Assembly: GCA_020279385.1 (NCBI GenBank) | Contig: GCA_020279385.1_4762.1 | Source: a phage | Direction: 5' to 3' (one strand) | Length of the DNA stretch: 64,000 nt | Shown: one piece after another, positions 1-64,000 of the stretch | Numbering within the stretch: the first letter of the stretch is position 1 | How the letters are laid out: each line of letters starts with the position of its first letter | Program-made: the position numbers and the translations under genes | Notes under the pieces: generated by a model | Databases searched by the model: none | Told to the model about the DNA's origin: nothing | What the model saw: the letters and a program-made list of their open reading frames with translations, nothing else

Positions 1-1
1 T

Positions 2-2065
2 AACTTTGTTGCATATCATCATGTTTCTGGTTATGACAATCAATTTTGTGCCATTAATACAAGTGATGACACTTATGATATCTATGCATACTACTCCGAA
101 TTTACTAATATGGTAATGGCTGAATATCAAGCGTCCAGCGATGTTAATTTAACTGTGCTTGACCGTCCTGAATATGTAGGAGAAAAACCTGTAGCTGATC
201 ATATCTATGATGCATATACAATACGCTCTTTTAACAGTTTCAGTAACCGTGGAACATTAAATTTTGCTGGCAACCATCAAGGACAATATGACATTGAGCA
301 TATGAACGAACAACCGACAAATGCTAAAAAGATGTTACGTCGGTTTAGAAGCTCTGCCATCGCGACAATCTGGCATGAAACCGTTGATGACCAGAATTAT
401 CGTCTTGCTACTGGCGGTACAGATTCAGGTCAACAATTATTGTTGTCTTCTGGGACCGGTTTGCATATTCGTAGATTGACCATCGATGGTGGCTTAGGTT
501 CCGGTTCTAATGCTGGTATTGATATTCGTCGAGGACCAAACGAATCAAGCCATTTTAATTTTATGGATTATCGCACTGGTCAAGATGTTCGTAATGGCTG
601 GTTTGGTTTTGGTGATTTGACGACCAAAGATTTTATTTGGTGGAACGATAACGGTCAAAACTCGATAAACTTGATCGAAAATGGTGAATTACATATTACT
701 GGCGGTAAAGGCCAGAAAATTGTAATGAATAGCGAAGTTGCATTATCTGAAAATGCTCGTTTGGCTGTTAAAGGTGGCAATTATGGATTAATTTTTAGAA
801 ATGATGGCGTTGGCTTCCATATTCTTACCACAGACCTCGGTGATTCATTTGGACCGTGGAATACTCGTAGACCATTCAGCTATAATTTTGCTGACGGTGG
901 ATTATATTTAGGTGGTACTAAAACTGCTCGTTGTTTGCATCTTGGAATTGATGGTAGCACTCGTCTTGAAGACAACCTGTTCTTTAAAGCTGGTTCTCGT
1001 CAATCTATGGACTATATGGAACTCGTCCATTGGGGGGCAAGCAATACAGGTCGAAATAACGTTTTAAGTCTTCGTGACTCAAAAGGATTTTTAGCAGAAT
1101 TTGAACGATTGGGTGATAATACCATTAAAAACTCCTTCTTTGGTAAACTTAAAGTTAATCGTGGTTCTGACGCAATCGTCATGAATGCCGAAACGGGTGA
1201 TTCGTCTATATATTTGCTGGGTACTTGTGCTGATAATAACAACTGGTATATCGGTAAAGGTGGTGCTGATAATGGATTAGCGTTCTATAGCTATGCTACT
1301 AATGCTGCTATCAATATTACAAACGCGGGTGATATCGCGCTAAGTCCAAAAGGCGTCGAAATGACTCATGTCAATAACGTTCGATTTTATGTTCATGGTG
1401 AACGTTGGACTGCTAGCCAATCTGGAGGTTGGAACGACCAATGGAGATTAGAAGCGCCGATATTTGTTGACCACGGCTATGTTGGACCAGACAGTTATTA
1501 TCCGATTCTTAAAGGAAGAAGTTTGATCACCAATCAAGGGTATACAACTGCCGTCGATTTTGGTATGCGTCGTGTTCCTCGAAATTGGGGGCAAGCAATT
1601 ATTCGTGTTGGATCTGCGGAGAACTCGCCAGCGGCTGGTCATCCTCAAGCTGTATTCGAGTTCCATCATGATGGTACTTTTTACTGTCCTTCCAATGGCA
1701 ACTTTAACGATGTTTATATTCGTTCTGATGACCGTCTTAAGATTAATAAAGAAGAGTTAGAAAACGGAGCACTTGAAAAAGTATGCCGTCTGAAAGTTTA
1801 TACTTACGATAAAGTTAAGTCTATTAAAGATCGTAGTGTGATTAAACGTGAAGCTGGTATTATTGCTCAGGATCTTGAAAAAGAATTGCCGGAAGCTGTA
1901 TCTAAGGTTGAAGTTGATGGATCTGCTGTTCTGACAATTTCTAATTCGGCAGTGAATGCTCTTTTAATTAAGGCTATTCAGGAAATGAGTGAAGAAATTA
2001 AAGAATTGAAAACTCCTTTCTTTACTAAAATTGCTCGCAAAATTAGTAAATATTTTAAATTCTAA
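2..2065 (+). CDS. 37: Long tail fiber distal subunit gp37, 5'-truncated at window edge, with C-terminal intramolecular chaperone (S74-like auto-cleaving) domain
   Basis: Frame open from window start to stop at 2065; C-terminal ~100 aa carry the intramolecular chaperone signature (SDDRLKINKEEL...IIAQDLEKELPEAV...NALLIKAIQEM); followed by gp38 and holin as in T2/T4. Confidence 0.8.
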   Translation, partial: NFVAYHHVSGYDNQFCAINTSDDTYDIYAYYSEFTNMVMAEYQASSDVNLTVLDRPEYVGEKPVADHIYDAYTIRSFNSFSNRGTLNFAGNHQGQYDIEHMNEQPTNAKKMLRRFRSSAIATIWHETVDDQNYRLATGGTDSGQQLLLSSGTGLHIRRLTIDGGLGSGSNAGIDIRRGPNESSHFNFMDYRTGQDVRNGWFGFGDLTTKDFIWWNDNGQNSINLIENGELHITGGKGQKIVMNSEVALSENARLAVKGGNYGLIFRNDGVGFHILTTDLGDSFGPWNTRRPFSYNFADGGLYLGGTKTARCLHLGIDGSTRLEDNLFFKAGSRQSMDYMELVHWGASNTGRNNVLSLRDSKGFLAEFERLGDNTIKNSFFGKLKVNRGSDAIVMNAETGDSSIYLLGTCADNNNWYIGKGGADNGLAFYSYATNAAINITNAGDIALSPKGVEMTHVNNVRFYVHGERWTASQSGGWNDQWRLEAPIFVDHGYVGPDSYYPILKGRSLITNQGYTTAVDFGMRRVPRNWGQAIIRVGSAENSPAAGHPQAVFEFHHDGTFYCPSNGNFNDVYIRSDDRLKINKEELENGALEKVCRLKVYTYDKVKSIKDRSVIKREAGIIAQDLEKELPEAVSKVEVDGSAVLTISNSAVNALLIKAIQEMSEEIKELKTPFFTKIARKISKYFKF

Positions 2066-2071
2066 CAACAA

Positions 2072-2089
2072 GGGGGCAACGCCCCCTTT
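2072..2089 (+). terminator. Short GC hairpin between gp37 and gp38 (weak terminator or stability element)
   Basis: GGGGGC-AAC-GCCCCC then TTT; only a short U-tract. Confidence 0.35.
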
Positions 2090-2101
2090 GGAGTATAAAT
2101 T

Positions 2102-2884
2102 ATGGCAGTAGTTGGTGTTCCTGGTTGGATTGGAAGTTCAGCCGCAAATGAAACAGGGCAACGATGGATGAGTCAAGCGGCTGGTCAATTAAGATTGGGT
2201 GTTCCTTGCTGGATGAGTCAATTTTCAGGTCGCTCGCGAGAAATTATTCATACACTTGGCGCAGACCATAACTTCAATGGTCAGTGGTTCCGTGATAGAT
2301 GCTTTGAGGCAGGTAGTACACCTATAGTGTTTAATATTACAGGTGATTTGGTATCATATTCTAAAGATGTTCCTTTATTCTTTATGTACGGAGATACACC
2401 GAATGAATATGTTCAGTTGAATATACATGGCGTAGCGATGTATGGTCGTGGCGGGAATGGCGGTAGCAAGGGTCCTGGATCAGCCGGGGGGCATTGTATT
2501 CAAAATGATATTGGTGGGAGACTAAGAATTAATAATGGCGGAGCTATTGCTGGTGGCGGTGGCGGTGGCGGTGGCGGGTATTATTCTCCTTTTCCACAAA
2601 TGAGATTAACCTTTGGCGGTGGCGGTGGGCGTCCGTTTGGTGCGCCGGGCGGATCTATTAATATGCAATCAGGCGCAACTGCTGGTACTCTTTATGCGCC
2701 CGGATCGGGGTCCGTGAACGGTATCTATAATGGCGGAAGCGGTGGTGAGGTAGGTGCTGCTGGAGGTAGATGTAATATTCGTGGTCAAGGTTCTGAATAT
2801 AATGGCGGTGATTCTGGATATGCTGTTATAGGGTCTTCTCCAACGTGGCAAAATCGCGGAGCTATTTACGGACCGGCTGTTTAG
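2102..2884 (+). CDS. 38: gp38 receptor-binding adhesin (T2-type) with glycine-rich motifs
   Basis: N-terminus [13 protein letters not shown]...[22 protein letters not shown] matches T2/T6 gp38 from memory; poly-Gly runs ([20 protein letters not shown]) separated by variable segments; SD GGAG upstream. Confidence 0.85.
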
Positions 2885-2949
2885 ACGCAATTATAAAAAG
2901 AATTAAGGAAAACTCCCACGGAAGGGGAAACTACTAAGGAGAAACGGCT

Positions 2950-3189
2950 ATGGTCTATAATATCGTCATTGGTGCTTTGTCTAATTTCGGAATGAAATTA
3001 TTATCAAAGTTAATTAGTGAAAAGATGCTCACTAAAATTTTCTTCTATTGCGCTCGTCGTCTTGCGGCTTATACCAATACGCCAATTGATGATCGTTTTG
3101 TGGAAGAACTTTATAAGGAGTTTAATAAAGATCAGTCAGAAGATAGCAACGAGCAAGATAAACCTAGTGATAGTCAACTACCTAAATAA
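2950..3189 (+). CDS. Small protein (79 aa), hydrophobic N-terminus and acidic C-terminus, between gp38 and holin
   Basis: Strong SD AAGGAG 7 nt upstream of ATG; late-strand orientation. Confidence 0.55.
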   Translation: MVYNIVIGALSNFGMKLLSKLISEKMLTKIFFYCARRLAAYTNTPIDDRFVEELYKEFNKDQSEDSNEQDKPSDSQLPK

Positions 3190-3222
3190 GAGTACACTGT
3201 CATAGTTATCTTAGGGCATTAT

Positions 3223-3879
3223 ATGCAAGTTTCTGAAAAAGGGAAAGACTTTGCTATCTCAAATGTCCTGCGCGCTATTTTCACAACTAAAAGCACGGAG
3301 TTGCTCGTACTTCGTGTTTTTGCTGCCGTCGTGTTGTCTATATTAGCATTTGTCGTTTATAGCAAAAACGAGTTATTTGCGCTTTATAAAGAGACTCGTT
3401 ATGAGACGTATGCTCACGTTCTCCAGATAGAGAAAGACCGCAATTTTGATAATGCAGCACAGGAGCAGTTACAGATAGTTCATGTGTCGGCTGATGCCGA
3501 TTTTTCTGTTGTTTTTAGTTTTCGTCCGAAAAACCTAAACTATTTTGTTGATTTGGTGGCATATGAAGGAAAGCTACCGCATACAATCGATGAAAAAAAT
3601 TTAGGCGGATTCCCTATCAATAAAACGAGTGAAGAATATCGTAGGCATCTTTTAGGTAAATCCTATTTTACCGATAAAGATTTCCAGTATATTCCATCAA
3701 GAGAAAAGAAATTAGAGAGTATCGATATAGGGTTTATGTATTCTTGCCCTATATTCAATCTCGATAATGTCTATTCTGGTAGTATCGCCATTGCATGGAA
3801 GAATAAACCGGATATTGACATTGAGAATTTAGATACTCTTTGCAATCAATCTGCCAGAATCCTCGGAAGGATTAGATAA
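3223..3879 (+). CDS. t: Holin t
   Basis: 218 aa, N-terminal TM segment; conserved T4 holin blocks (LEQLQIVHVS, FRPKNLNYFVD, AYEGKLP, MYSCPIFNLDN, ARILGR). Confidence 0.9.
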   Translation: MQVSEKGKDFAISNVLRAIFTTKSTELLVLRVFAAVVLSILAFVVYSKNELFALYKETRYETYAHVLQIEKDRNFDNAAQEQLQIVHVSADADFSVVFSFRPKNLNYFVDLVAYEGKLPHTIDEKNLGGFPINKTSEEYRRHLLGKSYFTDKDFQYIPSREKKLESIDIGFMYSCPIFNLDNVYSGSIAIAWKNKPDIDIENLDTLCNQSARILGRIR

Positions 3880-3885
3880 CTTAAA

Positions 3886-3917
3886 GGGGAAGCCTTTCGG
3901 CTTCCCCTTCTTTTTTT
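3886..3917 (+). terminator. Rho-independent terminator after holin t
   Basis: GGGGAAGCC-TTTC-GGCTTCCCC hairpin followed by TTCTTTTTTT. Confidence 0.8.
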
Positions 3918-4164
3918 ATTGACGCATAGACGCGCCTGAATCGCATTTTGACGCTGTGTGATGAAAACAGGTAGCGTACCAGTCATCGGCTTGTTTGTCT
4001 TCGTCAGAAAACGCGTAATTTCGTTGTACGCCGTTTTCTACTTTGACCAGTGCAATAGCTGTTTCTGGAAGATCAATCAATCGGACAAAATCGCCATCTT
4101 CCCATTCTACACGAGCAATATCATAGCCCATCTCAAAGTATACAATCGCTTGTTCTAATTTCAT
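3916..4164 (-). CDS. Hypothetical protein (82 aa)
   Basis: ORF on early strand; ATGA overlap with upstream gene. Confidence 0.55.
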   Translation of the reverse strand: MKLEQAIVYFEMGYDIARVEWEDGDFVRLIDLPETAIALVKVENGVQRNYAFSDEDKQADDWYATCFHHTASKCDSGASMRQ

Positions 4165-4472
4165 TCTGGAAACTTCCCGTAAATGTTCTCTGCCAACATA
4201 CGCGCATCGCTAATGATATCTTTCATGCTATGACCGTAGTGTTCAGCCATTGAGTTGACACAATCAACAAAGAAATTATAACGGCGACGGTTTAAGATTT
4301 CTTCTCTGTTATAGTTTTCATATTTGACGGTCGAGTGTGCTTTCTCGATTGCCTTGATCGCTATATTGACTTCATTGATAATGGTTTTAGCATTGTATGC
4401 GCCACGACGGATCAGGATATTTGTCAATTCTCTTGCAATATCTTGCAATTCTTCATATTCATGTTCAAACAT
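4161..4472 (-). CDS. Hypothetical protein (103 aa; start moved to internal ATG with SD)
   Basis: SD GAGAGGT before ATG at 4472; track ORF extends to 4493 from a TTG. Confidence 0.55.
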   Translation of the reverse strand: MFEHEYEELQDIARELTNILIRRGAYNAKTIINEVNIAIKAIEKAHSTVKYENYNREEILNRRRYNFFVDCVNSMAEHYGHSMKDIISDARMLAENIYGKFPE

Positions 4473-4496
4473 AATCAACCTCTCAAAATACAATCC

Positions 4497-4829
4497 TTAC
4501 AGATGAAAACCTGTTACAATTACCGCATCGATCGTACCGCTAGGAATAAACGGTTCACCCTCTTTTATTTCAACTTTGAATTGATGCCATTTCGCTAATA
4601 CTTCTTCCGGTACACCCAGCGATTCGGCGTCTGCTTTAGTTTCATCCATAATCCAACTAGGCTGCATGAGAGCATAGTTTACATAGTCCATTTCTGGGGT
4701 CATGTCATCAATGTTAATATATTTGCAGTTGACGCGTTTCAGAATTTCAAATTCTTTATTATCAACCTGTACCATGTATAATTCAGTAGTTTCTGGAATC
4801 AGTTCCCACACAATCAGTACATTTTTCAT
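4497..4829 (-). CDS. Hypothetical protein (110 aa)
   Basis: SD GAGGTGA upstream of ATG. Confidence 0.6.
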   Translation of the reverse strand: MKNVLIVWELIPETTELYMVQVDNKEFEILKRVNCKYINIDDMTPEMDYVNYALMQPSWIMDETKADAESLGVPEEVLAKWHQFKVEIKEGEPFIPSGTIDAVIVTGFHL

Positions 4830-4837
4830 AGTTCACC

Positions 4838-5206
4838 TCACTTAACAAAGATTTTCTTTAATGCTTTCAGGATCGTTGCTTCCGGTGCTTCTTCCGGTGG
4901 AGGAAGCAATTCTACCACTTCCTCTTCCAACTCGATATAGTCTACCAGATATTCTACATAGAATGCAAGTGCTTCCATGAAATTAGATGCTACATCCGAT
5001 TCACCACAAGCTCCTACATGCATTGTATAAACATCACTGCGATCAAGTTTGTGGATGCTTCCCAGATAGTTTCGGTTATACCAGACTTCCCACACTTTCA
5101 GCTTTCCGGTTTTGGTTGCTGTTTTATAATCGGTTTCGTAATGATGCAATTGACGTTGCAAATCATTGATAATAACACATTTTTCGTAATTGTTTTGAAT
5201 TTCCAT
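4838..5206 (-). CDS. Hypothetical protein (122 aa)
   Basis: SD GAGGA upstream of ATG. Confidence 0.6.
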   Translation of the reverse strand: MEIQNNYEKCVIINDLQRQLHHYETDYKTATKTGKLKVWEVWYNRNYLGSIHKLDRSDVYTMHVGACGESDVASNFMEALAFYVEYLVDYIELEEEVVELLPPPEEAPEATILKALKKIFVK

Positions 5207-5216
5207 GATGTAATCC

Positions 5217-5408
5217 TCACTTATCGTTAAGAAGTTCTAAAACTTTCTGTCGTACTTTGTCAATATTAGTTGATTCAAAAACTGTACGGTATCCCCAGCT
5301 TTGACCGTATGAGCGCGAGCAATCCCCATATCCCCATTGTTCAACCTGATAGTATTCAAGGAATGGGTGTTGCCGAACTATGATACCATCACGGTTAAAA
5401 ATTACCAT
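5217..5408 (-). CDS. Hypothetical protein (63 aa)
   Basis: SD GAGGA upstream of ATG. Confidence 0.5.
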   Translation of the reverse strand: MVIFNRDGIIVRQHPFLEYYQVEQWGYGDCSRSYGQSWGYRTVFESTNIDKVRQKVLELLNDK

Positions 5409-5431
5409 AATATAATCCTCATGTCAACAAC

Positions 5432-5719
5432 TTATTTTCGGTTGTGGTCACGATATGTTTTAAAATATCCCTCGTACCACGGTAAAACATCTGGATTTTT
5501 ACCACTATACAGACCTTTAACCATCATGTCAATAAGACCGTCCGGTGTTTGATAATTACCAGCTTTTATAAGCTCTCTGATTAAAATTTCCTTGTATATG
5601 TCTTTCGGATCTTCGTAATCAACTTGTATTGTGGTTGTTGTCCCGCTTAATTTGGTTTCTGGAGTATCTTGCATCGCCTTCCACCAATCTTTTGTAATCT
5701 TCATGCTGTTGAATTTCAT
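5432..5719 (-). CDS. Hypothetical protein (95 aa)
   Basis: ATG at 5719 just after stop of upstream gene; track ORF starts from GTG at 5731. Confidence 0.5.
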   Translation of the reverse strand: MKFNSMKITKDWWKAMQDTPETKLSGTTTTIQVDYEDPKDIYKEILIRELIKAGNYQTPDGLIDMMVKGLYSGKNPDVLPWYEGYFKTYRDHNRK

Positions 5720-5721
5720 AA

Positions 5722-6489
5722 TTATCTGCACCCGTACTGGTCAACATAGATTTTAGAGTGTCCTTGTTCGCGGACTTCTAAGCGAATGATATCGCTATCC
5801 TGTTCACGCCACACATAATACTTTTTATTTTCTTTCCAGCCGCTAAAAACGATCATTCCGTTGTCATCAACTACTCGTTTTGTGTTTGCCTTATGAACAT
5901 CATTATTGTCGATGTATGTAAAATGGATAATCTGACCATCTTTTACTTTCAGAGTCAATTCACCTGGATTGTATTCTTTATAAAAAGGCTGTTCTTTCGG
6001 CTTAGTGTTTGCTCCGTCGATATTTTTCCATTTAAAGTGAGATTCACATTGCAAGGTAAACTCGCTGGTTTGTGGTTTCTTTTCTTTCTTCGGTTGCTCT
6101 ACCACTTTTTCTTCCTGTTTCGGTTGTTCTTCTTCAACCTTCGCAGAAGTCTCTGAATCGCTTTCTGACGCTGTTTCTTCTTTAGGTAATACATTCATCA
6201 AGTTTTGGATTTGAGCGTTATATACAGCCTCCAGTGGCTGAATCTGCCCGATATTGATCATTGTATCACGAACGGTTTTATTCCAGTTGCGTTGCTCTTG
6301 TTTCAGAGACGGATCAATCTTAACAGCCTTAACATATACTTCATGAAGTTTAGAATCCAGTGCTGAGATTGACTCATTAGCACAAATAAACTTCTCTGAT
6401 TTGGTAGTAGCTTTAGCGCAATCAAAGGACGCAGCATTAGCACCGAAAGCAGTAGCGGAAAGAACGATAGCAGCGATAATGTTTTTCAT
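5722..6489 (-). CDS. Secreted DUF1311/LprI-like domain protein (255 aa) with signal peptide
   Basis: N-terminal signal peptide MKNIIAAIVLSATAFGANA; DUF1311-like pattern FDCAKA...EKFICANE...LDSKL...VY...EQRNW; acidic/Lys-rich linker; C-terminal domain. Confidence 0.7.
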   Translation of the reverse strand: MKNIIAAIVLSATAFGANAASFDCAKATTKSEKFICANESISALDSKLHEVYVKAVKIDPSLKQEQRNWNKTVRDTMINIGQIQPLEAVYNAQIQNLMNVLPKEETASESDSETSAKVEEEQPKQEEKVVEQPKKEKKPQTSEFTLQCESHFKWKNIDGANTKPKEQPFYKEYNPGELTLKVKDGQIIHFTYIDNNDVHKANTKRVVDDNGMIVFSGWKENKKYYVWREQDSDIIRLEVREQGHSKIYVDQYGCR

Positions 6490-6517
6490 AATATATTCCT
6501 TAATGTTTTGTCTTGAT

Positions 6518-6552
6518 GGGAGTATCTTACTACTCCCTTAATCCGGTGTCAA
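6518..6552 (-). promoter_or_regulatory. Early sigma70-type promoter with stem-loop (PeSL-like) upstream of the LprI-like gene
   Basis: rc reads TTGACA-17nt-TAAGAT; inverted repeat GGGAGTA/TACTCCC flanks the -10. Confidence 0.65.
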
Positions 6553-6560
6553 CTATTTTT

Positions 6561-6716
6561 TTAAATTTCTTCTACAGTAAAGTCTTCAATGTTATTGTGC
6601 TCGGAGAACGTTGCCAGACCAGCATTCCATGCATCATCCTCAGAGAAGAATACACCGTAACGTTCATATCCTTTAGCGCCTTCAAATTTAACCATTAATT
6701 TGTGAGTATGTTTCAT
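6561..6716 (-). CDS. Hypothetical small protein (51 aa)
   Basis: SD AAGGAG before ATG at 6716; longer track ORF would overlap its own promoter. Confidence 0.5.
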   Translation of the reverse strand: MKHTHKLMVKFEGAKGYERYGVFFSEDDAWNAGLATFSEHNNIEDFTVEEI

Positions 6717-6747
6717 TTTGATTCTCCTTCGTTGTCTTGATGAGTTC

Positions 6748-6776
6748 ATTGTAGGGGATCGGCGATCCCCTGTCAA
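6748..6776 (-). promoter_or_regulatory. Early promoter with spacer palindrome (PeSL-like)
   Basis: rc TTGACA-GGGGATCGCCGATCCCC-TACAAT; perfect palindrome fills the 17-nt spacer. Confidence 0.65.
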
Positions 6777-6786
6777 CAACTATTTT

Positions 6787-6999
6787 TTAATTTTTACCCG
6801 CTCGTGCATTAATACGCATTTTCTGAATAGCCATGATCTGGCTTACTGCTTCTTCTTTACGTTCTTGCGTGATAACGTGACCAGATTCCGCAAACTCTCC
6901 CGCAACTTCTTCTACGATCTCGCGAACTTGAGAACGTCCAAAGATGCGGTTTCCTTCGTAGCCCATAAATTCAGTCACTACTTGCTCAATAGATTTCAT
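6787..6999 (-). CDS. Hypothetical protein (70 aa)
   Basis: SD AAGGAG upstream. Confidence 0.55.
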   Translation of the reverse strand: MKSIEQVVTEFMGYEGNRIFGRSQVREIVEEVAGEFAESGHVITQERKEEAVSQIMAIQKMRINARAGKN

Positions 7000-7026
7000 G
7001 TGATTCTCCTTCTTTCGTTTCGGTAT

Positions 7027-7061
7027 GGGAGTATCTTACTACCGACGACCTTTGGCGTCAA
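7027..7061 (-). promoter_or_regulatory. Early sigma70-type promoter
   Basis: rc TTGACG-17nt-TAAGAT followed by ACTCCC as in other cassettes. Confidence 0.6.
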
Positions 7062-7235
7062 CTAATTTTTATGGAATTTTAAATTATCTTCGACCTTCAC
7101 CCATTCCGCGTATTCTTGCGCGGCTACTTTCGGATTTAGGCCGTCTTCGTACATTGCTTCAAGTAATTCTTCGTCGGTGGGCTTATACCCTAGATAAGCC
7201 TCCACCTGATTTTTCCAAATTTTATACCAGTTCAT
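7062..7235 (-). CDS. Hypothetical small protein (57 aa)
   Basis: Internal ATG following stop of upstream gene; start uncertain. Confidence 0.4.
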   Translation of the reverse strand: MNWYKIWKNQVEAYLGYKPTDEELLEAMYEDGLNPKVAAQEYAEWVKVEDNLKFHKN

Positions 7236-7239
7236 ATTA

Positions 7240-7512
7240 TCACCAATCAAGAGCGCGTGTCTCTGCGTCTTCCCATGCTTGATCCATAACAGCCTTGAAA
7301 ACATATTCTAAAGTATCATCTTTCGAGAATCCGAAGATCTTAGACGGAATATCTTCAATTGCTACTCCCGCGACTTCCGCATTACGCGCTTGGCAATAAT
7401 GCAACTCTAAGTTATCGAGATAGCGACCGCCTAATTTCTCCATATCATCCCAGCATTTCCAGTAACCTACTTTATCTGCAATTGCCAACACTTTGCTGTT
7501 TTCGTTGTTCAT
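7240..7512 (-). CDS. Hypothetical protein (90 aa)
   Basis: SD AAGGAG before ATG at 7512. Confidence 0.55.
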   Translation of the reverse strand: MNNENSKVLAIADKVGYWKCWDDMEKLGGRYLDNLELHYCQARNAEVAGVAIEDIPSKIFGFSKDDTLEYVFKAVMDQAWEDAETRALDW

Positions 7513-7543
7513 CTTTGATTCTCCTTTTGTTTGGTATGGGTGT

Positions 7544-7572
7544 ATTATGCAATGCTGGATTATGGAAGTCAA
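7544..7572 (-). promoter_or_regulatory. Early sigma70-type promoter
   Basis: rc TTGACT-17nt-CATAAT. Confidence 0.55.
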
Positions 7573-7583
7573 ACAACTTTTCA

Positions 7584-7612
7584 AATAAAAAAGCCGACCA
7601 CAAGGATCGGCT
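7584..7612 (-). terminator. Rho-independent terminator (- strand)
   Basis: Hairpin AGCCGACC-ACAA-GGATCGGCT with A-run on + strand (U-run on - strand transcript) just after stop at 7623. Confidence 0.7.
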
Positions 7613-7622
7613 TAATAGTCAG

Positions 7623-8003
7623 TTACTTACTAAATTTCTTTTTGGCTTCGTCTACTGCATGAGATGCCAGCACCGCTGCCGCATGTGCACTTTTATCTGT
7701 GTTGCATAGAACACCCAGATAAACATCACGCCAAAGTTTAATCATCTCGTAGATCATATCAATATCATTTTCTTGTTTGTTGGCGATGCTATTCGTCGTT
7801 ATCTGGTAAGGCAACGGCTTGATCTGTACTGGTTCCGCCATCGGGCTAATCGGTTTCGGATCAGTCATAGGCTTTACATCCCATACGCCATTATGCCACG
7901 GTTTAATCGTTGTATCGTAAAGTTTATAAGGATTTTTGTCTGGATTAACCATCCAGGCATGATGAGTACCCAAACCATTTGAAGTAATGCGTCGTTCAGT
8001 CAT
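7623..8003 (-). CDS. Hypothetical protein (126 aa)
   Basis: SD GGAGGG upstream of ATG. Confidence 0.6.
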   Translation of the reverse strand: MTERRITSNGLGTHHAWMVNPDKNPYKLYDTTIKPWHNGVWDVKPMTDPKPISPMAEPVQIKPLPYQITTNSIANKQENDIDMIYEMIKLWRDVYLGVLCNTDKSAHAAAVLASHAVDEAKKKFSK

Positions 8004-8199
8004 ACTTTCCCTCCAAAAATTCTTTCATCAAATAGTCTATCGTTGCTCTGTGTTCTGGTGTGTTTGTTATCTCTGCTAACTTGTTCAGAGATTCAATAGT
8101 GATCCGGTTGGCTTCTTCCATAGTCTCAACGACCATCGGTACAATCTTTTTATTGTTGTACACGAAAGCCACATAACCGCCTTCTGGATATTCTTTCAT
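7996..8199 (-). CDS. Hypothetical protein (67 aa)
   Basis: ATG at 8199 just after gp52 stop. Confidence 0.5.
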   Translation of the reverse strand: MKEYPEGGYVAFVYNNKKIVPMVVETMEEANRITIESLNKLAEITNTPEHRATIDYLMKEFLEGKYD

Positions 8200-8201
8200 A
8201 A

Positions 8202-9566
8202 TCAACCCTTCTTAAGTTCTTTAAGATCTTTCTTATATTCCTTCATTGCGGTCGTCTTTGTCCAATACTCATATTCACTATGATGTTTATCGGCATCTTT
8301 GACCAGTCGATCATACTCTTCTTGAGTAACGCTATACAATGGCATAGAAACTAGCTTATCGGCGTATGGACGCAGTTTTTCATGTCCATTGATGGATTGC
8401 ATTACCTCGGCCTTTTTCTTTCCCTGTAGCTCGATTTCGCCCTTAATTACAAGGTCGATAAATTCAGCTTTAGCCATTGCATAATTGTATGCTTCCAGTG
8501 TTTCCGCTTGCATCAATTCAATGCGTTTATCTACATAGCCTAATCGGATTTCGACGAATCGACGGATCAGATCGCTCGCTTTTTCGAATACTTCTACTAA
8601 ACCACGTTCGTTAACTACTACGATATTCTGGGCTACTAACTGCGTTAGTTTAAAATCCTTCATGATTTGCTCATGTCGAGCGGATTCATCTTCGCTTTTG
8701 AAATAATCACGTTTCAGTGTTACTTCAAATCTGAATCCGTCCTTAGAGCAACGGTCATTATACGATACAATCAGATCTTTTTCTTCCAGTGCATCCAGTA
8801 CCGCTACATATTCTTCACGGTCGAACTTATAAGGAACTTCTGATATTGTCAGTTTAGTCTTGCCGTTTAGTTCATATGTACCCTCAAGAATCACACCATC
8901 GCGATCATCTCGCGGGATAACTTTACCCGTGAATTTCGGGAATTGAACACTAGGTTCTTTATCCAGTTTTCCGGCAAGTGCTAGCTCTGTGCATTCAATA
9001 AGGCTTTCCAGTGAATGCGGTAAAATGTCAGTTTTATACCCTGTAGCAATACCACTAATACCATTAGCCAATACCATTGGCACAACTGGCAAGTAGAACG
9101 CTGGCGGGATGTGTTCCAGATCTTCGTGTTTAGGTGCGCAATTCATATCTTTATAGATTTTAAAGAAGTTTTCATGAACACGAGCAAAGATATAACGTGC
9201 CGCACCTGCTTTCTGGACTAAACGCGATCCGAAGTTACCTTGACCGTCAAGCAGTGGAGTATTATTGCTCCATGTATTCGCCATGAGTGATCCGGCTTCT
9301 ACGGCATTAGTTTCCCCGTGGTGATAACCCAACTCAGCAACACCAGATCCAATATCTGCCATCTTACGGAATTTCTTACGGTCGCCTTTACTCTTTTGAA
9401 GTGCGCACTCCATAACAAAGCGTTGCACTGGTTTAAGCCCATCCACTAATTGAGGAATCCCGCGTTCCTCGGCAGAATAGATCGCATATTCCTTAGCTTC
9501 ATTATGTACAATGCTTTCAAGGCTGCGGTAAGTAAATGTGTTTACAATTTGACTAATTTTATCCAT
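8202..9566 (-). CDS. 52: DNA topoisomerase II medium subunit gp52
   Basis: GyrA/ParC-like breakage-reunion region (PQLVDGLKPVQRFV, HGETNAVEAGSLMANTW, GQGNFGS, ARYIFARV) colinear with T4 gp52. Confidence 0.9.
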   Translation of the reverse strand: MDKISQIVNTFTYRSLESIVHNEAKEYAIYSAEERGIPQLVDGLKPVQRFVMECALQKSKGDRKKFRKMADIGSGVAELGYHHGETNAVEAGSLMANTWSNNTPLLDGQGNFGSRLVQKAGAARYIFARVHENFFKIYKDMNCAPKHEDLEHIPPAFYLPVVPMVLANGISGIATGYKTDILPHSLESLIECTELALAGKLDKEPSVQFPKFTGKVIPRDDRDGVILEGTYELNGKTKLTISEVPYKFDREEYVAVLDALEEKDLIVSYNDRCSKDGFRFEVTLKRDYFKSEDESARHEQIMKDFKLTQLVAQNIVVVNERGLVEVFEKASDLIRRFVEIRLGYVDKRIELMQAETLEAYNYAMAKAEFIDLVIKGEIELQGKKKAEVMQSINGHEKLRPYADKLVSMPLYSVTQEEYDRLVKDADKHHSEYEYWTKTTAMKEYKKDLKELKKG

Positions 9567-9573
9567 CTTCACC

Positions 9574-9936
9574 TCATACACGCTTACAAATCACATTCTT
9601 TACTTTATCAGATTTATCAGCCCAATCCAATAGCCATTTTAACGGAAGGATTGACACAATAAACGGGGCAGCAATCAAAGCAAACATGATACACCGGATA
9701 ATCAGGAAAGCGCAAGTAACAAAGCTAGCGATAGTGATCCCGACAAAACAAAATACCATAGAAAACAGAGTAATGATATAGAAAGGCCAGAATACCCACT
9801 CCCGCATCTTAACTCCTTTGTATTCTCTGAATTGCTTAAAATCTACAAACAACTCTCGGATAGACGCGTACAGGACCGAAAAATCATCTTTCATTGCTCT
9901 GAATGAGCAATCTTCTATTTTAGAATGACCTAGCAT
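9574..9936 (-). CDS. Small integral membrane protein (120 aa)
   Basis: Several hydrophobic helices (FYIITLFSMVFCFVGITIASFV, ALIAAPFIVSILPL). Confidence 0.55.
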   Translation of the reverse strand: MLGHSKIEDCSFRAMKDDFSVLYASIRELFVDFKQFREYKGVKMREWVFWPFYIITLFSMVFCFVGITIASFVTCAFLIIRCIMFALIAAPFIVSILPLKWLLDWADKSDKVKNVICKRV

Positions 9937-9938
9937 TA

Positions 9939-10232
9939 TTAACCGCCTTTAACCATTGATACAGGAATTGTTTTCTGATTTGTGTATAATTGGCCTACTT
10001 CAATTTTTTCTTGAATCACCACGACGTTACAATATCCACTGTCTTTAAGTTTTCTGATAATGACTCGCTTTTGTTCGTCGGTGATAGGATTGACTGTTCT
10101 CACCAATTCACCGCAAATAATAGCACCATCTTTACAATTACCAGTAACTTTCATGCTACGACCGTGAACAACAACCACATCACCGTAAATCACATTTTCG
10201 TCGTCGTATTTGGTAATAACCGTGACCGTCAT
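9939..10232 (-). CDS. Hypothetical protein (97 aa)
   Basis: SD GAGGGAA upstream. Confidence 0.6.
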   Translation of the reverse strand: MTVTVITKYDDENVIYGDVVVVHGRSMKVTGNCKDGAIICGELVRTVNPITDEQKRVIIRKLKDSGYCNVVVIQEKIEVGQLYTNQKTIPVSMVKGG

Positions 10233-10244
10233 AATGTATTCCCT

Positions 10245-10270
10245 CTAAGAAAGGCCGCGCAAAGCGGCCT
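10245..10270 (-). terminator. GC-rich hairpin, probable intrinsic terminator or attenuator
   Basis: AGGCCGC-GCAAA-GCGGCCT between two - strand genes; short U-tract on - strand. Confidence 0.45.
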
Positions 10271-10277
10271 ATGTTTA

Positions 10278-10604
10278 TTATTGTTCTACAGTATAACCGT
10301 TGTTTTCAAGCCATGCAATAACAATCTTTTCGCCAATTTCATCGAGCATTTCATCAGCGCCGTATTCTTTGATGAAAATCGATGGATCGTTATTGCTTAC
10401 TACGTGCTGGATCACAACATGTTCAGGAATTGCGTCTAGCAGTTCGCTATGATCATACTCATTAACGATATCTTCAACACTAACATTATTAACCAAATCA
10501 ACATCATCCATAGTCACAGTAACGCGACCGGACGGACGAAGTGAATATTGGCTACTTTCAACTTCAACATGTGCACTTTCGCAAGTAACTTTCATATCAA
10601 CCAT
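10278..10604 (-). CDS. Hypothetical acidic protein (108 aa)
   Basis: SD AGAGGAA upstream. Confidence 0.6.
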   Translation of the reverse strand: MVDMKVTCESAHVEVESSQYSLRPSGRVTVTMDDVDLVNNVSVEDIVNEYDHSELLDAIPEHVVIQHVVSNNDPSIFIKEYGADEMLDEIGEKIVIAWLENNGYTVEQ

Positions 10605-10618
10605 AATTAATTCCTCTG

Positions 10619-11611
10619 TTAGTAATGGCTAAAACCTTCGGTTACATCTTCAACCACATAGTAACGATGACAGCGCATTTTGGCATTCGCATAATCTTTC
10701 GGGATACTTACAACGTGACGCGGATCAACTTTACATTTAATGATTCGGCCTCGTCCACCGCCATAGTGCGGAATATAGTGTTTCGCTGCAACGTGGAGGC
10801 CATTAGAGCAAGTGCGATCATCATCTGGGTCCACGTCTTTACGCTTCATTTTAACCGTGCGCCCTGGGCTATTATCAAACGTATGCGTAAAGAAATCTTT
10901 ATAATCAACATCAACACGTTTCCATGCATAGAAACAACCATCTTCCACGATCTCAATGTCGTTGTGCTCTAAGAAGTCAAACAGACGATCTACCGCCTTA
11001 CGGCTAGGGTTTTTCTTGCACTTCTCAAAGAAGTTCAGATAGTGCGTATATGGCTTATTCTCTTTAATCGACTCCACAACTCGACGAGTCAGATTATTAT
11101 CAAGAACAATATTATGATAATACACAATACCATTTTCGATACGGAAAGCGCCGTGATAATATACTTCAACCGCTTTCTTAATGTCAATCAGCGTAATAGC
11201 TTTGATGAAATCATTATGTTTAATCGCTTCCAGTGCTTCATTAAAGTTAACATGTGATGGGTCAGCAGTATAAACAATGTCACCACATGTAATAGTAATA
11301 AATTTAGATGAGGCTATTGCTACGATTTTTGAGGAAGTAGTCACGGGCTTTTTTGCGCGTTCACCGCCTTTTCCTTTACTGGTTTTACGGCGTGCTTTAC
11401 GGTTTTCCAGTGCCTTGCGACCTTCCGCTACTGCGTCTTTCTGAATCAGTAATACACGGGAGGCAGTACGACGAGATACCCCAAATGCTGCCGCAAGTGC
11501 TTCGCGGGTAGTAAACTTACCTTCACCCCACTGTTTAGCCAGTTTGATTTGTTTCGCAGAATCCAGGCATTGAACGTTACGGTCAGAGACGGTGATTTTT
11601 GCTTTAGTCAT
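10619..11611 (-). CDS. rIIB: rIIB-like protein (by position) with N-terminal HTH-like segment
   Basis: Immediately downstream of rIIA in T4 order; ~330 aa; sequence not independently recognised. Confidence 0.5.
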   Translation of the reverse strand: MTKAKITVSDRNVQCLDSAKQIKLAKQWGEGKFTTREALAAAFGVSRRTASRVLLIQKDAVAEGRKALENRKARRKTSKGKGGERAKKPVTTSSKIVAIASSKFITITCGDIVYTADPSHVNFNEALEAIKHNDFIKAITLIDIKKAVEVYYHGAFRIENGIVYYHNIVLDNNLTRRVVESIKENKPYTHYLNFFEKCKKNPSRKAVDRLFDFLEHNDIEIVEDGCFYAWKRVDVDYKDFFTHTFDNSPGRTVKMKRKDVDPDDDRTCSNGLHVAAKHYIPHYGGGRGRIIKCKVDPRHVVSIPKDYANAKMRCHRYYVVEDVTEGFSHY

Positions 11612-11673
11612 AGTATTCATTCCTCTATTAGTTGGGCGACTATCGCCGCCCGATTCACATCATTATACCAGAA

Positions 11674-11805
11674 TTACTTTGCTTCGACAACCTTGCGGAT
11701 TGTGCGGTCTGATACATTATAGATTCGTGCCAGTTCGCCTTTAGTCAAGCCGCGAGCGTATTGTTTACGGATGGTTTCTTTCTGGATAGCGGTCAGTTTA
11801 GTCAT
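11674..11805 (-). CDS. 43-aa helix-turn-helix microprotein between rIIA and rIIB (not in ORF track)
   Basis: rc reads MTKLTAIQKETIRKQYARGLTKGELARIYNVSDRTIRKVVEAK; SD GAGGTGA upstream. Confidence 0.5.
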   Translation of the reverse strand: MTKLTAIQKETIRKQYARGLTKGELARIYNVSDRTIRKVVEAK

Positions 11806-11816
11806 AATATCACCTC

Positions 11817-13925
11817 TTAAAATTTAACATTCTTAACCAGTTTCATAAAGTCTTGTGCGCGTTTGTCGTTATGCAGAATACGATACCAGTTATCTACAAT
11901 ATCATACAGTAACGGGCTATTCTCTTTAAACTTCGCACAAACTGCTTTAATTCGTTCGTTTGCTACCGTGAATTTTTCATCACAGATCTTTTTAGTTTCT
12001 TCGTCCATAATCCAACGAGTACGAAGGAGTAACTTGGAAACCTCTTTATTATAATGACGACCGTACAGTCTGTCAATAAATTCTGGAACACAGCGTTCTA
12101 GTTCATCGTCATGAAACAACATAGTGATCACACCCAGATATTCGCCATACCCCAGATGATTGGTCTTAACCTTCTTAGCCAGACCAGCCAGCTTACCGCG
12201 AACAAATTCTAGCGCACATTCCAATTGTTCGTCAACGAGATATTTTTGTGTCTCGTTTCGAGTAATAATATACTTTGTTACCCCGAAGTAGTCAAGCGCC
12301 GTGTGTAATGTATTTTCACTATAGATCGATTTACGACTACGGCTTTCGAATGCATCACCTACGCGGAACATGTGCAAGCCTGATAACTCGCGAATCTCTG
12401 CCGCTTTCATGTGATGGCTGGTTTTATGCCAACTGTCACCAATCTTTTCCATGATATACACGTTAGGCAGCTTGGGAGTCGCTTCACGTTGTGTACGCTC
12501 GGTCTTTTCCGGTTTAACTGCTTTAGCACGCAGATCATCGGCCTCTGATACCTTAATCACGGTCATTTCAGAATCATCATAATACTGTTTGATGTACTCG
12601 AACGTCTCCATATGTTTTTCGTTGTTCTGACGGAACACCAGTACCTTTTTATTGATTCCGTATTCCTGGACCATGCCGTTAAGAGTCAGTGCACGCAGTT
12701 TCGGTTTATCGGTATCATCAATAAGACACGTAATATCTTCTTTATGCATCCATACAAAATGCGTAATGTTGTATTGACTGCTAACGAAAGCAGGGCGCAA
12801 TTTACTGATTGTGTGACGAGTACGATACAGAGTATACACCTGACCTTCTACGTCATTAGGAGAATCTTTACCCGCATTAACAAACTTATTATAGATTGCT
12901 ACCGGATCATCCCATTGTCCGATCTTACCCATCTTGCTAATAATATTGCGTTGAGTCGATGAATACTCGCTCATAAATTGCGCAAGTTTACGCTCTGTTT
13001 TAATGTTGGCGATCTTTTCTTTAACCTTTTCCAACATCATTTCATTGATTTCTGCAATGCGTTTTTCGATGTTCGCTTTAGTCTCAATTGACAAGTGAAC
13101 TTCTTCACGCGATGGCATAAGGTCCAGATCACCCAACTCAAAATTAATGTAAATGGTCTGGTGCTGGCGGTTTACAGCTTCTAACCATGTTCCGCGAACA
13201 TATTCATACGGGATCGGATACTGGATCTTACCCATGATTGCATATACTACATAGGAATCGTTATCACGCCCATTACAAACATAATAATTATCAAAGCTAG
13301 GGAAATAATTAATTTCGATTGCATTGATATTAGGTTTGTGTTCCCCAAAATGACGCAGTACAAACTGTGCTTCTCGATGCCACGTCTGAATGTCTTTTTC
13401 TTTCACCGGAATAGTGATTTTCAGACCATTGTCTTCATAGGTCGGTTCGTCGAAAATCTGCACCATTTTCGGCATAGAGTTTTGCACAAATGCCGTAAAG
13501 CCATAAGCGCGACCATTGTAATAGTTTACGATTGTAAAGGTGTCGGTATAGCTATAAGCAGACTTCGCACCTAAACCAAAAGATCCGATATAATCATTAG
13601 TCTGGTCTTTGGTTGATTCAAAGTAAACAGTAAACAGTTGTTCTAATTCTTTCTTAGATGGAATACCAGTACCATAATCGCGCACAGAAAAATACGGTTC
13701 GATTGCAGTCGGTAAATGAATGTCAAACGGACGATCTAAGGTTCCGGCTTCTTTGTGAGTGTCGGTAGCATTGCACGAATACTCACGGACGCAAGCACGT
13801 TCACAATATTGATAAGTGTTCTTAGAAAGCACCATAAAAGCCTTGCTACTTGCTTTCAGTGAAAAATCAACCGCACCGCTCAAGTCACTGCCAAATACTT
13901 CTTCATTATCAATATGCATTTTCAT
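11817..13925 (-). CDS. rIIA: rIIA protein (GHKL-type ATPase fold N-terminal region)
   Basis: 702 aa; GHKL motifs (N-box NATDTH, G1 DYGTGI, G2 GSFGLGAKS); T4 synteny between 39 and rIIB. Confidence 0.8.
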   Translation of the reverse strand: MKMHIDNEEVFGSDLSGAVDFSLKASSKAFMVLSKNTYQYCERACVREYSCNATDTHKEAGTLDRPFDIHLPTAIEPYFSVRDYGTGIPSKKELEQLFTVYFESTKDQTNDYIGSFGLGAKSAYSYTDTFTIVNYYNGRAYGFTAFVQNSMPKMVQIFDEPTYEDNGLKITIPVKEKDIQTWHREAQFVLRHFGEHKPNINAIEINYFPSFDNYYVCNGRDNDSYVVYAIMGKIQYPIPYEYVRGTWLEAVNRQHQTIYINFELGDLDLMPSREEVHLSIETKANIEKRIAEINEMMLEKVKEKIANIKTERKLAQFMSEYSSTQRNIISKMGKIGQWDDPVAIYNKFVNAGKDSPNDVEGQVYTLYRTRHTISKLRPAFVSSQYNITHFVWMHKEDITCLIDDTDKPKLRALTLNGMVQEYGINKKVLVFRQNNEKHMETFEYIKQYYDDSEMTVIKVSEADDLRAKAVKPEKTERTQREATPKLPNVYIMEKIGDSWHKTSHHMKAAEIRELSGLHMFRVGDAFESRSRKSIYSENTLHTALDYFGVTKYIITRNETQKYLVDEQLECALEFVRGKLAGLAKKVKTNHLGYGEYLGVITMLFHDDELERCVPEFIDRLYGRHYNKEVSKLLLRTRWIMDEETKKICDEKFTVANERIKAVCAKFKENSPLLYDIVDNWYRILHNDKRAQDFMKLVKNVKF

Positions 13926-13939
13926 AATATAATCCTCAC

Positions 13940-14197
13940 TTAATTAAAATCTTCTTTGTCCATCTCTGCGTAGATTACATCCCACGCCCATAAATCAATA
14001 AACGCATTATATGTCACGGTGCAATCGTTGTCAATCACTTCTTTCGCATATTTCTTGATGTTTTCGTAGGAAACTTGCGGATCAATTTTGTGTTTACGAA
14101 GGTGTGCATATTCATACCTCAAACATTTCATAAACAGGTCCATCGATTTCTTTTCTCGATGACACTTGGCGATCAGAAAATCAAAACTTCGACTCAT
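13940..14197 (-). CDS. Hypothetical protein (85 aa)
   Basis: ORF on early strand. Confidence 0.55.
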   Translation of the reverse strand: MSRSFDFLIAKCHREKKSMDLFMKCLRYEYAHLRKHKIDPQVSYENIKKYAKEVIDNDCTVTYNAFIDLWAWDVIYAEMDKEDFN

Positions 14198-14207
14198 TTT
14201 CTACTCC

Positions 14208-14402
14208 TTATACATTTTCAATCACCCATTGCAGATGGGCTTCTGCGTCAACCAGTTCAGCGCGGCTTTTCTCTAAGCACTTGCTGTATTCTTTACGTTC
14301 CCAATCAGCAATTTCGTTTTTCAGGACTTCTTCATAGTAAGCAATTACGCCTTTCAGATCGGAAACTTTACGGCTTGCCAGTTCGATGTAATGGTTACGC
14401 AT
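14208..14402 (-). CDS. Hypothetical protein (64 aa)
   Basis: ORF on early strand. Confidence 0.5.
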   Translation of the reverse strand: MRNHYIELASRKVSDLKGVIAYYEEVLKNEIADWERKEYSKCLEKSRAELVDAEAHLQWVIENV

Positions 14403-14589
14403 TTTGATTCTCCTTTGTTACTAGATAACGAATTTGGTCTTGCATTGCGATCAGTTCCCAGCGTGCTACTTTCATCATGGAAACTGACTCTTTGAACATA
14501 ATATTAGCTTTTTCCATCTCCCCTGTCAAGTAGATTTCTGCAATTTTTTCACAAAATTTTTGAGTTTCTTCATTCTTAAACGGTTTCAT
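14395..14589 (-). CDS. Hypothetical protein (64 aa from first ATG)
   Basis: Track ORF begins with TTG at 14598; first ATG at 14589. Confidence 0.5.
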   Translation of the reverse strand: MKPFKNEETQKFCEKIAEIYLTGEMEKANIMFKESVSMMKVARWELIAMQDQIRYLVTKENQNA

Positions 14590-14619
14590 ATAAGTCAACC
14601 TTTTGTTTTCGATGGGGAC

Positions 14620-14648
14620 ATTATGATATATCCCCGATCCAGTGTCAA
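14620..14648 (-). promoter_or_regulatory. Early promoter with inverted repeat around -10 (PeSL-like)
   Basis: rc TTGACA-17nt-CATAAT; GGGGA/TCCCC arms flank the -10. Confidence 0.6.
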
Positions 14649-14655
14649 CAGATTT

Positions 14656-14955
14656 TTAATCTTTTTTCAATGCATCCATTACTCGCTCTGCGATCAGTTC
14701 TCGTAAGCACTGATAACCATGATATTTGATGGCAATGTCACGCAGATCATTAACCAGTTCCCGTACTTCATGGTCTTTCAGATCGTCTCTGTATTTCGAT
14801 TTAATCGTATCTTTAGGTGGATTGCGGATAACCTGAAAACCTTGTTCTGCAATCACTGCGGCTTCTCGCTGGCGTTCATGCTGTACTGTATTTTTGATCA
14901 GGTCTGCTTCCATGAACTTTGCCATACTCATCATCATGTTATTCTTTTTGCTCAT
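14656..14955 (-). CDS. Hypothetical protein (99 aa)
   Basis: SD GAGGA before ATG at 14955; longer track ORF overlaps the promoter. Confidence 0.55.
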   Translation of the reverse strand: MSKKNNMMMSMAKFMEADLIKNTVQHERQREAAVIAEQGFQVIRNPPKDTIKSKYRDDLKDHEVRELVNDLRDIAIKYHGYQCLRELIAERVMDALKKD

Positions 14956-14978
14956 TATTAAATCCTCATAAAAGAAAA

Positions 14979-15017
14979 GGGAGACTCCCATTATAGAGAA
15001 TCTCCCTTGTATGTCAA
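14979..15017 (-). promoter_or_regulatory. Early promoter with flanking inverted repeat, immediately downstream of gp39 stop
   Basis: rc TTGACA-16nt-TATAAT; GGGAGA/TCTCCC arms flank the -10. Confidence 0.6.
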
Positions 15018-15020
15018 GTG

Positions 15021-16844
15021 TTATGATTGCATCCAAATTTTGCGGCGGTTTGAATCTTCGCTATAGAGCAAATCGAATAGCTCTTTATAGTTTTCCGGTA
15101 ACGTGATGATCTCCATTACAGGATCGTTGATCACGCGATGATAGTCTGATTCTGTGAGCGATGCTAAACCTTTGATATATCGAATGTTGTAACCTTTGAT
15201 ATTATCTCGATCGTTCTCGAAATCTTCTAGGTCATAATACCATCGAACATCATCACCTTTCTTTGGTTCAGCAATGATAATAGGTGTTTTGATAAACCGG
15301 ATTCGTCCATCTTCGAACAATTCAGGCCAACGTGCAAAGAAAGAGATCAGACTAGGTTTAATAGACCCGATCCCGTCAGTATCAGCGTCGGTCATAATCG
15401 CAATATTTTTGTATTGCATAACTTCCAATGCATCAACACCAAATTGCAAGCCAGTGATCGCCATGATGTTAAAAATTTCGGCGTTCTTAACGATCTTTGC
15501 CTCTGGTTGTTCCCACGTTGTAAGAGTTTTGCCTCGCAACGGGAAACCGCCATGTAAATCTTGATCACGTACAGAGATCAGATAGTTGATCGCGGAATCA
15601 CCTTCCGTCAAAAACAGGGTAGTTTCTGCGTCAGTTCCAATAAGGTTAGCTTTAACGTGTTTTGCTACCTTAGCCCGTTTCGCTGCCTTTGCTGCCTTAG
15701 TCGCTGCCGCTTTATCTGCTGCCTCTTTGCGTGCCAGGACTACAGCAATAATAGGCATGATAATGTTTTCTTTCTTCGCAATGACTTTAGCCAGTTTTTT
15801 AAAATCCAGATCAATATGACGCTTGATATCACCAGTTGGATTAGTCAATCGTTCTTTTGTCTGTGAATCAAAGCGCAAGTTAGGCAATTCACGAACAATA
15901 AGAATACAGGTCAATCCAGATTTAACCGCAGCTTTAGTAACATCAACCTTATATTCTTTCTTGATTCGTTTTACAATCTCTTCACAAAGATCATCTGTCA
16001 CATAATCAACGTGTGTTCCCCCGTTTTTGGTAAACAGACCATTAGCAAAGGATACTGATTTAAAACCTTCACCCTCAACCGCAGGAACTAGGGCAAGTGA
16101 AAAGTTTTTATCTTCAATGACAAACGGATCATCATTGTATAGTTTAGCATAATCCTTGAACTTACTAACAATGCGTTTACCATTAAACTTAAACGTGATC
16201 TTAGGAAAGATTACGCTCAATGATTGCAGACGATCATGAACAATATCTAAAACAGAGTTGTCCATCATATAACCTTCGAAGTGGTCGAAGTCTGGACAAA
16301 ATGTAACCTTCGTTCCCTTCAATTTTGATGGTTTTGATGACCATGTGATATTTTCAGCACCGTTTGTGCATTGAACGGTCATTTCTGTTTCGCCGTCACA
16401 GGTCACACCAGTAAACCAATCGCTAAAGAAATTTGATAACGACGACCCAACACCGTTCATCCCTTGCGTTAATCGATTGGTATCATCAAAGTTAGACCCT
16501 GCTTTTGTTCGTGTCCATGCGGCTACAGGTTGCGGAATCTGCGTGCCCTCTGGGGTAGTAACCATATGTTGAGGAATACCGCGACCATTGTCTGTTACCG
16601 TAACAATATTGTTTTGGATATCGACGCTAATCACATTGGCAAATTCAAAGTTAGTGCGGATCGCCTCGTCTACAGAGTTGTCGATGATCTCATCAATGAT
16701 TTTAACCAGTCCAGGAACGTATGAAATTTTTGTCCATTTACCGAACAGGAAACGTTGATGTTCTTCGTAAGTTGTTGATCCTATATACATTCCTGCACGC
16801 TTAAGGACATGTTCACGATCAGATAAAATGCGAAACTCACTCAT
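15021..16844 (-). CDS. 39: DNA topoisomerase II large subunit gp39 (GyrB-like ATPase + Toprim; uninterrupted 39+60 type)
   Basis: 607 aa; GyrB-like N-terminus (ILSDREHVLKRAGMYIGS), ATPase and Toprim regions. Confidence 0.9.
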   Translation of the reverse strand: MSEFRILSDREHVLKRAGMYIGSTTYEEHQRFLFGKWTKISYVPGLVKIIDEIIDNSVDEAIRTNFEFANVISVDIQNNIVTVTDNGRGIPQHMVTTPEGTQIPQPVAAWTRTKAGSNFDDTNRLTQGMNGVGSSLSNFFSDWFTGVTCDGETEMTVQCTNGAENITWSSKPSKLKGTKVTFCPDFDHFEGYMMDNSVLDIVHDRLQSLSVIFPKITFKFNGKRIVSKFKDYAKLYNDDPFVIEDKNFSLALVPAVEGEGFKSVSFANGLFTKNGGTHVDYVTDDLCEEIVKRIKKEYKVDVTKAAVKSGLTCILIVRELPNLRFDSQTKERLTNPTGDIKRHIDLDFKKLAKVIAKKENIIMPIIAVVLARKEAADKAAATKAAKAAKRAKVAKHVKANLIGTDAETTLFLTEGDSAINYLISVRDQDLHGGFPLRGKTLTTWEQPEAKIVKNAEIFNIMAITGLQFGVDALEVMQYKNIAIMTDADTDGIGSIKPSLISFFARWPELFEDGRIRFIKTPIIIAEPKKGDDVRWYYDLEDFENDRDNIKGYNIRYIKGLASLTESDYHRVINDPVMEIITLPENYKELFDLLYSEDSNRRKIWMQS

Positions 16845-16947
16845 TATTAAACCTCTTCATAACATAACCATAACTTACTGCAACCGCCACAAAGACGGCT
16901 GCAACAATCATATTAAAAATTGAGTGATTGTCAAGTATATGACTCAT
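16837..16947 (-). CDS. Possible 36-aa hydrophobic microprotein coupled to gp39 start
   Basis: rc reads MSHILDNHSIFNMIVAAVFVAVAVSYGYVMKRFNNE; ATGA overlap upstream, stop overlaps gp39 start. Confidence 0.3.
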   Translation of the reverse strand: MSHILDNHSIFNMIVAAVFVAVAVSYGYVMKRFNNE

Positions 16948-17117
16948 GACACGCGCACATTTTTATCATAGTACCCGCCATTAATCCCGCGCGGGGCAGT
17001 TAATCCCTGTTTGCATTCTTTACCACATTCAGGGCATTCTGCCTTTTCACGCTCGGAAATTTTGCGGATTTTCTGAAATTGACCGTGTTCTTCACAAGAA
17101 TAATCGTATAATGGCAT
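16944..17117 (-). CDS. Zinc-ribbon small protein (FmdB-like CxxC...CPxCG)
   Basis: MPLYDYSCEEHGQF...CPECGKEC; start moved to internal ATG after dexA stop. Confidence 0.55.
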   Translation of the reverse strand: MPLYDYSCEEHGQFQKIRKISEREKAECPECGKECKQGLTAPRGINGGYYDKNVRVS

Positions 17118-17118
17118 A

Positions 17119-17787
17119 TTATCCCCTTTGTTTCTTAACTGAATTTGGATCTGGATTTTCTGGTAGGTCTTCCAGACCCATAGCATAACGTTGTGCATAG
17201 ATTAGCATAAGAATATCGCGAGCGCAATCATGAATTGCATCATGTGCGATAAAACCATCTAGCGTACCCATTGGTAACGGACACTCACACATCCCGCGAT
17301 GCATCAATGTACGCTCAATGGCGGTGCGAACATCTCGGATATTCCAGAATCGCACAGGTTCAAGGCTGAACGTCTCTCGTGTATTGTGTGCACGGCGGAT
17401 CATATCAACTAGTAACGGAATATCAAACGCATTACCGCGTGACCACAATACGGATTTAACCGGATCTACTCCTACGGCTTCACAGAATGCGTTAAAACGC
17501 GCTAAACCTTCTTTAGTTGATACTTCCGTACCATTTGTGATTAATTGCTTTCTCATGCCTTCTGAGGCGGTATTCTTCCACCATTCAACCACACCATGAT
17601 CAAACACCCTTACACCTTTCTGGGAAGGAATATCAAATTTTACCAGAAAGGAATTGTCAACCAGTTCTTTAAATGTAGGTGGATTGTGCGGATCTTCTTT
17701 AAATCCGATTGCCGCCATATTGATAACCGCCCCATCAGGCGGATAACCTAAACTTTCAAAGTCAATCATTAAATCCACTGGAAGCAT
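17119..17787 (-). CDS. dexA: Exonuclease A (DexA, DnaQ-like 3'-5' exonuclease)
   Basis: N-terminus MLPVDLMIDFESLGY resembles T4 DexA; SD GGAGG upstream; position between 39 and dda. Confidence 0.75.
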   Translation of the reverse strand: MLPVDLMIDFESLGYPPDGAVINMAAIGFKEDPHNPPTFKELVDNSFLVKFDIPSQKGVRVFDHGVVEWWKNTASEGMRKQLITNGTEVSTKEGLARFNAFCEAVGVDPVKSVLWSRGNAFDIPLLVDMIRRAHNTRETFSLEPVRFWNIRDVRTAIERTLMHRGMCECPLPMGTLDGFIAHDAIHDCARDILMLIYAQRYAMGLEDLPENPDPNSVKKQRG

Positions 17788-17788
17788 T

Positions 17789-18031
17789 TTAAATATCCTC
17801 CGCGATATGCCGGAACAACTCCAGATCGTTTTTATCCAGAATGAAACCGCTACAATCAATAATCCCGTTACCGTAATTATCGGTTAACAGTCGTTCCGTT
17901 GCCATGTATGCGCGTACTTTGTTGTTAAAATTCATTACATGTTGTGCATAGTCACAATGAATCTTTTGACGGTTCCACGCGACAATTGATTGTAGATGTA
18001 TTACATTAGCCACATTATTAATAACAACCAT
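17789..18031 (-). CDS. Hypothetical protein (80 aa)
   Basis: ATG coupled (TGAtATG) to upstream small ORF. Confidence 0.5.
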   Translation of the reverse strand: MVVINNVANVIHLQSIVAWNRQKIHCDYAQHVMNFNNKVRAYMATERLLTDNYGNGIIDCSGFILDKNDLELFRHIAEDI

Positions 18032-18087
18032 ATCAAAACCCTCGCTTAGTGGAATGTTCTGGCATTTTATTGATACATTCAGCTTGG
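18028..18087. repeat. Direct repeat copy A (~60 bp)
   Basis: catatcaaaacc-ctcgcttagtgg-aatg...attttattgatacattcagctt; ~85% identical to copy B. Confidence 0.6.
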
Positions 18088-18209
18088 TAGTCACGAGATT
18101 TTTTTGACGAATTAAGAGCTACAGCCAAAAAATCCTGTAACTGTTCGTTTGTCATTTTTGGCTTACACCGCGTATCTAAACCCTTCGTTCTTCTAGCTTC
18201 ATTAGCCAT
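18033..18209 (-). CDS. Hypothetical small protein (58 aa) with repeated C-terminal module
   Basis: rc reads MANEARRTKGLDTRCKPKMTNEQLQDFLAVALNSSKKSRDYQAECINKMPEHSTKRGF; not in ORF track. Confidence 0.45.
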   Translation of the reverse strand: MANEARRTKGLDTRCKPKMTNEQLQDFLAVALNSSKKSRDYQAECINKMPEHSTKRGF

Positions 18210-18266
18210 ATCAAAAACCTCGCTTAGTGAAATGCTCGATCATTTTATTGATACATGCAGCTTCAC
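18207..18266. repeat. Direct repeat copy B (~60 bp)
   Basis: catatcaaaaacc-tcgcttagtga-aatg...attttattgatacatgcagctt. Confidence 0.6.
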
Positions 18267-18378
18267 TATCGCCGGACACGTTCCAGCCGTATAGACCCCA
18301 TCTAAAGCACATGGTAACAGTTCCATTGTGACGGCTTACCGTCACATCATTAAATTCTGGGATACTTCGCATAATCAT
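18211..18378 (-). CDS. Hypothetical small protein (55 aa) with repeated C-terminal module
   Basis: rc reads MIMRSIPEFNDVTVSRHNGTVTMCFRWGLYGWNVSGDSEAACINKMIEHFTKRGF; SD GAGGAAA upstream. Confidence 0.45.
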   Translation of the reverse strand: MIMRSIPEFNDVTVSRHNGTVTMCFRWGLYGWNVSGDSEAACINKMIEHFTKRGF

Positions 18379-18388
18379 AATAATTTCC

Positions 18389-19780
18389 TCAAATATAGTC
18401 TACTCGATACCTCGCACGGGTAACACCCACATATAATAACTGCATTGCCAATTCAAAGTCAACATTGTCTGTACACATGCAAGGAGTATACAGGAACACT
18501 CGGTCTACGCTGATCCCTTGTGACTTATGAATGGTGCAAGCTGGTAATGCTTTTACATTCAAGAACATACGCTTCATCGTCCAGAATGAATCCCAATCTG
18601 GTTTAAATTTTGGATTCTCTTTCTTCATTTCGCGATATTGTCCGGCGACCGTATTCAGATAGATAGAGAAAATGTTCTTCTGACGTTGTTCTGTCAGAAT
18701 GTTGATTTCTACTAAATCTGGTTTATCTGTAGTGATTCCGACTGCATCTAAACCTACTTTCTGATTTAGGATTTCTTTGTCTTCGTCATCATCGACGCTT
18801 TCCACTTTCAGAGTATATCCTAAAACTGGTTGCGGATCTACCCCCGTGCAACGTAATGTAAATTCACGCGGGATGACCTCTTTAACTCGGATCATCTCAC
18901 CATTGTTAAAAATAACATTGGGAATCTTCTTCCCGCGTTCATCTCGCAGATATTCGATCAATGGTTCCTGAGTAACCAGAATTTCATCTACAATCACTGG
19001 TTCATCGGTGTTATAAACGCGCTTACGTACAATTTCATTGAGTTTTTCGACGCTCTTGTTAGTGTAGGCCAGAATACGGTTTTCTAGAAGGTCTTCCGGC
19101 GTTTTAACGGTTTCGAAATAATGCTTCATAAACTCCGGCAGAGTTGAGCTATGGAATACACCCTCGTTACCGCACTGCTTTTCGAATACCCATTTACCAT
19201 TACGGACAGCGGTCGCCACATCAATTATTGGCGCATTAGATCGTTTAATCTCTGTAAGTTCTACATTCTGGAATCTTTCATCGGTGAAGAAAGGAGAGAT
19301 CGACGTTGCACCGCTCGGATCAACTGGTCGTAACTGGTACAGATCACCCACGGCAATAATAACAATTCGACCGTTGATACTCTTCATGAGAATATCAAAT
19401 AGTTTCTTATCGACCATACTCGCTTCATCAACAATGATGATCTGAACATCATCTAGCTTAGGAGTATCTTTTTGCTCAAATACTTGAGTATCTTCATAGT
19501 TGGTCGGGTTTAGTCGCAGTAGTGCATGTAAAGTAAATGCTTGACGACCTACCGCTTTACTCAAAACTTTTTTAGCCTGGTGGGTAGGCGTTGCCAAAAC
19601 CACACCAGTTACACCACGGCGGACCATTTCCTGAACAATGAATTTCATCATTGCGGTTTTACCAGTACCCGCCGCACCACGGACAGTTGTATGCTTCTTT
19701 TGTTCAATGCGTTTCATTAGAACATCAAAAGCATGTTTTTGCCCGTCTGTTAACATATCGAAAGTTAATACTCTGCTCAT
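18389..19780 (-). CDS. dda: Dda-like SF1 DNA helicase
   Basis: Walker A GAAGTGKTAM, Walker B IIIVDEASM; T4 synteny. Confidence 0.85.
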   Translation of the reverse strand: MSRVLTFDMLTDGQKHAFDVLMKRIEQKKHTTVRGAAGTGKTAMMKFIVQEMVRRGVTGVVLATPTHQAKKVLSKAVGRQAFTLHALLRLNPTNYEDTQVFEQKDTPKLDDVQIIIVDEASMVDKKLFDILMKSINGRIVIIAVGDLYQLRPVDPSGATSISPFFTDERFQNVELTEIKRSNAPIIDVATAVRNGKWVFEKQCGNEGVFHSSTLPEFMKHYFETVKTPEDLLENRILAYTNKSVEKLNEIVRKRVYNTDEPVIVDEILVTQEPLIEYLRDERGKKIPNVIFNNGEMIRVKEVIPREFTLRCTGVDPQPVLGYTLKVESVDDDEDKEILNQKVGLDAVGITTDKPDLVEINILTEQRQKNIFSIYLNTVAGQYREMKKENPKFKPDWDSFWTMKRMFLNVKALPACTIHKSQGISVDRVFLYTPCMCTDNVDFELAMQLLYVGVTRARYRVDYI

Positions 19781-20094
19781 TATCCTAAAATCCTCACCTT
19801 GCGAACACAGATAGTATTGAGTTCTCGCCGTACCCGTTCTTTTTCATAATCAGGAATTTTATATTCGATACCATCCCGAACAATTTCAGAAGACCGGATT
19901 ATACCAAATTTTCGTTTAGGCACAACCTTGTATTTCGGTTCACCTGCCAATAGACTCTCACAATAATCTATCTGATCACACATTGACGCTAACGCAGCAT
20001 CATGTGTTTCGCAAGTTAGGACGCGACCCTTCGCGTCCACTGAGTATTGAAAGAATCCGTCTTTATCACGATAACATACAGCAAATACATGCAT
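19780..20094 (-). CDS. Hypothetical protein (104 aa)
   Basis: ORF on early strand, coupled to dda. Confidence 0.55.
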   Translation of the reverse strand: MHVFAVCYRDKDGFFQYSVDAKGRVLTCETHDAALASMCDQIDYCESLLAGEPKYKVVPKRKFGIIRSSEIVRDGIEYKIPDYEKERVRRELNTICVRKVRILG

Positions 20095-20849
20095 TATAAA
20101 CCTACCTTCGCTTTCATCAATTCAATCCACGACGCATCAATCGGAAGCCCGTATTTCACGCGTTCTTTTTGTGCTGGCGTTAAGTTCTCATACTTAGAAA
20201 GAGATTCAATCAAAACGCTGGTATATTTTAGCACGATTTCGGTATTGTTTGCAATAGCCTTAAGTTTTTCTTCTTTCTTGTTGATTTCGCTAAGGGCTTG
20301 CTTGAGATCTGCAATTTTCTGATAACGTTCTTCCATACGTAAGAGAGTATTTTTAATCGCTCGCTCGGCTGCCTCTGCTTTCTCCGGTTCGTTGTGCTTT
20401 TTGTGGCGCTCTATTGCTAATTTCTTTTCTTCGATTGCCATTTCCTGATTTTTGATGCGATTCTCGTTAAGTTCGATCCACTCGATGTACTTCGCACGTA
20501 GGGCAATTTCATCATCAGAAAGTTTACCGTTAGTTCCTAGTTCCTGGATCTCTTTAAGAGATTCGATAGTGTGATTGCCATGGAAAGAATTGTATTTCAG
20601 TTTAACCGGAATTACATTGCCATCAACATATCCCAGATTGCAATCAATGCGCTCTAAGGAGAGTCCATCATCACCTTCACCGAAAGCCTCACCGGAATAG
20701 GCGCAATGAGTCTGACGGTAAATGTTACGCACAGTGACTAAGCTCATAGAGAAGTCTTTGTTGCGACGTGAAGCGCCAGCCATGATAGAGTTCAGACGGA
20801 AAACAACCAGCGCCAATTCTTCGTTAGATTTAAAAGCAAACAGTTTCAT
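20094..20849 (-). CDS. Hypothetical coiled-coil protein (251 aa; T4 dda.1/srd position)
   Basis: SD AAGGAG upstream; identity not established. Confidence 0.55.
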   Translation of the reverse strand: MKLFAFKSNEELALVVFRLNSIMAGASRRNKDFSMSLVTVRNIYRQTHCAYSGEAFGEGDDGLSLERIDCNLGYVDGNVIPVKLKYNSFHGNHTIESLKEIQELGTNGKLSDDEIALRAKYIEWIELNENRIKNQEMAIEEKKLAIERHKKHNEPEKAEAAERAIKNTLLRMEERYQKIADLKQALSEINKKEEKLKAIANNTEIVLKYTSVLIESLSKYENLTPAQKERVKYGLPIDASWIELMKAKVGL

Positions 20850-20878
20850 AATTGATTCTCCTTAGTTGGTATGTGTGT

Positions 20879-20907
20879 ATTATTGTCTATCTGGTTTGTG
20901 CTGTCAA
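20879..20907 (-). promoter_or_regulatory. Early sigma70-type promoter
   Basis: rc TTGACA-17nt-AATAAT. Confidence 0.5.
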
Positions 20908-20910
20908 CAC

Positions 20911-21414
20911 TTAAATTAAAGAAAATTTGTAAATCTCTATCAGATCGCCGTTACACGCGTAAACTTCCTCGATCTCATCAAGGATCATGGTCGTCCCTGT
21001 CTTGTATATGCACTCGCGCTCATCTGCCAACATAGCATACAAAGACAGTCGAGTAGTCGGATTGTCATACTCTTTAGACACCACTCGGTCAATAGCATGT
21101 TCGTAATAATTCATGCAAGGCTTGGTAGGTTTTATTGCAATAATCTTTCCTGTTGCATAAACATCGGTTGCAAAGTCCTCTGCTGTTGATTGCAGTGGCG
21201 TAAAGCTCATAGGACGCTCTACAACGAAAGAATCGCCTACAATTAAGGTATCCAGCTTACGGCCTTCTCTTTTGCTCACACCGCGATACAAGGCTTCATG
21301 ATGCACTAACCGCTCAGTCTTTTCGATCAATCCATTAAGGATCGACATATCGATATTTTCTTTAGAGTTCATCACTTCATCAATGATGTTAAGTTCTTCT
21401 GGTGTAAATTGCAT
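20911..21414 (-). CDS. modA: ADP-ribosyltransferase, ModA/ModB-like
   Basis: ART signature: R (ALYRGVS), S-T-S-like (SFTPLQST), E-x-E (ADERECIY); start at internal ATG with SD GGAGG. Confidence 0.7.
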   Translation of the reverse strand: MQFTPEELNIIDEVMNSKENIDMSILNGLIEKTERLVHHEALYRGVSKREGRKLDTLIVGDSFVVERPMSFTPLQSTAEDFATDVYATGKIIAIKPTKPCMNYYEHAIDRVVSKEYDNPTTRLSLYAMLADERECIYKTGTTMILDEIEEVYACNGDLIEIYKFSLI

Positions 21415-21418
21415 AATA

Positions 21419-21448
21419 AAAAAAGCCTCCAATCTTTCGACGGGAGGC
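21419..21448 (-). promoter_or_regulatory. Hairpin plus U-tract in the modA leader that sequesters the SD (terminator/attenuator-like)
   Basis: - strand RNA GCCUCC-loop-GGAGGC then UUUUUUUAUU then AUG; the 3' arm is the SD. Confidence 0.45.
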
Positions 21449-21496
21449 ATAATAAAACCATTATAGAGTAGTGTCAATCACAAAGTGTATGTGATC

Positions 21497-21504
21497 TATA
21501 AATA
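21497..21504 (+). promoter_or_regulatory. T4-type late promoter TATAAATA upstream of HNH endonuclease gene
   Basis: Exact TATAAATA about 30 nt upstream of ATG at 21534, then SD AGGAG. Confidence 0.6.
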
Positions 21505-21533
21505 AGTTTGCTAGAACTAAAGGAGACCACAAA

Positions 21534-22463
21534 ATGAACTATAAACGTATTTATGATAACCTGATTGAACGTGCTAAGACTAGAACTATCGACGGATATA
21601 CAGAAAAGCATCACATCATACCACGTTGTATGAATGGAAGCGATGATGATAGCAATCTAGTTAGACTCACCCCAGAGGAACATTACATTGCTCACCTTCT
21701 GTTAGTTAAGATTTACCCAGATAACAGTAAATTGGTTTATGCTGCAAATATGATGTGCGTTTCTTCTGATTCACATAATGGAGAAAGACAGTCAAATAAA
21801 CGTCATGGTTGGTTGCGTAGAAAAATGGCAGAGGCACATAGTAAAAGAATCCGCGATAGAATGGAGAACGATCCTGAATATAGAGCTAAGGTTTCGGAAT
21901 GGGCTAGAAAAATGGGTAAAGCCATGAAAGGAGTTAAGCGAGGACCGGAATTTAGCAGAAAGTTGGCAGAAAGAAACAGAAATACCGTGATGAAAGAAGA
22001 AACTAAACGTAAAATCGGGGAAGCCAACAAAGGAAGGAAACGTACAGAAGAATATAAAAGAAAACATAGTGAGCGGTATAAGGGTGAAGGTAATCCGATG
22101 TATGGTAAACGAGGAAAGGAACATCCGGCATATGGTACTAAACCGTGGAACAACCAAACATCATTTGTTGAGCAGAAAGCATGGTGGCGGTTCGCTGGCA
22201 TGTTCTATGACTGGTATCAGATGGATATTGACCGTGGGAAACATAAACGCCACGGTCATAAAAGAATGCTTGATGAATTGGGTTTTGTTGGTTGGCGAGA
22301 AAAAGAGCCAGCCGCAGCAAGACGATCAATTGAAATGTTTGCTAAAGGCTGGAATCCTTATGAAGACCAAGAATGGTTAGATTATATTAATACCCGCTTT
22401 CCAAACGACGATAGTTTTCCGCGTTCTTCAACATATACAAAACAAACAAATCCTTTGCAGTAA
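21534..22463 (+). CDS. Free-standing HNH homing endonuclease with NUMOD-like repeats
   Basis: HNH motif (EKHHIIPRCMNGSDDDSNLVRLTPEEHYIAH); repeated basic NUMOD-like modules; opposite strand to neighbours; 3' end overlaps gp56 3' end. Confidence 0.85.
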   Translation: MNYKRIYDNLIERAKTRTIDGYTEKHHIIPRCMNGSDDDSNLVRLTPEEHYIAHLLLVKIYPDNSKLVYAANMMCVSSDSHNGERQSNKRHGWLRRKMAEAHSKRIRDRMENDPEYRAKVSEWARKMGKAMKGVKRGPEFSRKLAERNRNTVMKEETKRKIGEANKGRKRTEEYKRKHSERYKGEGNPMYGKRGKEHPAYGTKPWNNQTSFVEQKAWWRFAGMFYDWYQMDIDRGKHKRHGHKRMLDELGFVGWREKEPAAARRSIEMFAKGWNPYEDQEWLDYINTRFPNDDSFPRSSTYTKQTNPLQ

Positions 22464-22911
22464 GACCTAATGCTAGGAATTTACACATAATAAAATGGAG
22501 TTGGTCCACCGCCTCTAGGTATGTTTCGAGACGATCCGCCTCTGGCAAATCACTAAAGAGGCGGTTTCGTGCTTCCATGTGATTTGCTTTCCAGTGTTTC
22601 CATACCGCGCTCGCGTCCTTCCCGTTAGACATTCCACCTAATGCAGTATACAATTCTCGTGTTTCGTCGTCAAGAGCATTATCATTCGCTCGAATAAAAT
22701 CTAAAATTTCTCCACACGTTTTCAATTCGTCAATTTTTGCTACCCACGGACGGTCCTTAGACACCTGATCCTGTAACGCTTTTTGCATATTCATCATGTG
22801 TTGGAACGGGTTATCACCGTTGGCGATGATTTCTTTATATTTTTCTTCTGCAAAATTCAGAGTTTCCGCATTTACTAAGTGTGCACAAGAATTAAATTCT
22901 GACATATTCAC
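22387..22911 (-). CDS. 56: dCTP pyrophosphatase gp56-like
   Basis: 174 aa, size and position (next to primase 61) match T4 gp56; assignment by synteny. Confidence 0.6.
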   Translation of the reverse strand: MNMSEFNSCAHLVNAETLNFAEEKYKEIIANGDNPFQHMMNMQKALQDQVSKDRPWVAKIDELKTCGEILDFIRANDNALDDETRELYTALGGMSNGKDASAVWKHWKANHMEARNRLFSDLPEADRLETYLEAVDQLHFIMCKFLALGLTAKDLFVLYMLKNAENYRRLESGY

Positions 22912-22919
22912 CTCATTAA

Positions 22920-23948
22920 TTAAAATTTACAATATTTCATAAACCGCATTTTAGCCATCAGACCTTGTACGGTGTTCTCTTTGATATATTCCATGATCTG
23001 GTCGCGTGTAGCGCCCTCGTCCTGAATCATGGCGTTAACGTCTTTAGAATGCCACGGGCAACGGTCCCACAATACAATCTTTTCCCCTGCATTGATAAAC
23101 TTTTCCAGTCGGTGCATTGTATCGGCAGACCGTGGTTCCGCATCAAGTACAAACACTCGCTGATCAGGGAAAGGAATTTCATCTAATCCCAAAGTACCGC
23201 CAGTAATTGCACACCCGTTATCAATAAACAATGAATCGATCGGACCTTCTAAGAAATACACTGGTTTACTCGGATCGGCGCGTTCAAGACCATAGACCTT
23301 ACTCGCTAACTCATGAGTTTTAATCGTCATATATTTGGTCTTTCCGTAATCCTTTCTCAATGCTCGCCCCTGAATGGATTCTATCTTGTTCTCGCGGTTA
23401 AAGATAGGAATCACTAAACGCGGTTCAGGTTGTGGATTCTTGAAAGTATCAGCCTTAATGTGATTTGCTACCTTTTGCCATTCTCTCGTGAAATACAGAA
23501 GATCCCATTTATCGTGAGGGATGCAACGATCACTGACATACTTTATTATAGGATGATTAGCCGGAAGAGTATCTAATCTCTCGCAGAAAGGCAATGTTTG
23601 CACTTTCTTAATCTCCGGCTTTTCTACCTTTTTCAGTGGCTTGAACGTGGTGTTCTTGTGGTCGCCTTGTTCCTTCCGTCGTTCCATAAGCCATTCCCTG
23701 AATAGGTCCGGCTTATACTGTTTGAGAAATTCACCTAACGGCTGATTGTAGTTACAGTTGAAACAACCACAACGCAAACTATCCTTATAGGTATAGATAC
23801 GGAATCGCGCTTGAGTATGATTTTTCTTTGAGTCACCGCAGATCGGACAACTACAGACCAGCGTAAATGAGCTAGTATGCAACCGTTTAAAATTTCGTTC
23901 GCCGTATATGGCTTTTTCCGCTATTTCATAATCTGCGTAGTAAATCAT
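22920..23948 (-). CDS. 61: DNA primase gp61
   Basis: 342 aa; zinc ribbon (CSCPICGDS...CFNC); Toprim motif (EGPIDSLF). Confidence 0.9.
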   Translation of the reverse strand: MIYYADYEIAEKAIYGERNFKRLHTSSFTLVCSCPICGDSKKNHTQARFRIYTYKDSLRCGCFNCNYNQPLGEFLKQYKPDLFREWLMERRKEQGDHKNTTFKPLKKVEKPEIKKVQTLPFCERLDTLPANHPIIKYVSDRCIPHDKWDLLYFTREWQKVANHIKADTFKNPQPEPRLVIPIFNRENKIESIQGRALRKDYGKTKYMTIKTHELASKVYGLERADPSKPVYFLEGPIDSLFIDNGCAITGGTLGLDEIPFPDQRVFVLDAEPRSADTMHRLEKFINAGEKIVLWDRCPWHSKDVNAMIQDEGATRDQIMEYIKENTVQGLMAKMRFMKYCKF

Positions 23949-23957
23949 AATAACCTC

Positions 23958-24161
23958 TTATAGCTCAAATTTCATGAAAGTTCCTACACTTTCATTTTCA
24001 TTCTCTCCGTTTTCATCTAAGCCAAATTTGTAGACACTGCCATCTGGCGATGTGTAAGAGAATACACGAAAACGGCCTACCGAATCAAGTTCTGTAAATT
24101 CATATTCTTTTCCGGCTTCAAAAAGTGCATATGTGCTTTTAAGACATTTCATCGTAATCAT
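23958..24161 (-). CDS. Hypothetical protein (67 aa)
   Basis: ATGA coupling to upstream small ORF. Confidence 0.55.
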   Translation of the reverse strand: MITMKCLKSTYALFEAGKEYEFTELDSVGRFRVFSYTSPDGSVYKFGLDENGENENESVGTFMKFEL

Positions 24162-24316
24162 TTAAGCGCCACCGACAACAGAATGAGAACTACACCAACA
24201 TACATTGTGATCTCGGATAACTTTTCTGTTTTTGTTTTGTGTCCAGATAATCCGAAAACAACAACACCGACAATAGCGGACAGCAAGCCAACGATAAACA
24301 TGATGATACTAAGCAC
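24158..24316 (-). CDS. Possible small membrane protein (~50 aa)
   Basis: rc reads (V)LSIIMFIVGLLSAIVGVVVFGLSGHK...; GTG or ATG start; not in ORF track. Confidence 0.3.
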   Translation of the reverse strand: MLSIIMFIVGLLSAIVGVVVFGLSGHKTKTEKLSEITMYVGVVLILLSVALK

Positions 24317-24485
24317 CGTCTTTCTCCTTTTTGCGTTTTTCTTTACCCGCTACACTAGGTCCACGATTGGTAATAGATCCGCTCGTTTCACCTGCTGCGA
24401 TCTTCTCAGGATTGCCGCCACCATCGCCAGCGGTCATATCTTCTTTGAGTTTATTTTCTTCAACAAACTGTTTAAATCCAATCAT
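24309..24485 (-). CDS. Possible small protein (58 aa), Gly-rich
   Basis: rc reads MIGFKQFVEENKLKEDMTAGDGGGNPEKIAAGETSGSITNRGPSVAGKEKRKKEKDGA; ATGA overlap upstream. Confidence 0.35.
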   Translation of the reverse strand: MIGFKQFVEENKLKEDMTAGDGGGNPEKIAAGETSGSITNRGPSVAGKEKRKKEKDGA

Positions 24486-24859
24486 AGAATAATCTCTTTC
24501 AGTAAGTCAACAATCTGGTCTTTCGTCAGTTTATCCTGATTCTCTACAATCTTGATAACACAAGCATTAACATCTTTTCGAGTCACGCGGGAGATCGTTT
24601 TAATACGATGAAACGGTTCGTAGAAATATACTGCTTCATTATAGAGCGCAGCAATTTTTCGACGCATTTGATCTTTATCTGACAAGAAAACAAGTGCTGT
24701 TTTATGACCTTCTACACCCGCCACGTTATATAGTTCAGCAACACCCCAGCGACCTTCCGGTTCAATCATTCCGGCGTGTTTACCGTCGATAAAAATAAGA
24801 ATATCTCCGTTGAATGCGGTTTTGAATGCTACATCTTCCGGCGTAATCATATTTTTCAT
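24482..24859 (-). CDS. Hypothetical protein (125 aa)
   Basis: ORF on early strand. Confidence 0.6.
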   Translation of the reverse strand: MKNMITPEDVAFKTAFNGDILIFIDGKHAGMIEPEGRWGVAELYNVAGVEGHKTALVFLSDKDQMRRKIAALYNEAVYFYEPFHRIKTISRVTRKDVNACVIKIVENQDKLTKDQIVDLLKEIIL

Positions 24860-24889
24860 AATATAGTCTCCTTAGAGTTTCATTATAGA

Positions 24890-25525
24890 TCAAGCGAACG
24901 TAGAAAGCAAATGTTTTGTTTCTTTCAGTTGTCTTTCAAGATCTTTGCGTTTCTCTTTAAGTTGCATTTTAGCATTATTTCGCTGTTTTTCAACATCTTT
25001 ATCGATGTGCTTAGTCCAATTATCAATATCAGAATAAGTTGGCATACCCAATTCTAGACCTAATGCGGTTGGATACAGGGTAACAGTCCATAAACCGCTA
25101 ATCTTCTTAAATAGGTCTGGGTGTAGTGTACTATCTACATCTTCCGGTGTCAACTCTTTTTCTTCTTTCAGTGGTGGGATCTCGTCATATGGTTCCAGTG
25201 CATTTACTTTAATATCAGATACCTCATCAAAGAATCCGCGTACATCCGCAGGAAATACACAAGCAATTTCCCAACCGTGATCACGCAGAGAAGTAATATT
25301 TTTCACTCCCCCACCATGTGTGATGATTGATGTGACATTGCCATCAAGGTCCACCGAATTTACGAGAAATGGCTTATCGTCTGTCAGATCATTATAAAAC
25401 TGTGCTTCGGCTGTAGTCATCTCCAGAAACAGATCTCGGATCGGACGACCATCCGGTGCGTTACCTTCCTTGAGAGTATAAAAGCGACTTACGATCCATT
25501 TTGGCGGTAAAGCATTAGCGATCAT
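24890..25525 (-). CDS. Hypothetical protein (211 aa) in the T4 61.x position
   Basis: SD AGGAG upstream; between primase and helicase. Confidence 0.6.
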   Translation of the reverse strand: MIANALPPKWIVSRFYTLKEGNAPDGRPIRDLFLEMTTAEAQFYNDLTDDKPFLVNSVDLDGNVTSIITHGGGVKNITSLRDHGWEIACVFPADVRGFFDEVSDIKVNALEPYDEIPPLKEEKELTPEDVDSTLHPDLFKKISGLWTVTLYPTALGLELGMPTYSDIDNWTKHIDKDVEKQRNNAKMQLKEKRKDLERQLKETKHLLSTFA

Positions 25526-25575
25526 GTTATATCTCCTATCAAATCATTCACCAGCGCCCCGCAGGGCGCATTTTA

Positions 25576-26988
25576 TTAGAAAGTCATGTTATTTGCTAGC
25601 TCGTCGAGTTTTTCTCGTTTCTCGGCTTGCTGTGCGCTTTGTGGTTTAACTTGTGCATTCTCCTGATCTGCGATCTGGTTTGGTACTTCATACCAACGCT
25701 GATTGCCTTTCTTCACACCAACGTTAAACCGTGAATAGTAGTTCTTATCACCGTAACGAGACTTGATCTGCTTCATGAGTTGGACGCCCATTTTAGCCAA
25801 GTCTTCGGTTTCGATAACACCCAACATAAAGTCGGCAGTAGCCGGAAGACCTGCTGATTCAGCGGTATCACTCATGTTAAGGTCGGAAGCATCCCAACCC
25901 GCGCGGGTAGTCTGTGCCGCAGTCCAACCAACAACATCCCACTTAACAAAAAATCCTCGCAGTTCTTCCGCAATCGCCTTAACTAGTGTGTAACTATTTT
26001 CAGAGTATACACGCAAGCGAGACGATGCGCAAATCCCCAGATAGTCAACAATCACAACATCAGGTTTAAACTGTTTCTTGAGTCGCAATTCATTCATTAA
26101 CGCCTCAAAGTGATTGGAGTTTGCGCCACCAGTCGGATACTGCTTGATCATCAATTTTCCAACCGGACGATCTCCGATCTTCTTATTCTTAACACGCTTC
26201 ATGCGTGCGGAATATTCCGCAAAAGAAACATTACCATTATCCAATTCATCTAATGTAATGTCAAGCAAGTTTGCGTCGATACGTTTGGCTACGACATGCT
26301 CTGCCATCTCCATTGAGATATACAATACATCATAACCACATTCCATATAATCCGCAGCAAGAGAACACAAGCCAAGCGATTTACCAACATTTACACCAGC
26401 AAGCAACACATTTAGCGTTTTTCTTTCCGCCCCTCCTTTCGTGATTTTATTCAACATCGGCAGCTTAAACGGGATCTTATTCGCCTTAGTCTGATATAAC
26501 AAGAATCGTTTTTCGAAGTCATTAAACCAGTCATGACCCACATCAGAATCAAACGTAATTGATAGTGCTTCCTGCATAATTTCAGGAATAGCGCCCTCAC
26601 TAGGCAATTTCTTATTCTGTTTCTCTTTTGGTAGTTGTGCGTTCGCCTGAATCTCTAGCGCCCGTGACATTGCATTGTACATAGCACGGTCACGAATAAA
26701 TTTTTCGGTTTCCTTCATTAACCAATCAAGGTCTTCCGGTGTATTCTCCAGCGAATCGAGAAGAGTTTTAGCCCCTTCATATGTTGTCTGACTGCCTCTC
26801 TCCTTGTCTAAAGCAATCTGTAATGCAGTTGGCGTAGGAATATTGGAATATTCGTCTACGTGCTTTTTAATCAGCTTATAAATCAGTTTTTCTTCGTCTT
26901 CGGTGAAGTAGTCCGCTTTAAGGTGAGGCCATACATTCGTAAAGAATGCGCCATTGTAAATCAACTGTGAAAAGATAGTTTTAATCAT
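25576..26988 (-). CDS. 41: Replicative DNA helicase gp41 (DnaB-like)
   Basis: 470 aa; Walker A LLAGVNVGKSLG; position next to primase. Confidence 0.9.
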   Translation of the reverse strand: MIKTIFSQLIYNGAFFTNVWPHLKADYFTEDEEKLIYKLIKKHVDEYSNIPTPTALQIALDKERGSQTTYEGAKTLLDSLENTPEDLDWLMKETEKFIRDRAMYNAMSRALEIQANAQLPKEKQNKKLPSEGAIPEIMQEALSITFDSDVGHDWFNDFEKRFLLYQTKANKIPFKLPMLNKITKGGAERKTLNVLLAGVNVGKSLGLCSLAADYMECGYDVLYISMEMAEHVVAKRIDANLLDITLDELDNGNVSFAEYSARMKRVKNKKIGDRPVGKLMIKQYPTGGANSNHFEALMNELRLKKQFKPDVVIVDYLGICASSRLRVYSENSYTLVKAIAEELRGFFVKWDVVGWTAAQTTRAGWDASDLNMSDTAESAGLPATADFMLGVIETEDLAKMGVQLMKQIKSRYGDKNYYSRFNVGVKKGNQRWYEVPNQIADQENAQVKPQSAQQAEKREKLDELANNMTF

Positions 26989-27302
26989 ACATAGCCCCCA
27001 ACTACACGCATAACAAAGGTCTTGAGTTTATACCAGAAAGTTTCTTTTTTCAACTTTTCTTCTGCTTCTTTGATCTGCGCGGTTAACGCCTTAATGACGT
27101 GTGGATATACCACATCACGATCTGACGGCGTGGAGTAGTCGACCACAATACCTTTAGTGTCTGGATCGTATTCAACATTATGAATATAGACAATATGATG
27201 TTCTCCCTCTTCATCAACAATTATCAGTTCCTGGATAACTGTCTTCATTGCTTCTTGAATCAAGCTGTGTGCTTCTTCTAAACTTGTTGGTTTCTTATCC
27301 AT
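26985..27302 (-). CDS. Hypothetical protein (105 aa) at the gene 40 position
   Basis: Coupled to gp41; identity by position only. Confidence 0.5.
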   Translation of the reverse strand: MDKKPTSLEEAHSLIQEAMKTVIQELIIVDEEGEHHIVYIHNVEYDPDTKGIVVDYSTPSDRDVVYPHVIKALTAQIKEAEEKLKKETFWYKLKTFVMRVVGGYV

Positions 27303-27357
27303 AATATAATCCTCTCTAGATATGAAAAAGGGGCACGTAGCCCCTTTACTACCATTG

Positions 27358-28428
27358 TTATGCTAACATATCTTCGATTTCTTTGTCAACTGCTTCGTCG
27401 CTGATCACTTGCCCCAGTTTATAATGATCGTTGATTGCTTCGTTAAACTTATCGTTTGTCAGAAGTGGTTTCCAGAACTCAATGCTATTGGTTTCTTTAG
27501 CACGGAACTTGCGTTCTTCGGTTTCCATCTCTCCGGTCTCGGTATTTAGGATTGAACGAGAATACCAGCCGTTTGACGGTTTCACTACCCAGCCTAACTC
27601 TACAGCCAATTCCAGCAAGCCGGAATAAGGATCGATGCCACCGCTAAATGTTACGCTAATCGGGAACTTCGATTTTTCTTTAACTGTTCGTGATTTTTCC
27701 GCATTCAGGATAAAATCATAACCAGTAATTTCGGTTCCTTCTTTCTGCTGACGACGACCAATAATGAAAACTTCATTGGCTGAATACATCGCGCCCGTAC
27801 CGCCGGACATAACGGTCTTACTAAACATTTCTTGCGTTTCGTAAGTGTGGTTAATAGCGATGCACGGGATATCATTCATAGTCAGATATGGCGTCACCAT
27901 ACGGAACAAGCCTTTAAGTGCTTTAGCTCGCGTCATATCCTGTGCGGATTTCTCATTAATCGCGTCTTCAACTTCTTTTTTACTTGCTAAGTTACCGATT
28001 GAGTCAATAAAGATGATCACTTTATCTTCACGGGTAATTTGCTCAAGCTGGTTCATGATTTCAAATTTAAGTTCTTCGATGTTCTTGATTGGAACATGCA
28101 CCACGCGATCAGGATCTACACCCATAGATTCCAGATATGCGGAAGTAATACCGAACTCAGAATCAAAGAACAAACAAGCCGCATCGGGATTCTGTTTCAT
28201 GTATGCACTAACACAAGTTAATCCCATGTTTGATTTAAAGTGCTTAGACGGACCAGCAAAGAAAATCAGACCAGATTGAAAGCCCTTTTTAAGATCACCT
28301 GAAAACGCAATATTCAGCATCGGGATCTTAGTGCGAGTATTTGTTTTTTCGTTAAAGAAGCTGGATTTAGACAGTACCGCAGTAGTTTTCAGGGTAGAGT
28401 TCTTTTTCAGTTTTTCCAGTACAGACAT
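27358..28428 (-). CDS. uvsX: UvsX recombinase (RecA-like)
   Basis: Walker A FAGPSKHFKS; RecA-like core; T4 synteny. Confidence 0.85.
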   Translation of the reverse strand: MSVLEKLKKNSTLKTTAVLSKSSFFNEKTNTRTKIPMLNIAFSGDLKKGFQSGLIFFAGPSKHFKSNMGLTCVSAYMKQNPDAACLFFDSEFGITSAYLESMGVDPDRVVHVPIKNIEELKFEIMNQLEQITREDKVIIFIDSIGNLASKKEVEDAINEKSAQDMTRAKALKGLFRMVTPYLTMNDIPCIAINHTYETQEMFSKTVMSGGTGAMYSANEVFIIGRRQQKEGTEITGYDFILNAEKSRTVKEKSKFPISVTFSGGIDPYSGLLELAVELGWVVKPSNGWYSRSILNTETGEMETEERKFRAKETNSIEFWKPLLTNDKFNEAINDHYKLGQVISDEAVDKEIEDMLA

Positions 28429-28439
28429 TATTAATACCT

Positions 28440-28667
28440 CTATTCAGTTAATCCGTAATACTTTAATTGCTTCATTGTTATTCGATCTTTGTAGTGCTCT
28501 TGAATTAACTTTTTCATCGCACCAACATCGATCGTCACAAATACTTCGTTGCTGTGATTTCCGTGAACTTTCTTGAAATGCTCTATGCCTTCCTCACGTT
28601 CACGTTTAATCTTTTCAATGTCTCTCATAGTATATTTCTCACATTGGCGGGTATCGTCACCCAACAC
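28440..28667 (-). CDS. Hypothetical protein (75 aa; start uncertain)
   Basis: Only ORF between uvsX and gene 43. Confidence 0.45.
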   Translation of the reverse strand: MLGDDTRQCEKYTMRDIEKIKREREEGIEHFKKVHGNHSNEVFVTIDVGAMKKLIQEHYKDRITMKQLKYYGLTE

Positions 28668-28689
28668 CCGCCATTATACACACTTTATC

Positions 28690-31368
28690 TTAAATGTCAA
28701 ACAGGTCTGTAAGAGATGCCACTTTTTCATATTGCAGCTTTGTAGCCGTGGTAATGTTCTCCAGTGGTTTGACAAAAGTCTTATTAAACAACAAAGGCCA
28801 GTCTAACCACTTTAACACCTCGCTTTCAATTTCTGGAGGAATACGAGTACCGGACAACCAACCAAAACAGATTTCTCCAAACGGATTTCGATCTTTAAGC
28901 GGTACAATCATAACCTTCTCGCCCTCACGAATCGGATCTAGTCCAAATTTTCGAGCATTACGATTATAACACAATACACTCTTAACCGCATACGGACAAC
29001 CCTTAATCGGATACCCGTTTGAATCGCTGTATTTCTGTAGGTTGTTTGCAGATGATACCGCAGCAACCTCAAGATAGTCAAGTTTTCTAAACTCTTGCTC
29101 AAAAATACCGTAGTATTCCTGTAGCGATTCTTCCCCTTCCTGCAACATACGGCGAATACATTCTTTCAGTGATTTCTGACATGCTTTAGGGGTAGAGCTA
29201 CGTTGCGTTTCCAAGCCCATGATTTTTAGCTTAGGTTCAGCAAATCGCGTTCCTTCCATATCCCAAACATTAAGAGCATAACGCTTTTTACCAGTCCAGA
29301 ATCCACCGATACCCGCAGATTTCAACGGAGGACCAGCAATTGCTTCACGGTCCATAAACATCAAGTGCTCATAGTTGTTCATGTACTCGCATAACTCGCG
29401 ATATCCCTTGTCGATAATAGGTTCCATTCGATGTTTACCGAAATTATCAAGGAAGTCAACAAGTTTTTCGGTATCGTCGAAACGGTCTTCCCCGCCAACC
29501 TTATCAACAACATTGTTAACCAGCACATAAACGGAGTCAGTATCACAATAACGAACATATGCAAAATCGGTTGTTCCGCAAAGCTCGTTTAAGTATTCGT
29601 TAATCTTACGCTCAATCCACTGAATTGCAAGCTGACCGAACAGTGTGATCGCACTAGCGTTACGGAGATCATAAAAACGGAATTTAGGATTCCCCAACGC
29701 ACCATAAAGGGAGTTGATCAAAACTTTTCGAGAAAGCTGGTTTGTATTGCACAAGATCGACTCGTCTTTACATTCTTCCAGCAATTTCTCTAAGGTATCT
29801 TTGCTTAATTCAGAAAGCATCGATTTAAACGCTTCATCGAAGTCGTGACGCACTTCAACGCTATAGCTAATGGTTCCCCCATAAACATGATTTTCATCGT
29901 GTAGAATCGCTTTACATAGTTCAGCATTGCGATCACATGCCAACATCATGTTTTTGTACTGCTTACGCTGATCGAATACCTTTTTAATCTCAATCGGTAC
30001 GATACCATGAATATCTTTTCTATACATCCATCCGTTAGGCGAGCAAGAATACTCATCACTCGGACGTGGTGCAGTTTTATTGATATACTCGTGCATCGGT
30101 GCAGCATCAAAAGATCCGGCGATTGTTTCAGGCGAAATATTAACCTGTCGAATAATAGATGGATACAGACTTGTTAAGTCAAAGCTCATCATCCAACGGT
30201 AAGCATTAGGTACTGGCTCTTTTACAAATGCGCCCGGATAAGTCTGCTTAGGCTGTATCTTGTTCTCCGGTACTACTTTACCCTCAGCTTTCAGAGATCC
30301 GAAAATAATAGCATCCCATACTTTCATCGGGTTATAAACATGGTTAAATTTAATCTTTGCATAGAAACATAGACTATACACAAGATCGATAAATCCACGC
30401 TTTTTATCAATCGCCAGCACACGATCAACGTCGCCGATGTTATAATCGATGTAAAGTTGATGGTTATCATCGCGCAATTTCTTTAACGGACCATCATAAT
30501 CAACCTTACCGATTCCTGTCTCATATTCAGCAACATAATCTAACGCATATGTTGGTTGAGTCGTAAAGCTAAATTTCTTGTACAGGTCAATATAATCAAG
30601 GCTTTCGATCCCCATGATCGTAAATGCTTCACGCTCGTTACCAAAATCATCCTGTGAGATTCGGGATTTAATCTTACCGCACGGGCTTAGACGGTTAGCG
30701 GTTCTACTTCCGAACTTATTACTGATACGTTTAATGATATATGGAATATCGAATGTTTCTGTGTTCCAGCCAGTGAAACCAACGGGTCGGTTTTCCTCAA
30801 AGAATCGGATGTATTCTAACAGCAATTCATCTTCTGTGTCATAGACGTTATAAACAACGCGCTCTACAATATCAGGTCGAAGAATAGACTTGCTAGATTC
30901 CCAGATTTCACCGTTTTTTCCTTTCAAATCAAATACAAAGAAACGATCATGTACGGAATCATAATGCGTAATTGCATCGATAGGATATTTCGCTTCTTCT
31001 GGTTTAGGAAATTCTGGGGCAGTGACCTCAATATCAACCCATGCTACACGGATTTTATTTCGGTCATATCGAATCTCGCCTTTATATGTATCGGACAGAT
31101 AGGAGATGATAAAATCATCCATCCCTAGTGCCTCCTGCCCCATTTCTCCCATCTTTTTACGCCATTTGTTGGCCTCGTTCATAGATGGGAATTTTTTAGC
31201 AATGCAAGGCTTGCCGTAGATATCTTTATAATTCGTAACCATACCAGGCGCGGCATGATGAAATAAAGTTGGCGTATATTCAACGTAACGCTCTTGTTCT
31301 TGTCCAGCATCATCAATATAACGCTCGTAGATCTTATCACCCACTCGCTCACATGACAGAAAATACAT
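28690..31368 (-). CDS. 43: DNA polymerase gp43 (family B)
   Basis: Exo motifs (FDIE), pol motifs (SLYPSII, YCDTDSVYV); N-terminus aligns with T4 gp43; SD AAGGAG before ATG at 31368. Confidence 0.95.
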   Translation of the reverse strand: MYFLSCERVGDKIYERYIDDAGQEQERYVEYTPTLFHHAAPGMVTNYKDIYGKPCIAKKFPSMNEANKWRKKMGEMGQEALGMDDFIISYLSDTYKGEIRYDRNKIRVAWVDIEVTAPEFPKPEEAKYPIDAITHYDSVHDRFFVFDLKGKNGEIWESSKSILRPDIVERVVYNVYDTEDELLLEYIRFFEENRPVGFTGWNTETFDIPYIIKRISNKFGSRTANRLSPCGKIKSRISQDDFGNEREAFTIMGIESLDYIDLYKKFSFTTQPTYALDYVAEYETGIGKVDYDGPLKKLRDDNHQLYIDYNIGDVDRVLAIDKKRGFIDLVYSLCFYAKIKFNHVYNPMKVWDAIIFGSLKAEGKVVPENKIQPKQTYPGAFVKEPVPNAYRWMMSFDLTSLYPSIIRQVNISPETIAGSFDAAPMHEYINKTAPRPSDEYSCSPNGWMYRKDIHGIVPIEIKKVFDQRKQYKNMMLACDRNAELCKAILHDENHVYGGTISYSVEVRHDFDEAFKSMLSELSKDTLEKLLEECKDESILCNTNQLSRKVLINSLYGALGNPKFRFYDLRNASAITLFGQLAIQWIERKINEYLNELCGTTDFAYVRYCDTDSVYVLVNNVVDKVGGEDRFDDTEKLVDFLDNFGKHRMEPIIDKGYRELCEYMNNYEHLMFMDREAIAGPPLKSAGIGGFWTGKKRYALNVWDMEGTRFAEPKLKIMGLETQRSSTPKACQKSLKECIRRMLQEGEESLQEYYGIFEQEFRKLDYLEVAAVSSANNLQKYSDSNGYPIKGCPYAVKSVLCYNRNARKFGLDPIREGEKVMIVPLKDRNPFGEICFGWLSGTRIPPEIESEVLKWLDWPLLFNKTFVKPLENITTATKLQYEKVASLTDLFDI

Positions 31369-31450
31369 AATATAAACTCCTTCACTTACGAAAGACACTC
31401 ATTATAGGGGAATCGACTTAGTTTGTCAATACCCCTATCCCATCAGTATC

Positions 31451-31813
31451 TTAGCGTCCGATCTGATATTTCTCGATCAGCGTCCACTCTTCTTTCTGTT
31501 TGAAAGACAGTACACGGAAATTATTAACTTCGGTAGTTTCAAAATCACTATCAATCAGGGTACACAGATTCCACTGCGCCAGAAGTTTTGCAATGTTATT
31601 ACGGCGTAATTCATCTTCCCACGTCATTTTAACACTACGACCATCTAATTTCAACAACTCCTTGAAATGAACGATGTAATAGCGCCCCTTCTTCTGGAGA
31701 ATATGACAAGACTGATACAGTGTCTTGTCTCGATTGTTGGCAATGCCGCAGCGGGTTAAAGTCTCCTTAATTTTAAGGAAGTTTTCAGGACTAATTAAAT
31801 TAATTTCAATCAT
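31451..31813 (-). CDS. regA: Translational repressor RegA
   Basis: 120 aa, near-identical blocks to T4 RegA (KETLTR.GIANN.DK.LYQSCHILQKKG.YYIVHFKE). Confidence 0.95.
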   Translation of the reverse strand: MIEINLISPENFLKIKETLTRCGIANNRDKTLYQSCHILQKKGRYYIVHFKELLKLDGRSVKMTWEDELRRNNIAKLLAQWNLCTLIDSDFETTEVNNFRVLSFKQKEEWTLIEKYQIGR

Positions 31814-31814
31814 T

Positions 31815-32393
31815 TTACCACCTTTCTATAATCTTTTTAAGTCGTTTCCTTTCTGTCTGATTCTTAGTAACACCCGCCAAAAGTTCATCGGTCGCATACG
31901 GTTTAATGTGCTTCAATAACTTGTCCATATATCCCTTTTCATTAGCCAAATCGAGATAAAACCGGGCGTCATCCATATTTACACAATATGCTTTCGCCAC
32001 TGCCATTAAAACCAATTTTTGGTCCAATTCTTCTGTTAGTTTAGCCCATTTACCGTATCGTTTCCCCTTAGAAATACTCTGTAAGAGATAATCAAAATGC
32101 ATTTGATCTGGGAGGCCATGACCGATTAAATTCATCACATACGCGCTATATAGGCAATCTGCGTGCTGGGAAAGAGCGGTATTAATCCATCTCTGATTGT
32201 ATGCAGAATTATTCCCAACATTCACGCGCTGTTTATCTAAGGTGATATGATCCATCAGAGCAAATAATGCATTGTCGGTTTTCTCGGTGAATGTATCCGC
32301 TAATTCAGACACCTTTTCCCAATCACGAGAGCGCCATGCAATTTCATGCTCGTTTAATTGTGTATCATCTTCACCGAAAAATTGACCTAACAT
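31815..32393 (-). CDS. 62: Clamp loader small subunit gp62
   Basis: 192 aa; position between regA and 44. Confidence 0.8.
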   Translation of the reverse strand: MLGQFFGEDDTQLNEHEIAWRSRDWEKVSELADTFTEKTDNALFALMDHITLDKQRVNVGNNSAYNQRWINTALSQHADCLYSAYVMNLIGHGLPDQMHFDYLLQSISKGKRYGKWAKLTEELDQKLVLMAVAKAYCVNMDDARFYLDLANEKGYMDKLLKHIKPYATDELLAGVTKNQTERKRLKKIIERW

Positions 32394-33367
32394 TATACGA
32401 ACTCCAATTCAACCATTAATTGCATTAACAAAAAGACAATGTGAATCTCTTTATCAGCCGCGTGCGCAAACATCTGATTATTTTCACCGATAATCTCGGT
32501 CAGACGAATAATCGACGCTGGCTTAACTTGAGTATACAACTCATTATAAAGTTTCTTGACAAATTGAGAGTATGTATTGGTATATCGCGGTGCAAGTTTA
32601 CGCACATTAGCAAACTGTTTAGTTTTAAGTGCTTCCACCACTTCGGTTACTTCGGTATTGCTACTTTCGATAACCATGCTCAATACGCCAGCATCAATTT
32701 TACCATGTTTAGCGTAGCGGTCCAAAAGTTTCATTACGCGTCGGAAGTCGGGGAAGTTCTGCTTAACCAATTCCGCTAATACGCGCATTTCTTCTACTGG
32801 CACACCTTCTTTATCAAGAATTGCTTTACACCGGACGATCATTTCTTTCATCATGCGAAGCTGATCATCTTTAGTCGGAGATCCAAACGTGATGGGGTCA
32901 AATCGAGATCGTAACGCTGGGATAATACCTTCTAGATCGTTTGCTGTGATAATGAATGTCACGTTGTTTGAGTATGCCTCAGAGAAACTACGCAAGTGTC
33001 TTTGAGCGTCAGCCAACCCCGCTCGGTCATACTCATCGATAATAACAACTTTGCCTTTTTCTCTTTTTTCTTCATCGAGTGATACACTCTGCGCAAAGCG
33101 TGTAATCTCATCGCGGATAAAATCAATCTTACAATCTGCGCCGTTAACAAACAGATAATCAACACCCACATCTTCGCAAAGCGCCTTAGCAACGGTTGTT
33201 TTACCAGTACCTGGCGATGGGCTATGCAGGATCATAGAAGGGATTCGGCCTTGCTTAACAATCTGCGCGAAGATCTTTTTATCTGCTTCCGGCAGAATAC
33301 ATTCAGAAATTGATTTCGGACGGTATTTCTGTTCCCACTGAAACTCATTTTCATTAACACTCAGCAT
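32393..33367 (-). CDS. 44: Clamp loader ATPase gp44 (AAA+)
   Basis: Walker A SPSPGTGKTT, Walker B VVIIDEYD; colinear with T4 gp44; SD GAGGTGA before ATG at 33367. Confidence 0.9.
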   Translation of the reverse strand: MLSVNENEFQWEQKYRPKSISECILPEADKKIFAQIVKQGRIPSMILHSPSPGTGKTTVAKALCEDVGVDYLFVNGADCKIDFIRDEITRFAQSVSLDEEKREKGKVVIIDEYDRAGLADAQRHLRSFSEAYSNNVTFIITANDLEGIIPALRSRFDPITFGSPTKDDQLRMMKEMIVRCKAILDKEGVPVEEMRVLAELVKQNFPDFRRVMKLLDRYAKHGKIDAGVLSMVIESSNTEVTEVVEALKTKQFANVRKLAPRYTNTYSQFVKKLYNELYTQVKPASIIRLTEIIGENNQMFAHAADKEIHIVFLLMQLMVELEFV

Positions 33368-33432
33368 ATAATCACCTCTCACAAATTACATCATTAAAAC
33401 GGGGAGTATTTACACTCCCCACAAACATTATA

Positions 33433-34122
33433 TTAGTCGGTGTAGCTGGAGTCAAGGTCACACGCGATCATATAAGATACGGTTTCACTTGCCAGCCATA
33501 CAGCCTTACGGCGAGTGAAGCTCAGTTTGTAATCTCCGAAGTCCGTAGCAACCAGTTTCATGTTATCTTTACGAATAAAGAAATGGAAGTCGGCGGTTCC
33601 GGTATATTCGCCCATATCAAGACAAAACATCTCATTAGGATTATTTTTGTCAATCTCTTCCCAACCTTTGATCATCAGACGACCATCAATCGGTAGAAAT
33701 TCAAGGCGATCCACTTTAAGCTGATTGCTCATTTTCATAAGCTGTTTCAGATCGTCGTTGCTCAGTTCGTAATCTACATCGCTTGCCGGTGGAGTAACTC
33801 GGCCTTTCGGTGATACGATAGCAGCAGCACTAGCACCAGGATAATTAATTTTCAGACGATCATTAGACACACGAATGTTACCAGTGCGGTTATCAACCGT
33901 AATATCTGCTTCATCGCCTACCAGATTCAGAATACCCAAGAAAGAGTTAAGATCATAGATCCCAATTTCGTGTTCCAGTTCTTGATTCAGAGTCGCTTCA
34001 CCATATACAACGTTTGTCATGTTTTTGGTGATCAGGACGTTTCCTTTTTTCAGGATGATACCTGGGTTAATAGCGGAAAAGTTTTTCAGGGTAGCAATGG
34101 TTTCTTTAGTCAGTTTCATCAA
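33433..34122 (-). CDS. 45: Sliding clamp gp45
   Basis: 229 aa; N-terminus MKLTKETIATLKNFSAINPGI resembles T4 gp45. Confidence 0.9.
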   Translation of the reverse strand: MMKLTKETIATLKNFSAINPGIILKKGNVLITKNMTNVVYGEATLNQELEHEIGIYDLNSFLGILNLVGDEADITVDNRTGNIRVSNDRLKINYPGASAAAIVSPKGRVTPPASDVDYELSNDDLKQLMKMSNQLKVDRLEFLPIDGRLMIKGWEEIDKNNPNEMFCLDMGEYTGTADFHFFIRKDNMKLVATDFGDYKLSFTRRKAVWLASETVSYMIACDLDSSYTD

Positions 34123-34149
34123 ATCACCTTTATCATGTTAATCAATTAA

Positions 34150-34548
34150 TTACGGGTTTACTTCGTGCTCATTTTGAATCTTTAGCATTCTTTCGATAAA
34201 TTTTTTCTCGGCTTCCTTATCGGATGAGTGAGTATACTTCAATCCAATGTAAGCTGTCAAGTATTGTTGCAGAGCATAGACAGTAACAGGATTCTTTGCG
34301 GTCTTTTTTCCGTCGAGATATACCAGATCACCACGAACATCAAACGCAAGTTTACGACGAATCACATCATCAACAAATTTATCTAGGACAAAATACCACT
34401 CAATACACTCTATCCCGTGACGGTAGTTCATTACATCATTATCTTTGATATAGTCAAACGGAATATGACATAATTTACTATTTTGTAGGATGAATAGCAT
34501 TTGTTCTTTTAAGCTCATACGTTTCATTCTATCACTTCCCATCAGCAA
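34150..34548 (-). CDS. Hypothetical protein (132 aa) at the rpbA position
   Basis: Position after gene 45; identity not established. Confidence 0.5.
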   Translation of the reverse strand: MLMGSDRMKRMSLKEQMLFILQNSKLCHIPFDYIKDNDVMNYRHGIECIEWYFVLDKFVDDVIRRKLAFDVRGDLVYLDGKKTAKNPVTVYALQQYLTAYIGLKYTHSSDKEAEKKFIERMLKIQNEHEVNP

Positions 34549-34924
34549 TTGCGATCAGACGAGTTACTACTACGCTAGCGGCTTCAATCAGCAGTTCATC
34601 AGTGTCAATCTGATAACCCTTTTCGAGAATATCTTTACCTCGAATAGTTTTAGCGCCTTTAGCAATTGAATCATCGTAATACTTGCGCATTGCCGCGATC
34701 CATTCTTTTTGCACCATATCATCAATATGCGCGTACAGTTCAAAGCGTGCTTGCTGCGGGATAACCTTCATTTTAGCTTTCTCGCTTTCCGGCATTTGTA
34801 GTACCCACGCTTTACGGATCTTGTTCATTGCTCGGTCAAATTCGAGACTGGTTTTCTTGTTCTGAATGTCTGCTACAGTAATTTTAGCCAGGTTTGCGGA
34901 AGTAGTCATAATATTAATCTCCAA
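34532..34924 (-). CDS. Hypothetical protein (130 aa)
   Basis: ORF on early strand. Confidence 0.55.
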   Translation of the reverse strand: MEINIMTTSANLAKITVADIQNKKTSLEFDRAMNKIRKAWVLQMPESEKAKMKVIPQQARFELYAHIDDMVQKEWIAAMRKYYDDSIAKGAKTIRGKDILEKGYQIDTDELLIEAASVVVTRLIAIADGK

Positions 34925-34939
34925 AATAAAATCAGTATA

Positions 34940-35170
34940 TCACGTTCTAAAGTTTGTTGCAACCCCAGCATCAGGGTAATCGAGTTTATCAAAGTTGGGG
35001 ACCAGCATAAACTCATGATGACGACAAGACAACATTTTTGTTATGTCTGCATCGCTGTATATGCTGTTTTTCATATCCCCCATACTAACTACATATTCTT
35101 CACCGGAATATAGATTGATTAAGGTATACAATTCTAACTCCGGCTGCGTTACTCTATCAAATGTTAACAT
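34940..35170 (-). CDS. Hypothetical protein (76 aa)
   Basis: ORF on early strand. Confidence 0.5.
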   Translation of the reverse strand: MLTFDRVTQPELELYTLINLYSGEEYVVSMGDMKNSIYSDADITKMLSCRHHEFMLVPNFDKLDYPDAGVATNFRT

Positions 35171-36839
35171 TCATTTCAGTGAATCGCCCACGTTTAACCA
35201 TCTTGAGATGACGGCTAAAATCATCAGGGTTATGGTCACGATGGCTGATAATATACACGTTATCATCTAACTTGTCAATGATGGAATCAAGTGCTTTTAC
35301 GCCCTGAACGTCCGTAGCCCCATCATAAATTTCGTCGAGTACCAACAAAGAAATATTAGTACCAGATACTTTACCAGCAACATCACGCCATGTAAAGAGC
35401 ATCGCAAGGTCAATACGTGCCTTTTCGCCTTGACTGAATGATGTATACGAAAACGATTCACGCCCCCGTGATTTGATTGTTTCGTTAAACTCTTCATCTA
35501 GCGTAAAGATATAATCCGCTTCCATGATATCAAGATAATACGCAATCCGATCATTGAAATATGGAATATATTTCTTGACGATAGACGCCTTAACACCGGA
35601 ATCCTTCAACATTTCTGTTACAAATCCACGATGATATTTTTCAAGAACTAGCTTTGATTTTTCATTAGTAATCTCTACCAGTTCGTGTTCCAGTTTAGCA
35701 AGTTCTTCGGAATTGTCAACCCTTTCTTTTTGCAATTCTTGCATTGCTTTCTGGATCTGTTTAGCCCGGCCTACAGATGCCGTTAAATTCGCTCTCTGTG
35801 ACTCTATAGCGCGTTTAATTTCCAAGACCTTAGTTTGTGCTGTCTGGAAAGAATTGGCCTTCTCCGCGTATTCTACGCGTTTCTCGTCAATCAGAGACAG
35901 TTTATGTTCTGCTTGTGCTTTTTGTTCGCGTACAGCTTGATCATTACCCTGAATGATCGGTTGTGTGCACGTAGGACAGATCCCGCCTTTCTCGTGCATA
36001 TGGATAACACGGTCAAAGTTCTGGATCTGCGCACCAATCTGTGCGATAGCAGTATTAATTTTAGCCAATGCCGCGCTAGGATCTTCCGGCATAACAACAG
36101 CCAATAGCTCATCGGTCAAGCGCGTTTCTTCGGCTTTAAATGCTTTAGCCGATTCTACCTCTTTATCATACATATTCTGCAAACGCTGTAGATTCTCGGC
36201 ACTAGCCTTGCTCGCGTCCTCTATGTACTTTTTATGAGTGTTGATTTGTTGCTGAACGTGATTAGCTTTCATTTCCTGCATTTGGATATTCTGGGTAATC
36301 TCGCGCACATACGCTTTATTCAGTTTATCCATTTCGCCTAGCGTAGCAATATCAAGCAAATCCTCGACCAGTTTACGGCGACCCGCTGCCGGAAGACTCA
36401 TAAACGGAACATAACCAGCAGTGCCTAAAACAACGATCTGTTTAAAGCTGGCTAGGTTCATTCCTATGATACCTTCAAAATATTCCTGAAAGTCTTTGGT
36501 GCTTGCGCTCTCGTCGATCTTTTGACCGTCGCGATGCACTTCGAATACTTCCGGTTTTTGACCACGTTTGATATAAAACTCTTTCCCGTCCAGTTCAAAC
36601 CAGACTTCGACTAACAGTTTCTTTTTGTTGACGCTGTTAATCAATTGGCCTTTCTTGATACTACGAAACGGTTTACCGAACAACACAAAGCAAAGCGCCT
36701 CGATCATTGTTGATTTACCAGCACCGTTAACACCAGTGATTAGTGTCTTTTTGAATCCGTCTAGCTGAATCTCTACAGGTTCAGCACCCACGCTCATTAT
36801 ATTTTGATAGCGCAAGGTTTTAAAATTTAACTTTGCCAT
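35157..36839 (-). CDS. 46: Recombination endonuclease subunit gp46 (Rad50/SbcC-like)
   Basis: 560 aa; N-terminal Walker A GVNGAGKST; coiled-coil middle; C-terminal ABC signature/Walker B (LLVLDE). Confidence 0.9.
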   Translation of the reverse strand: MAKLNFKTLRYQNIMSVGAEPVEIQLDGFKKTLITGVNGAGKSTMIEALCFVLFGKPFRSIKKGQLINSVNKKKLLVEVWFELDGKEFYIKRGQKPEVFEVHRDGQKIDESASTKDFQEYFEGIIGMNLASFKQIVVLGTAGYVPFMSLPAAGRRKLVEDLLDIATLGEMDKLNKAYVREITQNIQMQEMKANHVQQQINTHKKYIEDASKASAENLQRLQNMYDKEVESAKAFKAEETRLTDELLAVVMPEDPSAALAKINTAIAQIGAQIQNFDRVIHMHEKGGICPTCTQPIIQGNDQAVREQKAQAEHKLSLIDEKRVEYAEKANSFQTAQTKVLEIKRAIESQRANLTASVGRAKQIQKAMQELQKERVDNSEELAKLEHELVEITNEKSKLVLEKYHRGFVTEMLKDSGVKASIVKKYIPYFNDRIAYYLDIMEADYIFTLDEEFNETIKSRGRESFSYTSFSQGEKARIDLAMLFTWRDVAGKVSGTNISLLVLDEIYDGATDVQGVKALDSIIDKLDDNVYIISHRDHNPDDFSRHLKMVKRGRFTEMNVNI

Positions 36840-37083
36840 TAATCCACTCCGCGATCACACATTCCATAATATTAAATGCTAACACATCTTCATCAATGTT
36901 GTAAACACTTGCCGCCTTCACTTTAACTAGTGTGTCTCTGCGATCTGGCAACATGATCACATAATCCAGTGTCGCCGGATCATATGTCATAAAGGGATCA
37001 ATGTAAATCCCTTTATTCAATGCCAGATATTCGCGAAGACCTTCTATAACCCTGTGTCTAAGGTAGGTCATCGATAGAATCAT
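36820..37083 (-). CDS. Hypothetical protein (87 aa)
   Basis: ORF between 46 and 47. Confidence 0.5.
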   Translation of the reverse strand: MILSMTYLRHRVIEGLREYLALNKGIYIDPFMTYDPATLDYVIMLPDRRDTLVKVKAASVYNIDEDVLAFNIMECVIAEWINGKVKF

Positions 37084-37664
37084 TTTAGTTTATGTTCCTC
37101 TAAAAATTCTTCAATTTCACCTTGCAGGTCTTCCGCTTGTTGTTCCAGAATATCACGAAATTCACCTACAGTCAAGCGGTGATCACATTTCACCAGTCGA
37201 TGCGGGAGAATATATCCCTTGTACATTGTCTCTGACGCTTCCAGGAATACACCGCTATGCATGACAGAGATCCAACCTGTTAGCGTCAACGGAGTATTCG
37301 GAAAATAATATTTGCTGGATTGTTTCCACTGGACGAAAGCACCATATACAATCGGATTATATTCACCAACCACACTCCTAATAATGGATTCTACTTTGTC
37401 TTTTACAAAGTCGCCAATGTCCATAGTTATCATCAACTCTTTTGGATGAATGATTTTAAGGTAACGACGGTAGCCGTCATCATACCACATCTTAACAACT
37501 GACCGTTCAATATTCGCTTTCAGATAGCCATAGATCGGATTCTTGTAATATGATTGTTTTAGTGTGTATGTGTGCACCAATTTAATAAAATGTTCCATTA
37601 CCAGCAAATCAGAATCAGCCGCGACCATAGTCGTATTCATAATATGTTCCTCGTTCAATCTCAT
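37080..37664 (-). CDS. Hypothetical protein (194 aa)
   Basis: ORF between 46 and 47. Confidence 0.55.
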   Translation of the reverse strand: MRLNEEHIMNTTMVAADSDLLVMEHFIKLVHTYTLKQSYYKNPIYGYLKANIERSVVKMWYDDGYRRYLKIIHPKELMITMDIGDFVKDKVESIIRSVVGEYNPIVYGAFVQWKQSSKYYFPNTPLTLTGWISVMHSGVFLEASETMYKGYILPHRLVKCDHRLTVGEFRDILEQQAEDLQGEIEEFLEEHKLK

Positions 37665-37932
37665 ATTGTTTCAGGTCTTCTAAAAGTTCATCCACTGCTT
37701 GTTTCAGCACATGACGCAGCGTAAAGTAATAACTTTCATCAAATTCTATTTCCGCGCGAGGAATAGAGCGAAACTTACACTTAACAGTAGTATCGGTGAG
37801 TCGCTTTTCGACCATCATCCGAACTTCTTCATGCTCTTTGGAATACCATACATCAACGGAGATCCCCTTGCGTCGAGCAAACATAGGCAACGCTGCATTA
37901 AATTCCATTACTTTTTGTGCAAGTGTTTTCAT
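37615..37932 (-). CDS. Hypothetical protein (105 aa)
   Basis: ORF between 46 and 47. Confidence 0.5.
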   Translation of the reverse strand: MKTLAQKVMEFNAALPMFARRKGISVDVWYSKEHEEVRMMVEKRLTDTTVKCKFRSIPRAEIEFDESYYFTLRHVLKQAVDELLEDLKQYEIERGTYYEYDYGRG

Positions 37933-38180
37933 CGTACAGACCCCATAGATCCACGCGCAATAACATTCTGGGTAATATCAGCAACCTTACGAGATACGAT
38001 GTTTGTTAGCCCCTCTTTGGTGATATTTTCACGATCAAATGGGATTTCGTCATGAGTCCACAAACCATAGTTAGACCGAAATGATAGCATATACTGACCA
38101 TCTCGCACAACCTCAAATACATGGATCTTAGTGAATTTCGATAAACCTTCGTTGATTTCTTTCAGTGCATTAGTAATCAT
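37929..38180 (-). CDS. Hypothetical protein (83 aa from ATG)
   Basis: SD GGAGG before ATG at 38180; track ORF starts from TTG at 38192. Confidence 0.5.
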   Translation of the reverse strand: MITNALKEINEGLSKFTKIHVFEVVRDGQYMLSFRSNYGLWTHDEIPFDRENITKEGLTNIVSRKVADITQNVIARGSMGSVR

Positions 38181-38205
38181 AACAACCTCCAATCAATTTT
38201 TAGAG

Positions 38206-38234
38206 AGTATAACGGGGATTTCTCCCCGCGTCAA
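38206..38234 (-). promoter_or_regulatory. Early promoter with spacer palindrome (PeSL-like)
   Basis: rc TTGACG-CGGGGAGAAATCCCCG-TATACT; same palindrome as the cassette near 58090. Confidence 0.6.
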
Positions 38235-39260
38235 CTAACTTTTTGCGTTATTTACTTCGGCTAAAAGTTCATCAGAAATACGCTTGACCGCCGCAAGTTC
38301 TTCCGGTTCTAGGTTTTGTTCTTCCAGATATTCATAGACCATCTGAATAGTGCTTTTAACTTCAATAACACCTGTTTCCTGTGATGCGCTACTCTCCAGT
38401 TTATGGACCACTTTTAGCTTGTGTACAACGGCCTCTAACGCGCTTTCTAACTTAGTTAATCCATTATCAGCGACCGTTGCGATAAGACGCACACTAAGCC
38501 CTTTAAAGCGTTCTACATCGATTTTATCATCTGACGGGTAAGTGATACGCACATGATAAGTTTTGTCATTCTGAATAAACTCTTTTTTGTGTGTATCGGT
38601 ATCGAATACCCAAAACCCACGCGGATCGTTTTCGTCACCCGCCGTTAGTGTGTATGGTGCACCAATATACGTTACGTTACCGCCATCACTGATAGTATGA
38701 AAGTGACCCGAAAACACTTCACGGTATTTCTTGAGGAAGTCCGCGCTATAACCTTCGGATTTTAGCCCTTTATAGAAATAGTAACCGGACAATTCCCAAT
38801 GGCCTACACAATATTCGCTGAATGAGTTTTGAATAAACTCTAAAATCTCTGATTTATTGTCATCACAAAACCACGGGAACAGATCAAATGATACACCATC
38901 AAAGGTAACTGTTTCAGGTTTATCAATGACCTTAATGCAATCATACTGGCTTAACACTTCACGCGGTGCGTTAGGCTGGATCTTGTTTCGTTTAAACATA
39001 TCATGATTCCCGACCGTGGTATAACAAGTAATATCAGCCTCTTCCAGTAACGGGATGACCTTAGTACGGTTAAATTTCATGGTTTCATGGGTAATTGCTT
39101 TTCGGCAATCAAACCAATCCCCTGTTTGAATCCATGTCTTAATATTATGCTCTTTGGAGTATTCAACCGCTTTCTTGATGGTATCAAGAATATACTCATG
39201 CACCCACGGATCATCGCCACCGATACCAGTATGCAGATCACCTAAAAGCAAAATTTTCAT
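38235..39260 (-). CDS. 47: Recombination nuclease subunit gp47 (Mre11/SbcD-like)
   Basis: 341 aa; metallophosphatase motifs (LGDLH, GNHD, GHFH) and extensive identity to T4 gp47 (ITHETMKF, PNAPRE, FCVGHWEL, TAGDENDPRGFW). Confidence 0.95.
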   Translation of the reverse strand: MKILLLGDLHTGIGGDDPWVHEYILDTIKKAVEYSKEHNIKTWIQTGDWFDCRKAITHETMKFNRTKVIPLLEEADITCYTTVGNHDMFKRNKIQPNAPREVLSQYDCIKVIDKPETVTFDGVSFDLFPWFCDDNKSEILEFIQNSFSEYCVGHWELSGYYFYKGLKSEGYSADFLKKYREVFSGHFHTISDGGNVTYIGAPYTLTAGDENDPRGFWVFDTDTHKKEFIQNDKTYHVRITYPSDDKIDVERFKGLSVRLIATVADNGLTKLESALEAVVHKLKVVHKLESSASQETGVIEVKSTIQMVYEYLEEQNLEPEELAAVKRISDELLAEVNNAKS

Positions 39261-39351
39261 AGTCTCTTCCTCTCTTCGTTTTCGATGCTCTCACTATATC
39301 ACAGAAAAATAAAAAGGGAAACCCCTTTCAGAGTCTCCCTTATAAAAGCCA

Positions 39352-39639
39352 TTACAGCATACTTAATACCGTTTGCCGTGTACTGACCCACATAGCAGAA
39401 AGCAGTTCTGGCGTGTGTGGCTGTTTGTAGATATCACGTAATTTTCCGATAGCGTAGATATACGCATCACGGTTATCATCGATGATAGCTTGTTCAGCCC
39501 ACCGCTTAAGGCGTGCAATCTCTCGCGAGTTCTTACGCAAGATCTTTTCCGCTTTCTTAGCGGCTTTAGCCTCTAGTTCTGCTTGTACTTTGTCTACTTC
39601 ATTCACTGCAATCTGGTCATGCTGTTCATTGCAAGTCAT
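39352..39639 (-). CDS. Hypothetical protein (95 aa)
   Basis: ORF on early strand. Confidence 0.55.
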   Translation of the reverse strand: MTCNEQHDQIAVNEVDKVQAELEAKAAKKAEKILRKNSREIARLKRWAEQAIIDDNRDAYIYAIGKLRDIYKQPHTPELLSAMWVSTRQTVLSML

Positions 39640-39640
39640 A

Positions 39641-39874
39641 TTATTTTACCTCTGGGATATAATCAATTATTAAAGAAAATTCATCTTCTGATACATTATA
39701 GCTATGTGAGATTGTACCCGTCAAGACCTCAAGATCCGGTGATTTGATATTGCACGGATCGATAATCACCGGAACGCCGCAATCTCTCAAAAATAATTTG
39801 GCGAAATACGGCACGAGGTCAGTTTCAAACTCTGCTTCTTCCAGCAAACGGGAAATGTTAATTTTCAATCTCAT
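39641..39874 (-). CDS. Hypothetical protein (77 aa)
   Basis: ORF on early strand. Confidence 0.5.
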
Positions 39875-40391
39875 AAAATTGGTCCAGGCTAGGCAATTCC
39901 TCAGTCAATACATCTTCAACCTTTGGCGCTTTCGGTTTATTGACCGATTCCTCGTAGTTGTTGATTTTATCGTAAATGTCCTGTATGAATGCCTCATCAG
40001 CAATCTGGCACATATCAGCGTCGCGTTCGTCATATACATGATGCACAAAATATTTGTATTTTGCGGCTGTCGCTGTTCTCTCTTTTTTAATGCGCTGTAC
40101 AAAAGCATTAAAGCACGCTTGCGTGATGTAAGCATGAGGATTTTTATACTTTGTCTCGTCAAAATTAATCAAACCCTTGACCGCCGCTTCGATTCCGTCG
40201 TCGATCATTTCTTCGCGCCATGTTTGACTATAACCAGAAAAGTTAAAACGACGTGATAGATTTTTAGAGATTTGCATAATTGCTAGGCCGATTTGATCGC
40301 TCATTGGAACTTGCCGACCTTCTGCTGCAATTTGTTGTTTCCAACGGCAAATTTCTTCGTAAAGCTCTTTATTGTTTACATAATCAGACAC
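39858..40391 (-). CDS. 55: Late transcription sigma factor gp55
   Basis: 177 aa with long identity to T4 gp55 ([64 protein letters not shown]); GTG start with SD GAGGGTG. Confidence 0.95.
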
Positions 40392-40431
40392 TTCGCACCC
40401 TCGCTATTATTTAGGAAATAACCCTTTCGGG

Positions 40432-41901
40432 CTATTCCCCATTGCCATTATACTTTCTTTGCTTAGTTATCCACACTCTAACCATCTCTACTGATTCACC
40501 GTCAGACGGATCAAGAGTTTTTCCTTTTTTCTTCATGCGGTACTTAAATCCGTTAAATCTTGCATTCTCTTGCTCGTTAAAGTCGAACATCTTTTTAAAT
40601 GATTTTCGCCCTTTACGCTCACCGCATTCTAGCGGAATCATTCGGTCTGTTATTACATTGGCATCAGGTAGAAACGTTTTTAGATAATCTACCAACGCCC
40701 AATCAGGAACATATAGATTAACATTCTCCTTGCTCTCGTTGTCTCTCAGGTTACAACGCAAACATAATTGAAATGCTGGTTCCAGATAATCAGACACATG
40801 ACGCGCTTTCAAAAACTCGTTTGTTGGGAGATCGCAACTATTAGCAAGACCTTTTAAAATATCAATCTCCCATCGTTGAGGGTTAAAGCTGAACATCACA
40901 GCAACATTTTTATGATGAATGTAAGAGTTAAGACCATAAGATCCGTAAGGTATCCGCTCACCAATACCATTTGTGCACGCTTCTCGGTCCCGATTAACGG
41001 TATAAATGAAGTCATCGCCACATTCATTTTTAACCATATCAACAAGACGTTCAAAGGTATTGTTTGTTTCTGACTGGTGACGCGACCAGCGTTCGGAGTC
41101 AGTCATAAGGATGATGTTAACTCTATCTGTATTTTTATACTCTTTGAAATATAGTCTGGATTCTAGCGCACTCGGAACAAAATCGCAATTTGCATAGTAT
41201 CGTAGATACTTCCCGCTATATGTATCAAAGAGATTTGCACATGCTATCGTAACCTTTTTAAAGTCTCCCCACGTACCGTGTTTGTTATCGTTCAAGAAAA
41301 CAATTTTCGACCCATTCTTCCGGTGTCCTTCGTTATGTTTTACCATAACGTTGATTTTCTTCTCTAATAACGCCTCATAAAGCCCTCTAAGAGAAGAATC
41401 GATCATATCAGTACCATCCTTTGCACTTTCTATCTTTTCTTTGATAGCGGCCTTCTCAGAGTCTTTTAGAACTAAGTTCTGTAGGCATTCCGATTCGTCG
41501 GCGATTGGTTCGCAATGCTTCGTGATAAGTTCAAGATTAGACTTAAACGGATACTCATTAAATTCAACCAGTTGAGGAACTTCATCAATGTAAAGAGCAT
41601 AATCACCAAACATTTTTGAACGTTCCATATTAGATAACGCTGTATGTGTAATGAATATCACATCAGCACCGTCTTTAACTGATTGCATTATCGACGCTTG
41701 CACTGTCTTAAGGCTTCTTAGTCTGGTGCTATCAATCAAGACAGCACGACCGCCCATTCTTTTAAACTTATTGTAAGATTGTTCACTTAAAACACGAGAT
41801 GGCGAAGCAATAACCGCTTTTTCTTTTGTCTCTAGGACGTGGGAAAGTATAGCATCAGTTTTCCCCGCCGCTGGCAATGCGATTAATGTTTCAATCTTCA
41901 T
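40432..41901 (-). CDS. P-loop NTPase of unknown function (489 aa)
   Basis: N-terminal Walker A (ALPAAGKTDA), Walker B-like (ALYIDEVPQ); no confident family match by eye. Confidence 0.65.
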   Translation of the reverse strand: MKIETLIALPAAGKTDAILSHVLETKEKAVIASPSRVLSEQSYNKFKRMGGRAVLIDSTRLRSLKTVQASIMQSVKDGADVIFITHTALSNMERSKMFGDYALYIDEVPQLVEFNEYPFKSNLELITKHCEPIADESECLQNLVLKDSEKAAIKEKIESAKDGTDMIDSSLRGLYEALLEKKINVMVKHNEGHRKNGSKIVFLNDNKHGTWGDFKKVTIACANLFDTYSGKYLRYYANCDFVPSALESRLYFKEYKNTDRVNIILMTDSERWSRHQSETNNTFERLVDMVKNECGDDFIYTVNRDREACTNGIGERIPYGSYGLNSYIHHKNVAVMFSFNPQRWEIDILKGLANSCDLPTNEFLKARHVSDYLEPAFQLCLRCNLRDNESKENVNLYVPDWALVDYLKTFLPDANVITDRMIPLECGERKGRKSFKKMFDFNEQENARFNGFKYRMKKKGKTLDPSDGESVEMVRVWITKQRKYNGNGE

Positions 41902-42188
41902 TAGAAACCCTTACGTCGTGCTTTCTGGCATTTCTTGATCATTTTATCAGAAATTTCGCGCTTAGGTGCAATCTCTTTCACACCGAAAGCACTAATGCCA
42001 AATTCAGAGAGAATATATTCAACTAACAATTCACGCACACGCGCTTTACCGATATTCACGCCGTTATTTTTCAGATATGTCTGGCCTTCGACTTGCATCA
42101 GATCTAAATCTGCGTCGGTAATATTGATTTCTTCCATGCGCCCAAATCGAGAATAAACCATGTGTGCGATTGCATTGTGTACTAACAT
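41901..42188 (-). CDS. Hypothetical protein (95 aa), coupled to the P-loop NTPase gene
   Basis: SD GAGGAA before ATG at 42188; stop overlaps the NTPase start (ATGA). Confidence 0.5.
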   Translation of the reverse strand: MLVHNAIAHMVYSRFGRMEEINITDADLDLMQVEGQTYLKNNGVNIGKARVRELLVEYILSEFGISAFGVKEIAPKREISDKMIKKCQKARRKGF

Positions 42189-42209
42189 AATATATTCCTC
42201 ACTCAAGAA

Positions 42210-42368
42210 TTACTTAATGATACTTACTTTACCAGATCCATGACAATGAGCGCAACACCCATCACCACGCAATCCTGTTCCGTTACAGTGTTTACACTTC
42301 TTCAACGGTAAAGCCATTATAGCAAATAAAGCAATAATGAATACCGAAACTAAATTCTCAATAATCAT
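42210..42368 (-). CDS. 52-aa membrane microprotein with DnaJ-like Cys-rich zinc-finger motif (not in ORF track)
   Basis: rc reads MIIENLVSVFIIALFAIMALPLKKCKHCNGTGLRGDGCCAHCHGSGKVSIIK; TM helix then CxxCxGxG...CxxCxGxG. Confidence 0.5.
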   Translation of the reverse strand: MIIENLVSVFIIALFAIMALPLKKCKHCNGTGLRGDGCCAHCHGSGKVSIIK

Positions 42369-42627
42369 AAATCGCCCTCAGTTCTTTATAGCCTCCAATG
42401 TGCTCGTTGTCAATGAATATCTGGGGGTATACAAACCGGAGGCTCTTTGAGTTTAGCCTCCCCGCCAGTTCTTCAATCATATCACGGTCGGGAATAATGT
42501 CAACCCCGACCTGCTTGAATACTGGTTTAAGTGTATACGGAATACCCAGATCATCCAGTAGCTTCATTGCACTAATACAACCATAACAATGATAAGCCTC
42601 TTTCGGTATACCGTATATCTCGATCAT
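42358..42627 (-). CDS. nrdH: Glutaredoxin-like protein (NrdH-like)
   Basis: 89 aa; CxxC redox motif (HCYGCISA); thioredoxin-fold size; near nrdG/nrdD. Confidence 0.65.
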   Translation of the reverse strand: MIEIYGIPKEAYHCYGCISAMKLLDDLGIPYTLKPVFKQVGVDIIPDRDMIEELAGRLNSKSLRFVYPQIFIDNEHIGGYKELRAIYDY

Positions 42628-43130
42628 TTCTCAGCCTTTAATCTTTCTAGTTCTTCTTCCAGTTCCTTGATCCGTTGGTCACGTTCAAAGTCACGCTGTA
42701 ACTTAGTGGCAAATACTCGCTTAAACTGATTGTAATCATCGATTTTAAACACTTCTTCTTCGCCATAGCGACGCACAGAAACTTCGTAGTTATTGAAGAA
42801 TTGTTGCATCATTGCATCAGTAGTCAGTTCTGACGACACCACTTTAAAATAACGTTCTTCTGATTGCAAAAACCAGTTGTGCGCGTATTCCCGTACATCA
42901 TCAACATTGCGGCAGGGGTATACCGTGCCATCAATTTCAATCACAGAAACATAATCGATATCTGGTTCATGGCGATCAAACGCAATAACTTTAAATGGAC
43001 GGTCTCCGATAAACTCTGCTATTGCATCATTTGCAACGCTAGAGTTTGCAAAATCTTCTCTCGTTTTATAATCTTTCCACTGATAGGTCATACCAACAAC
43101 AAACATATTACCAACCTCGCTCTTCACCAA
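42624..43130 (-). CDS. Paralog family A member 1 (168 aa)
   Basis: Shares PFKV...IDG..Y core and C-terminal coiled coil with neighbours. Confidence 0.6.
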   Translation of the reverse strand: MVKSEVGNMFVVGMTYQWKDYKTREDFANSSVANDAIAEFIGDRPFKVIAFDRHEPDIDYVSVIEIDGTVYPCRNVDDVREYAHNWFLQSEERYFKVVSSELTTDAMMQQFFNNYEVSVRRYGEEEVFKIDDYNQFKRVFATKLQRDFERDQRIKELEEELERLKAEK

Positions 43131-43656
43131 TCAAAAATTCAACTTCACGACGTTTAATATCTTCTTGAAGGTCTTTAATCTTCTGGCGATCTTGCATGAT
43201 TTCGTCCATCTTGTCAAGTGCTGCAATAAAATCATCGAAACGTTCAAAGGTTTTACCTTCATTTGCTTCGCCAAATTTAACCATTGTCAGACCATAACGA
43301 CTACTAAACAGACGTTTCAACTGTCCAACGATCTTAGAATCATCGTTCACCTTTTCTTCTGGTTCTTTCACTGTTTCAACTTCACGAAAGAATTTTCTAT
43401 CGAATGGACTAAAGAAATATGTTGCAGTCCAAATGTCTTTTCCTGTAGCAGTTTTCGCCGTATGATAAACACCGTCTAGCTCTATTGCATCAATCCATCC
43501 GTTACCCTCGATCTCGATGATGGTAAATGGCTTGTCACCAATAGCTGCACTAATATCGCTGTTAAGTGGAGAAAGAACACCTTCTCCGTTAGTAATAAAC
43601 TCAGTTTTAGCGTTTTCATCTTTCCAAGTGTAAGTTTTACCAATTTCCCATTTCAT
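43108..43656 (-). CDS. Paralog family A member 2 (182 aa)
   Basis: N-terminus MKWEIGKTYTWKD; PFTIIEIEG...IELDGVY core. Confidence 0.6.
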   Translation of the reverse strand: MKWEIGKTYTWKDENAKTEFITNGEGVLSPLNSDISAAIGDKPFTIIEIEGNGWIDAIELDGVYHTAKTATGKDIWTATYFFSPFDRKFFREVETVKEPEEKVNDDSKIVGQLKRLFSSRYGLTMVKFGEANEGKTFERFDDFIAALDKMDEIMQDRQKIKDLQEDIKRREVEFLIGEERGW

Positions 43657-43668
43657 AATATATTCCCC

Positions 43669-44148
43669 TTAACCGATTTTATCAAGTTCGTTTAATGCTT
43701 TCTCTGCTTCCTGTATAGCTTGCACCCTTTCCGGCATTTTGTCAAGAAAATCTTTCAACTCTTCAAAACTGGAGATATGACGCAAGGCGTTAGCACCGAT
43801 AGCCGCATGTGATTTGCATTCAAAGCGGATTTTATAATTATCCATCGCCAACTTGAGAAGATCAATTAATTTAGATTCTTCTGGAATAATAATTTCTTCA
43901 AATCTGCTACGGTCATGATCCAGAAACCAACAAGATAGACCTACATCGGTTGAACTCATATAAGTTCCATCATGAAGATAAACAGACCGCACGTATCCTT
44001 TTTTCGCATCAACCGACGCAACTTTAAACGGTAATCTCAGATATTTCAAATAATCAACATCATACCATTTAAAAAATTGGTTTGCATCTTTTACATCTTT
44101 CCACGCATAGGTCTTACCAGCTTCCCATTTCATAATATCATCTCTCAT
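43669..44148 (-). CDS. Paralog family A member 3 (159 aa)
   Basis: MKWEAGKTYAWKD motif (after short N-extension); PFKVASVD core. Confidence 0.6.
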   Translation of the reverse strand: MRDDIMKWEAGKTYAWKDVKDANQFFKWYDVDYLKYLRLPFKVASVDAKKGYVRSVYLHDGTYMSSTDVGLSCWFLDHDRSRFEEIIIPEESKLIDLLKLAMDNYKIRFECKSHAAIGANALRHISSFEELKDFLDKMPERVQAIQEAEKALNELDKIG

Positions 44149-44674
44149 TTTTGATACGTGATTCTAATTGGATCATACGGTCGCGCGTTTGTTTGTATTC
44201 TCGGATAGCACCGATCCGGCTAGGCATACCATCCAGTACGCTCTTAATACCTTCTAGGGTAGTAATTTTGGCAATGCTATTATGTAACCCCATCTTATCG
44301 ATCAACTGAATGTCGTAGGCTTCCATAAGCAGACCCAGTCGTTCTAAAGTTAGGTCTTCTTCTTTTTCTTCCGAATCTGGAATCTTAGGTTCAATAGTAA
44401 CTTCGGTAAAGAAACGACGCTCACCTGCCCAAAACCACACGCCGGAACAGCCAATAGGGGATTCTTTTAACGTCATAGAGTCGAAATTACTACCAATAAT
44501 AGTAATTTCTCTAACATCACCATCATCGTCAAGGTCTTCTACCCTAAACGGGCGACCAGCCAACAAGTCAACAATACATCTGTTAATAGACGACGAAAAT
44601 TTAGTCAGTTCGGCTTTCGACGCTTCGCATTCAATCTTGTAAGTTTTACCAACTTCCCATTCCATAATAATCAC
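44138..44674 (-). CDS. Paralog family A member 4 (178 aa)
   Basis: MEWEVGKTYKIE motif; PFRVEDLD core. Confidence 0.6.
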   Translation of the reverse strand: MIIMEWEVGKTYKIECEASKAELTKFSSSINRCIVDLLAGRPFRVEDLDDDGDVREITIIGSNFDSMTLKESPIGCSGVWFWAGERRFFTEVTIEPKIPDSEEKEEDLTLERLGLLMEAYDIQLIDKMGLHNSIAKITTLEGIKSVLDGMPSRIGAIREYKQTRDRMIQLESRIKNER

Positions 44675-44675
44675 C

Positions 44676-45179
44676 TCAAATAATTTTCACTGGAATACTA
44701 TTAACAATCTTGTATTGTACTTGATTGTCAGACCCCCGCCACGGCTTCTTCGTTGGCATATCTTTAATATAACGACCATCTATGAACATGTCAACTGATT
44801 CTACAATTTTTCTTTGCTCATCATTCAATTGGTCAAGGGTATAACCGGACCATAGCCAAATATCTTTATTTGGCATCCATGATTTTACTTCATCGATGAT
44901 CCGCTGTACACCCTTTAAATTGCGTTTATACAGTGGATCGCCACCTAAGAATGTTAGCCCCTGAATAAAATCAGGTCTAAGCAGATCCAGAATCAATCCC
45001 ATTGTATCATCTGTGAATGGTTCCCCGTTCTTAGGATTGAGTAGACTGGAATTAAAGCAACCATCACATGCGTGTGAACATCCGGTAACGTAAAGGGAGA
45101 CTCTCACTCCCTCACCGTTAACCATATCACAATCTTTAATATCGGCATAGCGTAGTTTGCCGTATGTATCAGAACTCAT
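44676..45179 (-). CDS. nrdG: Anaerobic ribonucleotide reductase activating protein NrdG (radical SAM)
   Basis: CxxxCxxC cluster (GCSHACDGC); ~165 aa; adjacent to nrdD region. Confidence 0.85.
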   Translation of the reverse strand: MSSDTYGKLRYADIKDCDMVNGEGVRVSLYVTGCSHACDGCFNSSLLNPKNGEPFTDDTMGLILDLLRPDFIQGLTFLGGDPLYKRNLKGVQRIIDEVKSWMPNKDIWLWSGYTLDQLNDEQRKIVESVDMFIDGRYIKDMPTKKPWRGSDNQVQYKIVNSIPVKII

Positions 45180-45321
45180 ATTCAATTACCCCGAACTCGT
45201 TTACAATCTGCGCTTTATAGTAACCACCGCGAGATGCTAATAGATAAGCTGGGCTTAGGTATTCGTATTCACGGATTTCTACTTGTGCGTTTTCAGTTTC
45301 CCAAATCAGTAAAGTCCACAT
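45169..45321 (-). CDS. Possible small protein (50 aa) overlapping nrdG start
   Basis: rc reads MWTLLIWETENAQVEIREYEYLSPAYLLASRGGYYKAQIVNEFGVIEYEF; SD AGGAG upstream. Confidence 0.3.
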   Translation of the reverse strand: MWTLLIWETENAQVEIREYEYLSPAYLLASRGGYYKAQIVNEFGVIEYEF

Positions 45322-45363
45322 GTTCGATTCTCCTGTAAAGTTGTATCTCGTCTTGATGAATAT

Positions 45364-45392
45364 AGTATAGGGGATCTCGCGATCCCCGTCAA
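45364..45392 (-). promoter_or_regulatory. Early promoter with spacer palindrome (PeSL-like)
   Basis: rc TTGACG-GGGATCGCGAGATCCCC-TATACT. Confidence 0.6.
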
Positions 45393-45396
45393 GCGT

Positions 45397-45930
45397 TTAT
45401 TTTAAATTTTTTCGAATGTATTCAGACCATTCCTTCCCTGTCATTTCGGACCCGTTCTGGAAACTGAAATATTCATACGGCATCGAGTCAAGATAAAACA
45501 GGATCATACATCGCGCCATATAATACCAATCACGATTAAAGTAAACTACGTTATCACCAGTACCATCAGCACCTTTATCATAACCATCTCGGGTACGGGC
45601 GACCCATTGAATAGTATCATTTTTCTCACGGATAGTCACAGGTTCCCAATATCCAGCACATCCAGCATGACCACACGAACAAGTAAGGAAATATTGCCCT
45701 TTTGCTTTGTTGTCATCCCATTCACGATGGATTGGTTCGATCTCGTGAAACAGTGCCAAACAATCATGATTATGCAACACTGGCTTACCATCAATCAATG
45801 CATGGAATGTATACAAACGACCAGTAGACAAATAGCTATCCTCGCGCTCACAGAGTTCAATAGCAATCTTTTTAGCTCGTTCTTTGTGTCGTTGTGCTTT
45901 ACGTTTACGGTTTAATGATTTCATAGTCAC
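45397..45930 (-). CDS. Hypothetical protein (177 aa), Cys/His-rich
   Basis: ORF on early strand. Confidence 0.55.
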   Translation of the reverse strand: MTMKSLNRKRKAQRHKERAKKIAIELCEREDSYLSTGRLYTFHALIDGKPVLHNHDCLALFHEIEPIHREWDDNKAKGQYFLTCSCGHAGCAGYWEPVTIREKNDTIQWVARTRDGYDKGADGTGDNVVYFNRDWYYMARCMILFYLDSMPYEYFSFQNGSEMTGKEWSEYIRKNLK

Positions 45931-45941
45931 CTCACATTATT

Positions 45942-46346
45942 TCAAAGATCGCGATATTGTACATTATGAAAATGAGAACTTGCATTACCAATATTGTAGA
46001 TAATAAATTCTTCATCCGGCGCTTGCGCTACAAATTGAGTATGAGCAACCGCCACAACCTTAAAAATACGATCCGTGATCTTGTGTTTAATTTCTGCCCC
46101 TACTTCCATAGGAACATATTCATTTGTTTCTGTTTCAGTCGCAAAACAGCCATCTTCTTCATAAGCACGAACAAATCGGTCGCAATCAGTACGCTTAACA
46201 AATTCAAGAGTATATAATTCTCGTGAATTGTCGGTATAGACCAATACAGAATTATTATGATAGCGAATCACATACAGGTTATTATCATCGTCAATTACGC
46301 AAAAGCTACGGATTCCTTCGCCTTGACTCCAGCAGATATTAACCAC
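45942..46346 (-). CDS. Hypothetical protein (134 aa)
   Basis: ORF on early strand. Confidence 0.55.
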   Translation of the reverse strand: MVNICWSQGEGIRSFCVIDDDNNLYVIRYHNNSVLVYTDNSRELYTLEFVKRTDCDRFVRAYEEDGCFATETETNEYVPMEVGAEIKHKITDRIFKVVAVAHTQFVAQAPDEEFIIYNIGNASSHFHNVQYRDL

Positions 46347-46480
46347 CGTTCCTCTAATAAAAAACTTTCCTTTAAATTAAAACTAGTCAATGTGCTAGCG
46401 TGCATTTTAACAACAACACCATCGCCAATTTCCAGTTTACGAAGTTTAACTTCTTTGCTCAGTACACAAAACATCATCAT
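46295..46480 (-). CDS. Hypothetical protein (61 aa from ATGATGATG)
   Basis: SD AGAGAGG upstream; longer track ORF overlaps the promoter. Confidence 0.45.
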   Translation of the reverse strand: MMMFCVLSKEVKLRKLEIGDGVVVKMHASTLTSFNLKESFLLEERWLISAGVKAKESVAFA

Positions 46481-46508
46481 GTTGTCCTCTCTTTGTTTCG
46501 ATGTGAGC

Positions 46509-46536
46509 ATTATACATGAGCTAATCATGTTGTCAA
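46509..46536 (-). promoter_or_regulatory. Early sigma70 promoter (part of repeated terminator-promoter module)
   Basis: rc TTGACA-16nt-TATAAT directly downstream of the nrdD terminator. Confidence 0.6.
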
Positions 46537-46542
46537 CACCCC

Positions 46543-46574
46543 AAAACGAAAAAGCCGACCCTTTCGGATCGGCT
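46543..46574 (-). terminator. Rho-independent terminator after nrdD
   Basis: - strand RNA AGCCGAUCC-GAAA-GGGUCGGCU then UUUUCGUUUU. Confidence 0.75.
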
Positions 46575-46579
46575 AAAAA

Positions 46580-48442
46580 TTACATGTGCTTAACGCGGTT
46601 TACCATCTCGGAGTGTTTCCCGTGGTTAAATGGACGCAGATCAACAGATCCAAGATATCCACTAACGCGACGGATAACATTCATATTTTCCAGATTGTCA
46701 TTTCCGCAATCAGGGCAAACAAAACCCAACTCGGTCGCTCTCATTTCCTTATTAGATCCGCATACATGACATACATCAGAAGGAGTATTAACACCGAAGT
46801 AGTGCAATTTATCCATTGCATAGTCTACTACAGTTTCAAGACCTTTCAGGTTGTTTTTCATGTCTGGGAACTCAACATAAGAGATCATGCCACCGGACGC
46901 CAGCCAGTGATAATCTTTCTCAAAGTCGATTTTCTCAAATGGTGTGACTTTCCGGTCTACGTCAAGGTGGAATGAGTTGGTGTACCAGTCTTTATCGGTA
47001 GCACCCTTAACAATACCAAATTGCGCTCGGTCCAGTCGATTAAATCGATAGCAAAGGCTCTCGGCTGGCGTACCGTAAAGACTAAACCCAAGTCCGGTTT
47101 CATCCTTCCATTTTTCAGTATAATGACGCAAGATCTTAAGAATATGTTTACCGTATCGCTGCGCATCTTCCGAATCAAACGGATGAACACCAAACAGGAC
47201 GCTCAATACCTCATGTAAACCAATATATCCAAGAGAGATACTAGCGCGACCATCTTTCAACACTTCCAAAATTTCATCGTTTTGATGAATACGGAAAAAT
47301 GCACCTTCTGTATACAGCACCGGAGCAACATTGGCTTTAGCCCCTTTTAAAGCGTCTACGCGACTCATGAGCGCATCAAAACAAATAGGCATACGATTAG
47401 CTAGCTCTTGTTCGAATAGCTCAATTCTGCGCATTACAGACGCTTTACCAGCACGACGCGCGGCAATAATGGCAATACGCGGAAGATTTAGAGTCACAAC
47501 ACCTAAGTTATTACGTCCGTCTAATACTTCTTCGCCTTTCTCATTATGCCACACACCCAGGAAGCTACGACAACCCATCGGGCTAACCGGAACACTAGAT
47601 CCGGTGATACTACGGTTATTCTTCGCAGAGATATAATCAGGGTAAAGACGCTTACTAGAACATTCCAATGCAAGTTGCTTAATGTCGTAGTTCGGATCTT
47701 CCGGTTTAAGGTTTAATCCTTCTTCTAAGAACATCACCAGCTTAGGAAACACCGGAGTGATACCATCTTTACCTAAACCTTTAGTTCGAACTTTCAGGAT
47801 CGCTTTCTGAATCAGTTTTTCTTCCCAGCTAGTCCCCATACCAAAGGTTAAAGTCACAAAAGGCGTTTGACCGTTGGTGGAGAACAAAGTGTTGATCTCA
47901 TATTCCAACGCCTGATATCCGTCTAGCGTTTCTTTTTCTGTCTTCTCTTGTGCATAGAGAGTATCAGCTTTGATTCCGTAGGTTTCGGCATCAGCAAGGT
48001 GTTTATGATATGTTTTCTCAACGTATGGCGCTAAAACCTGATCGATGTTTGCAATTGTGGTCCCTCCATATTGATGACTCGCCACCTGTGCGATAATTTG
48101 AGCGGTTACAGCACATGCAACACCGATCGATTTCGGACTTTCGATTTGTGCGCTACCCAATTTAAAACCATTCTCTAACATGTCTTTGAGATTAACAAGA
48201 CAGCAGTTAGTAAACGGCATAGCGGGTGCATAATCCATATCATGATAATGAATGTCACCGTCTACATGCGCTTTATAGATGTGCTCAGGTAACACGGTTT
48301 TAGCAATCTGTTTAGACACAGCACCAGCAATCAGATCTCGACGTGTCGGGAATGTTCGCGCGTCTTTGTTCGCGTTCTCTTTGCTTACTTCGTTTTCTTT
48401 ACCCGTTGCGATCTCTGTAATGTCTTTGATTAGTTTTTCCAT
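46580..48442 (-). CDS. nrdD: Anaerobic ribonucleoside-triphosphate reductase NrdD (uninterrupted)
   Basis: 620 aa; C-terminal glycyl-radical motif (IRRVSGYLGS) and Cys cluster (CHVCGS...CPDCGN). Confidence 0.9.
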   Translation of the reverse strand: MEKLIKDITEIATGKENEVSKENANKDARTFPTRRDLIAGAVSKQIAKTVLPEHIYKAHVDGDIHYHDMDYAPAMPFTNCCLVNLKDMLENGFKLGSAQIESPKSIGVACAVTAQIIAQVASHQYGGTTIANIDQVLAPYVEKTYHKHLADAETYGIKADTLYAQEKTEKETLDGYQALEYEINTLFSTNGQTPFVTLTFGMGTSWEEKLIQKAILKVRTKGLGKDGITPVFPKLVMFLEEGLNLKPEDPNYDIKQLALECSSKRLYPDYISAKNNRSITGSSVPVSPMGCRSFLGVWHNEKGEEVLDGRNNLGVVTLNLPRIAIIAARRAGKASVMRRIELFEQELANRMPICFDALMSRVDALKGAKANVAPVLYTEGAFFRIHQNDEILEVLKDGRASISLGYIGLHEVLSVLFGVHPFDSEDAQRYGKHILKILRHYTEKWKDETGLGFSLYGTPAESLCYRFNRLDRAQFGIVKGATDKDWYTNSFHLDVDRKVTPFEKIDFEKDYHWLASGGMISYVEFPDMKNNLKGLETVVDYAMDKLHYFGVNTPSDVCHVCGSNKEMRATELGFVCPDCGNDNLENMNVIRRVSGYLGSVDLRPFNHGKHSEMVNRVKHM

Positions 48443-48486
48443 TGTATCACCTATGAAAAAGCGGGATTTCTCCCGCTCGTTGATAG

Positions 48487-48981
48487 TTATTTTACCAGTT
48501 CTGCTAATTCTTTTTCCGCCGCTTCCAGTTCAGCTTTCAGTTGTTTGATCTCTTGTCGCTTCTTATTAGCGGCTTCCTGCTTACTATTTCGGATAATCTG
48601 ATCTAGATATGAATCCCACTCCTGAATATTTTTGATAATGTAACCGTCAACATTAATTGGTCGGAGATTTAGTACAGCTTCCAGTTTAGTTGCAAAAACT
48701 TTAATTGCTGGTGTGAAGTATTCATACTCGTTATCTTCAAACCAATAACCTAGACTTGCATTATCAATACGAAGACGAAGTTTAAGATCAAGGTCTTTAT
48801 CTTCGGTGTAAAGATCTTTCACCTGCCCCATCGAGCTAACAACAACTTTAAAACGAATTTTATCTACACCGCCAAAAACATCTTCAAGAATATCAGCAAT
48901 TGAGCTATTAGCGCAAGATTGGTCGCTGAATGCGTCAAGATTTTCTTTAGTTACAGTATACCAAATATCTTGTTTCCACAT
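48487..48981 (-). CDS. Paralog family A-related protein (164 aa)
   Basis: ANSSIADILEDVFGG...IRFKVVV core and C-terminal coiled coil resemble 42624-44674 genes. Confidence 0.55.
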   Translation of the reverse strand: MWKQDIWYTVTKENLDAFSDQSCANSSIADILEDVFGGVDKIRFKVVVSSMGQVKDLYTEDKDLDLKLRLRIDNASLGYWFEDNEYEYFTPAIKVFATKLEAVLNLRPINVDGYIIKNIQEWDSYLDQIIRNSKQEAANKKRQEIKQLKAELEAAEKELAELVK

Positions 48982-49011
48982 AATATAATCCTCTCGTTGT
49001 TAAGTGGGAGT

Positions 49012-49039
49012 ATTATAGCATACTCCCTTTGCATGTCAA
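49012..49039 (-). promoter_or_regulatory. Early promoter with inverted repeat around -10 (PeSL-like)
   Basis: rc TTGACA-16nt-TATAAT; GGGAGTA/TACTCCC arms. Confidence 0.65.
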
Positions 49040-50214
49040 GCACCAACTTTTTTCTTTACTGCTTTCACCTTCTGGCGAATTGCTCGAATCTCTTCGATCT
49101 CTTTTTCAGTCTCTTTAACAATTTCTTTGCGATTCTGAATATCTGTATCGAGATTATCATCAAGTTTAGGCAGCATGTCAATCAAGAACTTTTTAAGGTC
49201 TTTCAGGTTTCGGATAACAGCACCTTCACCCATTACCGCAACACCAACACCATCCGGCAGATCACCAAACAGTTTAACCAGTTCAGACAGATGATCATGG
49301 TCTTCTAATGCTTCCTCCGGTTCAGATGGCAGTTCAACAAAGTTATAACGTTCATCATTGCTGATCAAGTGATACCAGCAAAGCCCGAAAGATTTCGGTG
49401 TATATTCTACACCATCAATTTCAACCGCGTCAACACTTCCATAATCATCTACTTTAGTTACCTTAAATCCTTGTCCCAGCTTTTGAACAATTTCAACAAC
49501 ATGACTTGATACAGTTTCAGCGGTAAACCAATATGGCAAATTATGCTGATTTGGCTTGTAGCGTTCACCTACTTTAAATCTCTGACCATCCGCTTGCATA
49601 GAATGAAATTGTTGTTTCGTGATTTCCGCGAAGTATTCAAATTCGCCACCATCAAACACACAAGCCCATTGATCACAAAAACGATCTGCCTTAACAGTTT
49701 CACCTTTCGCGGTGATCATGGTAGCCGATCCATGAAATTCTTCTTCAACTAAAAAGCCATATTCGACAAAATCAACAAGTTTCATAGCTTCTTTGTGGTC
49801 TGGATCATGCTCTCCCCAGAATCGCTTAAATTCTTGCAAACCTTCTGGGGTAAACGAATAACATTTACCTTTTTCAAAGTAAGTCGGCATTGCATCCTCT
49901 TTCTTGTTCATCGCTTCGTATGCCTCTTTTGAGATGCGTTTAAAGTATTTACGCTCATTGTGCATAATCATAGTGGCCCAATAATCAACAATATCATTAG
50001 CGGAATAAACTACATCTCCAGCTTCAATAGTAATAACATGACCGTGGTCATCTTTTTCTAATACTTTAAAGCCCTTTTCTACGATTTCAGCAACCCGAAT
50101 ATGACCACGGCGCGAAGCATCGGTCAGAATAATTGAATAGCGAGAAAAGTCTAGAAACTCATCTTTACCGCCTTCACGGAATGCATAGTAATGACCTTCA
50201 AAGAATTTAGCCAT
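49036..50214 (-). CDS. Paralog family A-related protein (392 aa) with internal duplication
   Basis: Two copies of KGFKV...G.V..IE.DG.EY module. Confidence 0.6.
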   Translation of the reverse strand: MAKFFEGHYYAFREGGKDEFLDFSRYSIILTDASRRGHIRVAEIVEKGFKVLEKDDHGHVITIEAGDVVYSANDIVDYWATMIMHNERKYFKRISKEAYEAMNKKEDAMPTYFEKGKCYSFTPEGLQEFKRFWGEHDPDHKEAMKLVDFVEYGFLVEEEFHGSATMITAKGETVKADRFCDQWACVFDGGEFEYFAEITKQQFHSMQADGQRFKVGERYKPNQHNLPYWFTAETVSSHVVEIVQKLGQGFKVTKVDDYGSVDAVEIDGVEYTPKSFGLCWYHLISNDERYNFVELPSEPEEALEDHDHLSELVKLFGDLPDGVGVAVMGEGAVIRNLKDLKKFLIDMLPKLDDNLDTDIQNRKEIVKETEKEIEEIRAIRQKVKAVKKKVGA

Positions 50215-50244
50215 AATATAATCCTCTCGTTGTTAAGTGGGAGT

Positions 50245-50273
50245 ATCTTACTACTCCCGTTTCATCATGTCAA
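50245..50273 (-). promoter_or_regulatory. Early promoter with inverted repeat around -10 (PeSL-like)
   Basis: rc TTGACA-17nt-TAAGAT; GGGAGTA/TACTCCC arms. Confidence 0.65.
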
Positions 50274-50836
50274 GCGTTAAATGACTTTTGGATCTCTTTC
50301 AGTTCAGCTACTTTATCGGCGCTGAATTTAGCGTAGGTATCATGTCGAATAATTTCACTTTCAAGAAAGGTTTCCAGCCGAGATCTATTTTCAATAAGGA
50401 ACTCTTTCAGGTCTTCCGCGTTCTTGATAAAGATTTTATTGTCAGTAATGTCATCTTCAATCGCAAAGGAGATAGAGCGAACTTTACCAAACAAGTTAAT
50501 CAGATCTTCCAGCGATTCTTCTTTCTTAACTGGTTTCATTTCTTCAAACTGCTTTTTAGTGATTCGTTTAAAGTATTTGCGCTCGCTTGCGTCAATCATG
50601 ATTGACGCGCCCTCATAATCATGAGTTTCTACCAAATACACTTTACCCATAACATTAACCGTAAGAACTTTAAAGCCCCTGTGAAGCACACCATACAGGA
50701 ACTTGTTATGTTGTGGATAGCGTTTGATAAATTCCTCTGCGGACTCAGCATTACGGAAAGTGTAATAACGACCTCGTTCAAAAACAGCATCATTTGAAGA
50801 CTTAGCTGGATACAATTTATACGTTTTCTGTACCAT
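50270..50836 (-). CDS. Paralog family A-related protein (188 aa)
   Basis: RGFKVLTVNVMGKVYLVETHDYEG and ERKYFKRITK shared with the 49036 gene; SD GAGGA. Confidence 0.55.
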   Translation of the reverse strand: MVQKTYKLYPAKSSNDAVFERGRYYTFRNAESAEEFIKRYPQHNKFLYGVLHRGFKVLTVNVMGKVYLVETHDYEGASIMIDASERKYFKRITKKQFEEMKPVKKEESLEDLINLFGKVRSISFAIEDDITDNKIFIKNAEDLKEFLIENRSRLETFLESEIIRHDTYAKFSADKVAELKEIQKSFNA

Positions 50837-50850
50837 AATATAATCCTCTA

Positions 50851-51123
50851 TCATTTCACTAATTGAACAGCACGAAACAGAATGCGGTCACACGGAAGAA
50901 GCATAAATTCCCAACGCGGATCAAAGTCTTTAGCGGTATATGTTTTCCCATCAACCGAGATTTCACTTACATAACCAATAGGTGACACTTTAAGAACAGT
51001 AAACCCATTCTTGATGACTTCGTAGGTATCTTTCAATCCTTCGTAGTCATCCTCTAGGAAGTCTTTACGTGCTTGCTCAGATTTAAAAACATAGGCCACA
51101 CCGGATTTAAACATCTTACGCAT
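50851..51123 (-). CDS. Paralog family A-related protein (90 aa)
   Basis: NGFTVLKVSPIGYVSEISVDGKTY module; SD AAGGAG before ATG at 51123. Confidence 0.55.
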   Translation of the reverse strand: MRKMFKSGVAYVFKSEQARKDFLEDDYEGLKDTYEVIKNGFTVLKVSPIGYVSEISVDGKTYTAKDFDPRWEFMLLPCDRILFRAVQLVK

Positions 51124-51154
51124 TGTTGATTCTCCTTCTTGATTAGATGGGAGT

Positions 51155-51183
51155 ATTTTACTACTCCCATTTCTTATTGTCAA
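51155..51183 (-). promoter_or_regulatory. Early promoter with inverted repeat around -10 (PeSL-like)
   Basis: rc TTGACA-17nt-TAAAAT; GGGAGTA/TACTCCC arms. Confidence 0.65.
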
Positions 51184-51186
51184 CTA

Positions 51187-51660
51187 CTATCTTAATCTTT
51201 GTATAAATTGTTTCTTATACTTCTTCGTGATCTCTTCTCTTGTATCCGCGTCACAGTAATCGAAACCTTCTGCGTCCATAATAGCAACCATCTCCGAGCG
51301 TGTCAAGCGTGAAAATCGTTTTACTTTATCAACAGCATATTGAGGATGTAAATGATTGTTGGTGTAGTCTCCTTTGATGTAATTAACATAGTTTGTAGCC
51401 CAAACAACGAAATCAGCACCTAAAGCACCAACACCAAACCGTTTAAAGTCTCCGGTCAACGATCCTTCTAGGCGGTTGCAACACGAATGAAGCAATCCCC
51501 TTACGCGGCCTTGCCCTTTCCCATCTAGATCATGATCATGGTCAAGATGGTTTTTGCTCATATCCTCAAAAAGTGGCAATTGACAAAGGGGGCAAATGCC
51601 CCCCTGTTTTTCGAATAGTTCTTGTTTATACTCTTTAGCACTCTTAGCAGTCAGTAACAT
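51187..51660 (-). CDS. 49: Endonuclease VII gp49 (Holliday junction resolvase)
   Basis: Zinc-binding CPLCQ...HLDHDHDLDG...VRGLLHSCCN and C-terminal identity to T4 gp49; SD GGAGGGTGA. Confidence 0.9.
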   Translation of the reverse strand: MLLTAKSAKEYKQELFEKQGGICPLCQLPLFEDMSKNHLDHDHDLDGKGQGRVRGLLHSCCNRLEGSLTGDFKRFGVGALGADFVVWATNYVNYIKGDYTNNHLHPQYAVDKVKRFSRLTRSEMVAIMDAEGFDYCDADTREEITKKYKKQFIQRLR

Positions 51661-51684
51661 AAATTCACCCTCCAAAGAAGGTAT

Positions 51685-51966
51685 TTAACCATTAATCTTG
51701 TTTTTGACTACAAAGGATCGGAACTCATCAAAACCACCTATATAATCACCATTATAGAAAATCTGCGGCATGGTGGCAATAACTTCTACCCCTGCGCGAT
51801 CCTGAATGTCGGCAATGATAGAATCAATCTTTACCGGACGACCGTTTTCGTCCACACCATCATTAACCGGAATGTAGATGTAAGGGATCTTACGCGATTC
51901 ACAAAGGCGCTTTGCATTCTGGCAATACTTACAGTTATAACCTTCAAAACCAAAAATTTCTACCAT
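51685..51966 (-). CDS. nrdC: Phage thioredoxin/glutaredoxin NrdC
   Basis: CKYCQNAKRL active-site region and PQIFYNGDYIGGFDEF match T4 NrdC pattern. Confidence 0.8.
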   Translation of the reverse strand: MVEIFGFEGYNCKYCQNAKRLCESRKIPYIYIPVNDGVDENGRPVKIDSIIADIQDRAGVEVIATMPQIFYNGDYIGGFDEFRSFVVKNKING

Positions 51967-51967
51967 G

Positions 51968-52723
51968 TTATACCTCATTCAGTTCTATATCAAGTTCATT
52001 TTCAATAATATAGGCATTAACTGCCCGTGCCGCATCATCTTCTGTGTCAAATCTTCCTATATACACACCGCGAACTTTAGCACCGTAATTACCTTGTTTT
52101 GGTACTTTGTAAACGTATCTATGACGGGAACTTGCTGCTTTTTGGAGCTTCTTGCCATATTCAGACTTTGCATATTCTATATCATCAATCTCGTTTATAC
52201 AAGACCTATCACCAAAATGTTTCAACGCTGCAAGATTATATGCATACGCCGCACCGATCTCGGAGGGAAAATATCCTAAATGTATAGACTTCCCATCCAA
52301 CATTATTGCACCAGTCCAATAACCTTTATTCTTATTAAACGACACACCTTTATACTTCGAATATGTTTTGCATTTGGTCTTGCTCATATTCATATTATTT
52401 TGTTTGCTTGTCGTCTCTCTAAGGTTTTCAATGCGGCTATTATAACGATCTCGGTCTTTATGATCTATATACTTAGGACAATGACCATGAAACATATGAT
52501 AGATAACACGGTGCATACGTTCGTATCGCTCGCCAGTCCATACAATACGATACCCATCGGGGGTATCACTTCCAGCTAATCCGTTTATAACACCTTTTCG
52601 GTGCGGGTGAATCTTCCACCTAAGAAAACCATCATCATAATAAAACCGTGAATGATATAAATCATACAAACGTTTATCTTCTGGAGTCTTGTGTATAACA
52701 TCATATTTTAACATTGGTGACAT
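51968..52723 (-). CDS. HNH endonuclease with AP2 DNA-binding domains (homing endonuclease-like)
   Basis: HNH motif (IDHKDRDRYNSRIENLRETTSKQNNMN); two AP2-like segments (YKGVSFNKNKGYWTGAI..., KVRGVYIGRFDTEDDAARAVNAY). Confidence 0.8.
   Translation of the reverse strand: MSPMLKYDVIHKTPEDKRLYDLYHSRFYYDDGFLRWKIHPHRKGVINGLAGSDTPDGYRIVWTGERYERMHRVIYHMFHGHCPKYIDHKDRDRYNSRIENLRETTSKQNNMNMSKTKCKTYSKYKGVSFNKNKGYWTGAIMLDGKSIHLGYFPSEIGAAYAYNLAALKHFGDRSCINEIDDIEYAKSEYGKKLQKAASSRHRYVYKVPKQGNYGAKVRGVYIGRFDTEDDAARAVNAYIIENELDIELNEV
51968..52723 (-). mobile_element. Free-standing HNH-AP2 endonuclease gene inserted between nrdC and dam
   Basis: Homing-endonuclease architecture in an intergenic position of conserved genes. 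Confidence 0.6.
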
Positions 52724-53516
52724 AAACTTCCTTAGTATCGGATTTTTTACCCCCGCTACGATCTAAACAATATGTTTTATCCAGTTCAACAACAGAAACA
52801 TCATTACGTTCGATAAAATCAAGCAAATGGTTGTTAACTTTCCCTTTGTGGTGAGTAACATTGCTTAATCCAAACTTAGTACCGCTAGACATTAATGATT
52901 CTATCCACATGTAGAATTTAATCTCTTCTTCTTCACTCCAGAACTTATTATATTCTGCCGACGTGATCCAATATGGCGGATCAAGGAAAACGAAATCATC
53001 CGGCAAGATCTCGATCTCGTCATAGCGACCAGACGTAAAACTGATTCGACCGTCTTTGTTTTCTTCCTTAAAATTCAGGACACGCTCTACCGCGTTTTCG
53101 TTAAAAGTCCGGCGACCAAAATTAGCATTAAATTCTCCCTTCCGGTTATGGCGGTTAATGTTGCTAAAACTGTGCTGAATCAGAACAAACAGAGATAGCG
53201 GATCTGGATTCTCGTTATACTTCTTGCGGAATGCCATGTAAGCATCTTTATCATCACGAGACAAATCATTTTCGGCAATAATCCGCTTGATCGTAGAAAC
53301 CGGATCAGGACACTCGTCAATCGCTTTGTACGCGTCAATTAAGCGGTGATCATAGTCATTCGCCAGAACATCCCCTTCGACGTACAGAGACACGCTCAAG
53401 CCGCCACAAAAGGCATCAACAAAGCGGTTATAGTGCTTAGGGAAATACTTACTAACACCTGGCAATAACTTTTCCTTATTGCCAGTATAGGGAATTAAAC
53501 CTAATGCTTTCTTCAT
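52701..53516 (-). CDS. dam: DNA adenine methyltransferase (Dam-like, N6-adenine)
   Basis: SAM-binding FxGxG (DAFCGGLSVS) and catalytic DPPY (FLDPPYW); 271 aa. Confidence 0.85.
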   Translation of the reverse strand: MKKALGLIPYTGNKEKLLPGVSKYFPKHYNRFVDAFCGGLSVSLYVEGDVLANDYDHRLIDAYKAIDECPDPVSTIKRIIAENDLSRDDKDAYMAFRKKYNENPDPLSLFVLIQHSFSNINRHNRKGEFNANFGRRTFNENAVERVLNFKEENKDGRISFTSGRYDEIEILPDDFVFLDPPYWITSAEYNKFWSEEEEIKFYMWIESLMSSGTKFGLSNVTHHKGKVNNHLLDFIERNDVSVVELDKTYCLDRSGGKKSDTKEVYVTNVKI

Positions 53517-53947
53517 TATCCCTTCCTCAAATAAGTTCGCTCAATCTCTACCAGTTCGAAAAATTCATCCCAATCACACGGAAAGTTGCAGTTTCCAAAA
53601 TGGTCTTCGTTATAGAGTTCTTTACCGGATGGCAGCTTAATATCTGTTACAGTATACCAACCGCAACAATCGCAATCACCCTCAGCAACAGAAACCTTCG
53701 TAGGAATTTGCATCATTGCTAGATAGGTCGGTACGTCAGACTGTTCAAAGATCATGTAACCTTCATGGTCAAACGAGACAAAATTGTCATCACCCAAAAA
53801 AGGAATGTAATGGTCATAATCGGTTACAGGTTGACCGTGCAATTCCCACTCTACAATTTTAACATTACCGCTAAACTTGATACCCATAATGTCAACAAGA
53901 AAATGAGTATCGTCAATGTAAATCTTACTAGGAGTTGGATAAACCAT
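53516..53947 (-). CDS. Hypothetical protein (143 aa), Cys cluster
   Basis: ORF coupled to dam. Confidence 0.55.
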   Translation of the reverse strand: MVYPTPSKIYIDDTHFLVDIMGIKFSGNVKIVEWELHGQPVTDYDHYIPFLGDDNFVSFDHEGYMIFEQSDVPTYLAMMQIPTKVSVAEGDCDCCGWYTVTDIKLPSGKELYNEDHFGNCNFPCDWDEFFELVEIERTYLRKG

Positions 53948-53957
53948 TATATAATCC

Positions 53958-54254
53958 TCATATCTCAGAGAATAGAATCTCTGTTAGCTTCACTGACTGC
54001 TCTCTGAATGTTAGCGTATACTCGAAAGGAAAGTCAACACCTAATTTCAGAAGAGAATAGCCTACCGCCTCTTTATGCTTATCGGTTAGGGCGATCCTAA
54101 CCAATTCCCGTTGAATCTCTTTAGGCGGTGAATGGATAGTAACACGGGTATCATGCAATGTCCAGTCACCATTACGAATCAAGATTAACGGGTTATCATC
54201 ATTGAAGATCACCGACCCCTTTCCGGTCGGTGAGTGTTTTATACTAATCATCAA
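53958..54254 (-). CDS. Hypothetical protein (98 aa)
   Basis: ORF on early strand. Confidence 0.5.
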   Translation of the reverse strand: MMISIKHSPTGKGSVIFNDDNPLILIRNGDWTLHDTRVTIHSPPKEIQRELVRIALTDKHKEAVGYSLLKLGVDFPFEYTLTFREQSVKLTEILFSEI

Positions 54255-54465
54255 ATTCTAAGAAATATTCTGGAACGATATACCCGTTAAAGTCATTGCA
54301 CTTATAAAAATGTGGTGCATTTAATGCTGGATGAGCATTAGTAAAGAGTTTACCCTCTAGAAACAGAATGTAATTAATAGGTCTAATACCTACAGAATCA
54401 GGGTCTAAACCTTTTTCTTTCAGTTCAGCCAGCGTTAAAACTCGTCCAGATCGTAACTTAGCCAT
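54244..54465 (-). CDS. Hypothetical protein (73 aa)
   Basis: ORF on early strand. Confidence 0.5.
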   Translation of the reverse strand: MAKLRSGRVLTLAELKEKGLDPDSVGIRPINYILFLEGKLFTNAHPALNAPHFYKCNDFNGYIVPEYFLEFDD

Positions 54466-54751
54466 GATTTACCCCTAATTCATCAAGATTATGTCGCAGC
54501 ATTTCAGAGTATTTTTCTACTTCCTTGATCTTAGTGTGGATCTCCACGATCTCATCTTCACTATCAGATAGTTTAATGGCAATCGCGAGCGTGCTTTTAC
54601 CAGCTTTCATAGTCTCTTTCCGTTCAACCAATAGATCCGCGTGTTTCAATAGCAATTCTTCACGTTGAACATAAGCGACGGTCAAAGCCTCATCAGCAAT
54701 TTCTAAAGCGTTTTCAGCGACACCAACAACCATTTTACGAGTAGACAGCAT
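54458..54751 (-). CDS. Hypothetical protein (97 aa)
   Basis: ORF on early strand. Confidence 0.5.
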   Translation of the reverse strand: MLSTRKMVVGVAENALEIADEALTVAYVQREELLLKHADLLVERKETMKAGKSTLAIAIKLSDSEDEIVEIHTKIKEVEKYSEMLRHNLDELGVNHG

Positions 54752-54765
54752 AAATTCACCTCACA

Positions 54766-55074
54766 TTATTTCACGTTAACGCCGTCATCAATCCAGCCGA
54801 CGCTATTTGGTTTAACAGTTTTACCATAGGATGCATACTTAATCAAGCATGGTTTAACATCATTATCAAATCTTCCTAAACGTACTCCCAAATCAGGAAT
54901 ATCCATGTATGCGGCTTTATATCCCCATGTACCGTATTCAGAATCAATCTCAACCGGACGGCCTTTAAAAGCATACACTACACCGTGACGGTCAACGATA
55001 ACATAGCGATAGCCAGCCGGAAGATACACAGTTTCGCCGTAAACTTTAACTGGAGTAGCAGAAGAGATAAACAT
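54766..55074 (-). CDS. Hypothetical protein (102 aa)
   Basis: SD GAGGA before ATG at 55074. Confidence 0.55.
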   Translation of the reverse strand: MFISSATPVKVYGETVYLPAGYRYVIVDRHGVVYAFKGRPVEIDSEYGTWGYKAAYMDIPDLGVRLGRFDNDVKPCLIKYASYGKTVKPNSVGWIDDGVNVK

Positions 55075-55108
55075 AATATAATCCTCACATCGTTCATTTG
55101 ATGCGGTC

Positions 55109-55137
55109 ATTATATGATAACCGCATTTTCATGTCAA
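55109..55137 (-). promoter_or_regulatory. Early promoter with inverted repeat around -10
   Basis: rc TTGACA-17nt-TATAAT; GCGGT/ACCGC arms. Confidence 0.6.
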
Positions 55138-55144
55138 CAGTTTT

Positions 55145-55567
55145 TTAAAAATCTTCTTCCGGTTTATATCGACCGTCATCGACTGGTTTTGGACTGAATC
55201 CTTTATGCGTGCGCGGCTTCGCTTCCGGTTTACCAGCAATCATCAAACCAAAACATTTCAGCCCCTTATAACACATAACAATATCAACCACGATCCACGT
55301 TATAGGCCATAAGATTGCAGCAATACAAAATGCTCCTGTATCGACCTCTTTGGTGTCCTTGTCGAATCTGGCGTACAAGCAGAATACTAGATACGAGATC
55401 ATTGCACCAGTAGTCCAGATATAAAGCACATTAACAATATCTTGTGTTGTCACATTATCCTCCTTACATGTCTTGCAGTGCATAAAAGCATTTTTCTTCA
55501 TAGTCATAGAAAATGTCAAAGTATGCTTTTTCCACATACTCGCCATTAATCCAAGCGGCAGTAACAA
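55145..55567 (-). CDS. Membrane protein (up to 140 aa; start uncertain)
   Basis: Two hydrophobic helices; overlaps upstream ORF, true start probably internal. Confidence 0.45.
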   Translation of the reverse strand: MLLPLGLMASMWKKHTLTFSMTMKKNAFMHCKTCKEDNVTTQDIVNVLYIWTTGAMISYLVFCLYARFDKDTKEVDTGAFCIAAILWPITWIVVDIVMCYKGLKCFGLMIAGKPEAKPRTHKGFSPKPVDDGRYKPEEDF

Positions 55568-55742
55568 TCAGAGTGGTCCAGTTAGATCCGCTCTCAACGG
55601 TAAAGGTTTTAATACCCAGCTTCGCTGCCAAGTCGAACGCAAACCGGACGCAACCACGGCAGGAAGTGATATTGGAAGTTTTTATTTTAAAGCCACCGCG
55701 AGTTTTAGAAATTTCTACTTTAGCGAAAGACAGGTTGCTCAT
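55464..55742 (-). CDS. Hypothetical protein (92 aa)
   Basis: SD AAGGAG upstream. Confidence 0.55.
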   Translation of the reverse strand: MSNLSFAKVEISKTRGGFKIKTSNITSCRGCVRFAFDLAAKLGIKTFTVESGSNWTTLIVTAAWINGEYVEKAYFDIFYDYEEKCFYALQDM

Positions 55743-55784
55743 TTTGATTCTCCTTAAGAAAGTGTGTTTCGTTTTGATGTGTGT

Positions 55785-55813
55785 AGTATAGGGGATACGT
55801 GATCCCCTGTCAA
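55785..55813 (-). promoter_or_regulatory. Early promoter with spacer palindrome (PeSL-like)
   Basis: rc TTGACA-GGGGATCACGTATCCCC-TATACT. Confidence 0.65.
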
Positions 55814-55821
55814 CAATTTTT

Positions 55822-56085
55822 TTATGATTTTAGTGAATTAACCACTACATCAAAATGATGTACAGAGCACACCCTACGAAACACATATTCATCATGTTTC
55901 GGAATCGCCCCCAACCGCTTTATTTCGCTCGCTGACACGATAAACCGTTTATCAGGTGCATTTACCTTATATGCTTCAACAACGCACGGAAAACGCGTTT
56001 TAGAGAGTTCGGGATAGTTTTCTGACTCCATCAGGACAATGAATACCCTATTACATTGATTGTAGAATCCGGTTTTTGATTTCAT
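55822..56085 (-). CDS. Hypothetical protein (~87 aa; start uncertain)
   Basis: ORF on early strand. Confidence 0.45.
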   Translation of the reverse strand: MKSKTGFYNQCNRVFIVLMESENYPELSKTRFPCVVEAYKVNAPDKRFIVSASEIKRLGAIPKHDEYVFRRVCSVHHFDVVVNSLKS

Positions 56086-56392
56086 CAAGTTTTCTTCTCT
56101 GTGAAATTCGTGCAATCTTCCTTTCATGATTTCGTTGGTTCTTGTCTTCACAGTTTACCCACTCAACAAGGTCTTTGCCTAACTCGAAAGCCCATTCTCG
56201 GTCCTGCTTTACGTTTTGTAGGTATGGACTTTCCGACACTCGACGAAGTGATCTTGTCGTAACAAGAATGATCCCAGGAATGTTCGGATGTTCCTTTCCA
56301 TATACAATAGGACGCGAGTCACTATCAATACCCTGTAAGAAGGTGTATCCTGAATCACTTAGGATCATATACATTTTCATTTCATCCATCAC
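56051..56392 (-). CDS. Hypothetical protein (113 aa)
   Basis: ORF on early strand. Confidence 0.5.
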   Translation of the reverse strand: MMDEMKMYMILSDSGYTFLQGIDSDSRPIVYGKEHPNIPGIILVTTRSLRRVSESPYLQNVKQDREWAFELGKDLVEWVNCEDKNQRNHERKIARISQRRKLDEIKNRILQSM

Positions 56393-56646
56393 AGTTTCCT
56401 CAACCAGTTATTAAAGCGAGTAAACCATGATGCTTTTCGTGCTTCTTTTACTTTATGTGCCCGCAAACCACTGAAACACCATTCATAATCATCACTGAAA
56501 CATGATTCAACAGGAACACCCGCATTTCGTAGTTCTCTGGTCTTTATCATGAATCCTTGACATAAGGGGCGACCTTCAACAATGATAGGAAGTTTAACTT
56601 TTTCCATGAAAGTATACCCAGCACGGTCAATAATTTCAATCTTCAT
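56389..56646 (-). CDS. Paralog family B member (85 aa)
   Basis: GYTFMEKVKLPIIVEGRP...AGVP motif shared with 56665 and 58115 genes. Confidence 0.55.
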   Translation of the reverse strand: MKIEIIDRAGYTFMEKVKLPIIVEGRPLCQGFMIKTRELRNAGVPVESCFSDDYEWCFSGLRAHKVKEARKASWFTRFNNWLRKL

Positions 56647-56664
56647 AATATAATCCTCAATTGA

Positions 56665-56868
56665 TTACACTTCCCAGGCTTCTTTGCTAAGAAAACACCA
56701 TTTATACTCAGGAGAATAACCTTTAATCGGTACTCCAGCTTTTTGTAATTCCTGCGTTTCAACAACATAATCATGCCCATACGGTCGGCCTTCCACGATG
56801 ATAGGAAGTTTAACACCTTTCATGAAAGAATATCCACCATCGTCAAAAATTTCAATTTTAATTTTCAT
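56665..56868 (-). CDS. Paralog family B member (67 aa)
   Basis: GYSFMKGVKLPIIVEGRP...AGVP motif. Confidence 0.55.
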   Translation of the reverse strand: MKIKIEIFDDGGYSFMKGVKLPIIVEGRPYGHDYVVETQELQKAGVPIKGYSPEYKWCFLSKEAWEV

Positions 56869-56891
56869 TTTACATTATCTCCATAGTTCTT

Positions 56892-57113
56892 TCAATCAAT
56901 ATCAATTTCACCAGCACGAACATCTAGGATAAGATGCGGTAGGTGTATGCAATTTTCCCAACCAATGCGCTTCATTTCTTCTACGGTAACGTAAGCCCAC
57001 CCGTTCGCTGTAATAAAGTCTACTTCAACCTTGAGAGGAAAGCAAGACTTTTCTATGTCTTCAAATCCGATAATGTGTTTTGTCGTTGAATATGGAATAT
57101 ATCCGGTGATCAT
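56892..57113 (-). CDS. Hypothetical protein (73 aa)
   Basis: ORF on early strand. Confidence 0.5.
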   Translation of the reverse strand: MITGYIPYSTTKHIIGFEDIEKSCFPLKVEVDFITANGWAYVTVEEMKRIGWENCIHLPHLILDVRAGEIDID

Positions 57114-57571
57114 TTTGTGATCTCCTTATACTCAACACACCATAAGCGGGTAGCCCATGATAAACGCTCATAACGCTGGCAGAAATTGGACCATAGATAT
57201 TGTGTACCGTCTTGCATGGTTGAAATATGCGTTTTCTCACCTAATTTCACGAAAGAAGTATTCGATTTTGTGATCTCGACCGGAGTATATCCGAAAGCGG
57301 GTTCCAACTCAACATCTGAACTAAATGCCAATTTAACAGAATTTGTTTTCCTGACCGCTGTCCGGTTTCCTTCTGGGTATAGCACAGCAGGTTTAGCGCC
57401 TAAGCGGATAAACTCAGTGTTTTTAATAAACAGAATATCATGATAACCGTCATATTCCGACACTTCCATAGTAACAGGAAAATCGATATGTGCTAAACCT
57501 GGTAGATCTCGCATATCATGAAATGTAGCCATCAACTTTTTCATCTTGTATTCCTCACTCTTCTGTTTCAT
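57110..57571 (-). CDS. Hypothetical protein (153 aa)
   Basis: ORF on early strand. Confidence 0.55.
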   Translation of the reverse strand: MKQKSEEYKMKKLMATFHDMRDLPGLAHIDFPVTMEVSEYDGYHDILFIKNTEFIRLGAKPAVLYPEGNRTAVRKTNSVKLAFSSDVELEPAFGYTPVEITKSNTSFVKLGEKTHISTMQDGTQYLWSNFCQRYERLSWATRLWCVEYKEITK

Positions 57572-57752
57572 TTCTTTTATATGGTACTATAACAGGATTA
57601 ATACAGCAAGCACCAATTACGTTATGAGCACCACAATTTAAGCATTTATAATCATGGAACTTATTAAGGAATCGCCCGAACTCATAACCGACTAACGCCG
57701 CGTGTACTTGAGTCTCGATCTCATCCATATCAGCCAATGTTTTAACCTTCAT
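57555..57752 (-). CDS. Small Cys-rich protein (65 aa)
   Basis: CLNCGAHNVIGACC motif; SD GAGGA before ATG at 57752. Confidence 0.5.
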   Translation of the reverse strand: MKVKTLADMDEIETQVHAALVGYEFGRFLNKFHDYKCLNCGAHNVIGACCINPVIVPYKRNETEE

Positions 57753-57762
57753 AATATAATCC

Positions 57763-58053
57763 TCAAATACTGGTTTTGCGAAGATGGTCATTACATGCTT
57801 TTAATGCATCAGTCGCGGTGTCATAGCGAGTATTATCATAGCACCAGTAACCATCTGTCAACTGATAAATTAATCCATCCTTTTTAGCGTCGATGAAAGA
57901 CAATTCTTTGAAAGTTTCTACTTTCTTTGCTGATACTCCACGGTCACGGCGTTTATAGAGTTTAGCTAAAATGCGTTCAGCTTGTTCCTCTTTATCGCCA
58001 GACAGATCTCAGATGATGTTTCTGATATGCTTGATTAATTGTTCAGTGGTCAT
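57763..58053 (-). pseudogene. Early ORF interrupted by in-frame TGA at codon 15 (pseudogene or read-through candidate)
   Basis: Promoter and SD AAGGAG intact; ATG...14 codons...TGA (58009-58011) then 81 further in-frame sense codons. Confidence 0.5.
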
Positions 58054-58083
58054 ATTTGATTCTCCTTAGTTGGTATGGTTATC

Positions 58084-58111
58084 ATTATACGGGGATTTCT
58101 CCCCGTGTCAA
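58084..58111 (-). promoter_or_regulatory. Early promoter with spacer palindrome (PeSL-like)
   Basis: rc TTGACA-CGGGGAGAAATCCCCG-TATAAT. Confidence 0.65.
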
Positions 58112-58114
58112 CAA

Positions 58115-58336
58115 TTAAATGATCTCTGCTTCACCGTTAAGGAAGAAAGACCATGTTTTGTTAGGATAACGAAGCGCCCACGATTCAGCAGTTTTAACAC
58201 CAGCTTCGAACAATTGACGGCTGGTTACTTTAGCCATACCATCTTCGATGGCAACGTTTTCAATAATCATCGGGTACTTAGCGCCACGCATGAAACCGAA
58301 GCCAGCGGAAGATTTGATAATTTTAACAGTTGCCAT
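58115..58336 (-). CDS. Paralog family B member (73 aa from ATG)
   Basis: GFGFMRGAKYPMIIEN...AGV motif; SD AGGAG. Confidence 0.55.
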   Translation of the reverse strand: MATVKIIKSSAGFGFMRGAKYPMIIENVAIEDGMAKVTSRQLFEAGVKTAESWALRYPNKTWSFFLNGEAEII

Positions 58337-58375
58337 TTTTGATTCTCCTAGAAAGTGTCGTGTTTCGATGGGTGT

Positions 58376-58404
58376 ATTATGCAATAACACCGGATCGCTG
58401 TCAA
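58376..58404 (-). promoter_or_regulatory. Early sigma70-type promoter
   Basis: rc TTGACA-17nt-CATAAT. Confidence 0.55.
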
Positions 58405-58423
58405 CACTTTCTAAGAAAAATTT

Positions 58424-58708
58424 TTAAACTAATCGAATATAACCAAGAATTTCAGCGCCTTTAGCCAGTCCTAAAACTTCCCATTCAAGGTCGCCGTAGT
58501 CATAATTTGCAACCATCAACTGACCATTTTTCATGCAGCAATCATGAGAGAAAATTTGCCCCGCATAAACTACGATAGTAATAAACTTTCCTGATTCTGG
58601 CGGTGTGGAAGACAAAGCGACCATATGACCATTCAGCTTAGTAACCAGTGATGGAACAATAAAATTCGGGCTTACCTTAATACCGTTAAATTCGTTTGTG
58701 TCTTTCAT
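58424..58708 (-). CDS. Hypothetical protein (94 aa)
   Basis: ORF on early strand. Confidence 0.5.
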   Translation of the reverse strand: MKDTNEFNGIKVSPNFIVPSLVTKLNGHMVALSSTPPESGKFITIVVYAGQIFSHDCCMKNGQLMVANYDYGDLEWEVLGLAKGAEILGYIRLV

Positions 58709-59055
58709 GCCAGACCTCGCAAAACACTAATAGCATAATCATGCTGGTTATTCATAATATCAATTGCATTGTGATAACGAGCTAAACCATCAAGGATAAA
58801 TTCTTGTTTATCCTGTTTCAGTTTGGTATCACGCGCAGCCATAAGAGCATCAAGAACAGGTCCAAAGTGATTATCTAATTCATCTTCGGTTGCAATGTTT
58901 CCTATTGCCTCGTCGATCCGTGATTCTAATGCTTGCTTTTCGTTGATCACTTGCTGGGTATATTCCAACACATCAAGAATATCGCGGGTAACGTCGCCAT
59001 GATAAGGTATTCCCGCATGAAGATGATCAATTAATCGCTGAATATCAATGTTCAT
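58705..59055 (-). CDS. Hypothetical protein (116 aa)
   Basis: ORF on early strand. Confidence 0.55.
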   Translation of the reverse strand: MNIDIQRLIDHLHAGIPYHGDVTRDILDVLEYTQQVINEKQALESRIDEAIGNIATEDELDNHFGPVLDALMAARDTKLKQDKQEFILDGLARYHNAIDIMNNQHDYAISVLRGLA

Positions 59056-59390
59056 TTGTAACCCTCCTCTGAAAGCACATCCCAGATCGTTGAGTCAAGA
59101 TGCATTAAATTCCACATAATAGAGTCATAACTACCGAAGCCAGAAGTAAAAATTACATCACACTGGCGATAGGTCTTATGAAAATCGGTGGCTGTCTCTG
59201 CATCAATCGGCATATCGTCACCTGAAAGCACCAGACATTTAAGAATCATAACTCTGTTAGCCGTTGGCGCTTGCTTAGTCTTTTCAGCATATTTTTCGAT
59301 GATCCGTTTTGCCTTTTCTTCTTTGATACGTCCAGACCAAATCCGGTTTCGGTATTGATTCATAATAATTTCAATCACATCATTTTGCAT
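59052..59390 (-). CDS. Hypothetical protein (112 aa)
   Basis: ORF on early strand. Confidence 0.55.
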   Translation of the reverse strand: MQNDVIEIIMNQYRNRIWSGRIKEEKAKRIIEKYAEKTKQAPTANRVMILKCLVLSGDDMPIDAETATDFHKTYRQCDVIFTSGFGSYDSIMWNLMHLDSTIWDVLSEEGYK

Positions 59391-59589
59391 TCTTCACGGT
59401 CTCCATAATGGTTTTGTAAGCCAGTTTAAGATGATCACCGAAAAACTTTGCGGTGTTACCCTTCGGATCGCGGAGCATGGTTTCTACGATCTCATCGGCA
59501 GTAACAATTTCTCCTTTCTTTGCTGAATGTTCTACCATATACTTCAAAGTTTCTTCGGAAGCAAGTGCTGCCGCTACTGGATTAATCAT
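59380..59589 (-). CDS. Hypothetical protein (69 aa)
   Basis: ORF on early strand. Confidence 0.5.
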   Translation of the reverse strand: MINPVAAALASEETLKYMVEHSAKKGEIVTADEIVETMLRDPKGNTAKFFGDHLKLAYKTIMETVKNAK

Positions 59590-59619
59590 TTTTGATTCTC
59601 CTTTGTTTTCGATGTGTGC

Positions 59620-59648
59620 ATTATGCTATACCCTATTCCGGTTGTCAA
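59620..59648 (-). promoter_or_regulatory. Early sigma70 promoter (part of repeated terminator-promoter module)
   Basis: rc TTGACA-17nt-CATAAT directly downstream of the terminator hairpin. Confidence 0.6.
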
Positions 59649-59652
59649 CACC

Positions 59653-59684
59653 TAAAAACGAAAAAGCCACCCTTTCGGATGGCT
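59653..59684 (-). terminator. Rho-independent terminator
   Basis: - strand RNA AGCCAUCC-GAAA-GGGUGGCU then UUUUUCGUUUUU; near-identical to the module at 46543-46574. Confidence 0.7.
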
Positions 59685-59917
59685 TTTGATTATATTTTAT
59701 TCACGTCCATTTGTATAGTAGTGTTTGAATCGACCTTTGCTAAACTAGTTAAACATAGTAACCAATTCACCATCCCTTTCCAATGATAACCCTTCCTCGT
59801 CTTAGACGGGTCTTCCGATTCGGCAGTAATTGAACACGCGAAAGTATGAGGAAGCCAAATAGTTGTGTTAATGCTAGTATTCTTTTACTTCTGGTATGCA
59901 TCCCACGGTGACTAACA

Positions 59918-60316
59918 TTAAGACAGTCGAGTGAGTTTATAAATTGTTTTAAAACATAGAGCTTTGATATCGTCTAAAACGCTCTGTAACGAGCTATCAA
60001 CATCATTATAAATCTCACTAGCCATTTGCGTTAACTCTTGCAAATAGGCAATTTCGCTAATCTCCTTGCGGACGACCAACGTTGGCTGATAACGACCAGT
60101 GATCCCAATATTGGTTTCAGTGAAATCATCAACCAATTCTTGCATTTCAAGATAGAACTCTTCTAGAGCCTTATGTTTTGCATAAGATCCAGGACCAGTT
60201 ACCCCAAAATGCGCAGAATGCATATAAGTAACACTCATCAGACATTCACCGATAAAGCGGTCAACTTTATTAGCTTTCCCCTCTTCGGACGTCTTTCGAA
60301 AATCACTGAATTTCAT
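59918..60316 (-). CDS. Hypothetical protein (132 aa)
   Basis: ORF on early strand. Confidence 0.55.
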   Translation of the reverse strand: MKFSDFRKTSEEGKANKVDRFIGECLMSVTYMHSAHFGVTGPGSYAKHKALEEFYLEMQELVDDFTETNIGITGRYQPTLVVRKEISEIAYLQELTQMASEIYNDVDSSLQSVLDDIKALCFKTIYKLTRLS

Positions 60317-60606
60317 GTTCTCGATTCTCCATATTTATGCAACATAACAAACTGTTGTGCGGCATATTCCCCCATAATAAAACACTGCTTAGAATCCATA
60401 CATTTACTACGAGCATACATCTTCATAATATGGGCATGAAATTTCTGGCTGGTTTCAATGGAAGGAGATATTTTGTTTACATATACTATCATTGCACCGT
60501 CGAAATAATCAGTAAAGTCACCAGTTGGATCATATTGATCAGCACTGACACTTCCGACCGCAGTCAAGCATATTGCCGCTGTTAGAGTTTTACGAATAAA
60601 TGACAT
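60313..60606 (-). CDS. Small secreted protein (97 aa) with signal peptide
   Basis: N-terminal MSFIRKTLTAAICLTAVGSVSA; preceded by a late-type promoter. Confidence 0.6.
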   Translation of the reverse strand: MSFIRKTLTAAICLTAVGSVSADQYDPTGDFTDYFDGAMIVYVNKISPSIETSQKFHAHIMKMYARSKCMDSKQCFIMGEYAAQQFVMLHKYGESRT

Positions 60607-60639
60607 AAGTCATTCCCCCAGATTAAAAATATTCAGTTA

Positions 60640-60647
60640 TATTTATA
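60640..60647 (-). promoter_or_regulatory. T4-type late promoter TATAAATA (- strand) within a 10-bp inverted repeat
   Basis: rc TATAAATA ~34 nt upstream of ATG at 60606; flanked by CCCCAGATTA/TAATCTGGGG inverted repeat. Confidence 0.5.
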
Positions 60648-60674
60648 ATCTGGGGCTTTATTTATGATTAACTC

Positions 60675-61271
60675 TTATTTGGTAGTACCGTCAATAAAAT
60701 GTTTACGGCACACAGAGACATATTTATCCTCTGCACCAACTTCTATTTGAGCACCATCGCGAATAACATTACCATCTTTATCTACGCGAAGGACCATAGT
60801 CGCTTTCTTGCCACAATGACAAATACCCTTCATTTCGACCAGTTTATCAGCAAATGCCATTAATGCCGCAGATCCTTCAAATAGATTGCCCTGAAAGTCA
60901 GTGCGAAGGCCATAGCACAGTACAGGGATATTTGCATCATCAACAAGCGCACACAAGCCTAAAACATGCTCTTTAGTCATAAATTGGGCTTCATCTACAA
61001 ATACTGCATCTGGACGCCAGCGATCCGTTCTACGCTTACCTAGTGATTCACGATAAACCAAGTCGAAAAGATCATCCGATTTAGTGAAGGTGATCGCTGG
61101 AGCACTTAGACCAATTCGGGAAACGACTTCACTTTCTGAATCTCGATTATCAATCGCTGGCTTAAGAATTAATACTCGCATATCACGTTCGGTATAGTTA
61201 TAAGCACTTTGTAACAGAGAAGTTGATTTGCCAGCGTTCATAGATGCATAGTAGAAATATAATTGCGCCAT
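60675..61271 (-). CDS. tk: Thymidine kinase
   Basis: Walker A YASMNAGKST; zinc-binding cysteines near C-terminus; ~198 aa. Confidence 0.9.
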   Translation of the reverse strand: MAQLYFYYASMNAGKSTSLLQSAYNYTERDMRVLILKPAIDNRDSESEVVSRIGLSAPAITFTKSDDLFDLVYRESLGKRRTDRWRPDAVFVDEAQFMTKEHVLGLCALVDDANIPVLCYGLRTDFQGNLFEGSAALMAFADKLVEMKGICHCGKKATMVLRVDKDGNVIRDGAQIEVGAEDKYVSVCRKHFIDGTTK

Positions 61272-61564
61272 TAATTAATCTCCAAAAATCCAACAAGACC
61301 TAAACCGATATAAGTCCAGATACCAATAAAAAAGATGTTAATGCTCATGGCAAGGATAAACCCTTTCAGAGTTTTGGGATACCCGACCCAATATTCCCGA
61401 CCATCTTCTAACCGGATCAACTTATTTCCTTGCGAGTCCATATCAACCACAACATGTTTATTTCGAGATTGCAATAGATATTGTTTTACAATCTCTACAC
61501 CCGCCATAATAACAATAACGAAAATAAAAGTCCACACAACAAGATTAATGATAGTCTCAAGCAT
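61271..61564 (-). CDS. Small membrane protein (97 aa)
   Basis: Two hydrophobic helices; coupled to tk. Confidence 0.55.
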   Translation of the reverse strand: MLETIINLVVWTFIFVIVIMAGVEIVKQYLLQSRNKHVVVDMDSQGNKLIRLEDGREYWVGYPKTLKGFILAMSINIFFIGIWTYIGLGLVGFLEIN

Positions 61565-61799
61565 TTTCTATCACCTCCACCCAATCAGGTGTTTCCTGAA
61601 AGACTCCTTCACCTTCATGATGGTCGCAACCTTTATTGCTGCAATACATCCACCAATCCCACATTCCCCACGGTAAACGCTGCATATCGTCGTTACAGCA
61701 AGTGAAGATGATAGGCCAACCACATCTAACACATCGGCAGTTTTCCTTCATGTGAGCGGTATTAGACTTCTTCATAGATGACTCCAATATAATCGACAT
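61557..61799 (-). CDS. Hypothetical Cys-rich protein (80 aa)
   Basis: ORF on early strand. Confidence 0.5.
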   Translation of the reverse strand: MSIILESSMKKSNTAHMKENCRCVRCGWPIIFTCCNDDMQRLPWGMWDWWMYCSNKGCDHHEGEGVFQETPDWVEVIENA

Positions 61800-62002
61800 T
61801 TACATTTAGGACAATGCGGTTCTTTAATATAATACCCGTCTGTCTTTGGAACACTAACAGGAGCGGTTTTTATATTGTATTCAGTGAAACAACGAAAACA
61901 AGTTACGTTTTCTACAGACTGACGTTTCACCCAATCACCGGAATATAGATCATTTTTATTTGTCATATTCAACCACCACAATGTTAATGTCTGGAGTAGC
62001 AA
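61772..62002 (-). CDS. Hypothetical Cys-rich protein (76 aa)
   Basis: ORF on early strand. Confidence 0.5.
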   Translation of the reverse strand: MLLQTLTLWWLNMTNKNDLYSGDWVKRQSVENVTCFRCFTEYNIKTAPVSVPKTDGYYIKEPHCPKCKCRLYWSHL

Positions 62003-62411
62003 TATTAATGATCTCTTCTACACATTCCCACTCAAGGCCACCGATACCGCAACCGATTTTAGGAATATAGAAAGGCTGTATAGCACCTTCAAAAACATCA
62101 TTGATAGTCTCAAATCCTTTCAGGATAGCACCATATTCAGCATTTGGACCCGGTCGGAATTGGGTATATAGATTCACCCCGCACCAGTTATAACCATTAA
62201 CTTGATGCGTCCAGACACTAAACCCACCCAGCTTTTCTACCTTACCGCGAGAAGTTTGCTTGTCAATCTCTAACGCTTGCGGGAACTCTTTCGCGATCTT
62301 TGCAGCAATACCAGCACCCATAGTATGAAAACAATTACAACCATGAATTAAATGACCGTTTCCTTGTTTAAACAGGGCGATGAGATCGCCCTTTACAGTA
62401 TCAATAATCAT
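61956..62411 (-). CDS. Macro-like domain protein (ADP-ribose binding/processing family, tentative)
   Basis: Motif LIHGCNCFHTMGAGIAAKIAKEFP resembles macro-like (Macro_2-type) domains; 151 aa. Confidence 0.55.
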   Translation of the reverse strand: MIIDTVKGDLIALFKQGNGHLIHGCNCFHTMGAGIAAKIAKEFPQALEIDKQTSRGKVEKLGGFSVWTHQVNGYNWCGVNLYTQFRPGPNAEYGAILKGFETINDVFEGAIQPFYIPKIGCGIGGLEWECVEEIINIATPDINIVVVEYDK

Positions 62412-62426
62412 AATATAAACCTCTCA

Positions 62427-62786
62427 TTAGTCACGGGAAGACAACCCAGCCATAAAACGGCTTAACAGTGTGTCGCGATAAGCAAAGCATAATTGCTTAT
62501 CAGGGGCAGTATCACAAAGGTTGCGTTTTGTTTTAGCAAAGCTGGCAATACTCAGATCCCATGCTCGATTTTTTCGTTTTTCGTCTCGACCTTGTTTGTA
62601 TGCTTCGTCAAGTTCGAGCGCGATAAAATCGCTACACATGTTATCATCATCACAGAAGGTTTTAATGATCTTTTTGTTGATCTCAAATCCTTTGTATTCG
62701 AACTTTGGATAAGGGCGCTCATTACTAGCAAGCGCACCAGCAGAGAACATCATAGCAATCATAGCAATTATTGTCAACTTTTTCAT
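62427..62786 (-). CDS. Secreted small protein (119 aa) with signal peptide
   Basis: N-terminal MKKLTIIAMIAMMFSAGALA; several Cys. Confidence 0.6.
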   Translation of the reverse strand: MKKLTIIAMIAMMFSAGALASNERPYPKFEYKGFEINKKIIKTFCDDDNMCSDFIALELDEAYKQGRDEKRKNRAWDLSIASFAKTKRNLCDTAPDKQLCFAYRDTLLSRFMAGLSSRD

Positions 62787-62793
62787 ATATTCC

Positions 62794-63384
62794 TCAATAG
62801 CGTTTAGTTTTAAGAATGCCTTTACTCTTTAGATGGTTAGCCTTTTTTAGTACGTCATCAGCATAACCTAAACCGGCTTTATAGTTCCACCCAGCATTGT
62901 AAGAAGCTAGCGCGAGTCGGATATTACCGTTTCGAACATCCAGCCAGTATGCTAACTCATCCATCGCGTAGAATGCAGAAACCTCGCGATTCATGATAAA
63001 GTTGATAGTCTGGCGATCACTCATTTTAACACCGCGCTTTGCATTTTTCGCTTTCACCGTTTTAAGGTAATTTTGAAATAATCCATAAGCATGATGATTT
63101 TTCTTTGGTGCTAAGTTTGCACCCGCGCTTGATTCTTGCCATGCGATACCCGCCAGGATGTGACCTAAACCCTTTCCGTTATAGCGAATATTCGGATGGT
63201 ACTTTTTCAACTTACCGCTTTTCTCGAATTGCTCGCCGTATTGATAGGCGAAATGTAAATTATCTAGTTGGTGTGCTGTAAAGTTGTCTATCGGCGCTTT
63301 TTTGATCGGTGCGCTAGTCGATGCGTGTGTAGCACCAACGGCTAGTGACAGACTCAATAATATCGCTTTTAGAACTTTTAACAT
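62794..63384 (-). CDS. Secreted lytic transglycosylase (SLT domain)
   Basis: Signal peptide MLKVLKAILLSLSLAVGATHA; SLT motifs (AWQESS, GLFQ, SYNAG); SD AGGAG. Confidence 0.7.
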   Translation of the reverse strand: MLKVLKAILLSLSLAVGATHASTSAPIKKAPIDNFTAHQLDNLHFAYQYGEQFEKSGKLKKYHPNIRYNGKGLGHILAGIAWQESSAGANLAPKKNHHAYGLFQNYLKTVKAKNAKRGVKMSDRQTINFIMNREVSAFYAMDELAYWLDVRNGNIRLALASYNAGWNYKAGLGYADDVLKKANHLKSKGILKTKRY

Positions 63385-63418
63385 TAATTTCTCCTGTTTG
63401 GCTTAACTTTCTGATTCC

Positions 63419-63447
63419 ATAATATAGCCAGATCACCAGAAAGTCAA
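63419..63447 (-). promoter_or_regulatory. Early sigma70-type promoter upstream of the SLT gene
   Basis: rc TTGACT-17nt-TATTAT. Confidence 0.5.
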
Positions 63448-63470
63448 GCATTATTTTTAACCAATTTCCA

Positions 63471-63893
63471 TTATTGGTCTACCTTCAAAACAACCGCCGA
63501 CATTTTACCCGCCAGTCGTTTTGGATTCTCTATAATCATTCGGCAGCATAGACCGTGATATGGCTTACCCTCTTCGATTAGATCTACTGTCATCCCGATC
63601 CACATGTTACCGTCAGTAATTTCTAATCGATTCGGTCGGTCTTCCATTTTCAGGAAGTCGAAGATCTCCGGCAAACGAGTTTCTATCTTATTGAATAGTT
63701 CCATTGTCTTATGTTCATCAATATGACGATCGGTTAGACGGTCGATCATATGCGGACTAAAGCGAATGAAAATATACTCACCGTAACCATCATTCAAGCA
63801 CTTTTCTTTGATCTGCGCATTGGTTTTGCGCATTTCGGTTTCGAAGAATCTACGCAGCTTACTACGGCGAACATGTACGTTAATTGTTTCCAT
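63471..63893 (-). CDS. regB: Endoribonuclease RegB
   Basis: Strong identity blocks to T4 RegB (RRSKLRRFFE, RLEITDGNMW, CRMIIENPKRL.GK); start at internal ATG. Confidence 0.9.
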   Translation of the reverse strand: METINVHVRRSKLRRFFETEMRKTNAQIKEKCLNDGYGEYIFIRFSPHMIDRLTDRHIDEHKTMELFNKIETRLPEIFDFLKMEDRPNRLEITDGNMWIGMTVDLIEEGKPYHGLCCRMIIENPKRLAGKMSAVVLKVDQ

Positions 63894-64000
63894 TTTATTA
63901 TCCTTTCTTAAACAAATTGCGAATCCAGTATACAAACGGGATTTCTTTAAACTTGAATTTCTCTATAGTTAATTCTTTAGTAGCAAAATGAATACCATAA

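Follow-up and report, generated by a model that had tools for sequence, protein, structure and literature searches.

The 52-residue microprotein encoded at positions 42210–42368 of the window, a 64,000-nucleotide stretch of phage DNA, most likely tethers a single zinc knuckle of the DnaJ/anti-TRAP type to the inner face of the host's inner membrane. The window is from a Krischvirus (RB49/Phi1/JSE group), and the gene is one of the RB49-like coliphages. With a probability of about 0.5, the product is an early, bitopic inner-membrane microprotein whose knuckle holds or blocks a partner at the cytoplasmic face and which acts as an accessory factor in host takeover or counter-defence. On present evidence, it is a well-defined accessory gene for an uncharacterised variant of a known zinc module, and no discovery in itself. 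Annotation routinely overlooks small phage proteins or leaves them "hypothetical", yet several of them, T4 gp55.2 for example, have proved to be precise inhibitors of host machines. The family described here joins a membrane anchor to a zinc knuckle of the DnaJ/anti-TRAP kind in its smallest known version. Two unrelated groups of virulent enterobacterial myoviruses share it, and apart from eight invariant residues its sequence changes unusually fast. A partner, if found, could reveal a new phage route to the manipulation of a membrane-associated host process, and the module could then offer a 30-residue zinc scaffold for protein targeting.

Identification and annotation of the gene

The peptide MIIENLVSVFIIALFAIMALPLKKCKHCNGTGLRGDGCCAHCHGSGKVSIIK is the product of 42210–42368 on the minus strand, with an ATG at 42368–42366, 52 codons, and a TAA at 42212–42210. 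A plus-strand reading of the same interval was rejected, as that strand contains stops throughout. A Shine-Dalgarno sequence, GAGGG (42375–42379, minus strand), lies 6 nt 5′ of the ATG within the last codons of the upstream nrdH-like gene. At the equivalent place, GAGG(G/A) is found in four related loci (L006, L008, L012, and L013) and AGGAG in L011. The 52-residue ORF of the preliminary description therefore exists, on the minus strand and with its own ribosome-binding site, and its start does overlap the upstream stop: the overlap with the nrdH-like gene, whose TGA is at 42360–42358, is 11 nt. When the stop-free segments in the six frames of the whole 64-kb window were scanned for C..C.G.G, the pattern turned up only twice, both times within this ORF. 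Over 100 shuffles, a window contained it 0.16 times on average and never twice in one segment. The microprotein ORF is a genuine phage gene.

The gene had been described as unannotated, which holds only for an ORF track with a 60-residue cutoff. In GenBank it is public as the hypothetical protein RB49p046 (NP_891617.1, UniProt Q7Y3T0), which some records label a "putative membrane protein". RB49 and the majority of the 59 Krischvirus records carry the annotation, and a few lack it. It is also a member of phrog_3931: the PHROG 3931 HMM matches it with E = 4.3e-10, residues 7–48 aligning with profile positions 15–56 of 59. This PHROG carries the annotation "unknown function".

Family distribution and sequence divergence

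Word-indexed protein searches returned close relatives only, whereas an exhaustive profile search (133 hits) also recovered divergent alleles. Many of these are either DnaJ-like proteins with multiple repeats or small proteins whose N-terminus resembles a signal peptide, and neither kind was counted in the family. Among sequenced phages, the family is confined to Krischvirus and Ounavirinae (FelixO1, SUSP1, and Erwinia phages); a search of IMG/VR with gp55.2 as the anchor yielded four loci only. Weaker tblastn matches in Pbunavirus and cyanophage S-RIM2 were rejected, since the motif there lies within large proteins of different architecture. A T4 counterpart was likewise rejected: genes 55.3–55.6 lie between T4 nrdH and 55.2, and none of their products is hydrophobic or Cys-rich.

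The Ounavirinae proteins, represented by FelixO1 ORF131 (Felix01p243) and SUSP1 gp080, are true homologues with equal length, the same architecture, and the same invariant residues, and they share 33–42% identity with the window protein. Both have been assigned to phrog_3931 (PMC11879866, supplementary file 8). As in the window, their start overlaps an upstream ORF. They differ in having a slightly longer N-tail (MQxYW) and in location, as the gene lies just upstream of rIIA(-rIIB) in every Ounavirinae locus examined and not beside nrdH.

The preliminary description had looked to conservation of the ORF and its Cys pattern in related genomes, and both are retained, at the nrdH/55.2 junction of relatives whose flanking genes are 56–79% identical and in the unrelated Ounavirinae. 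Overall, the ORF is held at this junction in six allele types, with flanking genes 56–100% identical. Eight residues (Cys25, Cys28, Gly30, Gly32, Cys39, Cys42, Gly44, and Gly46) do not vary among 15 sequences whose identity is otherwise 27–87%. Compared with L006, the zinc half has one non-synonymous and four synonymous codon changes, and the transmembrane (TM) half has six and seven, respectively, plus a three-codon insertion. Frameshifted versions are rare in Felixounavirus: the intact FelixO1-type cluster has 262 member sequences, while each of the four frameshifted forms has one.

The microprotein gene is the fastest-evolving of its neighborhood in both lineages. In one Krischvirus contig, its product is only 45–48% identical, although the flanking genes are 94–100% identical. 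Such divergence could mark a fast-diversifying determinant of host specificity or counter-defence, in which the tethered knuckle captures or blocks a membrane-associated host factor; the target may be, for example, the FtsH protease (compare plant FIP and FtsH5, below) or a membrane-bound abortive-infection effector. If so, the replacement of whole alleles in genomes 94–100% identical, together with the fastest evolution in two lineages, would be the trace of an arms race, and the family would define a previously unrecognised class of membrane-anchored zinc-knuckle inhibitors encoded by phages. In this specific form, the proposal is a tentative one that we hold with low confidence. A PADLOC search with the window and FelixO1 proteins returned 0 families.

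Membrane helix and predicted topology

A single hydrophobic helix is predicted at residues 2–22 (42303–42365, minus strand). AlphaFold places the helix at residues 2–19, and the hydropathy core spans residues 6–22, with Glu4 and Ser8 near the N-terminal end. Kyte-Doolittle hydropathy averages 2.4–2.8 over the first ~20 residues, well beyond the usual TM threshold, and the 17-residue hydrophobic core reaches 2.2–3.2 in 13 sequences. The N-tail is free of Lys and Arg in all 13, and the C-terminal part contains three to six of them. One acidic residue is present in the N-tail in 10 of the 13; the conserved Glu lies barely inside the computed TM core in the remaining three. This charge distribution suggests an N-out/C-in topology with a cytoplasmic knuckle, an argument that is weaker for several Ounavirinae versions, in which the C-terminal part is net-negative. 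The helix, the N-tail devoid of Lys and Arg, and the basic C-side seen in the sequence are those of bitopic N-out/C-in proteins of the Pf3-coat-like kind.

Glu4 is nearly invariant and Ser8 is present in ~13 of 15 sequences, while the remainder of the helix varies freely. Given this conserved face, the TM segment may do more than anchor the protein. Conceivably, the helix itself is the effector, pairing through Glu4/Ser8 with a membrane protein in an envelope role (superinfection exclusion, lysis timing, or an rII-type function), with the knuckle as a folding or regulatory cap. The position directly upstream of rIIA–rIIB in Ounavirinae would suit such a role, and the rII genes are likewise dispensable in the absence of Rex (PMC11879866). 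Yet the best-conserved part of the protein is the knuckle and not the helix, and the Krischvirus gene does not adjoin rII. In addition, T4 possesses rII, imm, sp, and rI without a homologue of the microprotein, profile searches matched no known holin, antiholin, or Imm/Sp protein, and the PADLOC search was empty. An effector helix is unlikely.

Genomic neighborhood and expression

The upstream nrdH-like glutaredoxin gene (42358–42627, minus strand) encodes 89 residues with a CYGC motif. The direct downstream neighbor is a homologue of gene 55.2 (41901–42188, minus strand; 95 residues, DUF7570), which has a separate GAGG and starts with an ATG 19 nt past the microprotein stop. Next comes the gene for a P-loop (ALPAAGKT) DEAD-like protein of 489 residues (40432–41901, minus strand). 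The gene had been placed between the NrdH-like gene and a P-loop NTPase operon; the former side is correct, but on the latter the gp55.2 homologue intervenes. The T4 protein gp55.2 inhibits E. coli topoisomerase I (PMC4396842).

A sigma-70-type promoter-like site (TTGACA-16-TATGAT with a TG extension; 42476–42503, minus strand) lies inside nrdH, ~107 nt upstream of the ATG, and relatives L011 and L012 have a comparable site in the corresponding position. The window site is a candidate early promoter, and its retention inside nrdH suggests that the microprotein gene is expressed early. No late promoter TATAAATA is found near the gene. The lack of TATAAATA nearby, the promoter-like site at a conserved position, the 55.2 neighbor, the "Not Fit" score of the SUSP1 homologue (see below), and the fast evolution together point to an early, accessory character.

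The overlap with the end of the glutaredoxin gene, which recurs in every Krischvirus-like locus, raises the question of a redox role. The Cys-rich tail, including its Cys-Cys dyad, might be a thiol-disulfide partner of the NrdH-like glutaredoxin, in electron shuttling or in disulfide reduction or isomerisation at the membrane. Oxidoreductase activity has been reported for the zinc domain of DnaJ, and PDI activity is a property of LQY1 and CYO1, two plant proteins of the TM + DnaJ-like kind. Furthermore, a fifth Cys (Cys38, forming a GCC dyad with the adjoining zinc ligand Cys39) is conserved in 12 of 15 sequences, and there is a weak Pfam match (E = 0.0036) to the C-terminal domain of GRXCR1/2, a Cys-rich tail fused to a glutaredoxin domain. 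That match is below threshold and limited to one of 15 members. In Ounavirinae, moreover, the gene overlaps a 111-residue ORF without CxxC, beside rIIA and ~10 kb from the glutaredoxin gene, and T4 has nrdH without a microprotein homologue. We regard a redox partnership as quite unlikely. A "Rosetta stone" reading of the GRXCR1/2_C fusion was rejected for the single matching member and the loss of adjacency in Ounavirinae.

The predicted zinc knuckle and its structural relatives

Residues 25–46 (42231–42296, minus strand) read CKHCNGTG-x6-CAHCHGSG, the two motifs occupying 42273–42296 and 42231–42254, and are predicted to form one Zn(Cys)4 site, with Cys38 preceding motif 2. The spacer is six residues long in the window protein and most homologues. 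A family profile built from 15 members was compared with PDB sequences, and the best matches were the DnaJ cysteine-rich domain (1exk, E = 2.8e-10), DNAJA3 (2ctt, 9.3e-8), and anti-TRAP (3lcz, 1.4e-5). The window protein alone matched 1exk_A with E = 9.1e-6. The profile aligns to 1exk_A in two stretches: either pair of adjacent DnaJ motifs fits, and the six-residue spacer is common to both. With PF00684, the window protein scored 14.6 bits (E = 0.041), short of the gathering threshold of 32.7, and 13 of 15 family members reached E ≤ 0.1 (best, 3.3e-5). The NCBIfam RtpA model (NF058604) gave 12.8 bits against a cut-off of 65. Gad1 (Pfam) matched the window protein with E = 0.16 and one of the 15 members with 0.0064, below threshold; together with the Lar and lambda-Q-like matches, it was rejected as weak and restricted to the generic CxxC scaffold.

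The AlphaFold model of the microprotein has a pLDDT of 78.8. Among PDB entries, Foldseek ranked anti-TRAP first, with RMSD values of 0.7–0.9 Å over 28–30 residues, followed by DnaJA2, DNAJA3, DnaJ, and BSD2, at E-values of 0.26–2 that are non-significant for a domain so small. The hydropathy, the profile match to 1exk, and the superposition on anti-TRAP bear out a TM helix followed by two DnaJ-type CxxCxGxG motifs, as first described. Every family member has two repeats only, compared with four in the DnaJ cysteine-rich domain. The microprotein is half a DnaJ zinc domain, and with two motifs it presumably has one zinc site, as in anti-TRAP.

A known stand-alone counterpart is anti-TRAP (RtpA) of Bacillus (PDB 2bx9, 3lcz, and 3ld0; PF15777), which has ~53 residues, two CxxCxGxG motifs, a six-residue spacer, and one zinc. 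The microprotein is alike, with zinc predicted, and among known structures anti-TRAP best matches its modeled knuckle. However, anti-TRAP is soluble, and its C-terminal helix drives trimer and dodecamer formation, whereas the helix of the microprotein is N-terminal and hydrophobic and only six residues follow the knuckle, with no C-terminal helix in the AlphaFold model. The GCC dyad, conserved in the microprotein family, is absent from anti-TRAP. TRAP is not known from E. coli or other enterobacterial hosts. The type I DnaJ/Hsp40 cysteine-rich domain (1exk; PF00684) shares the CxxCxGxG motifs and spacer, but its four motifs form two zinc centers (motifs 1 + 4 and 2 + 3) inside a J-domain co-chaperone, in contrast to the two motifs, presumably single center, and membrane anchor of the microprotein. 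Neither DnaJ nor anti-TRAP has an equivalent of Cys38, the fifth Cys within the dyad, and its conservation is not accounted for by a simple Zn(Cys)4 site.

In overall architecture, the microprotein matches plant FIP (At5g02160), in which a membrane helix precedes a C4 finger of two CXXCXGXG motifs on the stromal (cytoplasm-equivalent) side, without a J domain (PMC5915565). FIP belongs to a thylakoid group of TM + DnaJ-like proteins that also includes LQY1, CYO1/SCO2, HCF222, and the soluble BSD2. These plant proteins are eukaryotic, longer, and equipped with a transit peptide, and they serve only as a functional analogy.

The strongest profile match being the E. coli DnaJ cysteine-rich domain, with both halves aligning, the microprotein could be imagined as a mimic of DnaJ zinc center II that recruits or sequesters DnaK at the membrane without a J domain. 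Zinc center II of DnaJ contacts DnaK, and some records name a homologue "DnaJ chaperone". Those names are automatic, though, and the likeness lies almost wholly in the generic CxxCxGxG scaffold that is common to anti-TRAP, BSD2, and lambda Q. The 52 residues gave no J-domain match in Pfam and contain no HPD motif, and the G/F region and substrate-binding domain of DnaJ are also missing. Hijacking of DnaK is improbable.

Proposed function

In the favored membrane-tethered knuckle, residues 2–22 would insert as one TM helix, with an acidic N-tail of 3–5 residues on the periplasmic side and a cytoplasmic C-terminus, in the manner of the Pf3 coat. Residues 25–46 would fold around one Zn2+ through Cys25, Cys28, Cys39, and Cys42 into the knuckle seen in anti-TRAP and in half of the DnaJ cysteine-rich domain. 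Because there is no J domain, canonical Hsp70 co-chaperone action would be excluded. The knuckle would instead hold or block a putative partner protein where the inner membrane faces the cytoplasm.

Binding of a partner is proposed by analogy, because the knuckle is a protein-binding surface in the characterised cases, to our knowledge in every one of them. DnaJ binds substrate and DnaK, and BSD2 binds RbcL. Anti-TRAP binds TRAP and acts purely by binding another protein (PMC2896485), and FIP binds the membrane protease FtsH5 (PMC5915565).

The microprotein would then be a conditionally useful factor of host takeover or counter-defence, dispensable on laboratory hosts. Consistent with this, the CRISPRi-ART screen (PMC11879866, supplementary files 8 and 16) scored the SUSP1 homologue AVU07_agp080 (phrog_3931) as "Not Fit"; under laboratory conditions, this related phage can do without its copy. 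The other gene-essentiality papers examined make no mention of Krischvirus or Ounavirinae phages. The best reading is a non-essential, membrane-tethered, putative protein-binding module.

That the ORF is a chance frame at the nrdH/55.2 junction without a functional product, as its shortness, its absence from a few GenBank annotations, the "Not Fit" score, and the few frameshifted Felixounavirus versions might suggest, is extremely unlikely and already contradicted by the conservation pattern: frame, Shine-Dalgarno sequence, and the eight motif residues persist across sequences that share only 27–50% identity and come from two phage lineages that are unrelated, the shuffles give no reason to expect the motif pair by chance, and the intact FelixO1-type cluster stands against single frameshifted forms.

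Separately from the coding status of the gene, the SUSP1 knock-down and the rare frameshifts also fit a product of little or no function.

Gene Structure and Annotation

The microprotein gene lies on the minus strand at 42210–42368 of the window, as a 52-codon ORF that begins with ATG (42368–42366) and ends with TAA. The preliminary description had given this interval and exactly this peptide, to which the strand can now be added; the plus strand of the interval contains stops throughout. An SD sequence, GAGGG (42379–42375, minus strand), precedes the ATG with a 6-nt spacer. As had been noted, the start overlaps the upstream stop: the ATG lies within the end of the nrdH-like gene (42358..42627, minus strand; 89 aa; TGA stop), and the overlap is 11 nt. 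The reported hydrophobic start and two CxxCxGxG motifs were confirmed by translation, hydropathy, and motif counting. Residues 1–~20 have a mean Kyte-Doolittle hydropathy of 2.4–2.8, and when stop-free segments were scanned across the window in all six frames, the motif C..C.G.G turned up only twice, both times inside this ORF. Shuffling the window 100 times gave a mean of 0.16 occurrences, and in no case did a segment contain two.

The surrounding 1 kb is 95–99.5% identical to 59 Krischvirus records (RB49, Phi1, JSE, GEC-3S, and others). In RB49, the gene order is nrdH (RB49p047), the microprotein counterpart RB49p046 (NP_891617.1, labelled "hypothetical protein"), a gp55.2 homologue (RB49p045), a 489-aa P-loop/DEAD-like protein (40432..41901, minus strand, in the window), and gene 55. 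Phage W115 carries the labels "putative membrane protein" for the microprotein and "putative helicase" for the 489-aa protein, and the UniProt/BFVD entry for the microprotein is Q7Y3T0. The description of the ORF as unannotated thus holds for the 60-aa ORF track on which it was based, but not for GenBank or UniProt, although the ORF is omitted in MT478991, MN655998, MF327006, and OR525698, where only the glutaredoxin is listed under the match. Likewise, the NrdH-like gene was correctly placed upstream, whereas the direct downstream neighbor is gp55.2 and not the P-loop gene. In the mechanical ORF list, gp55.2 starts with TTG at 42206 (minus strand); the SD-preceded ATG at 42188 is likely the true start (95 aa, as in the RB49 annotation). 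This ATG is separated from the microprotein stop by 19 nt, and gp55.2 has its own GAGG.

Family and Distribution

The microprotein was assigned to phrog_3931 (function unknown) in PHROGs with E = 4.3e-10. As a single sequence, it produced two sub-threshold Pfam matches, DnaJ_CXXCXGXG (14.6 bits; cut-off, 32.7) and GRXCR1-2_C (E = 0.0036). In a tblastn search of 50,697 phage records, full-length matches were confined to Krischvirus (59 records, 96–100% identity) and Ounavirinae (Felixounavirus, Suspvirus, Mooglevirus, and Kolesnikvirus; 38–48% identity), the latter numbering ~280 records as estimated from 341 records at ≥80% coverage minus the 59 of Krischvirus. ORF131 of FelixO1 reads MQAYWIEILLSLGSVAVFVYLLCKYYAEHKKCDYCNGEGYTRAGCCPMCGGSGKMFNK, and the version of Erwinia phage Rouille carries the automatic name "DnaJ chaperone". 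The Ounavirinae carry the gene immediately ahead of rIIA-rIIB, with a start that overlaps the preceding ORF of 111–113 aa in FelixO1-type loci and follows it closely in Rouille.

When 1.84 billion representatives were searched exhaustively with a profile, 133 matches at E ≤ 1e-3 were obtained, of which about a dozen are proteins of 50–60 residues with the same architecture; the rest, multi-repeat DnaJ-like proteins and small proteins with a signal-peptide-like N-terminus, were left out of the family. The contigs of four divergent homologues have identical synteny (glutaredoxin, microprotein, DUF7570 (gp55.2), and DEAD-like protein) and keep the SD and overlapping start, with flanking proteins just 56–79% identical to those of the window. 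The T4 interval between nrdH and 55.2 holds no microprotein counterpart. In T4 (L014:4306-4829), 55.8 flanks nrdH on the opposite side, and in phage SUSP1 (L017:47422-47857), a 66-aa ORF overlaps the end of the glutaredoxin gene. Both are small proteins that are either hydrophobic or labelled a predicted membrane protein, and neither has a zinc motif; the pairing of a small membrane protein with a neighboring phage glutaredoxin may recur.

Predicted Zinc Knuckle and Conserved Residues

A profile built from 15 members was searched against all PDB sequences and matched the cysteine-rich domain of E. coli DnaJ (1exk, E = 2.8e-10), both halves of which align, followed by human DNAJA3 (2ctt, E = 9.3e-8), anti-TRAP (3lcz, E = 1.4e-5; 2bx9, E = 3.8e-3), and lambda Q (E = 2.5e-3); the single sequence matched 1exk with E = 9.1e-6. 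AlphaFold2 with the family alignment predicted a helix (residues 2–19) followed by short hairpins, with a mean pLDDT of 78.8. Foldseek against the PDB ranked anti-TRAP first (3ld0, 3lcz, and 2bx9; RMSD 0.7–0.9 Å over 28–30 residues, probability 0.85–1.0) and then DnaJA2, DNAJA3, DnaJ, BSD2, and lambda Q, with E-values of 0.26 and above that are not significant, the domain being very small. Outside the family, the BFVD matches included many small, mostly uncharacterized phage proteins, a few of them labelled "DnaJ-like" or "Anti-TRAP domain".

The six-residue spacer between the two motifs is identical to that of anti-TRAP and is also found between motifs 3 and 4 of DnaJ. In DnaJ (1exk), four motifs form two zinc centers by pairing 1 with 4 and 2 with 3; the two-motif microprotein should therefore have one center and be anti-TRAP-like. 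Anti-TRAP has 53 residues, and its zinc, bound by two CXXCXGXG motifs, is essential for its assembly and its function of binding TRAP (PMC2896485). Plant FIP, which binds the membrane protease FtsH5, shares the architecture of the microprotein: a membrane helix, then two CXXCXGXG repeats, and no J domain (PMC5915565). As a name for the motif, the earlier term "DnaJ-like zinc finger" is correct. The microprotein itself does not belong to the DnaJ domain family, having two repeats against four, a score below the Pfam threshold, and no J domain; nor is it anti-TRAP proper, as it scores 12.8 against 65 and lacks the C-terminal helix.

In the family alignment (15 members, 27–87% identical to the window protein; SUSP1 not included), eight columns, apart from that of the initiator Met, show no variation: C25, C28, G30, G32, C39, C42, G44, and G46. 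The ORF and its Cys pattern, whose loss in relatives had been named as grounds for rejecting the gene, are clearly kept. A fifth Cys at codon 38 (42253–42255), just before the predicted third zinc ligand, forms a "GCC" dyad in 12 of the 15 members, whereas this position is Pro in DnaJ and anti-TRAP. The first motif of the SUSP1 homologue (L018:7142-7321) is CDECEGSD, the last-position Gly, which never varies among the 15 aligned members, being replaced by Asp.

Predicted Membrane Topology and Candidate Promoter

The N-tail ahead of the hydrophobic core contains no Lys or Arg in 13 of 13 sequences, and 3–6 Lys/Arg follow the core. One acidic residue is present in 10 of the 13 N-tails; the remaining three sequences have the conserved Glu slightly inside the computed core. 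By the positive-inside rule, this distribution points to an N-out/C-in topology, for which the Pf3 coat protein is a precedent. The C-terminal part is net-negative in several Ounavirinae versions, for which the topology is less firmly indicated. In an N-out/C-in orientation, the Cys-rich knuckle would face the cytoplasm, a reducing compartment in which it could plausibly coordinate zinc.

The ORF has no T4-type late promoter (TATAAATA) within a distance of ~18 kb. Within nrdH, ~107 nt before the ATG, lies a strong promoter-like site of the sigma-70 type (TTGACA-16-TATGAT plus a TG extension; 42476–42503, minus strand). RB49 and the relative L008 have the identical site, and the relative L006 differs from it by one spacer change; at the equivalent position, L011 has a perfect TTGACA-17-TATAAT and L012 has TTGACT-17-TACAAT, although nrdH is only 56–66% identical there. 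This site and its counterparts suggest that the microprotein, besides being reached by upstream read-through, can be the first gene of an early unit comprising the microprotein, 55.2, and the 489-aa protein.

Proposed Function

The literature search turned up no paper addressing what this phage microprotein family does. The downstream neighbor's T4 homologue, gp55.2, inhibits E. coli topoisomerase I and raises phage fitness (PMC4396842), so the region holds host-modulating accessory genes. The SUSP1 homologue, AVU07_agp080 (57142–57321; phrog_3931), has been equated with Felix01p243 and was scored "Not Fit" by transcriptome-wide CRISPRi-ART, i.e., its knock-down caused no loss of SUSP1 fitness on the laboratory host; the adjoining rIIA was "Semi-Fit" (PMC11879866, supplementary files 8 and 16).

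The best-supported reading is that the gene is genuine, early, and non-essential and encodes a bitopic inner-membrane microprotein whose single zinc knuckle, of the anti-TRAP/DnaJ type, would face the cytoplasm. To our knowledge, the knuckle is a protein-binding surface in every characterized protein that has it; hence, the microprotein is proposed to hold or block a partner protein at the membrane, as an accessory host-takeover or counter-defence factor. A rival is a redox role together with the NrdH-like glutaredoxin, its upstream neighbor here; in the Ounavirinae, the upstream ORF has no CxxC motif. Alternatively, the helix itself might be the effector in an envelope process through a conserved Glu4/Ser8 face, E4 being nearly invariant among the 15 aligned sequences and Ser8 present in ~13 of them. 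DnaK hijacking is a further rival for a protein with a DnaJ-type motif and no J domain. A spurious ORF is effectively excluded, since the conservation pattern contradicts it. For the membrane-anchored knuckle, what is already known is the catalogued gene and a zinc module of known kind; what is new is the functionally undescribed combination of an N-terminal membrane anchor and a single-center DnaJ/anti-TRAP knuckle in a phage protein of ~55 residues, a combination common to Krischvirus and Ounavirinae and locally hypervariable.

Sequence Evolution and Neighboring Genes

Codon comparison with L006, a metagenomic relative, shows one non-synonymous and four synonymous differences in the zinc half (residues 25–52) and six and seven, respectively, in the helix half, which also has an in-frame three-codon insertion. 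These counts indicate that the knuckle is under purifying selection and the hydrophobic helix only loosely constrained. In metagenomic contig L008, the most striking case, identity to the window proteins is 94% for nrdH and 99–100% for gp55.2, the 489-aa protein, gp55, and gp47, yet the microprotein (L008:5748-5924; 58 aa) is only 45–48% identical. The DNA divergence begins after the SD just ahead of the ATG and ends just ahead of the 55.2 SD, a pattern suggestive of a replaced allele, or of very rapid evolution, in this gene alone. Among the Ounavirinae, identity is 31–49% for the microprotein against 25–89% for the NAMPT-like gene, ORF130, and rIIA; the microprotein is the least identical of the four in three of four comparisons and is, here too, the fastest-evolving gene locally. 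Four Felixounavirus-type versions of 63 aa (P0006, P0008, P0009, and P0010) are frameshifted at differing points into one common alternative frame and lack the knuckle. All four are single-member versions, whereas the intact cluster counts 262 sequences; they could be sequencing errors or occasional gene loss.

The 489-aa protein is a second mosaic spot, only 70% identical to its counterpart at L006:756-2225; nrdH, 55.2, and gp55 around it are 97–98% identical between L006 and the window, and the 489-aa protein is ~100% identical in L008. Between gene 47 and a-gt.4, the window phage has a gap of only 91 nt (39260–39352); in RB49, this position is occupied by RB49p040, a 555-nt gene for an HNH homing endonuclease. 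Between nrdG and nrdH (42624–44674, minus strand) lie four tandem paralogues of 168, 182, 159, and 178 aa, which share ~25% mutual identity, common invariant residues, and the start "WE.GKTY.WKD". For two of them, identity to the L008 version is only ~60%, and one of these two L008 versions has 277 aa against 182 aa in the window.

Follow-up and report, generated by a model that had tools for sequence, protein, structure and literature searches.

A tandem array of four genes related to T4 goF, with exchangeable N-terminal domains, between nrdG and nrdH of a Krischvirus

What might a T4-type phage gain from four small, strongly divergent copies of one gene placed between two conserved nrd genes? 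The question was raised by a stretch of phage DNA of 64,000 nucleotides (GenBank assembly GCA_020279385.1; hereafter the window), which belongs to Krischvirus, the RB49-like T4-type coliphages, with 95-99% identity. Four co-oriented, tightly packed paralogs occupy the minus strand between nrdG and nrdH; they are termed D, C, B and A in the order of transcription. The initial annotation, made from the sequence alone, had regarded them as tandem paralogs in an accessory island, diversifying under selection and typical of host-interaction or anti-defence factors. The features of the locus are as follows.

44676..45179, minus strand: nrdG, anaerobic ribonucleotide reductase activase (RB49 annotation), the conserved upstream flank of the array; 96-99% amino acid identity in 19 phages
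44138..44665, minus strand: paralog D, 175 aa, orthologue of RB49p051 (open reading frame with Shine-Dalgarno site); N-domain at about 44396-44665, acidic disordered linker, C-domain at about 44141-44368
43669..44133, minus strand: paralog C, 154 aa, orthologue of RB49p050 (open reading frame with start evidence); N-domain at about 43870-44133, C-domain at about 43672-43878
43108..43656, minus strand: paralog B, 182 aa, a shortened form of RB49p049; N-domain N1 at 43372-43656, deletion junction at 43370/43371, C-domain at about 43111-43347
42624..43106, minus strand: paralog A, 160 aa, orthologue of RB49p048; N-domain at about 42828-43106, C-domain at about 42627-42830
42358..42627, minus strand: nrdH-like glutaredoxin, the conserved downstream flank

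The four open reading frames were recovered on the minus strand at 42624-43130, 43108-43656, 43669-44148 and 44138-44674, as first annotated. The start of B (43656, 182 aa) was correct, whereas the ORF-finder starts of D, C and A lay too far upstream; Shine-Dalgarno sites and the RB49 annotation placed them at 44665, 44133 and 43106, respectively. The ATG of D at 44665 is preceded by a GAGGTG Shine-Dalgarno sequence, and the stop of A overlaps the nrdH start. Paralog D is 99% identical to RB49p051, and A shares about 94% identity with its RB49 counterpart in the last 70-75 residues and 60% in the N-domain. All six pairwise BLASTP comparisons were significant (E 4e-12 to 5e-4, 23-29% identity, mostly over the full length), so that the genes are true tandem paralogs with an alignment above chance level. 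Moreover, all four proteins matched phrog_5347 end to end, over profile positions 1-165 (A, E 1.3e-55; B, 4.9e-50; C, 1.7e-59; D, 3.7e-66). The copies are otherwise divergent, as had been stated: their DNA can be aligned only in the first ~30-44 nt, encoding MKWE.GKTY, which indicates that the paralogs are old duplicates. Two of the motifs initially described as common to all four need correction, since the N-terminal MKWE/MEWE motif is found in B, C and D but not in A, which starts MFVVGMTYQWKD, and the "(I/L)DG..Y" core element is absent from D.

Each paralog is a soluble, mostly acidic two-domain protein without any hydrophobic segment. The N-domain is a five-stranded beta-barrel of ~90 aa with two helices inserted after strand 1; it is followed by a disordered acidic linker, whose length differs among relatives, and by a C-domain of ~70 aa composed of a helix, a beta-hairpin, a short helix and a long amphipathic helix. 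In the AlphaFold2 (AF2) model of D, which is of moderate confidence (pLDDT 74.6; block means of 68-89 in the N-domain), the strands span residues 8-11, 40-45, 51-56, 64-67 and 86-89, the helices residues 14-23 and 26-35, and the long helix residues 137-174, while linker residues 93-103 fall below pLDDT 50. Modelled alone, the C-domain reached pLDDT 83.9 as a separate helix/hairpin/helix module, and its structural neighbours were only generic oligomerisation or coiled-coil modules. The predicted C-terminal coiled coil is therefore supported by AF2 as a long helix, and the four paralogs share a fold. The N-domains of A, B and D are acidic (pI about 4.6, net charge -6 to -7), whereas that of C is not (pI 7.8).

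Searches for known families returned little. A Pfam scan of the four proteins yielded only sub-threshold noise (RuvC_1, DUF4686, HTH_Tnp_2 and similar), NCBIfam gave no match, the host defence proteins of PADLOC gave no family at E up to 0.1, and the PDB sequence-profile search found only a generic coiled-coil match to JIP3 (E 0.019). The 53 BFVD matches included none with a functional name, those named being phage proteins; no structural protein matched the family.

At the level of sequence profiles, by contrast with these scans, the N-domain proved homologous to the N-domains of T4 GoF and Frd.2. The hidden Markov model (HMM) of the four paralogs scored T4 GoF at 34 bits over residues 1-106, and hhalign aligned the N-domain profile of the window with GoF residues 1-92 (probability 96.3%, E 1.8e-9) and with Frd.2 residues 2-86 (87.3%, E 3.8e-6). 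The link to MotB.1 is weak, with an hhalign probability of 69% over only 43 aligned columns and an HMM score of 9 bits. The N-domain profile retrieved only 86 representatives from 1.84 billion proteins; apart from about ten long hits these were all small proteins, among them P0163 (E 3.1e-6), 65% identical to T4 GoF, and P0187 (E 2.6e-4), 35% identical to T4 Frd.2. The long hits (roughly 470-5100 aa) were rejected as repeat-summed false positives, in which only a short stretch of the profile was matched, mostly many times over; of the seven that were scanned, six turned out to be repeat proteins of the Big_2, cadherin-like or ankyrin type, while the other gave only weak DUF matches. There is therefore no informative domain fusion. 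The four genes belong to the phage "LSm-like fold" family of Kim et al. (2025), a relation to T4 goF that was absent from the earlier description.

[quoted passage not shown] GoF, also known as ComC-alpha, is described in the literature as an abundant early protein, and the family, made up of Tevenvirinae early proteins, was first described as late as 2025, on the basis of three T4 genes present in single copy (Kim et al., 2025, PMC12152347). This was the only paper that we found on frd.2, motB.1 and goF, and it nowhere mentions RB49, Krischvirus or paralogs. The T4 homologues could be knocked out without laboratory phenotype, and the knock-outs plated without defect on the laboratory strains of that study; an increase in reporter expression was obtained solely with the mutant GoF(D25Y), and arose post-transcriptionally, through RNA stabilisation (PMC12152347). 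On this basis the N-domains could be RNA-binding LSm-like chaperones that protect phage or host transcripts from decay or premature 3'-end formation, acting as GoF(D25Y) does on the gene 41 leader, with the four copies covering different transcripts. Besides the homology to GoF and the activity of the mutant, this idea is in line with the PHROG label of relatives ('goF mRNA metabolism modulator') and with the second suppressor change of GoF, G84R, which sits at a position of the ER.FF motif where 5 of 11 window N-domains carry R or K in alignments read by eye. We nevertheless consider it unlikely. In that reporter assay the effect of wild-type GoF and of MotB.1 was small (PMC12152347), the N-domains are acidic in A, B and D, and they have no Sm/Hfq motifs: no Pfam LSM or Hfq match appeared even at E up to 1, and hhalign gave a probability of 0.15% against E. 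coli Hfq. In addition, the Sm-type N-terminal alpha-helix that precedes the five strands is missing from the AF2 topology of D.

The four array genes are not the whole family in this genome. With the HMM profile of the four paralogs, and for E with other links, we searched the window for further members and listed the following.

48487..48981, minus strand: E, a probable member, 164 aa, RB49p057; N-domain and coiled-coil C-domain
49036..50214, minus strand: F, 392 aa; three N-domains followed by one C-domain
50270..50854, minus strand: G, 194 aa; N-domain and C-domain; HMM E 2.6e-7, phrog_8944 E 3e-102
50851..51123, minus strand: H, 90 aa; N-domain only; HMM E 1.2e-7, phrog_16115, phrog_5347 E 5e-8
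24890..25525, minus strand: K, a distant member, 211 aa, directly downstream of a gene 41-type helicase gene; HMM E 3.6e-5

Gene F, annotated in RB49 as 'frd.2 / goF mRNA metabolism modulator', was matched by the HMM at E 5e-18 and by phrog_8944 at E 3.5e-213. The representative of K, P0132, was found by the N-domain profile at E 5e-10, and K had a BFVD match to the ECD7 orthologue 'Dc2'. E was not scored significantly by the four-gene HMM itself (E 1.8); it was added as a probable member on weaker sequence links, namely its architecture, a match to phrog_15067 and a weaker one to phrog_3710, VOG4723 shared with D in the annotation of phage kvi, and its 50%-cluster representative P0125, which the N-domain profile retrieved at E 4.6e-15. 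With at least five members beyond the array, the window holds 9 genes with 12 N-domains, and the array is one part of this lineage-specific expansion.

The expression signals around the array were inspected as well.

45364..45392, minus strand: sigma-70-like promoter (consensus scan, 10/12), upstream of a small ORF, nrdG and the array

The annotation of GEC-3S has a promoter at the corresponding position, and the site in the window is the probable start of the transcription unit. The array genes have Shine-Dalgarno sites and are separated by gaps of 1-12 nt, and no terminator-like site was found inside the array. Internal promoter consensus matches at 44794-44766 and 43685-43657 were both treated as unproven; the latter cannot serve B, because it ends one base before the B start codon. 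No late-promoter motif TATAAATA was found within about 16 kb of the array. On these consensus promoter matches, the array and its nrdG and nrdH flanks would probably form a prereplicative transcription unit served by sigma-70-type promoters.

To see how the locus varies, we compared 19 related phages and gauged the conservation of the array in 59 phage records; GenBank phage records served as the sample because an IMG/VR scan with nrdG gave 2 loci only. The C-domains and flanking genes are nearly invariant across the 19 phages, whereas the N-domains occur as two to three deeply diverged alleles per gene, 44-81% identical within a slot, which reassort freely into 13 different combinations. Nucleotide diversity accordingly alternates along the locus, with 0.14-0.25 in the N-domains versus 0.01-0.05 in the C-domains and nrdG/nrdH. 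For the N-domain of C, the relatives carry two alleles that are 46-48% identical. Alleles are specific to their own gene slot, with 18-40% identity between slots against 44-81% within, and gene conversion between slots was rejected as the source of the variation. The exception is gene B, which in most relatives has 274-281 aa (274 in RB49p049) and two N-domains; its N1 and N2 alleles are 39-51% identical, fitting an internal duplication. In the window, N2 has been lost from gene B by a precise in-frame deletion between direct repeats that encode (K)FFREVE, and N2 has been deleted twice independently, at 24-bp and 15-bp direct repeats. Metagenomic variants retain N2 alone or fuse the D N-domain to the B C-domain; in tblastn of two metagenomic relatives against cultured phages, P0152 had no match and P0128 matched only Krischvirus. 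These results showed that short direct repeats encode the conserved domain ends (KWE.GKTY, DRKFFREVE) and that N-domains are duplicated, deleted or fused there, as whole genes probably are too. Since the C-domain segments and flanks are almost invariant, they could serve as homology arms.

Gene content varies as well: KFS-EC lacks D and has 3 genes, most phages have 4, and in an uncultured relative nrdG is followed directly by a tandem series of at least 6 members. The array thus sits in a plastic spot between conserved nrd genes. Frameshifts in D, the D C-domain or A of isolated phages (G37-3, ECD7, ELT4) fit dispensability, as does the loss of D in KFS-EC, although sequencing errors may account for some of them. 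If the losses and frameshifts in KFS-EC, G37-3, ELT4 and ECD7 are taken at face value and combined with the lack of any known domain, the genes could be functionless or selfish filler, that is, neutrally drifting duplicates in a recombination hot spot, or else minor virion proteins. This is highly improbable, given that almost all of the 59 genomes have uninterrupted reading frames with Shine-Dalgarno sites, that the array keeps its position even in a relative with an nrdG of only 71% identity, that core residues of the N-domains are kept across alleles, and that neither a late promoter near the array nor a virion-protein family match was found; the selection on the C-domains, described below, argues in the same direction.

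The analysis of substitution rates set the two domains apart. The pN values were 0.13-0.20 in the N-domains of D, C, B-N2 and A, versus 0.002-0.03 in the C-domains and 0.004 and 0.005 in nrdG and nrdH, respectively; N1 of gene B, unlike the other N-domains, is conserved (pN 0.018). Nei-Gojobori pN/pS was 0.40-0.59 between N-domain alleles and 0.05-0.40 within allele classes, and the C-domain values of 0.01-0.12 revealed purifying selection as strong as that on nrdG and nrdH. The diversification claimed initially is therefore real and concentrated in the N-domains, but positive selection of the dN/dS type was not found gene-wide, as pN/pS stayed below 1 everywhere tested. Synonymous divergence is also raised in the N-domains, which indicates that the alleles are old exchanged cassettes rather than products of fast evolution in place; part of this divergence could reflect import from distant phages, with no selective meaning.

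These patterns bear on the suggestion of an arms race over defence or host range, in which each N-domain would neutralise or evade a component of host immunity or restriction, and allele swaps would track host diversity. A variable domain on a constant scaffold, old alleles that reassort, a copy number from 3 to at least 6, natural frameshifts and losses that fit dispensable genes, and the plastic location would all suit such a role. We regard it as somewhat unlikely, because pN/pS is below 1 wherever tested, N1 of B is conserved, the proteins resemble no Pfam, NCBIfam or PADLOC family, and the T4 homologue knock-outs plated without defect on the laboratory strains used (PMC12152347). The anti-defence part of the initial proposal was not supported, as no match linked the family to that function.

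In our judgement it is fairly probable that the array consists of GoF-family genes with swapped N-domains, whose products are dispensable adaptors in host takeover. Our best guess is that they are oligomeric adaptors with a swappable, probably protein-binding, recognition domain. The constant C-domain would probably oligomerise the protein through its long helix, and the variable SH3-like N-domain would probably bind a host or phage macromolecule. A protein is favoured over RNA as its target since the N-domains of D, B and A combine acidity with a lack of Sm/Hfq motifs; counting against this, the N-domain of C is not acidic, and the sole measured activity of the family, that of the GoF(D25Y) mutant, concerns RNA stability. 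Early in infection, the four products may adjust gene expression or the fate of mRNA, or else cope with host-specific factors. Each would have its own specificity, and these specificities would be swapped between phages by recombination.

A bolder extension, which we consider quite unlikely, is that the array and the five other family genes form a combinatorial recognition repertoire, in which coiled-coil C-domains assemble into homo- or hetero-oligomers and exchangeable N-domains capture different host factors, for instance a defence sensor, Rho/RNA polymerase or part of the RNA-decay machinery. A pool of old N-domain alleles would then persist in phage populations and be reshuffled by recombination at the constant segments. 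If true, such a repertoire would be the phage equivalent of variable-domain/constant-domain systems and a pointer to the wild-type function of T4 GoF. The locus is of use in other ways as well. It shows that the GoF family can grow to a dozen domains within a single genome, and it offers a natural experiment, as nearly all differences between otherwise almost identical phages fall in the N-domain of each paralog. Because this domain varies while the C-domain is frozen, it is pointed to as the specificity determinant, and the ready-made allele sets supplied by the locus could help reveal the binding partners of the family.

The array by itself is not a new kind of system, and its parts can be compared with known ones. 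In structural models, the closest solved fold of the N-domain is FeoA/SH3-like, not Hfq, the neighbours including FeoA/IdeR-type SH3-like domains. The resemblance to FeoA and to the SH3-like C-terminal domains of DtxR/IdeR/MntR (CATH 2.30.30.90) is one of fold only: membership of the FeoA family was rejected (no Pfam match; hhalign probability of 1.1% against E. coli FeoA), the His/Cys metal ligands of FeoA/DtxR are absent from the array N-domains, and the context is unrelated, here a phage without FeoB. With Hfq and the Sm/LSm proteins the N-domain shares a small five-stranded bent beta-sheet, the likeness to which the published family name refers, although these proteins are not its nearest structures.

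The closest relatives are the T4 proteins. Like the array, the GoF/Frd.2/MotB.1 family has an aromatic-x-Y near the start, PF.V and a terminal ..FF.EV, FeoA/IdeR SH3-like domains among its structural neighbours, and a flexible linker leading into a differing C-domain; both consist of small acidic proteins of T4-type phages, encoded among prereplicative genes in T4 and probably also in the array phage. The array C-domain, with its helix, hairpin and long coiled-coil helix, is absent from the three T4 proteins, barring a possible common strand-helix element. Moreover, T4 has three dispersed single copies, whereas the array phage has 9 genes with 12 domains, four of the genes in tandem, plus multi-domain proteins, and unlike for the array, no allelic N-domain cassettes or domain-level indels have been described for the T4 genes.

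With respect to genome plasticity, the array resembles the hyperplastic regions of T4-type phages (Arbiol et al., 2010, PMC2839356; Comeau et al., 2014, PMC4122927), in which variable, mostly unknown genes lie between core genes and are exchanged among RB49-like phages by recombination at short conserved sequences; the study of modular shuffling in RB49 and phi1 (Arbiol et al., 2010, PMC2839356) nowhere mentions the array ORFs or nrdG/nrdH. Unlike in those regions, what is exchanged in the array is a single protein domain within a gene, and coding sequence would supply the homology arms, formed by the constant C-domains and the domain-end motifs, instead of the promoter/stem-loop cassettes of the hyperplastic regions.

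Four consecutive ORFs of 168, 182, 159 and 178 aa occupy 42624-44674 between nrdH and nrdG, as the initial annotation had claimed, all on the minus strand (ORF list). With the starts assigned from Shine-Dalgarno sequences and the RB49 annotation, these genes, here called A to D, and their flanks (ORF list) are as follows.

42358-42627, minus strand: glutaredoxin-like ORF (nrdH), flank of the array
A, start 43106, minus strand: 160 aa, equivalent of RB49p048
B, start 43656, minus strand: 182 aa, equivalent of RB49p049
C, start 44133, minus strand: 154 aa, equivalent of RB49p050
D, start 44665, minus strand: 175 aa, equivalent of RB49p051
44676-45185, minus strand: nrdG-like ORF, flank of the array

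Neighbouring array genes are separated by 1-12 nt, the stop codon of A overlaps the nrdH start, and the four RB49 equivalents are all annotated as hypothetical. All six BLASTP pairs among the A-D proteins gave significant alignments, mostly spanning the full length, at 23-29% identity (E 4e-12 to 5e-4), and A-D matched phrog_5347 over their whole length (E 1.3e-55, 4.9e-50, 1.7e-59 and 3.7e-66), while their DNA could be aligned only in the first 30-44 nt. The proposed paralogy therefore goes beyond chance, and the duplications are old.

D was modelled with AlphaFold2 on a 52-sequence alignment (mean pLDDT 74.6). The model revealed an N-terminal domain (N-domain, residues 1-90) of five strands (8-11, 40-45, 51-56, 64-67 and 86-89) with two helices (14-23 and 26-35) inserted after strand 1, an acidic, disordered linker (93-103; pLDDT < 50), and a C-terminal domain (C-domain) beyond it. 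Modelled alone, the C-domain (pLDDT 83.9) comprised a helix, a hairpin, a short helix and a long helix of ~28 residues. This architecture, in sequence terms a helix, two strands, a further helix marked by the pattern "I..x..eelk.fL", and a heptad-like tail, is common to A-D, the ORFs at 48487, 49036 and 50270, and metagenomic relatives. A, B and D are acidic (N-domain pI ~4.6, net charge -6 to -7), and C has a near-neutral N-domain. No hydrophobic segments were found in the A-D proteins, nor any significant match of them to Pfam, NCBIfam, PADLOC or the PDB sequence set.

The PHROG matches ranking below phrog_5347 were families labelled "goF mRNA metabolism modulator", and a four-paralog profile matched T4 GoF (34 bits, GoF residues 1-106). 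An N-domain profile, built from the eleven N-domains that could be delimited in the window (alignment A3), was aligned by hhalign with GoF residues 1-92 (probability 96.3%, E 1.8e-9), with T4 Frd.2 residues 2-86 (87.3%, E 3.8e-6) and, weakly, with MotB.1 (69%). Searching 1.84 billion representative proteins with this profile gave only 86 matches at E <= 0.001, including P0163 (65% identical to T4 GoF) and P0187 (35% identical to T4 Frd.2). About ten long matches aligned with just a small part of the profile and were rejected as false positives; of seven scanned, six were repeat proteins (Big_2, cadherin-like or ankyrin), and one had weak DUF matches only. An Hfq identity of the N-domain was not supported: the hhalign probability was 0.15%, the domains are acidic, the N-terminal Sm helix of Sm/Hfq proteins is lacking in the AlphaFold2 model, and no Hfq chain was among the best 60 structural neighbours. 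From the GoF/Frd.2 matches and the lack of Hfq resemblance, we conclude that A-D are members of the GoF/Frd.2 family, with a fold best called SH3/FeoA-like.

The T4 goF suppressor change G84R affects the position before FF in the ER.FF.EV motif, which aligns to D residue 84 (codon 44414-44416). In our reading of the alignments, five of the eleven N-domains delimited in the window have R or K here, so that the gain-of-function change shifts GoF toward a residue common in the expansion. The D25Y position falls in the loop of variable length that joins the two inserted helices.

The following further family members were found in the window, the first four with the four-gene profile.

49036-50214, minus strand: 392-aa ORF with three N-domains and one C-domain; phrog_8944; "frd.2 / goF mRNA metabolism modulator" in RB49
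50270-50854, minus strand: 194-aa ORF; phrog_8944
50851-51123, minus strand: 90-aa ORF, N-domain only
24890-25525, minus strand: 211-aa ORF adjoining a gene 41-type helicase gene
48487-48981, minus strand: probable member, 164-aa ORF of the same architecture; four-gene profile E 1.8 only

The last ORF was tied to the family through phrog_3710, a VOG in common with D in one annotation, and the representative protein P0125. In total, the family comprises 9 genes with 12 N-domains in the window.

The region is 95-99% identical to 59 Krischvirus phage records (RB49, Phi1, JSE, GEC-3S and others), and the genes around the array (gp55, a 489-aa P-loop protein, 55.2, nrdH, nrdG and nrdD) place it in the prereplicative nrd region of a T4-type genome. 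A consensus scan located a 10/12 sigma-70-type promoter match at 45392-45364, upstream of a small ORF, nrdG and the array and equivalent in position to an annotated GEC-3S promoter; on the coding strand it found a terminator after nrdD (46574-46553) and no terminator-like sites within the array. For the T4 late-promoter motif TATAAATA, the whole window has only two occurrences, neither of them near the array. Judging from these signals, A-D would be transcribed together with nrdG and nrdH ahead of replication. Two promoters matching the sigma-70 consensus perfectly (12/12; TTGACA, 16 nt, TATAAT) lie on the minus strand at 49012-49039, immediately upstream of the 48487-48981 family member, and at 46509-46536, following the nrdD terminator (46553-46574), an arrangement resembling the promoter/stem-loop cassettes described for RB49-type phages.

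Several neighbouring features were recorded. A 52-aa minus-strand ORF lies between nrdH and 55.2 (42210-42368); it is called hypothetical in the annotation of relatives, and the KMB43 and Sf20 records leave it out. Its product has a hydrophobic segment at the N-terminus and then two CxxCxGxG motifs (CKHCNGTG and CAHCHGSG), and looks like a membrane-anchored DnaJ-type zinc finger. The 489-aa protein (40432-41901, minus strand, between gene 55 and 55.2; phrog_2467, function unknown) carries an N-terminal P-loop-like motif, LPAAGKT, and its Sf20 counterpart is annotated with a DEAD/DEAH-box helicase domain. The homologue of RB49p055 (179 aa, phrog_14838; 46295-46530 and 45942-46346, minus strand) is interrupted by a frameshift near 46356: tblastn puts residues 1-41 and 41-178 in different frames, and the alignment to RB49 DNA has two gap positions. 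Either the gene is a pseudogene or the sequence contains an error; the pEJ01 annotation likewise has this gene in two pieces. In JSE (L016, 1-2069) a homing-endonuclease gene interrupts nrdD, which is intact in the window (46580-48442, 620 aa).

Comparison of relatives gave the most informative result of the analysis. The nrdG-nrdH interval was collected from 19 loci, namely the window, 16 GenBank Krischvirus records and two IMG/VR contigs. Across them, NrdG and NrdH are 96-100% identical (pN 0.004-0.005, pS ~0.06) and the C-domains are as frozen as these flanks (pN 0.002-0.03, pN/pS 0.02-0.12), whereas the N-domains of D, C and A and the second N-domain (N2) that B carries in most relatives reach pN 0.13-0.20 and pS 0.28-0.38. 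Nucleotide diversity alternates along the locus, from 0.14-0.25 in these N-domain segments to 0.01-0.05 in the C-domain segments, the first N-domain of B (B-N1) and the flanks. Each variable N-domain exists as two or three discrete alleles with 44-81% mutual identity, which reassort into 13 combinations among the 19 phages. The alleles are slot-specific, with 18-40% identity between slots, except that B-N1 and B-N2 alleles share 39-51%, which fits an internal duplication. Core residues (W/F3, G6, Y9, PF40, V42, G49, WF77-78 and ER.FF.EV) are present in all alleles; the fold is kept, and the positions that change are probably at the surface. The raised synonymous divergence implied old alleles that are exchanged through recombination, for which the invariant C-domain segments would be obvious homology arms. 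In the N-domains, pN/pS was 0.4-0.6 between alleles and 0.05-0.40 within allele classes (0.14-0.40 in 7 of 8 classes), against 0.01-0.10 in the matching C-domains. The N-domains are thus several-fold less constrained than the C-domains in most comparisons, but the diversifying selection suggested initially is not demonstrated gene-wide.

Whole domains and genes are also gained and lost. In most relatives B has 274-281 aa and two N-domains, N2 lying between the copies of an exact 24-bp direct repeat (coding for DRKFFREV) in RB49 and of a 15-bp repeat in the other allele type. The window B is a precise N2 deletion in a UPWr_E1/JK32-type background (linker ETVKEPEEKVNDDSK), and ELT4 carries an independent deletion in an RB49-type background (linker EELEVITTDSK). 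Among metagenomic proteins, P0105 is a B form retaining only N2 and P0101 joins a D N-domain to a B C-domain. Frameshifts occur in D of G37-3, the D C-domain of ECD7 and A of ELT4, where sequencing errors are possible. KFS-EC lacks D altogether, and the uncultured contig SRR8048117_11785 (L021, 568-3270) carries at least six tandem family genes directly downstream of an nrdG 71% identical to that of the window; its members (22-40% identical to the window's) each have an N-domain, and the five complete ones a coiled-coil C-domain, the contig ending within the sixth. The array at nrdG is thus ancient and varies in copy number from three to at least six genes among related phages. Both this persistence and the strong purifying selection on the C-domains make it unlikely that A-D are non-functional.

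The analysis establishes the homology, architecture, genomic organisation and variation pattern of A-D. As to function, our best inference is that they would be dispensable host-takeover adaptors, in which the constant C-domain would oligomerise the protein and target binding would fall to the exchangeable SH3-like N-domain. The target would more likely be protein than RNA, given the strong acidity of three of the four N-domains, the lack of Sm/Hfq motifs, and nearest folds (FeoA, IdeR SH3, Tudor and KOW) that typically serve as protein-interaction modules. A frozen scaffold with a variable head suggests either that different hosts present different targets or that it is useful to have several alternatives; it fits the host-interaction role proposed initially without proving it. 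Rival explanations are a specific anti-defence activity and an RNA chaperone-like action. In T4, GoF is an abundant early protein (estimated at ~20,000 copies per cell) and, like MotB.1, runs as monomer and dimer; GoF(D25Y) alone, unlike wild-type GoF and MotB.1, raises a reporter with the gene 41 leader through RNA stabilisation (PMC12152347).

Databases have listed the A-D genes under hypothetical proteins ever since the sequencing of RB49. The GoF/Frd.2/MotB.1 fold family was published in 2025, with no mention of RB49, Krischvirus or paralogs (PMC12152347). In the literature checked, we found no description of the assignment of A-D (phrog_5347) to this family, the size of its Krischvirus expansion, the subfamily sharing the coiled-coil C-domain, or the shuffling of alleles at domain level and the recurrent domain deletions mediated by repeats. 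The locus offers a practical route to the binding targets of GoF-type domains. These proteins represent a sub-family of the known GoF-type family rather than a new kind of system, and T4 has three single-domain family genes, in contrast to the 9 genes and 12 N-domains of the window.

Follow-up and report, generated by a model that had tools for sequence, protein, structure and literature searches.

The promoter-early stem-loop (PeSL) was defined in 2010 in phages RB49 and phi1 (Arbiol et al., PMC2839356) as a repeated cassette of ~100 bp that combines a near-consensus sigma-70 promoter with a terminator or attenuator stem-loop, and a 2014 follow-up extended the family to other T4-like phages (Comeau et al., PMC4122927). 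About 50 copies are present per genome, mostly in hyperplastic regions, their stems include G-T pairs, and the position of the stem-loop divides them into five subclasses, one of which, not the commonest, carries it upstream of the -35 box (PMC2839356). A polyG...polyC stem and an A/T-rich upstream tract are frequent in PeSLs but not obligatory (PMC2839356, PMC4122927), and stems of the GGGGATC and GGGAGTA types are both 'typical' of the published forms. PeSLs have been proposed to serve as linkers for modular shuffling and for the formation of mini-circles, and nrdD and hoc are listed among the genes associated with them (PMC2839356). Promoter and terminator activity was shown for PeSL211/210, 193/192 and 206/205 only, and one tested stem-loop, other than the two that are the subject of this report, terminated transcription in vivo on par with rrnB T1 (PMC2839356). 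The early promoters of RB49 listed by Nolan et al. (2006) include Pe:34495 and Pe:47746, which correspond to sites A and B of the present analysis, and Pe:45336, which corresponds to a sibling termed X below; the same authors reported a TransTerm terminator at 34499-34518 ('RB49ORF055c<--nrdD', confidence 100), which is site A of RB49.

Two related terminator-promoter modules of a Krischvirus genome

The 64-kb stretch of DNA that was analysed as a whole (the window) belongs to Krischvirus, the RB49-like T4-type coliphages, and is 98-99% identical to KFS-EC, KMB43, RB49, phi1 and JSE. An initial annotation, made from the sequence alone, had singled out near-identical modules at two loci, each with a GAAA tetraloop and a G-U wobble on the minus strand. 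The two strings that it quoted are located on the plus strand at 46529-46574 (site A) and 59641-59685 (site B), and the segments read 46574-46531 and 59685-59643 on the minus strand, which also encodes the genes around both sites. Their resemblance is borne out by pairwise alignment: the minus-strand sequences align over 41-46 nt with about 90-93% identity, and a blastn-short search of the window with the A module returned site B as a 41-nt match (92.7%, E=6.6e-9), together with a second block of 18 nt (94%) over the -10 box and 5'UTR. A gapped alignment that starts at the hairpin reaches as far as the ATG, ~100 nt in all, with a weaker likeness in the -10 box, 5'UTR and Shine-Dalgarno sequence. 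Within the core, A is separated from B by two substitutions and by the loss of one entire G-C stem pair, a compensatory double deletion that leaves the structure intact; no exact match is longer than 14 nt (GGCTTTTTCGTTTT).

Both hairpins have the predicted tetraloop and wobble when folded, and both are joined, across a gap of 14-15 nt, to the -35 box of the next early promoter, as the initial annotation had described. The hairpin of site A (-16.5 kcal/mol, z -3.33) has six GC pairs among its nine and is followed by TTTTCGTTTT in the terminator scan, and that of site B (-16.6 kcal/mol, z -4.94) has 11 pairs and is followed by TCGTTTTTAG; no shuffled sequence folded as well as either of them. 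The site B core at 59684-59665, which can be extended to 59687-59662, has the stem and loop of site A minus one G-C pair, and its U-tract is UUUUCGUUUUUAGGUG. At each site, therefore, a GC-rich hairpin with a U-rich tract directly after it lies downstream of a gene, as in an intrinsic terminator. Both modules are intergenic: site A extends from the nrdD stop codon (46580) to a leader of ~28 nt that carries GAGAGG and ends at the ATG (46480), and site B lies between the stop codon of a Hoc-like gene relic and the ATG at 59589 (Table 1). The third terminator of like build that had been noted at 7.59 kb (site C) is real (-12.7 kcal/mol, z -3.5), having the stem arms of site A with a different loop and linker. 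In an independent consensus scan, A and B came out ahead of all other terminator-like sites on the minus strand from 44.5 to 64 kb, and a scan for a hairpin, a T-run and a promoter in succession found A, B and C to be the only clean units in the window, with one loose case at 63.5 kb.

Table 1. Positions of the modules, their siblings and other repeated or rearranged features of the window.
Feature	Position	Strand	Basis or remark
nrdD stop codon	46582-46580	minus	5 nt before the site A hairpin
Site A terminator hairpin, AGCCGAUCC-GAAA-GGGUCGGCU	46553-46574	minus	9 pairs, one U-G wobble; fold and terminator scan
Site A U-tract and linker, UUUUCGUUUUGGGGUG	46537-46552	minus	sequence; ~1-16 nt upstream of the -35 hexamer
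Site A early promoter: TTGACA 46536-46531, 16-nt spacer, TATAAT 46514-46509	46509-46536	minus	consensus 12/12
Site A 5'UTR, Shine-Dalgarno GAGAGG, ATG 46480-46478	46478-46508	minus	start of the RB49 ORF055c ortholog
Hoc-like gene relic (full gene ~715 aa, PHROG 1149)	59690-59917	minus	comparison with intact relatives
Site B terminator hairpin, (AAA)AGCCAUCC-GAAA-GGGUGGCU(UUU)	59662-59687	minus	fold, terminator scan, GenBank annotation
Site B rest of U-tract and linker, UCGUUUUUAGGUG	59649-59661	minus	sequence
Site B early promoter: TTGACA 59648-59643, 17-nt spacer, CATAAT 59625-59620	59620-59648	minus	consensus 11/12
Site B 5'UTR, Shine-Dalgarno AGGAG, ATG 59589-59587	59587-59619	minus	start of a 69-aa ORF (PHROG 16283)
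Site C: hairpin AAGCCGAUCC-UUGU-GGUCGGCUU 7614-7590, TTGACT 7572-7567, 17-nt spacer, CATAAT 7549-7544	7544-7614	minus	fold and scan
PeSL replacing the gp38-like cassette in the window	58078-58114	minus	stem-loop between -35 and -10 (58111-58084)
PeSL repeat copies, first group	6734-6794, 14606-14666, 45350-45410, 55095-55155, 55771-55831		
PeSL repeat copies, second group	6517-6560, 7026-7069, 25118-25161, 50238-50281, 51148-51191		
Tandem small-gene arrays	43593-44670, 56567-56862, 18028-18263, 49907-50584		
Window-versus-RB49 indels and replacements	21477-22883, 7077-7080, 51977-52800, 4274-4494, 17836-18342, 43342-43375		
Junction members A and B			shared stem
Junction member X			hairpin GGCUAUCC-UUCG-GGGUAGCC
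Junction member Y			hairpin ACCCCGAAAA...UUUUCGGGGU
Junction member RB_46712			hairpin AGUCGCC...GGCGACU
Junction member RB_151436			hairpin AGCCAAUU...GUUGGCU

The likeness of A and B exceeds what chance or common function would give, and identity is above the level of independent terminators. The 23-nt junction motif TTTTYGTTTTNNGGTGTTGACAA occurs in two copies in the window with up to three mismatches, versus 0.01 expected from shuffles. Of the 210 pairs that can be formed from the window's 21 intergenic promoter modules, A-B scores highest (97, the next being 66). When only the sequence upstream of the -35 box is compared, the A-B score of 52 is followed by 27 (A-C), with a 95th percentile of 18, whereas the promoter and leader half of the same pair ranks seventh of 210, the usual level for the family. 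The upstream half being outstanding and the promoter half ordinary, the excess similarity of A and B sits in the terminator and U-tract. Genome-wide in RB49, A-B is the second of 66 pairs of terminator-first modules (94, others scoring 98, 93 and 91).

Sites A and B are very probably PeSLs, of the subclass that has a canonical intrinsic terminator just upstream of the -35 box. Each has a near-consensus sigma-70 promoter with a spacer of 16 or 17 nt and an adjoining stem-loop that ends 14-15 nt before the -35 box; modules of this kind are numerous (at least 21 in the 64-kb window, and the PeSL repeat families D1, D2, D9, D13 and D19), with the A-B similarity extending over ~100 nt; and the genome is of the RB49/phi1 group. 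A polyG...polyC stem and an A/T-rich upstream tract are absent: the stems read GCCGAUCC/GGGUCGGC, and the tract upstream, being the U-tract of the terminator, is T-rich. In the GenBank record of GEC-3S, each of the two sites has an annotated promoter, -35 box, -10 box and terminator; the site B terminator is also annotated in G2248, TB34 and the Makalu phages.

Several other features of the window were recorded. The gene driven by promoter A, an ortholog of RB49 ORF055c (45942-46480, minus strand), is frameshifted: a run of six A at 46359-46364 is found where RB49 and GEC-3S have seven bases, and the 178-aa ORF is broken into two, making this either a true pseudogene or a homopolymer sequencing error. 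Repeats of the PeSL class have GGGGATC...GATCCCC stems lying between the -35 box and the -10 box or GGGAGTA...TACTCCC stems that overlap the -10 box. The Dam site GATC occurs 370 times in the window, versus ~227-268 expected by composition, and a Dam methylase is encoded between sites A and B in relatives; in the PeSL cores, the enrichment of GATC (8.8 versus 5.8 per kb) was not significant (P = 0.075). A minus-strand translation-start motif, GAGGATTATATTATG, recurs at the starts of many small genes: the leaders at 48979-49013 and 50212-50246 are 100% identical over 35 nt, and similar motifs are located at 5404, 13913, 27291, 50825, 53943, 55070, 56634, 57740 and 62399. Paralogous small genes also form short tandem arrays (repeat families D4, D8, D12 and D16), in which segments that are 67-88% identical recur with a spacing of 180-630 nt.

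A junction subfamily with discordant halves

For comparison within the family, the RB49 genome was pieced together from four sequence retrievals. It contains 13 terminator-then-promoter composites, six of which, at unrelated loci, have the junction TTTTYGTTTTnnGGTGTTGACAA with at most two mismatches, attached to five different hairpins (Table 1). The search for the module elsewhere also found the junction motif at three further loci in IMG/VR. The term portable, which the initial annotation had applied to this stop-start unit, suits a junction with such a distribution, the more so as sibling X accompanies a gp38-like gene. Compensatory (double) changes are found in five of eight consensus pairs among the junction siblings; an RNAalifold consensus of seven siblings, the alignment of which is disturbed by differences in stem length, was put to qualitative use only. 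The attachment of different stems to one junction shows that selection acts on structure and not on sequence, and because function leaves the stem free to vary among the siblings, that A and B have their stem in common is due to common descent and not to functional need. The terminator and junction halves of A and B are probably descended from one ancestor through an old duplication or exchange that preceded the sampled Krischvirus genomes.

When the modules are split at the -35 box, the two halves point to different partners. The best left-half partner of A is B and that of B is A (52, the next scores being 31-35). For the right half, the module nearest to A is RB_151436 (51), those nearest to B are C and RB_46712 (48), and the A-B score is 41. 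Further pairs of modules have a hairpin in common but another linker, or a promoter spacer in common but another hairpin. This discordance, seen over segments of just 40-60 nt, is suggestive of mosaics such as occasional recombination between PeSLs would give.

Stability of sites A and B, and possible exchange of cassettes

Both sites are present at the same positions and on the same strand in all 59 public Krischvirus records, separated by 12.15-13.98 kb in the 11 records whose coordinates were compared. The differences that are diagnostic of A versus B (the base-pair indel, GG versus UA before GGUG, and spacers of 16 versus 17 nt) are unchanged in the window, RB49, GEC-3S and ECD7, the four genomes compared base by base, on which ground concerted evolution of the two sites was rejected. 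Origin of the module from the host was also rejected: the segment from the A hairpin to the -35 box has no match among 5,426 complete E. coli genomes. Beyond Krischvirus, there are weak matches only (E about 0.002-0.006 over 37-68 nt, in records of Citrobacter, Stenotrophomonas and Aeromonas phages). Sites A and B appear to have been stably inherited since their duplication or exchange.

The 230 nt that separate rI.-1 from the site B hairpin carry no annotation in most records. The Hoc-like relic identified there preserves a frameshifted stretch of ~140 nt from the 5' end of the gene, 35 nt of its interior and its final 12 codons (GRFKHYYTNGRE-stop). The gene is apparently intact in five of the 59 Krischvirus genomes (G2248, JK32, Brandy, SSG23 and SFHK24), the Hoc-like annotation having been checked for G2248 and JK32 and the break being at the same point in the other three; the remaining genomes examined have the relic. 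Because the last codons and stop of the Hoc-like gene adjoin site B, site B is taken to be the native terminator of this gene, in agreement with the listing of hoc as a PeSL-associated gene (Arbiol et al. 2010, PMC2839356). Loss of the Hoc-like gene was by deletion inside the gene, not mediated by a PeSL. Other candidates for the 230 nt were rejected: a structured RNA (fold z = -1.36, not significant) and a 44-aa ORF, which is not conserved, its ATG being ATA in GEC-3S and ECD7. No credible match to Rfam was found in the whole window at the gathering threshold or in 59560-59960 at E<=1, and a scan for tRNA and tmRNA found none.

A cassette that is present in some relatives and missing here was seen elsewhere in the window. 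In GEC-3S, ECD7, RB49 and JK32, ~910 bp that are absent from the window lie between the equivalents of its positions 58077 and 58115, comprising a terminator, a second gp38-like tail-fibre adhesin gene and terminator-promoter unit X; in JSE, a gp38-type gene is likewise annotated at the equivalent position. The downstream junction of this cassette falls in the common leader AUACCAACUAAGGAGAAUCAAA. A gp38-like paralog in the tail-fibre region (2441-2828), in the opposite orientation, is 67-81% identical.

The initial annotation had also proposed that A and B are a substrate for cassette exchange. The published model of PeSLs in these phages lends this idea support for the class as a whole, for which a role as recombination linkers is plausible, and no exchange was found for the A-B pair itself. 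That the pair is an active substrate, kept alike by gene conversion or recombining now to yield a 13-kb deletion or mini-circle, is improbable. Recombination and mini-circles are both part of the PeSL model, and T4-type recombination needs <50 bp of homology (PMC2839356), but perfect identity between A and B does not exceed 14 nt. The mosaic halves point to exchange in the past, whereas the constancy of the A-B differences in the four genomes indicates orthologous stability and not homogenisation. Three breakpoints between the window and RB49 are at PeSLs (21477, the first base of a -35 box; 7077-7080, adjoining the repeat copy 7026-7069; and 58077-58115); no indel of the window versus RB49 or GEC-3S has its breakpoint at A or B, no A×B recombinant was found, and both sites are kept in every one of the genomes. 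Since the interval between the two sites holds the genes of endonuclease VII, nrdC, dam and nrdD (according to the annotation of GEC-3S), an A×B deletion would remove all of these and would probably not be viable. Stable inheritance of two old, homologous modules is therefore preferred.

If the PeSL model is right, such cassettes would be the linkers through which small accessory genes, among them host-range genes like that of the gp38-like adhesin beside sibling X, enter and leave the genomes of T4-type phages with the transcription of neighbouring genes undisturbed. This would be relevant to phage evolution and to the engineering of therapeutic Krischvirus phages.

Predicted function and comparison with known systems

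By analogy with the assays of other PeSLs, sites A and B would stop the transcription that reaches them on the minus strand and restart it. Host RNA polymerase leaving nrdD (site A) or the Hoc-like gene, whether whole or a relic (site B), would meet the GC-rich GAAA-tetraloop hairpin followed by UUUUUCGUUUU, and the transcript would be released. At 14-15 nt further on, the near-consensus sigma-70 promoter would start a new early transcript, the short leader of which is conserved and supplies the small ORF that follows with a Shine-Dalgarno sequence. In this way, the unit would insulate adjacent expression cassettes from each other.

There is little to recommend the alternative that the hairpins are not terminators, being instead stabilisers of mRNA 3' ends against exonucleases, RNase processing sites or sites at which a recombination protein recognises the DNA, with the promoter adjacent by coincidence. 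Stable GNRA hairpins at 3' ends protect mRNA too, but stabilisation of mRNA is compatible with termination and no substitute for it. The U-tract is on the sense strand only, the tail on the plus strand being A-rich, which fits termination of minus-strand transcription. Arbiol et al. speculated that a DNA-binding protein targets PeSL stem-loops (PMC2839356), whereas the sibling stems vary by compensatory change beside an invariant U-tract, which argues for an RNA structure and not a DNA motif, and the activity of another PeSL stem-loop in vivo, equal to that of rrnB T1, was that of a terminator (PMC2839356).

It is scarcely credible that A and B are unrelated and were made alike by the constraints on strong terminators and consensus sigma-70 promoters: AGCC...GGCUUUU stems with UUCG or GNRA loops are common among RB49 terminators and the promoter/UTR half of the pair is merely typical of its family, but four sibling junctions (X, Y, RB_46712 and RB_151436) function with wholly different stems, the upstream-half score is 52 where the 95th percentile is 18, and A and B have the same loop, the same wobble position and an identical 14-nt U-tract/linker, their one stem difference being a clean deletion of a base pair. 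The sequence shows A and B to be homologous, each made up of a hairpin, a U-tract and a consensus promoter in an intergenic position, and to be conserved across the genus.

The hairpin, UUUUYGUUUU, nnGGUG, TTGACAA and the gap of 14-16 nt, which recur together at six loci in RB49 and two in the window, might even constitute a coupled 'terminate and re-initiate' device, although this is a long shot when taken as a whole, that is, with the T-tract as an UP-like element, polymerase recaptured 15 nt downstream and the junction as a crossover point. UP elements are rich in A/T, lie at -40 to -60 and make a promoter more active by binding the alpha C-terminal domain. By position, the terminator T-tract of both sites falls in or close to this zone, with which the U-tract and linker of site A overlap in part, and the T-tract might, speculatively, double as an UP-like element. 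Crossover at the junction would, speculatively, reassort terminator and promoter halves between cassettes.

The observation of the A and B modules, and its reading as a stop-start unit, are correct and have been in the literature for the same phage group since 2010. The additions made here are small: a terminator half common to A and B, a junction subfamily of six members with fixed geometry, halves that are discordant, and the Hoc-like relic.

In comparison with described PeSLs, A and B have in common the genus, the TTGACA-N16/17-TATAAT promoter, a stem-loop with G-U pairing, placement between a stop codon and a Shine-Dalgarno sequence and ATG, a length of ~100 bp, many copies, the association with nrdD and hoc, and the proposed roles of terminator or insulator and of recombination linker. 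They differ from typical members in having GCCGAUCC/GGGUCGGC stems instead of the GGGG...CCCC type, and a full canonical terminator, U-tract included, upstream of the -35 box, where the sequence is T-rich and not A-rich. They resemble the Rho-independent terminators of E. coli and phages in their GC-rich stems of 8-9 bp, GNRA tetraloop, five U in the next 8 nt and location 5 nt after a stop codon; unlike these, they stand at a fixed distance of 14-16 nt from a promoter and belong to a repeated, partly homologous family. As in morons (Hendrix et al. 2000) and the linkers of Botstein and Campbell, a gene is provided with its own promoter and terminator, and conserved linkers of the Botstein/Campbell kind could likewise direct recombination to harmless intergenic sites. 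However, a moron is a foreign gene that brings its own signals between flanks that are not conserved, whereas in PeSLs the regulatory cassette itself is conserved (PMC2839356).
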